A stretch of 41,387 bases of DNA from Arcobacteraceae bacterium (GTDB taxonomy: Bacteria > Campylobacterota > Campylobacteria > Campylobacterales > Arcobacteraceae): assembly GCA_048268245.1 (NCBI GenBank), contig JBLWVX010000021.1, positions 1 to 41,387 on the forward strand. The letters are read 5' to 3'. Shown here piece by piece: positions 1-41,387 of the stretch. The notes under the pieces are model-generated. The model was not told where the DNA came from, searched no databases, and worked only from the letters and a program-made list of their open reading frames with translations. The first letter of the stretch is position 1; each line of letters starts with the position of its first letter. The position numbers were made by a program, and so were the translations under genes.

Positions 1-63
1 CATTAAATAATAAAATTAAAGCTTATATAAAAATTGATTAATATTACATTAGTATTTTTTTAA

Positions 64-69
64 TATAAT
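64..69 (+). promoter_or_regulatory. sigma70 -10 box (TATAAT) 6 nt before the TonB ATG; probable leaderless transcript
   Basis: TATAAT at 64-69, ATG at 76, no SD between them. Confidence 0.55.
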
Positions 70-75
70 CCTTTT

Positions 76-837
76 ATGAAACTAATTTTAATTGCATTTT
101 TATTATCTATTTCATTTCACTTCTTATTTCTTTTTTCTATTGAAAAAACTACTGAACCCAAAAAAGAGCAAGAAAAAAAAGAAGAACTAAAAAAAACAAC
201 TGAAATTAAATATGTAAAACTTAAAAAAAAGATTGAACCTAAAAAGCTTGAGCTAAAAAAAGAAGTAACTAAAACACAAAAACCAAAAATAGAAAAGAAA
301 AAAAGTATTAAGAAAAAAGCGCAAGTTAAAAAAACAATTAAACGTAATGTTAAAAAGAAAGAGTTAGAAAAAAGTAAAAAACTGCAAAATAAAATATTAA
401 AAGAACAAATTGTTAATAAAGAGGAATCTATTCAACATAAAACACTAGAAGATTTCTTATCTCAAAGTAATCCAAAAGAAGAAAAAATGTTAAGTCAAGT
501 TGAAAGACTTTATGGAAGAGAGTTTGATACATTTACAAAAGTTCAAAAAGCATTTATTAAGAAAAATTTAAATACATTTCAAGCAATAACACAAAGGGTA
601 TTAAATCAGATGGGTTATCCTTATATTGCAAGGGAAATGAGAATATCAGGTATAAATCAAGTATCTTTTATATTTCATCCAAATGGTGATATTTCCAATT
701 TGAAGATAACTAACTCTTCAGGCTACTCTGTTTTTGATGAGTATAGTTTAGAATTGATTAAAATTGCATATAAAGATTATCCAAGACCTAAAAGTGCTAC
801 AAAGCTTATTTTTAATGTACAATACAGATTTTATTAA
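76..837 (+). CDS. TonB-family energy transducer
   Basis: Single N-terminal TM helix (SISFHFL, SHLS-like), Lys/Glu-rich linker, and a TonB C-terminal domain (YPYIAREMRISG...VSFIFHPNGDISNLKITNSSGYSVFDEYSLELIK). Confidence 0.85.
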   Translation: MKLILIAFLLSISFHFLFLFSIEKTTEPKKEQEKKEELKKTTEIKYVKLKKKIEPKKLELKKEVTKTQKPKIEKKKSIKKKAQVKKTIKRNVKKKELEKSKKLQNKILKEQIVNKEESIQHKTLEDFLSQSNPKEEKMLSQVERLYGREFDTFTKVQKAFIKKNLNTFQAITQRVLNQMGYPYIAREMRISGINQVSFIFHPNGDISNLKITNSSGYSVFDEYSLELIKIAYKDYPRPKSATKLIFNVQYRFY

Positions 838-851
838 AAGGGAAAGAAAAA

Positions 852-1577
852 ATGACTAAACTAAATGAATTTTTTAAAAACTTATTCAATGGTGAGATAC
901 CTTTAAATATAGTATTTTGGATTTATTTTGTGCTTATTACTTTTGTATTAAATAGTTATATTAATCTTGATTTAGAAAACACTAATTATCAATTGACTTT
1001 CAATAAAGAAGAGACACTATTTAATCTTTTTTTATTTTCAATTTTATTCTTTTATACAATATTCATTTTTATTGCTGTAATAAAAAGTTCAAACAAATAT
1101 AAAGGTTCTAGATTTTTCTCATTTCTTGCGAAATTAACTGTAACATTAAATTTAATTGTAACGTTGGTTACAAGTTTAGATGTTATAAAAGTTTATTTGT
1201 TAGAAGACTATTTTATTGAATCTCAAATAAAGCTATATAAAGAACAAGTACCAATAAAAGTTAATTCGTATACAAACTTGAAGGATATTGATAAAATCGA
1301 AAATAAAATAAAATATACATATCAAATAATAAATAAAAGGTTTTCTCATATAGCAAGTTTAAATCTGAAAAGCTTCAAAGAAGATGTTCAAAACTCTTTA
1401 TGTGAGGATGAAACTACACTTGATTTGCTTAAAAAAGAGTATGTTTTAGAATATGATTATTTAGATGATAAAAATAATGAACTTATAAAAATAGTAACAA
1501 CTAAAGAAAGCTGTGGACCATCTATTTATGACCTTGATATGCTCAAAGTCATACTAAACAACCAAAATCAATTATAG
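852..1577 (+). CDS. Membrane protein with about 3 N-terminal TM helices and an extracytoplasmic C-terminal domain with 2 Cys
   Basis: Hydrophobic segments in residues 18-115; C-terminal NSLC...KESC pair; purine-rich SD-like sequence upstream. Confidence 0.7.
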   Translation: MTKLNEFFKNLFNGEIPLNIVFWIYFVLITFVLNSYINLDLENTNYQLTFNKEETLFNLFLFSILFFYTIFIFIAVIKSSNKYKGSRFFSFLAKLTVTLNLIVTLVTSLDVIKVYLLEDYFIESQIKLYKEQVPIKVNSYTNLKDIDKIENKIKYTYQIINKRFSHIASLNLKSFKEDVQNSLCEDETTLDLLKKEYVLEYDYLDDKNNELIKIVTTKESCGPSIYDLDMLKVILNNQNQL

Positions 1578-1646
1578 TCTTTTACATAATTTTAAACATA
1601 ACTTAGTAAAATACGAGAATTTTAATAATATATATCAAGGTAACAA

Positions 1647-2567
1647 ATGTTAACAGATAAAATAAGAAAGAAAGAAGAAGGCATTATTTTATATGGTATT
1701 ACACCACCTAAAATAAAGCATACAGAAGAAGAAATAAAAAAAATTGCAAAAAAACATGTAGAAAGAATATCTAAATTAAATGTTGATGGTTTAGTTTTAT
1801 ATGATATTCAAGATGAATCTGATAGAACAGATGAAAAGAGACCTTTTCCATTTATCAAAACTATCAATCCTTGTGAGTACTCAAAAAATTATTTACAAGA
1901 TTTAAAAACTCCAAGAATCGTTTATAGAGCAGTTGGGAACTATAATGAAGAGAGATTTTCTGCTTGGTTAGAAGAAACTAAACAAAGTCAAGTTCATTCA
2001 GTGTTTGTTGGGGCTGCTTCACATGAGCAACAAACAAATATCACTTTAAAACAAGCATATGAACTAAAAAGAAAAGTAAATGATAATCTATGTTTAGGTG
2101 GTATTGCAATACCTGAGAGACACGCTAAAAAACATGATGAACACTTAAGAGTAGCATCAAAAATAAATAGCTCTTGTGAGTTTTTTATTACTCAGTGTGT
2201 ATACGATTTAGAAGCATCAAAAATATTCTTAACAGATTATGCTAAATATGTTAAAGAAAACGATTTAGAAATGGTTCCAATTATTTTTACATTAACTCCT
2301 TGTGGTAGTGCTAAAACACTTGACTTTATGAAATGGTTAGGTATCAATATTCCAAACTATCTTGAAGAAGATCTAAAAGAGTCTGGTAATATTTTAGAAG
2401 AATCAGTTAAATTATCTAGAGATATATTCGAAGAACTTTATATCTTTGGTAAAAAAAGAGGAATTCCAGTTGGTTGTAATATTGAAAGTGTTGCAATAAG
2501 AAAAGAAGAAATTGAAGCCTCTGTTGAACTTCTTGAAGAAGTGAAGAAAATAGTAAGAGAAAACTAA
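1647..2567 (+). CDS. Methylenetetrahydrofolate reductase-like TIM-barrel protein (divergent)
   Basis: Motifs YGITPPK, YDIQDE..R...RPFPF, GGIAIPERH, FFITQCVYD and FMKWLGINIP resemble the MTHFR-like family. Confidence 0.7.
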   Translation: MLTDKIRKKEEGIILYGITPPKIKHTEEEIKKIAKKHVERISKLNVDGLVLYDIQDESDRTDEKRPFPFIKTINPCEYSKNYLQDLKTPRIVYRAVGNYNEERFSAWLEETKQSQVHSVFVGAASHEQQTNITLKQAYELKRKVNDNLCLGGIAIPERHAKKHDEHLRVASKINSSCEFFITQCVYDLEASKIFLTDYAKYVKENDLEMVPIIFTLTPCGSAKTLDFMKWLGINIPNYLEEDLKESGNILEESVKLSRDIFEELYIFGKKRGIPVGCNIESVAIRKEEIEASVELLEEVKKIVREN

Positions 2568-2588
2568 AAAATATTTTAAAAGTATAAG

Positions 2589-2627
2589 AAAAAAAAGAGT
2601 AACTATAGAATAGTTACTCTTTTTTTT
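2589..2627. terminator. Bidirectional intrinsic terminator between the convergent MTHFR-like gene and sodB
   Basis: A8-GAGTAACTAT-aga-ATAGTTACTC-T8 perfect inverted repeat. Confidence 0.85.
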
Positions 2628-3204
2628 AGTTCTCTAAATTTTGTGCTACAAAATCCCAATTTATTAATTTCCAAAAATTCTCTAAATAACTAGGTCTTGC
2701 ATTTCTATAATCAATATAATACGCATGTTCCCATACATCACAAACAAGTAATGGTTTTAAATCATCAACTATTGGAGTATTTGCATTTGATGTTGAAATA
2801 ATACTTAATTTATTGTCAGCATCTTTTACTAACCATGCCCAACCTGAACCAAAATGAGTTGTCGCTTTATCAATAAAATCTTTTTTAAACTCATCAAGTG
2901 AGCCAAAAGTTTCTAATAACTTATTTTCTAAGTTTATTGGTATTTGCTTTTCATTAGCAGTTAAGCTGTTCCAAAAAAAGTCATGGTTGAATACTTGTGC
3001 AGCGTTATTAAAAATACCACCTTGTGAAGTCTTAATAATCTCTTCTAATGGTAAATCTTCATATTTTGTATCTTTTATTAAATCATTTAATTTATTTACA
3101 TATGTTTGGTGATGTTTTCCGTAGTGATACTCTAAAGTTTCCTTTGACATTAAAGGCTCTAGTGCATCCATTTCATAAGGTAGTTTCATTAATTCATGTG
3201 TCAT
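2626..3204 (-). CDS. sodB: Fe superoxide dismutase
   Basis: HYGKHHQTY, FNNAAQ (Fe-type signature), HFGSGWAWL, DVWEHAYY. Confidence 0.95.
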   Translation of the reverse strand: MTHELMKLPYEMDALEPLMSKETLEYHYGKHHQTYVNKLNDLIKDTKYEDLPLEEIIKTSQGGIFNNAAQVFNHDFFWNSLTANEKQIPINLENKLLETFGSLDEFKKDFIDKATTHFGSGWAWLVKDADNKLSIISTSNANTPIVDDLKPLLVCDVWEHAYYIDYRNARPSYLENFWKLINWDFVAQNLEN

Positions 3205-3276
3205 TCTTTATCCTTTTGTATAAAATTTCTACACAAATCAATGATACTACTAAAAGCTTAATAAAAAGTAAATAGT

Positions 3277-4128
3277 TTATTTTATTGTTGCTAGAACTAA
3301 CTCTCTTAAAGTTTTACAAGCAACAGCAGTAGATACTCCACTTGCATCATGCTTTGGACTAAGTTCAACAACATCAAGTCCTACTACATTTTCTAACTTT
3401 GATAACATACCAATAATTTCAAGCATTTGATGGAAGTTTATGCCACCTGGCTCTGGTGTTCCAGTTCCGGGGAATACTGATGGGTCAAATACATCTAAAT
3501 CAATTGAAATATATACAGGTTTATTTTTTAATACTTCTACCCTATCTTCTAAAGTATTATATGTGAACTTCTCTAGATGTGCATGAGTTCTTGCCCATTC
3601 AAACTCTTCTTTTAATCCACTTCTAATACAGAATTGATTTAATCTATCATCGCCTAATAAATCATAAACTCTTCTAAAAACAGTAGCATGAGAAAACTCT
3701 TCACCTAAATAATCTTTTCTTAAATCAGTATGAGCATCAAAATGTATGATATTTAAATCTTCATATTTTTTACTTAATGCTTTGATAGGAGCATAAGATA
3801 CTAAATGCTCACCACCCATCATAATAGGCTTTTTATTTGATGCTACAATCTCATCAACTATTTCTTCTATCATAGATAAAGCACTCATTTTATCCCCGAA
3901 AGGAAGCTCTAAATTACCATAATCAAAAAGCTTTAAATCCTCTAAATCTCTATCTAGGTAAGGAGAGTAGCTTTCTATAGCCCAAGACTCTTCTCTCATT
4001 GCACTTGGGGCAAATCTAGCTCCTGGCTTAAAAGATGTTGTTCCATCAAAAGGAACTCCAAATAAAACTGCTTGTGATTCATTAAAATCGTCTTCAAAAC
4101 CAATAAACGTATTACTTTGAGCTTTCAT
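3277..4128 (-). CDS. speB: Agmatinase (ureohydrolase family)
   Basis: GGEH, HFDAHTD, SIDLDVFDP...PGTGTPEPGG and DVVELSP metal-binding motifs. Confidence 0.9.
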   Translation of the reverse strand: MKAQSNTFIGFEDDFNESQAVLFGVPFDGTTSFKPGARFAPSAMREESWAIESYSPYLDRDLEDLKLFDYGNLELPFGDKMSALSMIEEIVDEIVASNKKPIMMGGEHLVSYAPIKALSKKYEDLNIIHFDAHTDLRKDYLGEEFSHATVFRRVYDLLGDDRLNQFCIRSGLKEEFEWARTHAHLEKFTYNTLEDRVEVLKNKPVYISIDLDVFDPSVFPGTGTPEPGGINFHQMLEIIGMLSKLENVVGLDVVELSPKHDASGVSTAVACKTLRELVLATIK

Positions 4129-4131
4129 AAA

Positions 4132-5238
4132 TTATAATCTCCTCTCATAATTGTACATATCCATGTATCTAAAAGCTAATAAATTCTCTAATATTGCGAA
4201 TATTACTACAAAATTGATAAAAGAACTACCACCATAGGAAAATAATGGCAATGGAAGACCTACAACAGGTGCAAAACCAATAACCATTAGAATATTAACA
4301 CTCATATTAAAAAATATTAAAAGTGCCAATCCGGAGGCAAAACAACGTATGACATAGTCATCTTTGTAGTAATAATTCATACTAAGTAAATGCATAATAA
4401 GTAATGCATAAATAAAAATAAGCCCTAAGGCACCTAAGAAACCATATCTCTCTACAAAGTATGCAAAAATAAAATCACTTGTAGCAATTGGCAAAAATTT
4501 CAATTGTGTTTGGGTTGCATCTTCACTTACTTTTCCAACAAGCCCACCTGAACCAATAGCAATAATTGATTGCTGTACGTGATAACTTGGTTTTTCAGAT
4601 ATAAAATCTTTAATTCTTTTCTTTTGATAATCTTTGATTAAATATGTATAAATTAAAGGAGAAGCTAGACCTATACTTAAAATAATAGTTGCCCAAATTT
4701 TCCAATTTACACCAATAATAAATAAAATACCATAACCTACTAAAAGCATTACAAGTGCTGTTCCTAAATCAGGTTCTTTTGCAATCAAAATAAAAGGCAA
4801 TAATATATAAAAAGAAAAATATATAAAATCTTTTAATCCATAACCTTTTTTTGGTGGCGGTCTACTATGTATTAAATAGCCAAGCATTAAAATATAAATT
4901 GGTTTTATAAGCTCTGAGGGTTGCATAGTAGTATTTAAAATTGGAACTGGCAACCATCTTTTTGCACCAAGCTTTGTTACTCCCCAAAACTCCACAGCTA
5001 AAAGCAACGCAATACCTACCCAATATAAAAACGGAATTAGTCTTAATTTCTTCCTAATTGGTAAAATAAACACAAATGCAAAAGCAATTAGTGAAATTGA
5101 AAAGTATATTAATTGTTTCTTTGCTAATATTTCATTTGTTTCACTTATAAGGTGATGTGATAAAAACACCAAAGGTAAAACAAAGATTAGTAATAAATAA
5201 TCAAAATGGGATATAATCCTCTTATCAAATAAACGCAT
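4132..5238 (-). CDS. rodA: Rod shape-determining SEDS protein RodA
   Basis: GAKRWL, QPSELIK, EPDLGTA, YQKKRI, QSIIAIGSGG, SDFIF and PLFSYGGSS; multiple TM helices. Confidence 0.93.
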   Translation of the reverse strand: MRLFDKRIISHFDYLLLIFVLPLVFLSHHLISETNEILAKKQLIYFSISLIAFAFVFILPIRKKLRLIPFLYWVGIALLLAVEFWGVTKLGAKRWLPVPILNTTMQPSELIKPIYILMLGYLIHSRPPPKKGYGLKDFIYFSFYILLPFILIAKEPDLGTALVMLLVGYGILFIIGVNWKIWATIILSIGLASPLIYTYLIKDYQKKRIKDFISEKPSYHVQQSIIAIGSGGLVGKVSEDATQTQLKFLPIATSDFIFAYFVERYGFLGALGLIFIYALLIMHLLSMNYYYKDDYVIRCFASGLALLIFFNMSVNILMVIGFAPVVGLPLPLFSYGGSSFINFVVIFAILENLLAFRYMDMYNYERRL

Positions 5239-5257
5239 AGTGAAAGAGTATCTAAAT

Positions 5258-6244
5258 ATGGATAAAAATTTTATTGTTCAAGAAGCAAATAGACTAGATA
5301 AATTCCTTGCATCACAAATTGATGCATCTAGGAACCAAATAGAACAACTTATAAAAAAAGAGTTTGTACAAGTTGATGGGAAGACTGTTAGTAAAACAGG
5401 ACTTAAATTAAAAGTAGATCAAAAAGTTGATGTTCATTTTCCCCAAACTGAACTAAACCCAGTAAAAGATGAAACTTTTGTAAAAGAATCACTTGAAGGT
5501 AAAGATGTAAAAATAATTTATGAAGATGAACATATCTTAGTTGTAAATAAACCTTACAATCTTACAGTACATGATGCACCTAGTGTAAAAGATGCAACAC
5601 TTGTAGATTGGCTAAAACTTAAAAATATATCACTATCAACAATATCAGGTGAAGAAAGACATGGAATAGTTCATAGACTTGATAAAGGAACAAGTGGAGT
5701 GATGGTTGTTGCAAAGACAAATGAAGCTCATGTAGGATTATCAAAACAACTTGAAGATAAATCTATGGGAAGGTACTATCTTGCAATCATTGATTTACCT
5801 TTAAAAGATAATATCGTAATGGAAAAACCAATTGGAAGAAGTCCAAATAATAGACTAAAAATGTCAATTGAAGCAAATGGTAAAAATGCAAAGTCAGCTT
5901 TTGCCAAAATACAAAAAAGTAATAATGAAAAATATGAGCTAATAGCAGCAAAACTATTTACAGGAAGAACTCATCAAATAAGAGTACACCTAGCTTCGAT
6001 AAATAGGCATATTTTAGGAGATAATTTATATGGTTTTAAGGGCGATTTAAATAAAATAAATAGATTTTATTTACATGCATATAATCTATATTTAACTCAT
6101 CCTATAACAAAAAAACAGATGAGTTTTAAAGCAGATTTACCAAATGATATGAATGACTTTTTAAATAATAACTTTCAAACGGAGATTATAAATGACAACA
6201 TTGATGAAAACAACATCATTAACAGCTTTAGTTCTTTTACTTAG
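5258..6244 (+). CDS. rluD: RluA/RluD-family 23S rRNA pseudouridine synthase
   Basis: N-terminal S4 domain (RLDKFL), GIVHRLDKGTSG and TGRTHQIRVH. ATG at 5258 preferred over GTG at 5240. Confidence 0.88.
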   Translation: MDKNFIVQEANRLDKFLASQIDASRNQIEQLIKKEFVQVDGKTVSKTGLKLKVDQKVDVHFPQTELNPVKDETFVKESLEGKDVKIIYEDEHILVVNKPYNLTVHDAPSVKDATLVDWLKLKNISLSTISGEERHGIVHRLDKGTSGVMVVAKTNEAHVGLSKQLEDKSMGRYYLAIIDLPLKDNIVMEKPIGRSPNNRLKMSIEANGKNAKSAFAKIQKSNNEKYELIAAKLFTGRTHQIRVHLASINRHILGDNLYGFKGDLNKINRFYLHAYNLYLTHPITKKQMSFKADLPNDMNDFLNNNFQTEIINDNIDENNIINSFSSFT

Positions 6245-7463
6245 TGGTTGTAGTATAAACAATCTAAACACTCCAATAAAACCAAAAATTGATGATACAA
6301 TTCCTGTAGTTGATAACAACTCAATTAAGGTGATTTCTGATATTACATCAATAGGTTTTGAATGGCAAAAAGTAGATGACCCAAGAGTTGTGGGATATAA
6401 CTTCTACAGAGCCAATATGCACAAAGATGGTAGAAGATTAAAACTAATTGAGAGTTTAGACAACAGATATGCTACGCATTTTGTGGATACAAACTTAGAT
6501 CCAAATACAAAATATGTTTACAAAATCTCTTCAAAAGCAAGAAATGGAATGGAATCAAAAACAACAAAAGCTTTAGTTGCTAGTACTTCTGCAAGGGCTT
6601 TACCTGTAAGTTTTGTTCAGGGAATAAATGACCTTCCAAATAGAATAAAAATTGTATGGAGACCACATCCTGATTTAAGAATCGAGTATTATAAAGTACA
6701 AAAACTTGATTTAAAAAATACAAAATGGGTTACTTTAAAAACAATCAAGGGTAGACTAAATGCTGAGTACATTGATTCTAACTTAGGGAATAATGAAACA
6801 TTTAAATACAGAGTAATTGCTTATACTTTTGAAGATATAGCAACTCAACCAAGTAAAGTAGTAACTGCAAAAACAAAACCTTTACCAATTGGTGTACAAA
6901 ATCTTCAAGTAACAACAAACCAACCTAAGAAAATAGTTTTAAGATGGGAACCAAGTCCTACTGAAGATGTTATAAAATATGTAATTTATAGAAGTCCATT
7001 TAAAAGTATTGGATTTACAAAGCATAAAGAGTTTACAAAAAATACTTTAGACTATACAGACCATATAGATGATGATGGGAAAACATACTACTATAAAGTT
7101 TACTCAATTGATAAAGACTTTTTAAGAAGTTCTGATAAGATTGATGCAAAAATGGGTATGACTCTTACGAAGCCTTCAAAACCTATTATGACTCTAGCTC
7201 AAATTCAAGGTTCTAAAGCAATTTTAAACTGGACACCAGGTGATAAAAGAGCAGTTTCTTATAACGTATATAAAACTACTCAAACAGGTTTCTGGGAAAG
7301 TAAAACAGAAAAGTTCACTGATATTAAAGGCTTAAGATTTGAAGATAATAATATCATCAATGGAATACAATACAAATACTCTATTCAAGCAAATGACACA
7401 TATGGATTAATTTCAGATAAAACTGATGAAGCTGAATTAATCTTACCAAAAATTCAAAAATAG
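6192..7463 (+). CDS. flpA: Fibronectin type III repeat lipoprotein (FlpA-like)
   Basis: Lipobox LLLSGC and about 4 FN3 repeats (W...Y..YR...Y.D..L.....Y.Y). Same position between the pseudouridine synthase and trmB as C. jejuni flpA. Confidence 0.75.
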   Translation: MTTLMKTTSLTALVLLLSGCSINNLNTPIKPKIDDTIPVVDNNSIKVISDITSIGFEWQKVDDPRVVGYNFYRANMHKDGRRLKLIESLDNRYATHFVDTNLDPNTKYVYKISSKARNGMESKTTKALVASTSARALPVSFVQGINDLPNRIKIVWRPHPDLRIEYYKVQKLDLKNTKWVTLKTIKGRLNAEYIDSNLGNNETFKYRVIAYTFEDIATQPSKVVTAKTKPLPIGVQNLQVTTNQPKKIVLRWEPSPTEDVIKYVIYRSPFKSIGFTKHKEFTKNTLDYTDHIDDDGKTYYYKVYSIDKDFLRSSDKIDAKMGMTLTKPSKPIMTLAQIQGSKAILNWTPGDKRAVSYNVYKTTQTGFWESKTEKFTDIKGLRFEDNNIINGIQYKYSIQANDTYGLISDKTDEAELILPKIQK

Positions 7464-7474
7464 TAAAGAAGAAA

Positions 7475-8671
7475 ATGCCGCATATCGTATATAAAAAAAC
7501 AGATTTAGTTAAAACGCCATCAACTTGTGATGGTGTTGATTTTAAGTTTATAGCAAAATCATACAATTTCACGCAGAAAAAAAGAAATACAGAATATAAA
7601 ATAGCTGTTCAAAAAGATAACAGAGAGTTTTTACTAACAGTTAGACCAAAAGATGAAAATCAGATGGTTAAATTTGATAAAGTTACAAGAGTCTCACCAG
7701 TATCTGTTGTAAAAGATGCAATCAACAGTTATGCAAAAACTATTGAAGCTGATATTATTTTTTCAAATACAAATAATTTTTCAAATAAAATTGTTCCACA
7801 AAATAAATATATAAAAGATATAAACTATTTTGTAGATGAATTTGATACAGACAAAGAAATACAAATAGAGATTGGTTTTGGAAGTGGTAGACATCTAATT
7901 CACCAAGCAAAAAACAATCCTGATGTACAGTTTGTAGGACTTGAAATACATACTCCATCCATTGAGCAGTTATCAAAACAACTAGAAATACAAGAAATAG
8001 AAAATGTTTTAGTTGTAAACTATGATGCAAGATTATTTATGGAGTTTATTAAATCAAACAAAGTTGGTAAAATCTTTGTACACTTCCCTGTACCTTGGGA
8101 TAAAAAACCACATAGAAGAATCTACTCAAATGAGTTTATCAATGAAGCTTTAAGAGTTTTAAAAATCGGTGGAACTTTAGAGCTTAGAACTGATAGTAGA
8201 AAGTATTTTGATTATTGTACAGAACTTCTTACAAATCTTCCAAAAGGAAGAATTACTATTGATATAAATAAAGATTTAGAAGTATCAAGTAAATATGAAG
8301 ACAGATGGAAAAAAATGGGTAAAAATATCTATGATGTAGTTTTAGTATCTTCACAAGAAGATGAACCTATAGATATAAAGCCTGATTTTGATTTTGATTT
8401 TGAAATAGAAGACTATTTAAAATTGATTGAAAACATCCCAACAAAATCTGTAGTTGAAAATGGATATTTTGTTCATATTGAAGATATTTTTACTTTAGAA
8501 AACAAAGAAAATTCAGGAATGATACAACTTACTATGGGTAACTTTGATAGACCTGTAAGTAAGTATATCTTAGTTGAGCAAGGAAAGATTTCTTATTATC
8601 AAGGAAGTCCTATTCCTACAAGCTCTAACCTAAATGCACATAAAAAATTAAAAGAGATTTTAAGTAAATGA
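7475..8671 (+). CDS. trmB: tRNA (guanine-N7)-methyltransferase, long Campylobacterota type
   Basis: IEIGFGSGRHL, GLEIH, HFPVPWDKKPHRR, LELRTD and SKYE. Confidence 0.93.
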   Translation: MPHIVYKKTDLVKTPSTCDGVDFKFIAKSYNFTQKKRNTEYKIAVQKDNREFLLTVRPKDENQMVKFDKVTRVSPVSVVKDAINSYAKTIEADIIFSNTNNFSNKIVPQNKYIKDINYFVDEFDTDKEIQIEIGFGSGRHLIHQAKNNPDVQFVGLEIHTPSIEQLSKQLEIQEIENVLVVNYDARLFMEFIKSNKVGKIFVHFPVPWDKKPHRRIYSNEFINEALRVLKIGGTLELRTDSRKYFDYCTELLTNLPKGRITIDINKDLEVSSKYEDRWKKMGKNIYDVVLVSSQEDEPIDIKPDFDFDFEIEDYLKLIENIPTKSVVENGYFVHIEDIFTLENKENSGMIQLTMGNFDRPVSKYILVEQGKISYYQGSPIPTSSNLNAHKKLKEILSK

Positions 8672-9330
8672 TTGAAGCTAAAAATATATACTTATCTTAT
8701 GATGATAATAAATATATTATAAAAAAAGGTAATTTTACTATTAAACAAAAAGAGTTCATCTTCATAGGTGGAAACTCAGGTAGTGGTAAATCTACTTTAT
8801 TAAAATCATTTTATGGAGATATTCCCTTAAAACATGGTAGTTTAAAGATTGAAGGACAAGAAGTATTTGGTATTGGAGGTAAAAAGCTAAGGGTTTTAAG
8901 AAAAGATATTGGAATTATATTTCAAGACTACAAACTTATTAGTGAATTTACTATTGAAGAAAATATAATGATTCCTCTTAAAATCAATGGTTACTCAAAT
9001 GAAGTTTCAAGAGATCAAGCAAATAAGCTTTTAGCTCATGTAAGACTTTCTCATAGAGCGGGATATTATCCAAATGAAATAAGTGGAGGTGAGCAACAAA
9101 GAGTAGCAGTAGCAAGAGCTTTAGCACATAACCCAAAAATTATTATTGCGGATGAACCTACAGGAAATCTTGATGATTATTCTGCTGAAGTTGTATGGAA
9201 CTTACTAAAAGGTGCAAATGAACAACTAGGTATTACTATAGTAGTTGTAACTCATAGAGTTCCTAAAAACTTAGGTATTAAATTTAGACAGTTGTCTTTA
9301 GAGGATGGTATGATATATGAAGTTTCTTAA
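8668..9330 (+). CDS. ftsE: Cell division ABC ATPase FtsE
   Basis: [29 protein letters not shown] and ADEPTGNLD; followed by ftsX. Confidence 0.9.
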
Positions 9331-10135
9331 AAATATTTTTGCTTTTTTAATTCCTTTAACTTCAATGCTAATTACTTTTTCAATATATCTATTAATTGAT
9401 AATGTAGTAGATAACTATAAACAAAAAATATCAAATGATTACTCAATTGTTATAGTTACAAATACACCTCTTATCAAAGAGAATATTAATACTTTAGCGG
9501 GAATTGATGTAGAAAAAATACAAACTTTAAAGAAAAATCGTATTATCAATAATATCAAATCAAATTTATCTGATACATCTATAGAATTATTAAAAAGGAA
9601 ACTTCCTAACTTCTATCAGATATATTTAGAAGAGTTTCCTACAACAACTCAATTAGATGAGATCAAAGATACCCTACTTCAAAACAAAAATATAAGAAAA
9701 GTAGAAGTATTTTCTAAAAATCATAATCAAACATATCTATTATTAGTTTTATTAAATAGTATTACATTTATTCTATTTTTTATTATTACAATTTTTGCAA
9801 TAATTATCATTGCAAAGCAAGTAAAACTTTGGTTCCACGAACATAGTACTAAAATAGCTATCTTAAGACTACATGGTGCATCTATTTTATATAGTGCTTC
9901 AAGTGTGTTAAATTATGCTATCCTTAGTTCACTATTTTCTTTTATAATTGTTGGTGCATTTTTATATTATGTTTCAAATAATATGATGGTTATTTTTCCA
10001 TATGAGCTAAAAGATATAATAAATGTTGAGATAGATTTATACAGTGAATTATCGAAACTATTTCTATTATCATTTGGAATATCTTTGTTTACAATAATTG
10101 GCGTATTATTAAAGTACAAAATAAACAATGATTAA
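9317..10135 (+). CDS. ftsX: Cell division permease FtsX
   Basis: TM1, large periplasmic loop, then 3 TM helices; ILRLHGAS motif; lies between ftsE and an EnvC-like gene. Confidence 0.82.
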   Translation: MKFLKNIFAFLIPLTSMLITFSIYLLIDNVVDNYKQKISNDYSIVIVTNTPLIKENINTLAGIDVEKIQTLKKNRIINNIKSNLSDTSIELLKRKLPNFYQIYLEEFPTTTQLDEIKDTLLQNKNIRKVEVFSKNHNQTYLLLVLLNSITFILFFIITIFAIIIIAKQVKLWFHEHSTKIAILRLHGASILYSASSVLNYAILSSLFSFIIVGAFLYYVSNNMMVIFPYELKDIINVEIDLYSELSKLFLLSFGISLFTIIGVLLKYKINND

Positions 10136-11423
10136 AATATTTTTAACAATAATTTTACTAAGTACATTTAGTTATACTTCAACTAAATCTATAGATAAAA
10201 AAATACAAAATAATAAAAAGATTTTAAATAGTAATGTCTCTAAAAAAAGAGCTACTACACAAAAAATCAATGAATTATCAAAAAAAATAAATCAACAAAA
10301 TGATAATATCTCAAAATTAGAAAAAGATATAAAAAGAATTAATTCAGATATAGAAAAACATACAGAGTTATTAGAAGAGTCAAAAAAGAAAATATCTTTA
10401 CTTAAAACAAAATCTTCAAAATTAATAAAAAAGAAAAAAACAAATGAAGAACAGATAGTAGATACTATTATTGAAGAATTTTCAACGTCAATTGCTTTAA
10501 AACTTGCATCTAAAAATAGCTTAAGAGAGCTTGTTGATAGTGAAATATATACTATTTTATCTCAAAATTCAAAAGATGAAATACTAAAACTAAATAACAA
10601 CTATGATTTACTTACAAGTAATACAAAAGAAAATCAAAAGAAAATCAAAAGAATCTCTTCATATATAAAAGAGAGACAAGAAACAAAGAAAACCCTAAAT
10701 ACGTTAAAATCAAAACACTCTGAATCTCTTAGTAGTTTAGAAAGACAACACAAAGAGTATCAAGAGCAATTAAAAGAAGTTGTAAGAAAACAAGAGTCTT
10801 TAAAAACTCTTTTATCTAAACTTAATATTCTTAAAAAAGAAGAAATAGAAAAAGAGCGTGAGAGAAGAGAAAGAATAAGAAGATTACTTGCTGAAAAAAG
10901 GAAGAAGGAAAACAGCAAAATAAGCTCTAAAAAAATCGAATCATCTCAAGATAGAAATCAAAGATATGCACAGAAGTTAAATCTTGATGTTAGAAAGATT
11001 GGATCTTCTACATCTGGTGTAAAAATCACAAGATACAGAGGGGAAAAAACAATTGCACCTCTAAAATCTTTTAAGGTTGTGAAAAAGTTTGGTACTTACT
11101 ATGACCCTGTTTATAAAATTAAACTATTTAATGAATCAGTAGTTTTAAAGACAAAAAGACCAAAAGCAAAAGTTGTATCTGTATTAAATGGGAAAGTTGT
11201 ATATGCTAAAAAAAATGCAGGAATGCTTGAAAATGTAGTTATTGTGCAACATCAAAATGGTTTACATACAATCTATTCTCATTTAGATGAAATAGCTCCA
11301 ACACTTAGGGTTGGCAAATGGATAAAAAAAGGTTATGTTATAGGAAGAGTAAGCAATAACCTAATGTTTCAAGCTACAAAAAACTCTTATCATATAAATC
11401 CAAAAGATTTATTTAAAATATAA
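10128..11423 (+). CDS. envC: EnvC-like murein hydrolase activator (coiled coil plus degenerate M23/LytM domain)
   Basis: Signal peptide, long coiled coil, M23 fold (GKVVYA...VVIVQHQNGLHTIYSHL...VKKGYVIG-like). The HxxxD and final HxH motifs are lost (NESVVL, LMFQ). Confidence 0.82.
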   Translation: MIKIFLTIILLSTFSYTSTKSIDKKIQNNKKILNSNVSKKRATTQKINELSKKINQQNDNISKLEKDIKRINSDIEKHTELLEESKKKISLLKTKSSKLIKKKKTNEEQIVDTIIEEFSTSIALKLASKNSLRELVDSEIYTILSQNSKDEILKLNNNYDLLTSNTKENQKKIKRISSYIKERQETKKTLNTLKSKHSESLSSLERQHKEYQEQLKEVVRKQESLKTLLSKLNILKKEEIEKERERRERIRRLLAEKRKKENSKISSKKIESSQDRNQRYAQKLNLDVRKIGSSTSGVKITRYRGEKTIAPLKSFKVVKKFGTYYDPVYKIKLFNESVVLKTKRPKAKVVSVLNGKVVYAKKNAGMLENVVIVQHQNGLHTIYSHLDEIAPTLRVGKWIKKGYVIGRVSNNLMFQATKNSYHINPKDLFKI

Positions 11424-11440
11424 AAATACAAAGGACTAAC

Positions 11441-12328
11441 ATTTTTTTAATCGACTTATCAACAAAGAAGCAGTTTGCGCTTTTTTGTGAAAAAAACAAT
11501 CCAAAGGATATGCAAACAGCAGTTAAATACTTTAATGTATTTGGTGGATATGACCTAAAGATTGATACTACAAAACCTATAGAGGAATTAATTAAATCTC
11601 ATATTTTAAATAACTATGAAGAGCTTAAAAGAGAAGTTCATTTACTAACAGGTGGTTATCATATAGACCATGCTGTATTAACAGGAATTGCTTTAAGTGA
11701 TAGAAGAACAAATGCTTCTTTTAAAAGAGCTCATGTAAGCTTTGAAGAGGGAATGACTTGTGTTGATAACCTTTGTGATAAAGGTATCATTGAAATTGAA
11801 TCATCATTTAACTTCTTAGCTAAAAAAATAAATAATAGTGATGTGTCAAAAAAGCTTTTATTTACGACACCATTTTTAAGATTTTGGTTTGCTTTTGTTT
11901 CACCTATTTATAAAGGTATTAGAGATAAAAAATATACTGAATTTGATGAGAGATTTAAAAACAACTTTACACAATTTCAAGAGTTTATTTTTGAAGAATT
12001 ATGTATGGAATACTCACGAGATTTCTACGAAAAAGATGGAATTAAAGATTTAGGTAAATACTGGGATAAAACAAGACAAATAGATGTAATAGTACAGACA
12101 AAAGGCAACAAAATAATAGTTGGTGTTTGTAAAAACAGTACTTCAAAAATGAAAAAAGCAGTACTTACAAAACTAATGCAAGATTGTAAGGATGTTGGGA
12201 TACAAGCTGATGTATTTATTTTATTTGCAAACAATGGCTTCACAAATGAACTAAAAGCTATGAAAAGTGAAACACTAAAACTTTTTAACACAAAAAGTTT
12301 AAAACTACTTACACAAAGTAATAAATGA
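11441..12328 (+). CDS. DUF234-type protein (winged-helix region plus C-terminal PD-(D/E)xK-like domain); start may be ATT at 11441 rather than ATG at 11510
   Basis: FTTPFLRFWFAFV and FEELC...GKYWDK.RQIDV...IVGVCK are typical of DUF234 proteins. The frame is open upstream to a stop at 11414-11416, and AAGGA lies at 11431-11435. Confidence 0.7.
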   Translation: MFLIDLSTKKQFALFCEKNNPKDMQTAVKYFNVFGGYDLKIDTTKPIEELIKSHILNNYEELKREVHLLTGGYHIDHAVLTGIALSDRRTNASFKRAHVSFEEGMTCVDNLCDKGIIEIESSFNFLAKKINNSDVSKKLLFTTPFLRFWFAFVSPIYKGIRDKKYTEFDERFKNNFTQFQEFIFEELCMEYSRDFYEKDGIKDLGKYWDKTRQIDVIVQTKGNKIIVGVCKNSTSKMKKAVLTKLMQDCKDVGIQADVFILFANNGFTNELKAMKSETLKLFNTKSLKLLTQSNK

Positions 12329-13398
12329 ATCTTGTAAACTTCGATTATATCAACCAAAAAGATAAAAAGCTTACACAGCTTTTTATCAACTCAAGAGATG
12401 TAAAAAAATATATCTTAGGTATAAATAAATTTGGGAAAGCCATAACTAAACATATAAAGGTTGATGGTATAATAGATGACTTTACAAGAGTTCAAAGCTC
12501 AAAAAAGAAACATATTCTAAAAATAGAAGATGTACCAAAAGAAAATTCAATTATTCTTAGTGTTTCTACTGGAAGTCCTATAGAAGTGAAAAACAAGCTA
12601 GATGAATTTGGCTATGAAAACTTTAACTACCTTAGTTTTTATAACAATAGTAACCTTGAACTACCCTCTCCCATTTTTATGGGTGATTTTAAAGAAGACT
12701 TTTTAAAAAATAAAGATAGATATAAAAAAACATATGAGCTTTTAAAAGATGAAAAGTCAAAAGAGGTTTTTGAAAAAGTAATTAACTTTAAAATTAGCTA
12801 TGATTTAGAGTTTATGAAAGACTTTACAAATGACCATGAAAATCAATACTTTGATAAAGATATAGTTCCTAAAGTAGATAGTATAAACTTCTTAGATGGA
12901 GGAGCTTACGTAGGTGATACTTTAGAGTTTATTCTAAAAAACTACCCTGACTATAATAAAATCTATTGTGTAGAGCCAAGTTTACTTCATATAAATATAG
13001 CAAAAAGAGAAAACCCTAATTTAAAAAATGTTGAGTTTATAAATTGTGGACTAGGAAATAAAACTCAACTTATAGAAGATAACTTACAAGAGCCTCAAAA
13101 TAACTGTAGGCATGACTATCAAACACAAAATATAAACACAATAGATAAGCTTATAAAAGAGAAAATAGACTTTATCAAGCTTGATATAGAAGGGGATGAA
13201 ATAAAGGCCTTAGAAGGTGCTAGAAATACGATTAAGAACTACCACCCTATTTTAGCTATATGTATTTATCATAAAGCAAGTGATTGGTATGAAGTTCCAA
13301 ACTTAATACTTAGCATAAGAAATGACTATGATATATACCTTAGACATTATATGGAAGGTATATATGAAACTGTGATGTATTTTATTCCAAAAAAGTAG
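12325..13398 (+). CDS. FkbM-family SAM-dependent methyltransferase
   Basis: FLDGGAYVGD, CVEP, FIKLDIEGDE..ALEGA, P.LAICIYH and YLRHY; ATGA overlap with the upstream gene. Confidence 0.88.
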   Translation: MNLVNFDYINQKDKKLTQLFINSRDVKKYILGINKFGKAITKHIKVDGIIDDFTRVQSSKKKHILKIEDVPKENSIILSVSTGSPIEVKNKLDEFGYENFNYLSFYNNSNLELPSPIFMGDFKEDFLKNKDRYKKTYELLKDEKSKEVFEKVINFKISYDLEFMKDFTNDHENQYFDKDIVPKVDSINFLDGGAYVGDTLEFILKNYPDYNKIYCVEPSLLHINIAKRENPNLKNVEFINCGLGNKTQLIEDNLQEPQNNCRHDYQTQNINTIDKLIKEKIDFIKLDIEGDEIKALEGARNTIKNYHPILAICIYHKASDWYEVPNLILSIRNDYDIYLRHYMEGIYETVMYFIPKK

Positions 13399-13470
13399 AA
13401 TAGATTTTCCCTTAGTTTTATTTAAAATATAATTCAAGTGAAATAAGATATTTAAATAATTTTTTAAAAT

Positions 13471-13683
13471 ATTATTTTCATTCCAAATACTCTTGAAGCT
13501 CTTAAATACTTCAAAAAAAATAAAATTGACATATTTGTCACAGATATAAAAACATCTCCTTTATGTACCTTTGAAATGATTGAATTAATGAGAAGTTTTA
13601 ATACTATAAATAATCTTGGTGTGAACTATTCTCAAGGTTACTATTTTGGTAAACCTGAGAATATTAATTTCTTGAATATTTAA
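13471..13683 (+). pseudogene. Remnant of a REC...EAL signalling gene with a large internal deletion
   Basis: A startless 70-codon frame translates to ...LEALKYFKKNKIDIFVTDIKTSPLCTFEMIELMRSFN (receiver-like) joined to NLGVNYSQGYYFGKP (EAL C-terminal motif), then TAA. Confidence 0.72.
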
Positions 13684-13688
13684 AAGAC

Positions 13689-15518
13689 CTAGATTTCATC
13701 TAGTCTTTTTTGATATTCTTCTTCGATTTCATCTAATTCATGTTGACTTATTTCAAGCTGTTCAAACTTGTCTTCAACTAGCTTTTCATTTTTAGTTACT
13801 ACTTGTGAAAGTTCTATTACCTTACTGTTATCACCTTCATTTGAAGCTTTTATAAGCTCTTCTTGTTGAGTGCTAACTTCATCTTCTAATTCCATGATTT
13901 CATTTTCTAATTTCTCAAGTTTTTTCTTTAAAGGTGATGTTTTTTTACTTCTTTCTTGTATAATCTGAGCTCTTAATTTTTTGTTCTCTTTTTTATTTAC
14001 TTTAGGAGCTACTTTCTTTTTCTTATCTTCTTCCTCTTCTTCCCAACCTATTTTCTCTAGGAATTCATCATATCCCCTATCGAAATATGAAGCTGTACCT
14101 TTTGAGAAAATAATTAGACTATCACATACTTCCCTTAGAAGCTCTTCTGAGTGAGTTACTATTAAACATGAACCATTAAAATTTTTAATAGCTTTAATAA
14201 GTGCATCAATTGATTGCATATCAAGATGGTTTGTAGGCTCATCTAGGAATAATAAGTTTACATCAGTTGCAAGTATCTTTCCAAGCATTACTCTACTTTT
14301 TTCACCACCTGATAAAAGAGATATTTTTTTCTTGATATCATCACCACTAAACATCATAGATCCAGCAATACCTCGAACTGAAGATTCAGCTAGTTTTGCA
14401 TTTCCAAGATATATCTCATCCATGATTGTATTTTCAGGGTTTAAATGGTCTATATTTGTTTGTCCAAAATGACCAAGCGTTGTTGAAGTATGAAAATCAA
14501 CAGTACCACTTAAATGTTTTAGTTCCCCTGCAATTGTATTTAGAAGTGTAGATTTACCCTTACCATTTTTTCCTATGATTCCAATAGTTTCACCTTTTTT
14601 TAGTGCAAATGATATATCTTGAAATAAAAGATTTTTTTCATCATAACCAAATGAAATATCTTTTACATCAAGTAAAACTTTGCTTGGTGTATCTTTATAG
14701 TTAAAATCAAAATCTAAAGTAGCTTCATTTTCTAAGCTTCCTAAGTCTTCCATCTTATCAAGTTCTTTTTGTTTTGACTGTGCTTGAGCAGCAGTTGAAG
14801 CTCTTGCTTTATTCTTAGCAATGAACTCTTCAAGTTCTTTTCTTTTTCTTTCATTTGAAGCTTTTTGTTTTTCATAGTGCTCATCATTTGCTTCAAGCTG
14901 AGCATAAAACTTATGAGTACTTCCAGGGATAACTTCTAAATTTTTCCTAACTAATCCCATAGTATGAGTAGTTATACTATCCATAAAATCTCTATCATGA
15001 GTGATAATAATAACTTCACCATCAAAAGATTTCAAAAAACTTTTTAGCCATCTTAAAGATACAATATCCAAGTAGTTTGTAGGTTCATCAAGAAGCAAAA
15101 GATTAGGTTGAGTTACAAGTAACTTAGCTAAGTTTATTCTGATTTGATAACCACCTGAGAAACTTTGAGGAGATTTGTCTAAATCTTCATGAGAAAAGCC
15201 TAATCCAAAAAGAATTTTTTCTACCATATAGACATTATATTTATCTTCTTCACTTAAAGCAGTTGAGCCTTCTTCTCTAACAGTTTTTTCAGTAAACACT
15301 AAATGCTGTTTTAAAGCTCCTATTTTATAGTTTTTAGGTATGTTTATCTCACCATCATCAGGATGTTCTTCGCCTAAAATGATTTTAAACAAAGTAGATT
15401 TTCCACTACCATTTCTTCCTACTAAACCTACTTTATTACCTTTGTTTAGTCTAAAGTTTAAATTCGTAAATAACTCTTTGTTTGCAAAGCTTTTTGAAAT
15501 ATTTGAAAGTTCTATCAT
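13689..15518 (-). CDS. ABC-F family ATPase (YheS/Uup-like)
   Basis: Two ABC domains (GRNGSGKST, FSGG, LLLDEPTNYLD; GKNGKGKST, LSGGEK, LDEPTNHLD), no TM segments, C-terminal coiled coil. Confidence 0.92.
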   Translation of the reverse strand: MIELSNISKSFANKELFTNLNFRLNKGNKVGLVGRNGSGKSTLFKIILGEEHPDDGEINIPKNYKIGALKQHLVFTEKTVREEGSTALSEEDKYNVYMVEKILFGLGFSHEDLDKSPQSFSGGYQIRINLAKLLVTQPNLLLLDEPTNYLDIVSLRWLKSFLKSFDGEVIIITHDRDFMDSITTHTMGLVRKNLEVIPGSTHKFYAQLEANDEHYEKQKASNERKRKELEEFIAKNKARASTAAQAQSKQKELDKMEDLGSLENEATLDFDFNYKDTPSKVLLDVKDISFGYDEKNLLFQDISFALKKGETIGIIGKNGKGKSTLLNTIAGELKHLSGTVDFHTSTTLGHFGQTNIDHLNPENTIMDEIYLGNAKLAESSVRGIAGSMMFSGDDIKKKISLLSGGEKSRVMLGKILATDVNLLFLDEPTNHLDMQSIDALIKAIKNFNGSCLIVTHSEELLREVCDSLIIFSKGTASYFDRGYDEFLEKIGWEEEEEDKKKKVAPKVNKKENKKLRAQIIQERSKKTSPLKKKLEKLENEIMELEDEVSTQQEELIKASNEGDNSKVIELSQVVTKNEKLVEDKFEQLEISQHELDEIEEEYQKRLDEI

Positions 15519-15573
15519 TAATCTTCTTTTCTATTAAATTAAGGGCTGATTATATGAAATTATAAGTTAGAGA

Positions 15574-15774
15574 TTAATTATAGTACTTTTTATAAAGTTT
15601 ATCTGAGATATTCTCATTTTTCATTTCTTCTAATGCCTTTTGAAATTTATAAGCAACACTATTTTCATCTATCTTAATTGGAAGGTTATTTATAGTAATC
15701 TCTTTTGATTTGTCAAAATTTAGATTTTTTACATAAGAAAACTTATCAAAGTTTATTGAGAAGCCTAAATACAT
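15574..15774 (-). CDS. 66-aa small ORF or remnant resembling the C-terminus of a family-3 solute-binding protein
   Basis: YLGFS...KFQKALEEMK.E...KLYKKY pattern; GGAGG SD at 15785-15789; TGcTATAAT at 15847-15855 on the minus strand. Confidence 0.45.
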   Translation of the reverse strand: MYLGFSINFDKFSYVKNLNFDKSKEITINNLPIKIDENSVAYKFQKALEEMKNENISDKLYKKYYN

Positions 15775-15860
15775 AGGTTTATAACCTCCACAACATTTAT
15801 CATATACTTTTTAAAATAATCAATGTTATTAATTTTTATATAGTAAATTATAGCATATAA

Positions 15861-15890
15861 AAAAAGGTAAGATTTTACTCTTACCTTTTT
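15861..15890 (-). terminator. Intrinsic terminator downstream of dapD
   Basis: AAAAAGGTAAGA-ttttac-TCTTACCTTTTT inverted repeat; the A-run gives a U-tract on the minus strand. Confidence 0.85.
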
Positions 15891-15919
15891 GAGTGTTTTA
15901 GTTAAACTGTAGTTTTATA

Positions 15920-17107
15920 CTAGTGTAAGTCAGCGTTTAATTTAACTTCTCTAGTTGATCTCATAGCAATTGTTTGACCAGTTGTAGAGTTAACTCTAAA
16001 GTGAACTCCATTTACTCCTAAGAAATCACTTCCTTTCATAGTAGTAGAAATCTCTTTGTCTGGATTAATCTCTTTTAAAGCAGCAACAGCTTTTTCAGAT
16101 AATGTAATTTTAGTACCTGGTAAAATTGTAACACCTGCATCTAAGATACAAGAATCACCAATAGCAGTACCTGTACAAGAGTTAGCACCTAATAAAGTAT
16201 TTTCTCCAATAGTAACAGGAACACCATCAGTTCCAGATAATACACCAAGAATAGAAGCACCACCACCAACGTCAGAACCAGCTCCAACCTTAGCAGATGA
16301 TGAAATTCTACCTTCAACCATTACAGAACCTTCAGTTCCAGCATTGAAGTTAATGTAAGCAGCACCTGGCATTACAGTTGTACCAGCAGCTAACTGAGCA
16401 CCAAATCTTACTTTGTTTGTATCTAAGATTCTTGTGTTATCAGCAGGAATTACGTGATCTAAGAATTGAGGGAATTTATCTACTTTAGTAATACTTGGGT
16501 ATTGACCAGAAAGCTTTAATGTAATCTCATTTTCTCTTAACCAGTCTAGTTCAATTGGTTGATTTCCAACCCACGCAACGTTATGTAATTGACCAAAGAT
16601 TCCATTTAAGTTTAATGATCTAAGTGCAGCTTTACCAGTTGATAAAGCATATAATTTTAAGTATGCTGACTCAACAGATTTTGCATCTGCATCTTCAAAA
16701 ATAAATACTACTTTATAATCATCTGCAGTGTATCCAGAATCAATTGGTAAAGATGATAATGCAGAAATTACTTGAACATTCTTGTGAGCATCACCTTTTG
16801 CTTCTGGAATATAAGGTCTAAATGATTCAATACACTCTGCTAAGAAAGTATCAGAAACTGAACAAACTAATTCAGAACCAGATGTATCTACATTATTTCC
16901 TGCTTTTTTAAGTGCATTTAATAATACTGCAGCACTTCCATAGTTTTCTTCCCAGTTAATTAATGGGTAAGTTGCTTGAAGAATTTTTTCAGGGTTTAAC
17001 TGTCCTCTGTCAACTCTTGCAATACCAAATCCAATTGGGTTTTTATACCAATCTTGTGATTGAATATCTTCTACTAATTTTTTGAAATCTTCTTTTGTAT
17101 AAGCCAT
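15920..17107 (-). CDS. dapD: Tetrahydrodipicolinate N-succinyltransferase (long Campylobacterota type)
   Basis: AYLKLYALS, VDKFP, VRFGAQLAAGTTVMPG..YINFNAGT, MVEGRISSS and GGGASILGVLSG hexapeptide region; AGGAGA SD. Confidence 0.93.
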   Translation of the reverse strand: MAYTKEDFKKLVEDIQSQDWYKNPIGFGIARVDRGQLNPEKILQATYPLINWEENYGSAAVLLNALKKAGNNVDTSGSELVCSVSDTFLAECIESFRPYIPEAKGDAHKNVQVISALSSLPIDSGYTADDYKVVFIFEDADAKSVESAYLKLYALSTGKAALRSLNLNGIFGQLHNVAWVGNQPIELDWLRENEITLKLSGQYPSITKVDKFPQFLDHVIPADNTRILDTNKVRFGAQLAAGTTVMPGAAYINFNAGTEGSVMVEGRISSSAKVGAGSDVGGGASILGVLSGTDGVPVTIGENTLLGANSCTGTAIGDSCILDAGVTILPGTKITLSEKAVAALKEINPDKEISTTMKGSDFLGVNGVHFRVNSTTGQTIAMRSTREVKLNADLH

Positions 17108-17196
17108 GATATCTCCTAAAAATTTTGCCGATTATACAATAAGTTTTCTAATATAAGATTAAAATAATCCTATTTCATAAGTAATTAAATGTTTAT

Positions 17197-19044
17197 TTAA
17201 TATATAGTATCCATATCTATAGTAGCCATAGGTGAAGTAACACTATGTAAGGCTTCAAGCATTGCTTTTACATTTTTTGATCTTAAAACAATCTCATATC
17301 TATATTTATTTGCCATTTTAAAAATAGCACATTGTCCAAAACCAACTACTTCTATATTTGGATTTGATTTTAAAATTCTTACATATTTATCAAGTTCTTC
17401 TTTTACTTTTAAACCATTGGTATGGGCAAAAATAACCTTTGAAAGTTTTAAATAAGGAGGGTATAACTCTTCTCTAAATTCTAACTCACTTTCTAAAAAC
17501 TCTTTATAGTTAGAATCATTTAAATAAAAATCAAAAAAATCTTCATTTTTTGTCTGAATTATAACTTCTCCATCACCTTTTCTTCCACTTCTTCCTGCAA
17601 TTTGAATAAGCAAAGATAGTGCTTTTTCCCTTGATTTATATGAGTTCATACTTAAAACAGAGTCTATTCCAAGAACAACTGCTAATTTTACATTGTGATA
17701 GTCATGGCCTTTTGAAAGCATTTGAGTTCCAACTAAAATATCAATTTCACCTTTATTAAACTCATTTAAAACAGTTTTTAATTGCTTATTTGTTTTTATC
17801 TCATCCCTATCAAATCTTTTTATACTTTTATTTGGAAAAATCTCTTTTAACTCTTCTTCTATTTGTGCAGTACCAACTCTTAGATTGTGAATAATCCCAG
17901 TACCACAAGAAGGACAACTATCTGGAATTTGTTGAGCATATCCACAATAATGACACTTTAAAGCTAAATCATTTTTATGTAAACTCATAGATACAGAACA
18001 ATAAGGACATTCAACTGATTTACCACATGAAGTACATATCTGATATTTAAAATTTGCTCTTGTAGGTAAAAAAATGATTACTTGATTTTGTGATTCTATA
18101 GTTTGTGAGATTTTATTTAAAATCATTGGAGTTAAACATGAATCCCCATCATCAAAAATATATTTTTTTGATGTATCATAAAAAGTTTTTTCAAGTCTAA
18201 AGTAAGGCACTTTTGCAAATGAACTAGCAGATACTGTAGCACTTCCTAAAATAAGTTGCATATCAAATTTTTTTGCCATATAAATAGACAAGTCTTTTGT
18301 ATTAAGTCTTGGCTTTGAGTCACTTTTATAAGACTCATCGTGCTCTTCATCAACTACAATTAAACCTAAATCTCTATAAGGTAAAAATAAAGCAGACCTA
18401 GCACCTGCAATAAGTTTTATCTCTCCTATTTGAAGTTTATGTAAAATCTCATCTTTTTTCTTTCTAGTGATTTTAGAATGCCAAATTGCAACGCTATTTC
18501 CAAAGACTTTTTCTAACCTTTTTTGCATTTGAGGAGTAAGTGAAATTTCAGGCATTAATAAAACAGCTTGCTTATTTTGATTTAAATGCTCTTCTATAAT
18601 CTTGATGTAAATCTCTGTTTTTCCAGCACCAGTATTTGCAAAAAGTAAAGCTTGCTTTTTTTCATTTAAAAACTCATAAGCTCTTTCTTGCTCAACTGAG
18701 AGTTCTATTTTTGTATCAAAAACCTCAAATTCACTACTTTTTTCAAGACCTTTTTTAAAAGGACTATATACACTTAAAGCTTCACCTAGTGAGCATACAT
18801 AGTACTGTGATACAAACTTAGCTACTTGAAGCATCTTTTCATCGAAGTATTCATCTGTAAGTTCTTCTACATCTACACACTTAAAAGTTGGTTTTTCAAC
18901 CTCTTTTATAACAACTGCTTCATTTAGTTTTTTTCTATTTTGAAGTTTTACTAAGACCTTTGAACCAATATCTAAAGAGTTTTTGCTTTGATAAGTTAAA
19001 GGATTTAAAGGAGACTTTAATAAGGCTAATTCATAATAATACAT
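17197..19044 (-). CDS. priA: Primosomal protein N' (replication restart helicase)
   Basis: TGAGKTEIY, PEISLTPQ, GARSALF, VDEEHD.SYK, four CxxC pairs, GTQMLSKGHD and QIAGRSGR. Confidence 0.95.
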   Translation of the reverse strand: MYYYELALLKSPLNPLTYQSKNSLDIGSKVLVKLQNRKKLNEAVVIKEVEKPTFKCVDVEELTDEYFDEKMLQVAKFVSQYYVCSLGEALSVYSPFKKGLEKSSEFEVFDTKIELSVEQERAYEFLNEKKQALLFANTGAGKTEIYIKIIEEHLNQNKQAVLLMPEISLTPQMQKRLEKVFGNSVAIWHSKITRKKKDEILHKLQIGEIKLIAGARSALFLPYRDLGLIVVDEEHDESYKSDSKPRLNTKDLSIYMAKKFDMQLILGSATVSASSFAKVPYFRLEKTFYDTSKKYIFDDGDSCLTPMILNKISQTIESQNQVIIFLPTRANFKYQICTSCGKSVECPYCSVSMSLHKNDLALKCHYCGYAQQIPDSCPSCGTGIIHNLRVGTAQIEEELKEIFPNKSIKRFDRDEIKTNKQLKTVLNEFNKGEIDILVGTQMLSKGHDYHNVKLAVVLGIDSVLSMNSYKSREKALSLLIQIAGRSGRKGDGEVIIQTKNEDFFDFYLNDSNYKEFLESELEFREELYPPYLKLSKVIFAHTNGLKVKEELDKYVRILKSNPNIEVVGFGQCAIFKMANKYRYEIVLRSKNVKAMLEALHSVTSPMATIDMDTIY

Positions 19045-19045
19045 T

Positions 19046-19480
19046 TTAATAAAGCTCCTCGCAAACTTTTTTGGGTTTAATACAAGAAAAAATAGAGTTT
19101 TCTAACTCAAATAATACTTCATCACTACTATTTAAAATAAATACATACTCTTTGGAACTTTTTTTATACCAATGAGCTTTTTGTTTTAAAGTTTGATTTG
19201 TTGATTTTACTGGATATTGTAAAACTTTTGAGAAAAGTTTTTCATCTTTTGTCATAATTGAAGCATCATCCAACTTATCAACTTCATCATAGTTGTTTTG
19301 TAAAACTCTTTGTTTTTTTAAGTTTGTAATACCATTTTGAATAAGAGCAATATCTGCTTTTAATTTTGTAAGATTTGTATTTTGATTTATTAAATCAAAT
19401 TTTGATACTGCAAAACTTAATATAATTGAAACTATTAATATAACTATAATAATTTCTAAGATTGAAAAGGCTTTCTTCAT
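19046..19480 (-). CDS. Prepilin/pseudopilin-type protein (type IV pilin N-terminal methylation motif)
   Basis: MKKA|FSILEIIIVILIVSII class III signal peptide; C-terminal Cys pair. Confidence 0.8.
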   Translation of the reverse strand: MKKAFSILEIIIVILIVSIILSFAVSKFDLINQNTNLTKLKADIALIQNGITNLKKQRVLQNNYDEVDKLDDASIMTKDEKLFSKVLQYPVKSTNQTLKQKAHWYKKSSKEYVFILNSSDEVLFELENSIFSCIKPKKVCEELY

Positions 19481-19689
19481 TAAAACCTTGCTAATTTTTC
19501 TGAAATTTGTTCAACCTCTTTTTTGAAAGTTGAATACTCTTGTGTAATTCTAATATAAGCAGCTAATAAATCTTTTGTATTATTCTCTTTTTCTAGCTCT
19601 AAATATTTTGTTAGTTGTTGTTCCATCTCTTCATCAACATTGATAGTATATGCCATGTGATTAATATAAAATGTAATCTCTTTATTCAC
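19480..19689 (-). CDS. Small protein, ZapA-like (inferred)
   Basis: Two N-terminal beta-strand-like segments (EITFYIN, AYTINV), a helix, then a coiled coil; overlaps both neighbours. Confidence 0.5.
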   Translation of the reverse strand: MNKEITFYINHMAYTINVDEEMEQQLTKYLELEKENNTKDLLAAYIRITQEYSTFKKEVEQISEKLARF

Positions 19690-19882
19690 TTCTTCGTGCC
19701 TTCGTTAATGTTAAAGTACTATCAATTCTTAGAAACATATCTTGATTATTACGTATTAATTCGTCATTATCATTTTTAAGAATTTCTAACTCTTGTTTTA
19801 AAGACTGGTTCTCTAATTTCAGTCTTTCATAATCATGTAAAATTTTATCAAGCTTAGTATTTAATGTCTCTATTATTTCCAT
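19682..19882 (-). CDS. Small coiled-coil protein, ZapB-like (inferred)
   Basis: Continuous heptad pattern (LNTKLDKIL...LKLENQSLKQELEILK...L...RIDSTL). Confidence 0.5.
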   Translation of the reverse strand: MEIIETLNTKLDKILHDYERLKLENQSLKQELEILKNDNDELIRNNQDMFLRIDSTLTLTKARRSE

Positions 19883-19888
19883 AATGAG

Positions 19889-19897
19889 ATTTTATCA
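19889..19897 (-). promoter_or_regulatory. Extended -10 (TGaTAAAAT) 6 nt before the ATG at 19882; probable leaderless start
   Basis: Minus strand reads TGATAAAAT-CTCATT-ATG; no SD. Confidence 0.55.
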
Positions 19898-19932
19898 AAA
19901 GTTTCCTACTAAGAAAGTTTAAAGAATTATAG

Positions 19933-20346
19933 TTATGCTTCTTTTTTATCATTTATAAATATTTTTGCTACTTGATATAACATGGCTACTGATTTACCCC
20001 ATTGGGAAAAATCGTCAGCATCTTCTAAAGAAATATCAAATTTACTACAAATATTTTTTATTAACTCTTTTTCATTTATATCAAAGTTATTATCAATATG
20101 AATTAATATCATAAGTTCTAAAAGTACTATTTTTTGGCTTTTCTTTGATTTGAAATCATTTAAAATAGTTTCTAAACAAAAACTATTTTCATCAAACATG
20201 TCGATATTATCAATACCCATTTCAGAACAATATTCTAAAATTATCTCTTCTTCTTTTTCACCAAAACTTTTATCAATTCTTGCCAAATAATGAGCAAGTT
20301 GTAAAAATGAAAATTTCTCTTTTGTTTCTAATTGCATTAATAGCAT
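19933..20346 (-). CDS. TerB-like protein
   Basis: Two repeats of the (A/I)xxD..F...E..(I/L) pattern (LARIDKSFGEKEEEII; LIHIDNNFDINEKELI). Confidence 0.75.
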   Translation of the reverse strand: MLLMQLETKEKFSFLQLAHYLARIDKSFGEKEEEIILEYCSEMGIDNIDMFDENSFCLETILNDFKSKKSQKIVLLELMILIHIDNNFDINEKELIKNICSKFDISLEDADDFSQWGKSVAMLYQVAKIFINDKKEA

Positions 20347-20570
20347 ACGAATACCTATTTTTAAATATATTAATCTAATTAATTGTATTAATTAAAAGTT
20401 AATAGTTTATAAATGATTTCCTATATATCCCTTAAAGACAATTTTTTATAAGCTTTTAATTTTAAATTTTTATATATTTTATCCATAAAATTGTATTTTA
20501 ATAATTTTTGAAATGATTTTGCAATGGCTTTTATGTAATATTTGTGTAATGTACGCATAAAGGAGACAAA

Positions 20571-23500
20571 ATGACACTTGCAAAGTTAAAATTGCTATTA
20601 CTTCCAATAATAGCTGTTTTTATATTGAGTGCTTGTGGTGGTGGAGAGACAACCTCTAGTGGTGAACAAACTACAACACAAGAAACAAACTTTAGTGAAA
20701 TTAAAAATGTTGAATCAGTTGAAAAACTATCTACATCTTTAAAAGCACTAAATATAAATACAACACAAGAACTAGCTTCTGAACTAGAAAAGAATGACCC
20801 TCTTGAAGTATTTATAAAACTAAAAGAACAAGATGACTCTTTAAAATCTGAAGACATGTTAAATATGATGAAAGATTTAGAAAAAGAGATTGTTTTAAAA
20901 CCTTTACTTGATGATAAAAAGATATCAGATAAAGCTTTTAAAAGTTTAGAAACTATTAATAAAAGTGTTACGGAACTAAAAGAGACTACTTTAAGACAAA
21001 TTAATACTTTTGATAAAAATGAAGTAATCCCAGAAGAAGTAAATGAAGAGTATATTAAACAACAATTAATAGCTTATAACAATGAAATAGGTGCTTATGG
21101 TGAAGAGCCACTTACTTTAGAAGAGTTTAAATCTTTAAGAAATGCAGTTGATAAAATAGAACCTGTATTTAGTATGATTAGAACTTCTTTGCAAAATGTT
21201 GAAGCACAAACAACTACAACTAAAAAAGCTAGATATTTTTCTAAAGCTGTTATAGATAATTCTAAAAGAAAAATATTAAATGAAGTAGATGAAAATATTG
21301 GTGCTATAAAAAAAGCCCCAACTGCATATTTAAACTACAAACCAAATATCTATCAATCTTGTAAAGTCACTAAACAGACTTATCCTTTACAACTTATGGG
21401 TAAAAAAGAAAAAATATCTGAAGAGACTTTTGAAATCATTGCTTATGAAGATATAGAAATGAACCCCTCTTTTTTAAAAGATGTTGATGATAAAAGATCT
21501 TTTCAATTAAATAAAAAAGGTTTAGCGCAGATTGAAGTTAGAAATAAAAGTAATGAAGTTTATACTTTTGAAATAGACCACTACGATAATACAATAGTTT
21601 CAGTAGAGATTCCTGCATTACAGAGTAAAAAGATTTATCTACCAATTTTTCAAGAAGATGTATGTGTTCCTTATTTAGTAGATAAAGACGATGAAAATAT
21701 TGAGCTTTTTGTAAATGATATAAAAGAATCTAAAAAGATGCAAAGAGTTGTAAATGAACAAAACGGCTCTTATAATTTTGAAGTAACTCATACAACAAAT
21801 GATAACTTAGATTACTTTCCTGAAGCGAAATTATACGAATTTAGTTTATCGAAAAGAGATGATTTAAACTCTTTTGTATCACAAATAGACATAATTAATG
21901 CAAATGAAGTAGCGAGAGAAATAGTTTTACTAAAGTCACCTTCTGGTAAATTCTACCAATCTATCAATACTATGCAATCAGTACCAAGAGAAACAGGAAA
22001 ATGGCAACTATTAGTATTTGCTTCACACACTTTAATTGCTGATGAATTTTCATTTATAAATGAAGATAAAAGAATATCACATATACCTGTAGTAAATAAA
22101 TTTAATGACAATACTCAAAACAACTCTTATAAATTATCTATTCACACAGGTGAGCGATCACAAAGAAAGAAATTTATTGTTGCTGAGATGAAGAATGCAG
22201 AGTTTTCAAAAGATGGAGAGGATGATGGTAATCCAGGAGAAGTATCACTTTCACTTCATACAAATATGGCACCAAAACTAGAATTAGGAGCAGATATTAA
22301 TGCTCAGTTTGGAGATAAAAAGTCATATAAAGCTTATGAGTGTTGGGTTGATAATACAAAAGATGCTAAAGCTTTTAATGAAAACCAAGCTTGTAGTGAT
22401 CAAAAAGAGAGCTTAGAACAATTACTTTATGAGTTCTTCACAAAAGAGTTTCAATCTAATAACTTTGATAATATACAAATAAAAGCACTACTTTCTGCAA
22501 ATTATAATAACTTAAACCTAAGACAAAATATTCTTTTTTGGTATGATAGAGAGTTTAAAAATAGGCTAAATGATTATAACTTTAATTTACTATTTAATAC
22601 TTACAAAAATATTTATGATAACTGGCAAAATAATGTTGTGCAAATCAATGATATGCAATATCCATTTGGAGCAAATTATCAAATAAAAGACTCTTTTGTA
22701 TCAACTAAAAACAATAACCAAGGTGCTTTAATCAGAGTAGTTGATGACTATATGAATCCTATAATTCCAACTAATATTCCAATTCTTGCCTTATCAAAAG
22801 ATAGAATGGCTAAATCAACTCTTCCTATAGCTTTCCAATATTCAGCTTTAGAAGATGATGAAGTAAGTAAAGGTTTACAAATTTGGGCAGTTACAAAATA
22901 TGTACTAAATCAAGCACTAGCAGTTGCAACAGGAAATTTTGCTGGACTTGTTTGTAATACTGTAAATACAATGAAAGAGTTAAGAAAAATTGAGAGAGAT
23001 GGAGATGATGATCCAATTGGTGAAGCTGATTTCTTTTTAAATAGATACTCAACTGCAGACCAATTCTATGGTTTACAAAACAGTAATCTTGACTTCTCAA
23101 TTTCAGGGAATGCAACAATTCCAAACAACTATACATCTTTTGATAAAGGTTTAGATAAAGCATCTATTGGATGTAGTATATATGGTGCTGTTACAACTGG
23201 TGTAAGTTTATATAATTCAGTTGATAACTTAATCAATGGTGATGCAAACTTTTTAAATGCTTTAAATGAACAAAAAGACAATCTTATTGCTCAACATGGA
23301 GCAAATAGTGAACAAGTGGTTAACTTCACAAATGCTATGAATGATATTATAAATCAAAGAGCAAATGCTGAAACATTTAATGATTTATATAAAATCTTAA
23401 ACATGACCTCAACATACTCAAATGGTGTAGATATATATGACAGAATTGAAGAGATTAAAGACAAAATTGGAGGTCTTGGTTCACAAGGTCATAATACAAT

Positions 23501-26500
23501 GAGATCTGAAGCAAACTATTACTTCTCAAGCTTTGATCAAAGAAAAACAAGAAGTAATATTACAGTAAAAGAAGTTGATGGATTACCAGTATTAAAAACT
23601 AAAGTTACATTAACTAAAGTACATATTTATAATAATAAAGAAGATGGAAACGCTGAAGTTCAACTAAAAACTAGAGTTGGTGTTATTTCTGATTCTAATC
23701 CAACATATAGTGATGAGCTATCTTCAACTGCACCATATAAACTTAATGGAGAATTAGTTATGGATAATGGTTCAAAAGGGTATAAAACATTACCTAACTT
23801 ACCATTTAAAGGTTATATATTAAGATCAAAATATTTTAAAAAAGTAAAAGATAACCAACTACTAAATCTAGGTACTGGTCTTAACATGTATGAAGCAACT
23901 TATCCTGCTGAAAATAAAAGTGCAGCCTTTTATATAGAGATTGGTTTACATGAAAATGATGGTGATACTGTTGATGATGATATGATTGGTGTATTTTCAA
24001 AAACTTTTTACTTAGAAGACTTATATAATTATAATGCAAACTTCAAATGGTCTCATAGTGGTAATACTCATACTCTTAGTGTAAGTGATTTCCCTATTTA
24101 TGATGCTAATAATCTACAAACTTCAGTGGAGCTTATTGACCAAGAAAGAAGAACTAAACAGTTAGAACATAATGAACATGTTCTAAGTTATCCAAGTGCT
24201 ACAATTTCATTTACAGTAGAGATTGAAGAAGGTGATTATTCAGATAATATTCCAACTGAAATTTCTGATGATTTAATACCTATTGAAGAAGGTTCATTTG
24301 AAGATTATGAAAAAGACAATATTAACTTACAAGAAGTTTCATCTTTAATAACTTCACAAAATAGTAAATCAAAAGTTTTTGACATATTTAAAAATAATCT
24401 TTTAGTTCATGATGGTGACTCTACGCTAAAGATTGTATCTTATAATGAGCATAAAAAACTTCAACTAGAAAAAACTATTAACTCAAATGAACTTAATGGT
24501 GACTATAAGTATTTATTAAAAGATAGAAAACTTCCATACATGAATACACTTAGAAATATAAACTTTATTGATGAGAATCATATTCTTGTATTCTATAGTC
24601 AAATAGATGCCACAGCTAGTACAACTATGGCAGTTATTGATTTAAGAACTAATACTATAGTAAATAACCAAAGTATTGCAGCAAATACAAATCACCTTAC
24701 AGTACAAAGAATAAATGAACATTTATTAAGAGTTTTCTCAATTATTCCAAGTTCAACAGCCAATTCTGGTATTATAGAGACATATGAAGTTAATGCAAAT
24801 TCAATTCAGAAACTTGCAACTAAAAACATTAATTCTATCCCTTATGAATTACTTGTATTAGACAATGATAATCTACTACTAAAATCTTATAATATAGTTA
24901 AGAAAAGTGCAGATACATGGGCTCATAAAAAAAGATTCTATACATTCTATAAACTTGAAGATAATCAGCTAATAGAGACACAACTATATCAAGATAATTT
25001 AAATATTTCTGATACAAATATGAGTATTGACTATATACAATCTTCTGATAAAAGAGCTATGTATAATATAAACCATAGTAACTTTAATAGAATCATATCA
25101 CATGAGAAATGGTCTAATAAAAACTATTTCAAAAAACTTATCTATAACTATGAGAGTAAACAGTATAGATTTACTCAAGAACAGCCATATAGTACATATA
25201 TGCAAGACTATCTTATTCAAAATGAAAAATATGGGTTTACAGTTAAGAAAAATTTAGAACCTTATGATAGTAAAGCTACTAGATTAAGATTTAATGCAAA
25301 AGCAACAGAAATAACTTCATCATTTGATTCAATTAATAAACTTACTTTTTTAGATGAAAGGTATTTATTAATAGAGGGTAGCAGAAATAATGGAAACAAT
25401 GGTATAAAAATTCTTGATACTCAATATGCTCTACCAATATTAGACTTTGATAAAAAAGGATTACAAGAAGTTAAAAAGAATACTCATTTAAATCTAAGAA
25501 GTGTTCTTACAAATAATCCAAATGATGAAACACTAAGTTATAAATGGTATTACAAAAAAAGTAATGAGTATGAGAAACAAGAAGCTGGAAATGAAGATAC
25601 TTTCTCTCATTCATTTAGTATAAATGGTGATTATATTGTATTCTTAGAAGCAACTACACTTGCAGGAGAGGTTCTAAAAAAACAAATAGAAGTAAAAGTT
25701 ATTTCAACCCCTGATATAAATACTCTTCCAGAAGTTACACTAACTCCTTTAAGTAAAGAAATTAATTTAGGTCAAGGAGTATCATTTACAGCAACTGCTA
25801 CAGATGAAGATGATGATATTTTAAAATATGAATGGTCTGTTCAAAAAGATAATGGTACTCCTGTAGTATCAATAGGAAGTAACACATTCTATAAACAATT
25901 CTCTCAAACAGGAGATTATAAAGTTACATTAAAAGTAATTGATACACAAGGTGCTTATACAGCTAAGACTGCAAATATACTTGTTACAAAAGCATCTTCT
26001 GTTGATTATACTTTAACTGAAAGAAATGCTACAGTTAAAAATAAAGAAGTAGTTCATATTAATGTTGGTTATTCAGGGAATGCTATAAATATCTATGAAC
26101 AGCCTAAACATGGTGAAATTGAACTTTATTCAATTGGTGGAGAAGAAGGAGCCTTTAAATATACAAGTACAGATTGTTTTGAAGGAGAAGATACTTTCTC
26201 TTATGCTTATAACAATGAATATGGACTTGTAAAAGTAGATGTACAAAGTTATATAGAAGATTTCACTGTTAAAAATATAAATAAAAAGGTTTATGCAAAT
26301 GAATCTATTAGTGGGGAGATTGATACTACTAGTAATGTAAGAATTATAAGACAAGCTCAAAATGGTGTAGCTACAGTTACAAATAGACCTAGACAAAATG
26401 CACTATTTGAATATACTCCAAATAAAAAATTTGAAGGTAATGACTATATTGTATTTGCTGTAACAAAAACTCATGGTACTTGTTCTAAAGAAGTTACTGC

Positions 26501-29500
26501 AAGAATAAACTTTGAAGTAAAAGAAAACTCTGCACCTAGTGTAAACCTTACACCAGCTGATAAAACAATCAGTCTATTCCAATCTATTACATTTAATGTA
26601 GTTGCAAGTGATATGGAAGATGAAGAGAGTTTACTAAGGTACAAATGGTCTATAAATAAAAATAATGAAGGTGCACAAGCACTTAAAAATCTTTCTTCGA
26701 CATACACTAAAAAGTTTAATGAAGAAGGAATATATGACATTTCTGTTGAAGTAACTGATACTAAAAATGAGACTACTAAAAAAACTACAAGAATAACTGT
26801 AGAAAAATCTCCTGTATCATATACTCTAATAGAAAGAGTTGCCAATATTAAAAATAAAGAAGAGACTCATATTATAGTTGGTTATCACGGTGATGATATA
26901 AATATCTATGAACAACCAAAACATGGACAAATCGAGCTTTATTCAATTGGTGGAGAAGAAGGTGCATTTAAATATACAAGTACTGATTGTTTTGAAGGTC
27001 AAGATACTTTCTCTTATGAATTTAACAATGAATATGGTTTAGTAAAAGTAAATATTCAAAGCCCTATTAATGATTTTACATTAGAAAATATACAAAGGGA
27101 GATAGTAAACACTACTACTTTACAAGAAGAAGTAAATACTTTAGGAGATATTAGTTTATCTACAAATGCTCAAAATGGAAAAGTTGATCTAATAAATATA
27201 AGTGGAAGGAAACCTGTGTTTATTTATACTCCAAGCTCAAACTTCATAGGTGATGACTACTTTGAATATACTATTACAAAAGAACAAGATGGTTGTTCAA
27301 AACAAGTAAGTGCTAGAGTTGATATAACTGTAACTGGTATTCCTCAAAAGAAAACAAAACTAATTGCTATGTGTCAAGACCCATATAATATTGGTAAAGA
27401 GTTATATAAAACTGATGGTACAAAAGATGGGACAAGTTTAGTGAAAAATATAAATTGGAGTAAAAACAACTCTAATATTTATATCCCAGAGAATACAAAA
27501 CTTGGTGATACTCAATACTTTGTAGAAAGAAATAGTGGATATAAAGCTGAACCTTGGTCAACACAAGGAAGTGATGCTGATACTCAAGTACATGAAATAA
27601 ATACAAATAATTCATTTAACGCTGCAAATTTATATGGTAACTCAAACCCATCAAACTTTGTAAAGTTTGATAATCATATATTCTTTACAGCTTCAAACAA
27701 TGGATTTGCTGATTATGGACTTTATATTATTGATGAAAATAAAAACTTTACTAGGATTGCTAATACTGTTGGTTTTAGGTATAAAGTACTAAACAATAAA
27801 CTAAACTTTATGTATGAAAATGGAAATAATATTCAAATCCAAAAAGTTAATTCTTCTTTAGATGGAATTGAAACTATTCATACATTTACAAACCATGATA
27901 CTGGTTCATTAGCTGATTATAGTAATACTTTTACAAATATTGATGATAAACTAATATTCTCTTTAAGAGATGAGAATCCATCATCACCGCTTACTGGGCT
28001 TTCATTATACTCATTAGTTGAAGGAAATGAGCCAATTAGATTAAGTACAATTTATCAAGTAAATAATTATGCTCAAGATTTAGTAAAAGCAAATAATAAA
28101 GTTTATGTTATTTCAGATAAAACTGGTGATAACTCAACACAAGCAAGAGAAATATTAGAAACAGATGGAACTAAAGATGGAACTAGATCTATTTTAACAA
28201 TGAGTGATAAATTTAGAATCAATAACCTTGTTTCTGCAAATAACAAGCTTTATTTCAGAGCAGTTGAAAATGTTGAAGCTAGTTCATATGATAAACATCA
28301 CTTATATGAATATGATTTAGAAAATAGCTTACTTAATGTAATTTATAGTTTTCAGACTATAGGAGCACAAGATAGTATTAGTGAAATAACAACTTTTGAA
28401 AATAAAATTTTATTTACAAAAAGAGTTACAATTGATGGAAAACTTGAAGAAAAACAGTTTGTTAGTGATGGTACATCAGCTAATACAATTATGTATTTAG
28501 ACAATAAAAACCAAGAAGATTTAAAAGCTCCATATATTTTAAACAATAAGTATTTCTTTGAGAATACAATGGGAGAACTTTACGAAACAGACTTTACATT
28601 AGAAGGTACAGAAAAAGTAATTCCTAATACTTGTGATATTTATCCTGATTCATTTAGCTTTATAGATGTAAATAGTTCAGAACTTGATACACTACATGAA
28701 GATTCTATAACTGTAGAAGGTATCAACTACCCTGAAACAAAAGTATCAATCTCAGGTAATGGTGAATATTCACTAGATAACAAACTTTCATGGACAAGTG
28801 AAGAATCGACAGTAGGTAATGGTCAAGAGATATGGGTTAGATTAAGAAGTTCAAACAGCTATAATACAACTGTAAGTACAACTTTAAATGTTGGAGAAAG
28901 AAGTGATACTTTCTCTATAAAAACAAAAACTGAAGCTTTAGATATACCTGATAAATTTACATTTACAGATGTATCTGATGTTGAATTAAACAGTGTTCAA
29001 ACTGCTAGTGTTACAATTACAGGAATTAATGTTCCTGTAAATCTAACAATAAATGATGGTGATTCACAATACTCACTTGATAATGGAATAACTTGGAGTA
29101 ATAGTAATACTACCGTTGAAAACAACCAAACCATACTTGTAAAACACACTAGTGCTTCAAGCTATAAAGGCTCAGCAACTACAACTTTAAAGGTTGGGGG
29201 AGTAAGTGATATTTTTGATTCAACAACAAAAGCAGAAGTACAAAATATAGAAAATGTTGTAACAAAAGGAAATTTAATGTGGGAAGATACATCTCATGTT
29301 AAAACAGAAATCCCAACTTGGTTTATGGCAAATGCATATTGTCAAGACCTTGAATTAGGTGGCTTTACAGATTGGAAAATTCCAAGTCTAGAAGAAGGTA
29401 ATACAATCCAAGTTGCAGGACTAACAATTAATTATGAACCATATACTCAAGAAAATCAATATGATGAACCATATCCAGATAGTATAACTATAGCTGATGA

Positions 29501-29684
29501 CTTTGAGTCTATTATTCAAAGTGAAGAAATTGCTATTTGGACAACTACAAATAACATTGATGAAACAGGAGCACCAATACCTCATGCTTATAAATTGACT
29601 GCTTTCTATGGCAAAAAAGATAATTTTGATATAAGAGCACAAGATGATGGTGGATATGTAAGATGTGTAAGAGATATAGAATAA
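20571..29684 (+). CDS. Giant 3037-aa modular surface lipoprotein (C2-like domains, propeller, PKD/Ig repeats, ELWxxDGT repeats, DUF1566/Lcl C-terminus)
   Basis: AAGGAG SD; lipobox ILSAC-GGG; PKD-like units (SYKW...F...GDY.V.L); Big_9-like units (P.HG...FKYT...FEG.DTFSY); ELYKTDGT/EILETDGT repeats; terminal LMWED...W..A..YC..L.LGGFTDWKIPS..E...YVRCVRD. Confidence 0.9.
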   Translation: MTLAKLKLLLLPIIAVFILSACGGGETTSSGEQTTTQETNFSEIKNVESVEKLSTSLKALNINTTQELASELEKNDPLEVFIKLKEQDDSLKSEDMLNMMKDLEKEIVLKPLLDDKKISDKAFKSLETINKSVTELKETTLRQINTFDKNEVIPEEVNEEYIKQQLIAYNNEIGAYGEEPLTLEEFKSLRNAVDKIEPVFSMIRTSLQNVEAQTTTTKKARYFSKAVIDNSKRKILNEVDENIGAIKKAPTAYLNYKPNIYQSCKVTKQTYPLQLMGKKEKISEETFEIIAYEDIEMNPSFLKDVDDKRSFQLNKKGLAQIEVRNKSNEVYTFEIDHYDNTIVSVEIPALQSKKIYLPIFQEDVCVPYLVDKDDENIELFVNDIKESKKMQRVVNEQNGSYNFEVTHTTNDNLDYFPEAKLYEFSLSKRDDLNSFVSQIDIINANEVAREIVLLKSPSGKFYQSINTMQSVPRETGKWQLLVFASHTLIADEFSFINEDKRISHIPVVNKFNDNTQNNSYKLSIHTGERSQRKKFIVAEMKNAEFSKDGEDDGNPGEVSLSLHTNMAPKLELGADINAQFGDKKSYKAYECWVDNTKDAKAFNENQACSDQKESLEQLLYEFFTKEFQSNNFDNIQIKALLSANYNNLNLRQNILFWYDREFKNRLNDYNFNLLFNTYKNIYDNWQNNVVQINDMQYPFGANYQIKDSFVSTKNNNQGALIRVVDDYMNPIIPTNIPILALSKDRMAKSTLPIAFQYSALEDDEVSKGLQIWAVTKYVLNQALAVATGNFAGLVCNTVNTMKELRKIERDGDDDPIGEADFFLNRYSTADQFYGLQNSNLDFSISGNATIPNNYTSFDKGLDKASIGCSIYGAVTTGVSLYNSVDNLINGDANFLNALNEQKDNLIAQHGANSEQVVNFTNAMNDIINQRANAETFNDLYKILNMTSTYSNGVDIYDRIEEIKDKIGGLGSQGHNTMRSEANYYFSSFDQRKTRSNITVKEVDGLPVLKTKVTLTKVHIYNNKEDGNAEVQLKTRVGVISDSNPTYSDELSSTAPYKLNGELVMDNGSKGYKTLPNLPFKGYILRSKYFKKVKDNQLLNLGTGLNMYEATYPAENKSAAFYIEIGLHENDGDTVDDDMIGVFSKTFYLEDLYNYNANFKWSHSGNTHTLSVSDFPIYDANNLQTSVELIDQERRTKQLEHNEHVLSYPSATISFTVEIEEGDYSDNIPTEISDDLIPIEEGSFEDYEKDNINLQEVSSLITSQNSKSKVFDIFKNNLLVHDGDSTLKIVSYNEHKKLQLEKTINSNELNGDYKYLLKDRKLPYMNTLRNINFIDENHILVFYSQIDATASTTMAVIDLRTNTIVNNQSIAANTNHLTVQRINEHLLRVFSIIPSSTANSGIIETYEVNANSIQKLATKNINSIPYELLVLDNDNLLLKSYNIVKKSADTWAHKKRFYTFYKLEDNQLIETQLYQDNLNISDTNMSIDYIQSSDKRAMYNINHSNFNRIISHEKWSNKNYFKKLIYNYESKQYRFTQEQPYSTYMQDYLIQNEKYGFTVKKNLEPYDSKATRLRFNAKATEITSSFDSINKLTFLDERYLLIEGSRNNGNNGIKILDTQYALPILDFDKKGLQEVKKNTHLNLRSVLTNNPNDETLSYKWYYKKSNEYEKQEAGNEDTFSHSFSINGDYIVFLEATTLAGEVLKKQIEVKVISTPDINTLPEVTLTPLSKEINLGQGVSFTATATDEDDDILKYEWSVQKDNGTPVVSIGSNTFYKQFSQTGDYKVTLKVIDTQGAYTAKTANILVTKASSVDYTLTERNATVKNKEVVHINVGYSGNAINIYEQPKHGEIELYSIGGEEGAFKYTSTDCFEGEDTFSYAYNNEYGLVKVDVQSYIEDFTVKNINKKVYANESISGEIDTTSNVRIIRQAQNGVATVTNRPRQNALFEYTPNKKFEGNDYIVFAVTKTHGTCSKEVTARINFEVKENSAPSVNLTPADKTISLFQSITFNVVASDMEDEESLLRYKWSINKNNEGAQALKNLSSTYTKKFNEEGIYDISVEVTDTKNETTKKTTRITVEKSPVSYTLIERVANIKNKEETHIIVGYHGDDINIYEQPKHGQIELYSIGGEEGAFKYTSTDCFEGQDTFSYEFNNEYGLVKVNIQSPINDFTLENIQREIVNTTTLQEEVNTLGDISLSTNAQNGKVDLINISGRKPVFIYTPSSNFIGDDYFEYTITKEQDGCSKQVSARVDITVTGIPQKKTKLIAMCQDPYNIGKELYKTDGTKDGTSLVKNINWSKNNSNIYIPENTKLGDTQYFVERNSGYKAEPWSTQGSDADTQVHEINTNNSFNAANLYGNSNPSNFVKFDNHIFFTASNNGFADYGLYIIDENKNFTRIANTVGFRYKVLNNKLNFMYENGNNIQIQKVNSSLDGIETIHTFTNHDTGSLADYSNTFTNIDDKLIFSLRDENPSSPLTGLSLYSLVEGNEPIRLSTIYQVNNYAQDLVKANNKVYVISDKTGDNSTQAREILETDGTKDGTRSILTMSDKFRINNLVSANNKLYFRAVENVEASSYDKHHLYEYDLENSLLNVIYSFQTIGAQDSISEITTFENKILFTKRVTIDGKLEEKQFVSDGTSANTIMYLDNKNQEDLKAPYILNNKYFFENTMGELYETDFTLEGTEKVIPNTCDIYPDSFSFIDVNSSELDTLHEDSITVEGINYPETKVSISGNGEYSLDNKLSWTSEESTVGNGQEIWVRLRSSNSYNTTVSTTLNVGERSDTFSIKTKTEALDIPDKFTFTDVSDVELNSVQTASVTITGINVPVNLTINDGDSQYSLDNGITWSNSNTTVENNQTILVKHTSASSYKGSATTTLKVGGVSDIFDSTTKAEVQNIENVVTKGNLMWEDTSHVKTEIPTWFMANAYCQDLELGGFTDWKIPSLEEGNTIQVAGLTINYEPYTQENQYDEPYPDSITIADDFESIIQSEEIAIWTTTNNIDETGAPIPHAYKLTAFYGKKDNFDIRAQDDGGYVRCVRDIE
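26085..27050 (+). repeat. Intragenic direct repeat, 26085-26237 and 26898-27050 (813-nt period)
   Basis: 47 of 51 aa identical (INIYEQPKHG.IELYSIGGEEGAFKYTSTDCFEG.DTFSY..NNEYGLVKV); part of a duplicated PKD-Ig-Ig unit. Confidence 0.9.
28644..29230 (+). repeat. Two tandem Ig-like repeats of about 101 aa (PD.F.F.DV...YSLDN...W...T.L.VG..SD.F...TK)
   Basis: Repeat starts at 28644 and 28947 (303-nt period), visible at the protein level. Confidence 0.8.
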
Positions 29685-29709
29685 AGTAGAGGACAAAGCC
29701 TCTACTTTA
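29682..29709. terminator. Hairpin shared by the convergent giant gene and response regulator
   Basis: TAAAGTAGAGG-acaaag-CCTCTACTTTA perfect 11-bp inverted repeat; both stop codons form the base of the stem. Confidence 0.75.
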
Positions 29710-30390
29710 AATATTAATTCTATACCCAACTCCTGAAATTGTTTCTAAAAATTTATAGTTTAATTTAGCTCTTAATCTACCAACAAGAGTTCTTCTTGTA
29801 TTTTCATTTGGCAACTTATCAGGCCAAATTTCATTTTCCATTTCATATATAGAAACTATTGAATTATTTGCTTTTATTAAAAGATATAAGAGTTGTAATT
29901 CCCTTTTTGTTAGATGAATATTTTCTCCTCTAAAAATCAACTGATTTGCTTTTATATCAAAACTGAATTCATCATCAAACTTTACATCCCCTACTCTTTG
30001 CTTTTTATTTACTCTATTTTTCTCATAAGATAAATCTGCCATTTTTAAAGACGCAAAAAGCTCGCTTTTATTAAAAGGTTTTACTAAATAAGAACTTGGT
30101 TCTGTTTTTATTGCTCTAGTTATAGTTGTTTCATCACTAAAAGCAGTAAGATATATAATAGAAGTATTAATTTCTTCTTTGATAATACTAGCGGTATCTA
30201 TACCATCAATATCACCTTTTATTCTAATATCCATCATAATAATATGAGGTTTAAACTCTATAGCTTTTTCAACTGCATCTTTAAAGTTATTTGTAATTGC
30301 TACTACTTCATAATCAAGGTATTCTAAATAAGAGGATAACTCCATAGCTACAATACTCTCATCTTCAACTATCATAATTGGTATTTTCAT
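29707..30390 (-). CDS. Response regulator (receiver plus winged-helix DNA-binding domain)
   Basis: IVEDE, MMDI, YLTA and YLVKPF; C-terminal LTKRE..LL..L...IW...RLRAKL...ETISGVGYRI. Confidence 0.92.
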   Translation of the reverse strand: MKIPIMIVEDESIVAMELSSYLEYLDYEVVAITNNFKDAVEKAIEFKPHIIMMDIRIKGDIDGIDTASIIKEEINTSIIYLTAFSDETTITRAIKTEPSSYLVKPFNKSELFASLKMADLSYEKNRVNKKQRVGDVKFDDEFSFDIKANQLIFRGENIHLTKRELQLLYLLIKANNSIVSIYEMENEIWPDKLPNENTRRTLVGRLRAKLNYKFLETISGVGYRINI

Positions 30391-32126
30391 ATTCTAAACC
30401 TTATATCGTATTCACACACACCATCTAAGTTAATATCTATAGTTCCATCTAGTTGTACTGAAACTAAGTTTTCAACTAACTTTAATCCTAATGACTTTTG
30501 ACTAATACTCTCTTTTTTATAACCATTCCCTCCATCTTTAACTTCTAAGAAATAATCATAGTGTTTAAAATAAAGTTTTATTGAAATATCATTAGAATTA
30601 GAATACTTTATGCTATTTGTAATCAATTCATTTATTATAATTCCAAGATAAACAGCATATTTTAGTGGCATTTTAACTTCTGTTTGTATATCAATATTTA
30701 AGTGTTTTAAATAAGAGCTTTCAATATCTTCACAAAGACTATAAATATACTCATACATATCAATATTTTCAATATCATCATTTAGATATAAAATTTCATG
30801 TGTTTTAGATATAGATTTAATTCTACTCTCTAATTTTAAAAACTGTTCTTTTACATCCTTTGATGAGCTCTTTGTTCCTTGAAGTCTTATAATAGAAAGT
30901 ATAATTTGAAGATTGTTTTTAACTCTATGATGAAGTTCTCTATATAAATCTTTTAAAAGTTTTGTTCTTAAAGCCACTTTTGATTCTATAATTTCATTTC
31001 TTTGTTTTAATTCATCTAAAAGTTTTTTATTTATTTCATTTTTTTCTTTTTGTAAGATATTTAGTCTATCCACAAAAGCTAAAAGTAAAAAGAAGGCCTC
31101 AAATATAGTCAAAACAAGCACTAAACTTGGGAAATAATACATAAGTGAGTAAATACCTAAAGCATCTATGATACTAAAGAAGAAACCTATAATTACAAAA
31201 CTCCAACCAGCTATAAAAAATCTTGCTTGTTTATTTCCCTTTTTATAAATATATATGGCAACAAATAAATTATAAAAAATAAAAATAAGTCCTGTAATTA
31301 CAATAAATTCAGGATAATAAAACCAAGGTGTTGATAAGAAAAAAATTTGAATTATTGATATAAAAACTAGTAGCTTATAAACGCTATCAATTTTTCTATA
31401 ATTTGCTGTTTTTAAAAAACTCCTTGCAAAAAATATAGCAGCAATAATCATCAAACCAACTTTAGGAATAACTGCTAAATTATCCCAATAAGTAAATGGT
31501 GTAGGCATATACAAAGGTAAAAAACCAACATATGTTAACTGTTGAAATACTAAAGCTAAAATATAACCAACATAAATAATATAGCTTTTATCTTTTGTAT
31601 AAAAATATAATCCTAAGGCATAGATTACAAAAGCACCTAAAAACCCTATACATAAAATAATAGTAAATTGTCTCTTTTTATCTTTACTTAAAAACTCTTC
31701 TTTATCAACTAAGGAAATAGTAAATTGCAAGGATGTTGTAGAGTTTTGAACTTTTAGATATGCAATAGTTGAATTTAAACTATTTAAATCAAAACTTGCA
31801 GTGATACTATTTTTAGGGTATGTTATTCCAGTAGTCTTTATTAAATTAAAGTTTTCGTTATAAAGCTCAATTTTTTCTAATAAAGGGTTGTCTATTTCTA
31901 AAAGTTTATTACTATTTTTATCAATAAAAAACTTCAACCAAATTGTAGTGCCTTTTACAAAACCTAAATTTATATGCCTTGTGTTTAAGCTTTTAAACTC
32001 TTTTGTTTTAATTTGATTTAAAGATAAATCCTTTTTATCAATATAAATTTGAGTATTTGATAAATAATCTGCATGAAGAATATTGTAAAATAAGAAAAGT
32101 ATGATAAAAAAGTGCGTTTTTTTCAT
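30387..32126 (-). CDS. 7TM-DISM sensor histidine kinase (HisKA_2 type)
   Basis: Signal peptide, DISMED2-like domain (NLGF....WLKF...LEIDNPLLEKIELY), 7 TM helices, RELHHRVKNNLQ, NELITNSIKY, KDGGNG and SLGLKLV. Confidence 0.9.
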   Translation of the reverse strand: MKKTHFFIILFLFYNILHADYLSNTQIYIDKKDLSLNQIKTKEFKSLNTRHINLGFVKGTTIWLKFFIDKNSNKLLEIDNPLLEKIELYNENFNLIKTTGITYPKNSITASFDLNSLNSTIAYLKVQNSTTSLQFTISLVDKEEFLSKDKKRQFTIILCIGFLGAFVIYALGLYFYTKDKSYIIYVGYILALVFQQLTYVGFLPLYMPTPFTYWDNLAVIPKVGLMIIAAIFFARSFLKTANYRKIDSVYKLLVFISIIQIFFLSTPWFYYPEFIVITGLIFIFYNLFVAIYIYKKGNKQARFFIAGWSFVIIGFFFSIIDALGIYSLMYYFPSLVLVLTIFEAFFLLLAFVDRLNILQKEKNEINKKLLDELKQRNEIIESKVALRTKLLKDLYRELHHRVKNNLQIILSIIRLQGTKSSSKDVKEQFLKLESRIKSISKTHEILYLNDDIENIDMYEYIYSLCEDIESSYLKHLNIDIQTEVKMPLKYAVYLGIIINELITNSIKYSNSNDISIKLYFKHYDYFLEVKDGGNGYKKESISQKSLGLKLVENLVSVQLDGTIDINLDGVCEYDIRFRI

Positions 32127-32193
32127 TAATACAACTTTATATTTATAATATAAAATTATACTAAATTATAAATAATACATATATTAGAAATAC

Positions 32194-32226
32194 TAATTTA
32201 GTAGCAAATAAGTTGCTACTAAATTA
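32194..32226 (-). terminator. Terminator-like hairpin after livF
   Basis: TAATTTAGTAGCAA-ataag-TTGCTACTAAATTA 14-bp inverted repeat directly after the stop codon. Confidence 0.7.
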
Positions 32227-32227
32227 T

Positions 32228-32923
32228 TTAAGCACCAAGATATTTTGCTCTAATATCATCAGAGTCTATAAGTTCACTACCTTTTCCTTCAAGTGCTATC
32301 TCACCATTTTCTAAAACATAAGCATAATCAGAGATTTCTAAAGCTGCAAAGGCATTTTGTTCAACTAATAAAATTGTAATACCTTCATCTCTTAATTTTT
32401 CAATTGTTTGAAATAACTCACCTACAATTTTTGGAGCAAGTCCAAGTGAAGGTTCATCTAGCATAAGAAGTTTTGGGCTTGACATTAAAGCTCTAGCAAT
32501 TGCTAGCATTTGTTGTTCCCCTCCACTCATAGTTCCTGCTAACTGACCTTTTTTTGATACAAGTCTAGGGAATAGTTTAAACATATGCTCTAATAACTCT
32601 TCATATTTACTATCATTATTAAAAGCACCCATTCTAAGATTTTCTTCAATTGTTAAGTTTTGAAAACATCTTCTTCCCTCTGGAACAAGTGCAATATGAC
32701 TTTGTATAATCTTATGAGTTTTCATCTTTGAAATATCATTATCTACATATACAATACTTCCAGTTTTTTTAACATCATTTACGATTGATTGTAATGTTGA
32801 AGTTTTACCTGCACCATTACTTCCAATAAGTGAAACAATTTGTCCCTCACCTACTTCAAAGTCAATACCTTTTACTGCATTTATTAATCCATAATATACT
32901 TTTAAATCTTTTACTTTAAGCAT
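32228..32923 (-). CDS. livF: Branched-chain amino acid ABC transporter ATPase
   Basis: GSNGAGKT, VPEGRR, MSGGEQQMLAIARALM, LDEPSLGLAP and LVEQNA. ATG at 32923 has a GGAGA SD. Confidence 0.92.
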   Translation of the reverse strand: MLKVKDLKVYYGLINAVKGIDFEVGEGQIVSLIGSNGAGKTSTLQSIVNDVKKTGSIVYVDNDISKMKTHKIIQSHIALVPEGRRCFQNLTIEENLRMGAFNNDSKYEELLEHMFKLFPRLVSKKGQLAGTMSGGEQQMLAIARALMSSPKLLMLDEPSLGLAPKIVGELFQTIEKLRDEGITILLVEQNAFAALEISDYAYVLENGEIALEGKGSELIDSDDIRAKYLGA

Positions 32924-33683
32924 GTTTAAAATCTCCAAGGTAAGCTTTTATAACTTCTTCATCTTTGATGGCATCTTTAATATCACCTTCAAAAATAGTT
33001 TTCCCATAATCAAGAACCATAACTCTATCACAAAGTTTATTTACAAATTTCATATCATGTTCAATCAATAAAATCGTAACATCAAACTCATCTCTAATCT
33101 TAAAGAAAAGCTCTGCTAATTCATGTGTTTCTTGGGGGTTCATACCTGCTGCTGGTTCATCTAAAAGTAGAAGTTGTGGAGCTGCTGCTAAGGCTCTTGC
33201 TATCTCTACTTTTCTTTGCTGACCATAAGATAATGATGTAGACATTTCATTTGCAAACTCTGCAATGCCTAAAACTTCCATAATCTCGAAAGCTCTTTTT
33301 CTAATTCGTCTCTCTTCTAAGAAAAATCTTGGAAATCTAAGCATCGCTTCAAGATATGAATATGAAGCTTGATAATCAAAACCAATTAAAACATTATCTA
33401 AAACACTCATCGAGTTAAATAATCTAATATTTTGGAAAGTTCTTGCAATTCCTCTATGTACAATCTTATGTGGCTTTATACCATTTAAAGTTTGTCCATG
33501 GAACTTAATAGAACCTTCAGTTGGTTCATAATTTCCTGTAATGATATTAAACATAGTAGTCTTACCAGCTCCATTTGGACCAATAAGACCATAAATTTCT
33601 TTAGAATTTACATGAAAAGAGGTGTCTTTTATAGCAGTAACTCCTCCAAATTTCTTAGTTACGTTACATACTTCTAAAATCAT
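32916..33683 (-). CDS. livG: Branched-chain amino acid ABC transporter ATPase
   Basis: FGGVTA, GPNGAGKTT, ARTFQNIRLF, LSYGQQR, LDEPAAG, IEHDM and VIKAYLG. Confidence 0.92.
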   Translation of the reverse strand: MILEVCNVTKKFGGVTAIKDTSFHVNSKEIYGLIGPNGAGKTTMFNIITGNYEPTEGSIKFHGQTLNGIKPHKIVHRGIARTFQNIRLFNSMSVLDNVLIGFDYQASYSYLEAMLRFPRFFLEERRIRKRAFEIMEVLGIAEFANEMSTSLSYGQQRKVEIARALAAAPQLLLLDEPAAGMNPQETHELAELFFKIRDEFDVTILLIEHDMKFVNKLCDRVMVLDYGKTIFEGDIKDAIKDEEVIKAYLGDFKHA

Positions 33684-34726
33684 TTATTCCCCTTTTTTCT
33701 TTTGAAAATCTTAAGATCAAATAACTCTTTTTTACCCATAAGCCCTTCTCTTGCAAATAACATTACAATAATAAGAACTAGTGAGAATACAACCATTCTC
33801 ATTCCTGGTGTTCCTTCTGTTTGGAAACCAAAAATATTCATAGGTTCATCTAAGAATCTTGCCCATTCTAATCCTGCCATTACAAAAATAGTTCCAAGAA
33901 TTGCTCCTGTAGTTGAACCTAAACCACCTAAAATAATGATGATTAGTAACTGGAATGTAAGTAAGAATGTAAATAAATCTGGACTGATTGAAGTTAAAAG
34001 TGCAGCTAATAAACCACCACCAACACCTTCAAAAAATGCTGAAGTACAGAATGCTAAAGTTTTTGTTTTAAATGTATTAATTCCCATAGCTGTTGCTGCA
34101 TCTTCATCATCTCTTACAGCTTTCATAGCTCTTCCATATTTTGAATAGATTACATTTAAAATTGCTAATACAGTAAAAATAGCAATTCCACCTGTCCAAT
34201 AAAGGTTTGAAAACTCTGGAATATCATTTAATCCTAATGAACCGTTAGTAATTTGTGGATTATTTATAGCTAAAATCTTGATAATAAAACCAAAACCTAA
34301 AGTAACAATAGCTAAATAATCCCCTCTTACTCTAAATACAGGGAAAGATAAAGTTAATGCTAAAAGTGCAGAAATGATACCTGAAAAAAGCAGTGCCCAT
34401 GCAAAATCAGCTTGAAGTGCTAAAACCCATTCAGACGGATCTTCTAAATAGAACTGATAAAGCATAGTATCTGCATCTAAAGTTAAAATAGCAGTAACAT
34501 AAGCACCAACTGCAACAAATCCATTTGGTTCAAGTGATAACTGTCCTGTTACACCATTTATAAGATTATATGAAACTGCTAGAATAATAAAAATACAAAC
34601 ATTGTTTATAATTCTTACAGTGTAATCATCAAATGCTACTTGAGCGAACCATGTAAACCAAATAGTAACTACTATAATACTTAAATTTATTAATCTTTGT
34701 TTTGTAAATATTGTATCGTTCATCAT
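33680..34726 (-). CDS. livM: Branched-chain amino acid ABC transporter permease
   Basis: NLINGVTGQLSL, RVRGDYLAIVTLGFG, GRAMKAVRDDEDAA and ILGGLGS. Confidence 0.9.
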   Translation of the reverse strand: MMNDTIFTKQRLINLSIIVVTIWFTWFAQVAFDDYTVRIINNVCIFIILAVSYNLINGVTGQLSLEPNGFVAVGAYVTAILTLDADTMLYQFYLEDPSEWVLALQADFAWALLFSGIISALLALTLSFPVFRVRGDYLAIVTLGFGFIIKILAINNPQITNGSLGLNDIPEFSNLYWTGGIAIFTVLAILNVIYSKYGRAMKAVRDDEDAATAMGINTFKTKTLAFCTSAFFEGVGGGLLAALLTSISPDLFTFLLTFQLLIIIILGGLGSTTGAILGTIFVMAGLEWARFLDEPMNIFGFQTEGTPGMRMVVFSLVLIIVMLFAREGLMGKKELFDLKIFKRKKGNK

Positions 34727-34728
34727 GA

Positions 34729-35625
34729 TTAAAACCTACTCTTTTCTAAATCTTCACCCATAATTCCAGTTGGTTTAAAAATAAGAACTAAAATTAAGAA
34801 GATAAATGCAAAGGCATCTTTATAACCACCAAGCTCAGGCCAAAAAGCAATAACAACAACTTCTGTAAATCCAATAATAAATCCACCAATAACAGCCCCA
34901 GTTACAGAACCAATTCCTCCAACAACAGCAGCAGCAAAGGCTTTAAGTCCAACAAGAACTCCCATCATAGGCTCAACAGAAGGATAGTTTACTACCCAAA
35001 AAATCCCACCAACAGCAGCAAGAGCAGAACCTAAGGCAAACACAATAGAAATAATCATATTTGCATCAATTCCCATAAGATTTACAGTTTTAAAATCAAA
35101 TGATAAAGCTCTAATTGCCATCCCGTATTTTGTTTTGTATAATACAAATAAAATACCTACAAGTAAAATCAATGTAACAATTGGAACCATAATAGAAGAT
35201 ACTGTAAAAGTAACCCCTGCTACATTAAAAATGTTTTCCATATACTCAGGAACAGGAAAGGCTCTTGGAACTCCACCTGCAAATACTGTAAAGGCATTTT
35301 CTAAGAAAAAAGAGATACCAATAGCTGTAATAAGTAATGAAATTCTTGGTGCTTCTCTTAAAGGCTTATAAGCAATCTTATCTGTTAAGATACCAACTAA
35401 AGCAGATAATGTTACTGCAAGTAAAACTGCAACACTAAAAGGTAATTGAAAAATTGCTAAAAACGCATAACCTAAAAAGGCACCAACCATCATAATATCC
35501 CCATGGGCAAAGTTAATAAGCCTCAAAACCCCGTATACCATCGTATACCCTATTGCAATTAATGCGTACATAGATCCAAGTGAGAACCCATTTACCATTT
35601 GTTGCATAAATGTTAAAATATCCAT
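34729..35625 (-). CDS. livH: Branched-chain amino acid ABC transporter permease
   Basis: NGFSLGSMYALIAIGYTMVYGVLRLINFAHG and KAFAAAVVGGIGS. Confidence 0.92.
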   Translation of the reverse strand: MDILTFMQQMVNGFSLGSMYALIAIGYTMVYGVLRLINFAHGDIMMVGAFLGYAFLAIFQLPFSVAVLLAVTLSALVGILTDKIAYKPLREAPRISLLITAIGISFFLENAFTVFAGGVPRAFPVPEYMENIFNVAGVTFTVSSIMVPIVTLILLVGILFVLYKTKYGMAIRALSFDFKTVNLMGIDANMIISIVFALGSALAAVGGIFWVVNYPSVEPMMGVLVGLKAFAAAVVGGIGSVTGAVIGGFIIGFTEVVVIAFWPELGGYKDAFAFIFLILVLIFKPTGIMGEDLEKSRF

Positions 35626-35695
35626 CAAAACTCCCTAGTTTGTAAAAAATACCCTTTTACAATAGGAAAAGTAATACCATTGCTTTTCCTATAGC

Positions 35696-35731
35696 AAAAA
35701 AAAAGTCTAGCAAACTTATTGCTAGACTTTT
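35696..35731 (-). terminator. Intrinsic terminator after the Liv binding-protein gene
   Basis: AAAAGTCTAGCAA-actta-TTGCTAGACTTTT with an A-run at 35696-35704 (U-tract on the minus strand). Confidence 0.8.
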
Positions 35732-35749
35732 AAATAGTTGATTAAAAAA

Positions 35750-36865
35750 TTATGGGTTAACCGTCGCTTTAAAGCTAGCTTTTCCACCTTTAATCTCTTT
35801 AATAACTGCTGATCTTGTAGCATTACCTTCATTATTAATAGTAATTTTTCCTGAAACACCATCAAAATCAGTTGTTTTTTTAATCTCATTATTTACACAA
35901 ATAGAATCAGTTGGATCTTCACATCTGTTCATTGCATCAATTAAGATATTATAAGTATCTGCACCTAAAGCAGTAAATGAGTTCATCTCAGCTTTTCCAG
36001 TCTCTTTTTCATGGAACTTAACGAAGTCAGCTGAAGTTTGAGATGGAGGGTTTGTATAATCAAAGAAGTCTGTAAACATGTAACCTTCTACTGACTCACC
36101 ACCTAAGTCAATAAATGTTTGGTTAGCAACACCATCACCACTAAACATAGGTTTGTCTAATCCTAATTGTTTAGATTGTCTAGCAATCATAGAAGCTTCT
36201 GGGTGATATAAAGGCATAAACATAAAGTCAGGGTTGATTTTTTTGATTTGTGAAACTACAGCTTTAAAGTCTTTATCTCCTGAAGTAACTCTGATAGTTT
36301 TTACAATCTCACCACCACTTTTCTTAAATGCTTTTTGGAATGCTTTAGCAAGTCCTAATGAATAAACTTGTGCTTGGTCAACTACAACTACAGCTGTTTT
36401 ATAACCTTGGTCTTTTGCATAGTTTGCAACAACTTCACCTTGGAATGAGTCAGTAAAACAAACTCTGTTTGCAAAAGTTCTTCTTGCAGTTAATCTATCA
36501 TTTGTAGCAACAGAAGCGATAACAGGTACTTTTTTCTTATCAGCAATTGCGATAGTTTGAGCAGTATTTGTAGATGTAAGTGCACCTAAAATAGCAACTA
36601 CTTTATCAGATGAAATTAATCTAGTTGTAGCATTTGCAGTTTCAACTTTATCACCTTTATTATCAATTAATACTAATTTAATAGTATCTCCATTTTTAAG
36701 TGTTGGTTGTAATTTATGAGCTAGTTCAACTCCTAAATTTGTTACTTGCCCATATGCAGCTAATGGTCCAGACATTGGCATAACTGCTCCAACCTTAATC
36801 TCTTTGGCTATTGCAACACCACAAGTCAAGGCAGATGCAAGAGCTAAACTTAATACTTTTTTCAT
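35750..36865 (-). CDS. livK: Branched-chain amino acid ABC transporter periplasmic binding protein (LivJ/LivK family)
   Basis: Signal peptide, IKVGAVMPMSG, RVCFTDSFQG, DFKAVVSQIK and FDGVSGKITI; first gene of the liv operon. Confidence 0.88.
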   Translation of the reverse strand: MKKVLSLALASALTCGVAIAKEIKVGAVMPMSGPLAAYGQVTNLGVELAHKLQPTLKNGDTIKLVLIDNKGDKVETANATTRLISSDKVVAILGALTSTNTAQTIAIADKKKVPVIASVATNDRLTARRTFANRVCFTDSFQGEVVANYAKDQGYKTAVVVVDQAQVYSLGLAKAFQKAFKKSGGEIVKTIRVTSGDKDFKAVVSQIKKINPDFMFMPLYHPEASMIARQSKQLGLDKPMFSGDGVANQTFIDLGGESVEGYMFTDFFDYTNPPSQTSADFVKFHEKETGKAEMNSFTALGADTYNILIDAMNRCEDPTDSICVNNEIKKTTDFDGVSGKITINNEGNATRSAVIKEIKGGKASFKATVNP

Positions 36866-36982
36866 TCATTCTCCTTTTGTTAAAAACAATACAACAATTT
36901 TATGGAAAAGTTATGTAAAACTAGCTTATTCGAAATCATTTTTTATAGGAAAATTACATATTTTATTCACTTTTTATATATT

Positions 36983-38896
36983 TTATACAATTGTGTTCTT
37001 CCCATTGGCTTTTGCAGTATATAAAGCCTTATCAGCTCGTATAATAATATCATCAATACTATTATCACTTTTAATGTAACTTGCACTACCTACACTAATT
37101 GTATAGTTACACTTTTTATTTTTGTGTAGATTATTGAATTCTTCAATTTTATCTACAAGCTTAGTAGCAACCTTCTTTGAAGCTTCTTTTGTTGTATTAG
37201 GAAGCAGTATCAAGAACTCATCTCCTCCAAATCTAATTAATAAGTCATTTTTTCGAATAGTGTTTCTAGTTAGTTTTGCAAAATCTTTTATAACTTCATC
37301 ACCAATATCATGACCAAAATTATCATTTATACTTTTAAAATCATCAATATCAATTAAAAGCAATGATAAATCACTATGTTCTCTTTTTACTATTTCAAAG
37401 TAGCCTTCAATAAACTCATCTAAAAATCTTCTATTATATGCTCCACTTAAAGGGTCAGTGTTTGCTAGTTTTTCAACCAATACTCTTTTTGTTTCAGATT
37501 TCACAAGTTTTCGAGTTCTTATTTCTAGCTCTTTTGTCATTTGGTTAAAGTTATCACTTAACTTATCTATCTCTTCTATTCCACAGTTTTCTAACTTACC
37601 AATACTTTTTGTTTTTCCTAAATTTCTTGTAAGTTCAACCACTTTCATCAAAGGTTTGTTTATATCATTCACTAAACACTTTGCTTTATAGTAAAGGAAG
37701 ATAAAAAATAAAAAATAAAAAATTAAAATACATGCAATTATTAAATACCCAAGTTTTTTATAATCACTTTTTAAAGTGTTTATTTTCTCAAGTATTTTAT
37801 CTTCTGGTATCAAAGAAATAATATGCCAAGATGTTTTTTCAAGTTTTTTAGAGAAAATTAAATAGTTTTTTTCTTTAAAACTTATCTTATGACTGTAAGG
37901 TTTTGAAGCTAATATATTTTTAAAATTATTTGCAGCTTTTTCATCATGAAAATTTAGTAAATTAAATTTATCTGATTTATAAATAGTTTTATCTATTAAC
38001 AAACTATTTGTGTAATCATAGGGAGTAACCTCTTCAATATTTAATATATTTTCTATTCCCTTTGGCATAGCTATTATTTTCCCATCTGAGGCTAAAATAA
38101 AAGATTTACCATCATATGGTAATTTTATATTTAAAAACTCTTTAATAAAAGTATCAATTGTAACATCAATTCCTGATACACCTTCAAGTTTGTTGTTATT
38201 ATAAATTGGTGCAACATTACTTATCATCCAACCCTTTCCAGCAGGGTCTAAGTATACATCTGTCCAAGTAGGTTTTTTAGAAGGATTATTTTTTTCTAAA
38301 GCTTTAGTATAGTAATTATAATTAGTCATTTCCAAATTCTTTGGAAATACATTAAATACATCAGGTATATAAGGATAGTATCTACTATAATTATCTTTTG
38401 AGTTAAAATATGCTGCTATGATACTTTTGTCATTTTGAACTATTGATTTAAAAGTTCTATCAAAATACTCAGTTTTATATAGTGTATCTTCTAAACTTTT
38501 ATTTAGAGAGGTATCTCTTGATAAGATTACTGAACTTCCACCATTGTCTATGTGTTTGTAATAAACACCATAAGGAGAATATTTAAATAACTTTTTATCA
38601 CTTTTATACTCAAATAATTTAGGATTAGAGAAAAAATGTTCATGTTCATTTTGTATGATTTTAGTTAAGTTTTCAACTTGTGAAAACTTATTTGATAGAT
38701 TTTCAATACGTGATTCTACGAGTTCATAAGTATTTTCTTTTATGTCTTTTAGCATAAAATTAACACTTGTTGTTGTCATGTTATTATTTACAGAGAAGTA
38801 AATAAAAATCAATAAAACTTCAATTAGTAATAAAGATGTTAATGAAGTTTTTAAGTAGTTTTTATAGATTAGTTTTTCTAACAATATTTTTTTCAT
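36983..38896 (-). CDS. Membrane diguanylate cyclase (Cache sensor, HAMP, GGDEF)
   Basis: TM, Cache domain (WTDVYLDPAGKGWMIS..APIY...GVSGIDV), TM, HAMP (EIDKLSDNFNQM), then TDPLSGAYNRR, DIDDFKSINDNFGH, RKND I-site and RFGGDEF. Confidence 0.92.
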   Translation of the reverse strand: MKKILLEKLIYKNYLKTSLTSLLLIEVLLIFIYFSVNNNMTTTSVNFMLKDIKENTYELVESRIENLSNKFSQVENLTKIIQNEHEHFFSNPKLFEYKSDKKLFKYSPYGVYYKHIDNGGSSVILSRDTSLNKSLEDTLYKTEYFDRTFKSIVQNDKSIIAAYFNSKDNYSRYYPYIPDVFNVFPKNLEMTNYNYYTKALEKNNPSKKPTWTDVYLDPAGKGWMISNVAPIYNNNKLEGVSGIDVTIDTFIKEFLNIKLPYDGKSFILASDGKIIAMPKGIENILNIEEVTPYDYTNSLLIDKTIYKSDKFNLLNFHDEKAANNFKNILASKPYSHKISFKEKNYLIFSKKLEKTSWHIISLIPEDKILEKINTLKSDYKKLGYLIIACILIFYFLFFIFLYYKAKCLVNDINKPLMKVVELTRNLGKTKSIGKLENCGIEEIDKLSDNFNQMTKELEIRTRKLVKSETKRVLVEKLANTDPLSGAYNRRFLDEFIEGYFEIVKREHSDLSLLLIDIDDFKSINDNFGHDIGDEVIKDFAKLTRNTIRKNDLLIRFGGDEFLILLPNTTKEASKKVATKLVDKIEEFNNLHKNKKCNYTISVGSASYIKSDNSIDDIIIRADKALYTAKANGKNTIV

Positions 38897-38993
38897 AATA
38901 ATTCTTTGTATGTATTTTTTACATTATATCTTAAACCTTAAGTTATTTTTTACTTATCATGAAAAGAATATCAGTTATCAATTTAAATATATA

Positions 38994-39041
38994 TTAATTC
39001 ATTTCTAAACTCATTAAGTACATATCAACTGATGTAAACAT
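38994..39041 (-). CDS. Putative 15-aa small protein MFTSVDMYLMSLEMN
   Basis: GGAGGGA SD 9 nt upstream, TATAAT at 39109-39114 on the minus strand, and a 7-bp hairpin in the leader. Confidence 0.35.
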   Translation of the reverse strand: MFTSVDMYLMSLEMN

Positions 39042-39209
39042 ATCATTAATTCCCTCCAATAAGAGGATTTAGATTTAAAAATCCTTCACATAATGAGAAA
39101 AAGCTCTAATTATACTAGATTTATAAAAAATATATACTACTATATACTTTATCATATACCATTTTTAATGTATTTATGAATAAATTAATACACAATCAAA
39201 TACAAAAAA

Positions 39210-41306
39210 TTATACTTTTAATCTATTTTCAGAAGCTTTTACAGAAGGACTGATTTTTGGTGTACAATCAATAATCATTGGTTTAATCTTATATTTTCCT
39301 GGTACTTTTTCTTTTAATAATTTATTTAACTCTTGTATATCATTGTATTTATTTGGTTCATTAAATATATCACATTTATACCAAAGTACTAAAAAAATTC
39401 CTTCTTGTCTTCCTTCTGCTTTAATATATAAGGGTAATTGAGATTCAATTCCATGAATTAATAAATTATGATGAGCATTTTTCAATTCAATACATACATT
39501 CATTGATTCATTTTCTTTTGTATAGTGTAAATGAAAATCTAAACTACCATCAGCAGCCATAGTTTCTCTAAATACTTTAATTCCTTTTATAGAACATATA
39601 TCTTTAATCATATTATAAATAATAGTTTGTGCATCAACTTCTTTTACAGGTTTCTTATCATGCCATAAAGATTTATGTAATCCTGCAAATTCAATAGATT
39701 TTTTTATTGTTAGTTCAAGCATTTTATAACACCAATCTAAAAAGTCCCTATGATTTACTATCTCAATAAAAAGAAGTTTTTTTATATCTAAGAATTCATC
39801 TTTATAATTTTTTTCATTTAGTTTTGCTAAAAAACTATTTTTGATTTTTTGAAATGTATCAAAATTAGTTATTGAATATAATTTGTGATGAATAAGTTTA
39901 TTATTTTTTATATCTATATGATTAACTAAAAAGTTTGAAATAAAACTTGAATTTATTTCCTCTTTTTTTATTTCAAATGGAAATAACTCTTTTTCAAATA
40001 ATTCATAAAGTACTTCTATTAAAAAATCCTTGTGAGGATAATATTTGCCACCATGCTTTGCTTTTTCTAATGTAAAGTCTTTGTAAACAGCCTTATTGTT
40101 TTCTATTGTAAAGTCTGGATGAAAGAATGAAGGTATTATGATACTTACTAAACTAGTATGTTCTGTATTATTAATACTATCACTTAAAAATGTAATAGGC
40201 ATACCACCAAATACTAAATTTGTACTATCTAAAAATGTATAAATTGGATCTTCAAAGAGATTAGTAATATTTGAAAATTCAACTTTTATATTATTATCTA
40301 TATCAACAGTAGTAAATTCTTCATTTTCTTTTGAAATAGTGAAAGATATTATTGTATAGATATTATCAAAATTAAGCCCATCAAAGTTTGGTTCAGCTAA
40401 TTCTATAGATGTATTATCTAGTGTAAAATTTTCAGGATGAAAATTTAAATTTTCTTTTAAAATTAAGCTTTGCTCTTCATCAATGTAATTTTCATAATTA
40501 TCAATAATATCTCTTATTTGCTCAGTAGGTTCAAATTGAAATAAATTATTATATAAAGTTAATTTGTTCAGTAAAAAACTAATAATCAATTTTTTACTAT
40601 CATCTGAAATATGTTTATTTTTATTTAATTCATATAATTCTTTTTCAATGGTTTTAAATATTTCAACTTTATGGTTTTTTGATATATGAAGTTTTAAAAG
40701 TATTTCTATTAATGTCGTATATGATTTATTTAAAGATTCTATAAATAAATCAATTTCTTTTTCTTGATATTTAGATGGCTCTTTTAGTGTATTTAATATA
40801 ATTTTCTTTCTAATATCAATAGCTTCAGTAGCAACACTTTCTGGAATATATCTTATAAATTTATCCCATTCATTTTGAAATGATATGCTTTCACTATTTA
40901 TTAACAACAATTTATTCATAATTGAAATATTTGGATTAAGTAAAATAACATTTATTAAAGCTACAAGTTTTTCAAATGATTGTTCACTAATAGTTTTTCT
41001 AATTTCTTTAATTATATCTGTAGTAAATTGCTCATAAATATCTAATATATCAAGTTCTATATTATTACCATTATTATCAACTCCATTAATTTTAGCAACA
41101 TATAAACTACTTGAAATTTTCACAATAAATTTTTCATTTGAGAACTTCTTATAATATATAATTGTTTCAATATAAGTTTTTAGTAAATTAATTAATCTTT
41201 CACTATTTGCTAAAATTTCATGTCTTTTTTTTGCTTGAAAGAAACTGTTTATTTCATTTAAGTTTTTAATAAAATCTGAACTTTTACATTCTTTAATATA
41301 TTCCAA
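39210..41306 (-). CDS. 698-aa hypothetical protein with a C-terminal PD-(D/E)xK-like nuclease domain
   Basis: TTG start with an AGGA SD; C-terminal E..AQ...RE....GSLDF...CIELK...QLPLY...GIFLVLW; very AT-rich. Confidence 0.7.
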   Translation of the reverse strand: MEYIKECKSSDFIKNLNEINSFFQAKKRHEILANSERLINLLKTYIETIIYYKKFSNEKFIVKISSSLYVAKINGVDNNGNNIELDILDIYEQFTTDIIKEIRKTISEQSFEKLVALINVILLNPNISIMNKLLLINSESISFQNEWDKFIRYIPESVATEAIDIRKKIILNTLKEPSKYQEKEIDLFIESLNKSYTTLIEILLKLHISKNHKVEIFKTIEKELYELNKNKHISDDSKKLIISFLLNKLTLYNNLFQFEPTEQIRDIIDNYENYIDEEQSLILKENLNFHPENFTLDNTSIELAEPNFDGLNFDNIYTIISFTISKENEEFTTVDIDNNIKVEFSNITNLFEDPIYTFLDSTNLVFGGMPITFLSDSINNTEHTSLVSIIIPSFFHPDFTIENNKAVYKDFTLEKAKHGGKYYPHKDFLIEVLYELFEKELFPFEIKKEEINSSFISNFLVNHIDIKNNKLIHHKLYSITNFDTFQKIKNSFLAKLNEKNYKDEFLDIKKLLFIEIVNHRDFLDWCYKMLELTIKKSIEFAGLHKSLWHDKKPVKEVDAQTIIYNMIKDICSIKGIKVFRETMAADGSLDFHLHYTKENESMNVCIELKNAHHNLLIHGIESQLPLYIKAEGRQEGIFLVLWYKCDIFNEPNKYNDIQELNKLLKEKVPGKYKIKPMIIDCTPKISPSVKASENRLKV

Positions 41307-41387
41307 AATTAATCCTAGTTTTTTTGATAAAGTTAATTTTTATAATTTAACTTATGAAAGTCTTAAGTAAATATGTTTAAATTATCT

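Follow-up and report, generated by a model that had tools for sequence, protein, structure and literature searches.

A predicted giant surface lipoprotein and its neighbouring two-component pair: a probable dedicated expression switch with exchangeable cargo in Arcobacteraceae

Does a sensor kinase and response regulator pair that lies tail-to-tail with the gene for a lipoprotein of 3037 aa serve that gene, and what could such a protein be for? The question is raised by a 41,387-nt stretch of an Arcobacteraceae genome, termed the window. The giant gene (20571-29684, plus strand; open reading frame and translation) converges on a regulator gene (29707-30390, minus strand, 227 aa) and a kinase gene (30387-32126, minus strand, 579 aa). 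We consider it likely that the two-component pair of this locus is dedicated to switching on the expression of one giant, probably adhesive, surface lipoprotein.

In four of five genomes of the same genus (G001-G004) the slot between livF and terB is empty, the two genes being spaced by 118-128 nt, and homology of the window to these genomes ends at 20346-20417 and restarts at 32227. Giant, regulator and kinase genes form a single 11.8-kb indel and, within the genus, are present or absent together, a result of the kind of terB-livF synteny comparison that an earlier note on this DNA had suggested. The 'terB' neighbour named there yielded only a sub-threshold TerB match (21.2 bits, cut-off 24.4). 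The right border of the block is the terminator hairpin of livF (32194-32226, minus strand; hairpin search), and a similar hairpin is present in the short livF-terB intergenic region of the empty-slot relatives. The convergent genes share, as had been noted, one bidirectional terminator-like hairpin (29682-29709, strandless) with an 11-bp stem over both stop codons (-15.9 kcal/mol, z -4.9; 0 of 200 shuffles as stable); three other convergent loci have hairpins of different sequence at the same place (z -4.5, -3.7 and -1.65). Pfam and NCBIfam scans matched no RTX, autotransporter or secretion families in the giant or the neighbouring genes, in agreement with the earlier reading. The Slam family (PF04575) had no match in the window's genome, but the control genomes were equally silent, which makes this negative uninformative.

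The kinase combines 7TMR-DISMED2 (aa 26-140), 7TMR-DISM_7TM (153-354), HisKA_2 (397-472) and HATPase_c (494-565), and the regulator, of the OmpR/PhoB type, consists of Response_reg (aa 5-115) and a winged-helix Trans_reg_C domain (155-225), so that Pfam bears out both assignments made from the translations. The two genes overlap by ATGA. Candidate residues of the acidic pocket and phospho-acceptor site of the regulator lie in VEDE, MMDIRI, YLTA and VKPF, picked by eye from its translation.

Upstream of the giant gene, sequence comparison revealed a predicted operator for this regulator, TTGAAATG-ATT-TTGCAATG (20508-20526, plus strand), a tandem direct repeat with a period of 11 bp that is followed after 9 nt by a predicted -10 hexamer, TAATAT (20536-20541, plus strand). 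The same arrangement, TTGCAAYG-N3-TTGCAAYG with a -10 box of the form TAnnnT 9 nt further on, is found 40-52 nt upstream of the downstream gene, termed cargo below, at 16 of 16 compared loci, a count that overstates independence because the promoters are mutually related and include the close pairs L044/L045, L043/L046 and G112/G132. All 16 aligned -10 boxes have T at position 1, A at 2 and T at 6; flanks and spacers are not conserved, and no -35-like hexamer could be read from the sequence 16-18 nt upstream of the window's -10 box. Many promoters of Campylobacterota do without a -35 element, so that a missing one is weak evidence of activator dependence. The sole exact match to TTGNAAYGNNNTTGNAAYG in the window's 2.68-Mb genome is the operator at 20508-20526 itself, this one match in the window compares with 0.08 expected from shuffles, and the best match with one mismatch in the genome lies inside a gene for an RND pump. 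Three genomes without the system (G001-G003) contain no match, and 184 genomes of the family contain 11, against none for a reversed control. Five of the 11 are intergenic, every one a cargo promoter, and six are intragenic, as is a second match in G010 that appears with a looser pattern only. In co-directional loci the operator occupies a gap between regulator gene and cargo of 69 nt (L043), 80 nt (L048) or roughly 90-240 nt (the remaining loci). Regulators adjoining operator-bearing promoters have NTRRxLVxRLR in common in the recognition-helix region, weak evidence for the link because the regulators are related sequences. Judged by position and conservation, the regulator very probably acts through this operator, a connection strongly supported in silico, and the giant gene appears to be its sole target in the window's genome.

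Close relatives of the giant, with 43-53% core identity, occupy eight distinct loci (the window, L042, L044, L045/L050, L043/L049, L046, L047 and L048), and the operator precedes the giant gene in all of them. Kinase and regulator genes adjoin it in seven, their arrangement taking three forms and their genomic context at least three: within the livF-terB slot they converge on the giant gene, and elsewhere they run in the same direction; L043, L047 and L048 have pair, operator and giant together outside the slot, and Pfam confirmed the kinases of L043 and L048 as 7TMR-DISM/HisKA_2 proteins. L046 has giant and operator with no pair within about 8 kb. Kinase orthologues with at least 54% identity occur in 10 of the 184 family genomes, all ten with the order livF-kinase-regulator-cargo-terB and a cargo gene for a giant surface protein of more than 2000 aa; a pair standing without a large surface gene, which the earlier note had named as counter-evidence, was not encountered among them. 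The association does not extend to more distant kinase relatives at 38-41% (G317, G351, G401) and 40% identity (G414), which have neither repeat nor giant. Giant surface proteins of three unrelated classes make up the cargo beside the orthologues. The third class, together with the repeat, also occurs in G378, G221 and G532, which belong to other families of the order. In G213 and G331 the repeat precedes genes for secreted proteins of about 180 aa, and the contigs break off beyond these. Relatives of the giant at 28-31% identity are mostly without kinase and operator; L053, L054/L056 and L057 lack the pair as well as the operator. Block indel, adjacency at seven of eight loci, and an operator present at all eight and once in the window's genome uphold the functional coupling of pair and giant that had been suggested earlier. 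The idea of a self-contained, fixed three-gene module has to be given up, with three unrelated cargo classes behind the same operator. As far as sequences can tell, the conserved unit is kinase, regulator and operator, and the giant is exchangeable cargo.

The giant starts with a signal peptide carrying the previously recognised lipobox ILSAC, with Cys22 (20571-20636, plus strand; translation), and an AAGGAG ribosome-binding site (20560-20565, plus strand) lies 5 nt ahead of its ATG. It would be lipidated at Cys22 and is presumably exposed on the cell surface; among the 32 members of the family that exceed 1500 aa, 22 have a lipobox-like motif. The family is rare and unnamed, with 35 matching proteins among 1.84 billion representatives, and is defined by the N-terminal region as delimited by homologue comparison (aa 23-1650; 20637-25520, plus strand), for which neither a Pfam nor a PDB sequence match was obtained. 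Over aa 1-1650 the giant shares 36-40% identity with eleven relatives, and conservation peaks at aa 520-1200. For the helical N-terminus, the beta region and the 'propeller-like' region (aa 1260-1650) of the earlier note, the Atlas offered no lead. Profile and PDB sequence searches with the giant found no toxin, effector, enzyme or pore-forming family.

Two models, neither of which goes beyond middling confidence (mean pLDDT 50.5 and 64.6), suggest that the family core consists of tandem C2-like sandwiches, the first supported more weakly than the second, in keeping with the two Asp-rich C2-like domains proposed earlier. The first (aa ~532-1006; 22164-23588, plus strand) has three helical insertions, which include a moderately hydrophobic helical hairpin (aa ~767-811) and an Asp-rich loop, ERDGDDDPIG, from aa 810. 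Its AlphaFold2 model (aa 520-1020, 34 sequences, mean pLDDT 64.6) was aligned by VIA-align with 3w56_A (Z 9.0, rmsd 2.8, 106 aligned residues) and the C2 domains of cPLA2 (Z 8.8) and perforin (Z 8.1); Foldseek returned no match at E<=0.001, and the assignment may borrow a strand of the second domain because the model ends at aa 1020. The second sandwich (aa ~1006-1227; 23586-24251, plus strand), with the Asp-rich loop ENDGDTVDDDMIG, was modelled by AlphaFold2 within aa 520-1260 at pLDDT 65-86 and aligned with 4rj9_A (Z 9.9, rmsd 3.6, 138 aligned residues) and C2A of otoferlin and myoferlin (both Z 9.9), the best 50 VIA-align matches being almost all C2 domains. The Asp-rich sandwiches probably bind Ca2+.

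A stalk of PKD, Big_9 and cadherin-like Ig domains with a duplicated 271-aa unit follows (aa ~1631-2243; 25461-27299, plus strand; Pfam). The previously proposed [PKD-Ig-Ig]x2 order is visible as a DNA repeat (25994-26279 versus 26807-27092, 80% identical, 813 nt apart). The whole protein matched PKD_4 (72.1 bits) and Big_9 (60.2 bits) in Pfam; piecewise scanning gave 92.6 bits for Big_9 over six stretches, 37.7 bits for Cadherin_5 and a weak additional PKD_4 at aa 1631-1708 (E 0.0033). The ELWxxDGT-type region (aa ~2260-2690; 27348-28640, plus strand) was corroborated in part, by a TIGR04534 (ELWxxDGT_rpt) match at aa 2275-2303 (E 4.7e-12) and three sites of the regular expression D[GF]TxxGT (2282, 2532, 2674), the 45.8 bits falling short of the whole-protein cut-off of 65. 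Two Ig-like repeats of ~95 aa (aa ~2690-2890; 28638-29240, plus strand), visible as a DNA duplication (28857-28946/29160-29249), are common to the other lipoprotein cargo class (G010 giant, 45% over 109 aa, E 2e-20, BLASTP). The C-terminal DUF1566/Lcl_C tip (aa 2900-3034; 29268-29672, plus strand; Pfam) also held, scoring 38.2 bits piecewise (cut-off 34.9), 37 in the genome search and 30.1 in the whole-protein scan.

We propose that the kinase senses an extracytoplasmic cue via DISMED2, perhaps a glycan or Ca2+ if a guess by analogy is allowed, and would phosphorylate the translationally coupled regulator. As a head-to-tail dimer, the phosphorylated regulator would bind the operator, which at 9 nt from the -10 box would replace the -35 element, and binding would switch the giant gene on; we infer activation, not repression. 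The shared hairpin would terminate both converging transcripts. Lipid-anchored via Cys22, the giant would rise from a conserved membrane-proximal base including the two C2-like sandwiches, through the long stalk and the repeat region, to a lectin-like distal tip formed by DUF1566, and would most likely serve as an adhesin of long reach. While related bacteria have kept kinase, regulator and operator, the giant downstream would have been swapped among the three classes.

The sequence contains nothing that fixes the sign of regulation, and an operator ending 9 nt from the -10 box is also compatible with a steric block, in which the regulator occupies the -35 region and excludes RNA polymerase until a signal removes it. 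Such repression is unlikely in view of the PhoB-activated type of geometry, the lack of a -35 hexamer at 16-18 nt and the co-directional loci, where an operator in the short regulator-cargo gap would serve as the cargo's own inducible promoter. Alternatively, the livF-terB gap could be a hotspot that holds the pair and large genes without any regulatory link, as an empty slot in most same-genus genomes and three cargo classes elsewhere might suggest; however, the joint occurrence of pair, operator and giant off the slot, the uniqueness of the operator in the window's genome and its exact geometry before three unrelated cargo classes render incidental adjacency highly improbable.

With regard to the protein itself, the conservation maximum of the family falls on the C2-like core and not on the tip, C2 domains including that of perforin (Z 8.1-8.5) are membrane-binding modules, and a helical hairpin (aa ~763-881) aligns with those of membrane proteins (Z 8.8). 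The giant might be a membrane-active or a particle- or nutrient-capturing protein, whose core binds or perturbs target membranes in a Ca2+-dependent manner after delivery by stalk and tip. We assign this a low probability: the hairpin reaches only moderate hydrophobicity (Kyte-Doolittle 1.22 versus 2.24 for the signal peptide), helical-part Z values below about 13 are uninformative according to VIA-align's own note, the searches matched no family of toxins, enzymes or pore-forming proteins, and the core adjoins the lipid anchor and therefore the cell's own membrane. We know of no outer-membrane route for a lipoprotein of this size, and none is encoded near the locus; with surface-export machinery absent next to its gene, the giant could remain periplasmic or face inwards from the outer membrane, and there act as a scaffold of the envelope or as a co-sensor feeding back on DISMED2. 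PKD/Ig stalks and a lectin-like tip are, on the other hand, typical of extracellular reach, and four secretin-family genes in the genome make a type II-like lipoprotein route conceivable, for which pullulanase offers an analogy, so that periplasmic retention is quite unlikely. The preferred reading remains a surface lipoprotein that probably acts as an adhesin.

New here are the block indel, the conserved operator, the retention of the livF-terB slot by kinase orthologues and the rare giant family. Promoters activated by PhoB classically have direct repeats in tandem, with a period of 11 bp and about 10 bp before the -10 box, and no -35 element; the giant's promoter resembles them in its tandem-repeat geometry and lack of a -35 hexamer. 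In the protein, the tip is a DUF1566 domain, which in the Legionella adhesin Lcl makes up a C-type-lectin-like head that binds glycosaminoglycans (PMC11162425).

Three genes of the window are flanked by the operon of a liv-type ABC importer on one side and a small TerB-like gene on the other: a forward-strand open reading frame of 3037 aa, here termed the giant (20571-29684), and, converging on it from the reverse strand, genes for a response regulator (29707-30390; REC and Trans_reg_C in Pfam) and a sensor kinase (30387-32126; 7TMR-DISMED2, 7TMR-DISM_7TM, HisKA_2 and HATPase_c in Pfam). Pfam, translation and folding agree with the earlier note in that a giant lipoprotein, a kinase, a regulator and a single hairpin across both stop codons are found, and its placement of the genes between terB and livF holds for the flanking position, whereas 'terB' itself is a sub-threshold TerB match. 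Kinase and regulator genes share an ATGA overlap. Residues 26-140 of the kinase match PF07696 (DISMED2; 44.4 bits vs. a cut-off of 22) and residues 153-354 match PF07695 (7TMR-DISM; 106.8 bits vs. 29), which identifies the protein as a 7TMR-DISM receptor, while its transmitter consists of HisKA_2 (85.5 bits) and HATPase_c. Pfam found no Response_reg domain in the kinase, which ends at residue 579 and is therefore not a hybrid sensor of the RetS/LadS type. The regulator belongs to the OmpR/PhoB family (PF00072, 76 bits; PF00486, 50.9 bits), and its top NCBIfam matches, MtrA, VanR and PhoB, each score far under the equivalog cut-off. The hairpin (29682-29709; 11-bp stem; -15.9 kcal/mol, z -4.9) has counterparts of different sequence at the same position in all three other convergent loci. 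At 19046-19480 on the reverse strand, flanked by priA and the TerB-like gene, lies a gene for a 144-aa protein whose N-terminus has a methylation motif of prepilin type (TIGR02532, E 3e-4), and this gene is kept there in relatives with or without the module.

The N-terminus of the giant (...AVFILSAC22GGG) is a signal peptide with the lipobox ILSAC, in accordance with the consensus [LVI][ASTVI][GAS]C, so that lipidation is predicted; an AAGGAG ribosome-binding site precedes the gene. Pfam matches along the protein are to PKD_4/PKD, Cadherin_5 and Big_9 (6 stretches when scanned piecewise), and a 286-nt DNA repeat, the copies of which are 813 nt apart, confirms a duplicated unit of 271 aa. ELWxxDGT repeats are present, with three motif sites found by regular expression and one significant stretch in NCBIfam (E 4.7e-12), although the score of 45.8 bits stays under the cut-off of 65 for full TIGR04534 membership. 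At the C-terminus, Lcl_C/DUF1566 (PF07603; cut-off 34.9 bits) scores 38.2 bits piecewise and 37 in the genome search, a membership that we regard as borderline because the whole protein scores only 30.1 bits. Comparison of the C-terminal 360 aa with PDB sequences gave 0 matches. The genome of the window holds two further DUF1566/Lcl_C domains that score well above this tip, both on reverse strands, one in a 142-aa open frame (contig C4, 4655-4996; 75.6 bits) and one in a 162-aa open frame (contig C10, 72515-72880; 70.4 bits).

Big_2 was not matched by Pfam in the whole giant or in pieces of it, and neither was RTX (HemolysinCabind), which sets the protein apart from RTX/type I adhesins of the LapA and SiiE type. 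Autotransporter barrels, TPS domains and TpsB are likewise without Pfam match in the giant and its neighbors, and the genes adjoining the block are priA, the pilin-like gene, the TerB-like gene and the liv ABC importer, with no adjacent ABC/MFP/TolC exporter. The absence of RTX repeats, autotransporter features and secretion genes, already reported from the sequence, was therefore borne out. For passage of a lipoprotein of 3000 residues to the cell surface, a type II-like route is conceivable because the genome contains four secretin-family genes. A search for Slam (PF04575) gave no match in the genome, with control genomes equally silent, and so had no discriminating power.

The first 1650 residues of the giant match no Pfam family, have no match in 40 related genomes and gave 0 matches to PDB chains at E<=1. 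In large protein collections the giant groups with 11 proteins of 2185-3050 aa that share 36-40% identity over residues 1-1650; PF07603 is present in 8 of these 11 relatives, and their middle regions differ. An exhaustive HMMER search with residues 480-1660 against 1.84 billion representatives returned 35 proteins at E<=0.001, the window's own included, and a lipobox-like motif occurs in 22 of the 32 family members longer than 1500 aa. Conservation is highest at residues 520-1200, where, per 50-aa window, as many as 65% of the other sequences equal the query, and collapses beyond residue 1650. An AlphaFold2 model of residues 520-1260 built from 12 sequences is poor (mean pLDDT 50.5) except for a second C2-like domain at residues ~993-1225. 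This sandwich matches 4rj9_A (Z 9.9, rmsd 3.6, 138 residues aligned), C2A of otoferlin and myoferlin (Z 9.9) and perforin C2 (Z 8.5), and C2 domains fill almost all of the best 50 rows. The model of residues 520-1020 (34 sequences, mean pLDDT 64.6) consists of a beta-sandwich broken by three helical insertions, which also resembles C2 domains (3w56_A, Z 9.0, rmsd 2.8, 106 aligned); in this first sandwich, one strand may belong to the second domain, owing to the point at which the model sequence was cut. A helical hairpin in the same model resembles membrane-protein hairpins at Z 8.8, a value that is uninformative for helices. Asp-rich loops, ENDGDTVDDDMIG and ERDGDDDPIG, are present in the two sandwiches.

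The structural comparison suggested in the earlier note points to two candidate C2-like sandwiches by fold comparison of models of low to middling confidence, but Foldseek returned nothing at E<=0.001 for the model of residues 520-1020. A piecewise Pfam scan of the giant gave no C2 match, and ESM Atlas searches with residues 520-1260 and 1261-1650 yielded unnamed clusters only, with scores <=0.90 and low recognition. The locus defines a giant-lipoprotein family that is rare and unnamed and has a conserved, probably C2-like base. A 47%-identical piece of this family is also present in two open frames of a 4.6-kb contig (L041) from a metagenome-assembled genome (MAG) titled Candidatus Gracilibacteria; since the family otherwise occurs in Campylobacterota-type hosts, this assignment may be a binning artefact.

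With regard to genomic context, proteins closely related to the giant, with core identities of 43-53%, are encoded at eight distinct loci. A convergent pair and giant beside livF are found in the window, in L042 (a MAG titled Halarcobacter sp.), in L044 (an uncultured Arcobacteraceae MAG) and in L045/L050, while kinase, regulator and giant are co-directional and in other genomic contexts in L043/L049 (a Sulfurimonas sp. MAG), L047 and L048. L046 contains the giant but neither kinase nor regulator inside ~8 kb, and L041 is too short for a neighborhood call. Distant relatives (28-31% identity, L051-L057) have no adjoining pair where flanks are visible.

Kinase orthologues (54-63% identity, E<=1e-120) are encoded in 10 of 184 family genomes, all of which have the order livF-kinase-regulator-cargo-terB. 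Cargo of the first class, the giant family of the window, is found in the window's own genome (G000), G113 and G176, the latter two with the gene order and operator of L042 and L044, with which they may be identical. The second class (G010 and G024) comprises a different lipoprotein of 3128 and 2083 aa, respectively, with He_PIG, FG-GAP or Shr-like matches and two DUF1566 domains, which has only Ig-like repeats of ~95 aa and DUF1566 in common with the window's giant. The third class (G112, G124, G128, G132 and G195) is a five-gene operon that occupies the same slot behind the same operator in other genera (e.g., L081:5541-18651 from G132; also L077-L080, L082 and L083) and encodes proteins of ~275 aa (CARDB), ~525 aa (weak DUF2490 match), ~2700 aa (secreted, without Pfam match) and ~644 aa (fn3), together with a lipoprotein of ~190 aa. 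The proposed coupling of pair and giant therefore stands insofar as the pair lies beside giant cargo in all ten orthologue-bearing genomes, but this cargo falls into three unrelated classes. In an order-level sample of 401 genomes, ten further ones encode the kinase at 38-48% identity: cargo of the third class adjoins it in G378, G221 and G532, secreted proteins of ~180 aa lie beside kinase and regulator before the contig ends in G213 and G331, the contig of G387 stops at the operator, a 393-aa lipoprotein is found in G414, and no giant is present in G317, G351 and G401 (kinase identity 38-41%).

Several neighboring arrangements were also seen. More remote paralogues of the 7TMR-DISM/HisKA_2 kinase (30-37% identity) are repeatedly accompanied by a regulator and by a conserved protein of ~252 aa starting MININKN.../MFNINKN... 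(L017, L019-L023), in what looks like a different three-gene module. In G024, a protein of ~400 aa that resembles a receiver domain (...VLIVDDEDDVHSVTK...) is encoded between kinase and livF (L015:11003-12214, reverse strand), and G128 has a gene like it after its operon cargo (L078:18790-19901, forward strand). A distant kinase paralogue in G022 is accompanied by a divergent regulator and then a 1257-aa lipoprotein (...FILSGCGGGTSSS...; L029:9094-15402), upstream of which the TTGCAAYG repeat was not found.

Four of five genomes of the same genus (G001-G004) have livF and the TerB-like gene 118-128 nt apart; in the fifth, G005, a livF orthologue was not found with the query used. Since DNA homology to G001-G004 ends at 20346-20417 and restarts at 32227, the three genes lie on a block of ~11.8 kb and, in the terB-livF synteny comparison foreseen in the earlier note, are present or absent together as one indel within the genus. 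The block is bounded by the terB promoter region on one side and the retained livF terminator hairpin on the other. A mobile element as its source was looked for and not found, in that the junctions are without target duplication and, among the immediate neighbors scanned, neither an integrase gene nor a tRNA gene was noted. When G000, G010 and G024 are compared, kinase and regulator show symmetric identities of 58-67%, compared with 82-93% for the liv genes, which fits an old pair in the slot that underwent repeated loss and exchange of cargo, with transfer also possible. Mechanisms that diversify or switch the giant in place were likewise looked for and not found: DUF1566 is a known target class of diversity-generating retroelements, and no template-like repeat of the giant's 3' end is present within 19000-33000; with regard to phase variation, 20300-32230 has no G/C run >=6 and no A/T run >=10; and no convincing inverted repeats indicative of an invertible segment surround the gene. 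DNA near-identical to 20300-24300 occurs in three oyster-metagenome runs of one study (0.35-0.67 of sampled words) and in an aquatic-metagenome run of another (0.32), a hint at a marine or shellfish-associated habitat.

What the cargo genes have in common is a motif in their upstream region. In all 16 aligned loci, i.e., nine loci of class 1 (among them L046 and the distant L051), two of class 2 and five of class 3, a tandem repeat TTGCAAYG-N3-TTGCAAYG is followed after 9 nt by a hexamer with T, A and T at positions 1, 2 and 6, while no other conservation is seen in flanks and spacers. The 8-bp units are direct repeats with a period of 11 bp, and the end of the repeat is 40-52 nt from the cargo start codon (44 nt in G124). 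The window's predicted operator (20508-20526) is the sole exact match in the 2.68-Mb genome, with 0.08 matches expected by chance within the window; the best match with one mismatch lies inside an RND pump gene, and G001-G003, which are without the system, have zero matches. Across the 184 family genomes, the pattern gave 11 matches vs. 0 for the reversed control, five of them intergenic and all cargo promoters, the other six intragenic; a second match in G010 fits a looser pattern only and is intragenic. Searches allowing <=3 mismatches also match coding sequence, e.g., inside livG, so position in front of cargo was decisive. The repeat also directly follows the regulator gene in G378, G331 and G387 and, with two sites per locus, in G221 and G213, and was not seen upstream of the kinase gene. 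In some genomes of other families, two operator copies stand in series, each ahead of a small gene (L083:13640 and 14333; L084:265 and 878; all reverse strand), which suggests that the regulon can exceed one promoter in these genomes.

Operator-bearing promoters have no -35 hexamer; their direct repeats, offset by one turn of the helix, end ~10 bp short of the -10 box, which is the geometry of PhoB-activated promoters. A generic sigma-70 scan found no excess of sites (77 vs. 90.6 in shuffles). Regulators beside operator-bearing promoters have the recognition-helix region NTRRALVSRLR in common, and those without operator differ, which weakly suggests a link between operator and regulator, weakly because the regulators compared are related sequences.

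Based on gene order and promoter architecture, a signal would reach the DISMED2 domain, whereupon the HisKA_2 kinase would autophosphorylate and pass the phosphate to the regulator, a dimer of which would bind the tandem repeat and activate the giant gene, apparently its sole target. The steps from signal to repeat binding, the sign of regulation and lipidation, export and adhesion are all inferred here; the lipoprotein would then be made, anchored and displayed with its C2-like base adjoining the membrane and the variable Ig/PKD stalk and lectin-like DUF1566 tip facing outward. We tentatively regard kinase, regulator and operator as a conserved 'expression socket' for three unrelated classes of giants; the tandem C2-like core that marks the family, with its helical insertions, may in addition be a new Ca2+-dependent base of giant lipoproteins that engages the membrane. 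The cargo of this putative socket would have been exchanged during evolution between the C2-core lipoprotein, the He_PIG/FG-GAP/DUF1566 lipoprotein and the five-gene operon with its ~2700-aa protein. If so, one environmental cue would deploy whichever long-reach surface structure a lineage carries, and a swapped giant under the same regulatory input bears on how attachment specificity changes in marine and host-associated Campylobacterota. For the 7TMR-DISM sensor, the locus provides a concrete and probably sole output in the form of one operator with one giant gene, so that signals for these poorly understood sensors could be sought with a reporter assay.

The locus is a real feature, and two-component control of giant adhesins is already established; the kind of system is not new because BvgAS-fhaB, the GlcNAc-responsive kinase with MbpA and, reportedly, ArlRS-MgrA are known. 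New are the pairing of a 7TMR-DISM/HisKA_2 kinase and an OmpR-type regulator, the genome-unique operator with exchangeable giant cargo at one chromosomal slot, and the unnamed giant family with its modeled C2-like core. In the limited literature collection searched, no description of the module was found: papers that bring together 7TMR-DISM and adhesins have other subjects, none combines 7TMR-DISM with HisKA_2, and none of the matches listed for an Arcobacter two-component giant adhesin concerned the locus.

In Bordetella, the BvgAS two-component pair adjoins fhaB, the gene for filamentous haemagglutinin (FHA), and controls it via promoter repeats. The window resembles this arrangement in that the pair is encoded beside a probable giant adhesin gene with repeats in the adjoining promoter. 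However, Bordetella employs a VFT/PAS hybrid kinase (BvgS) together with BvgA, which is of NarL type and governs a large regulon, while the window encodes a 7TMR-DISM/HisKA_2 kinase and an OmpR/PhoB-type regulator with apparently one promoter; FHA, moreover, is a two-partner-secretion protein, in contrast to the exchangeable lipoprotein cargo. The pho box likewise consists of direct repeats with an 11-bp period ~10 bp before the -10, replacing the -35 and bound by a winged-helix dimer; the geometry is alike, whereas half-site (TTGCAAYG), kinase type and signal differ and a single target is predicted instead of a regulon. LadS and RetS of Pseudomonas are DISMED2 plus 7TMR-DISM sensors that control the switch to a surface-attached lifestyle, and Pfam finds the same N-terminal order of modules in the window's kinase; they are, however, hybrids acting via GacS/Rsm with no known DNA-binding partner of their own, while the window's kinase is plain and paired with a transcription factor. 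Leptospira LigA and LigB are large, N-terminally lipidated adhesins with tandem bacterial Ig-like domains and a distinct C-terminal part. Tandem Ig-like domains and the lipidated N-terminus, predicted for the giant, are common to both, yet Lig proteins use Big_2 and are not known to have a 1650-aa base, C2-like domains, a DUF1566 tip or an adjacent dedicated pair.

In Staphylococcus aureus, ArlRS-MgrA is said to place giant surface proteins under sensor-kinase control. In Aeromonas, the abundance of the giant adhesin MbpA is governed by a sensor kinase that responds to GlcNAc, a glycan of mucin (bioRxiv 10.1101/2022.07.25.501442). Both resemble the arrangement predicted for the window, a very large surface protein under sensor-kinase control, but involve other kinase, regulator and adhesin families and are not known to include a conserved adjacent operator-cargo module. 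For the tip, the closest parallel considered is Lcl of Legionella pneumophila, the DUF1566-containing head of which has a C-type-lectin-like fold and binds sulphated glycosaminoglycans (PMC11162425). Lcl and the giant thus both appear to carry a C-terminal DUF1566 head at the end of a long surface stalk; Lcl is a trimeric, collagen-like protein of ~42 kDa that is type II-secreted and held by an amphipathic helix (PMC11162425), whereas the window encodes a 3037-aa lipoprotein with an Ig/PKD stalk.
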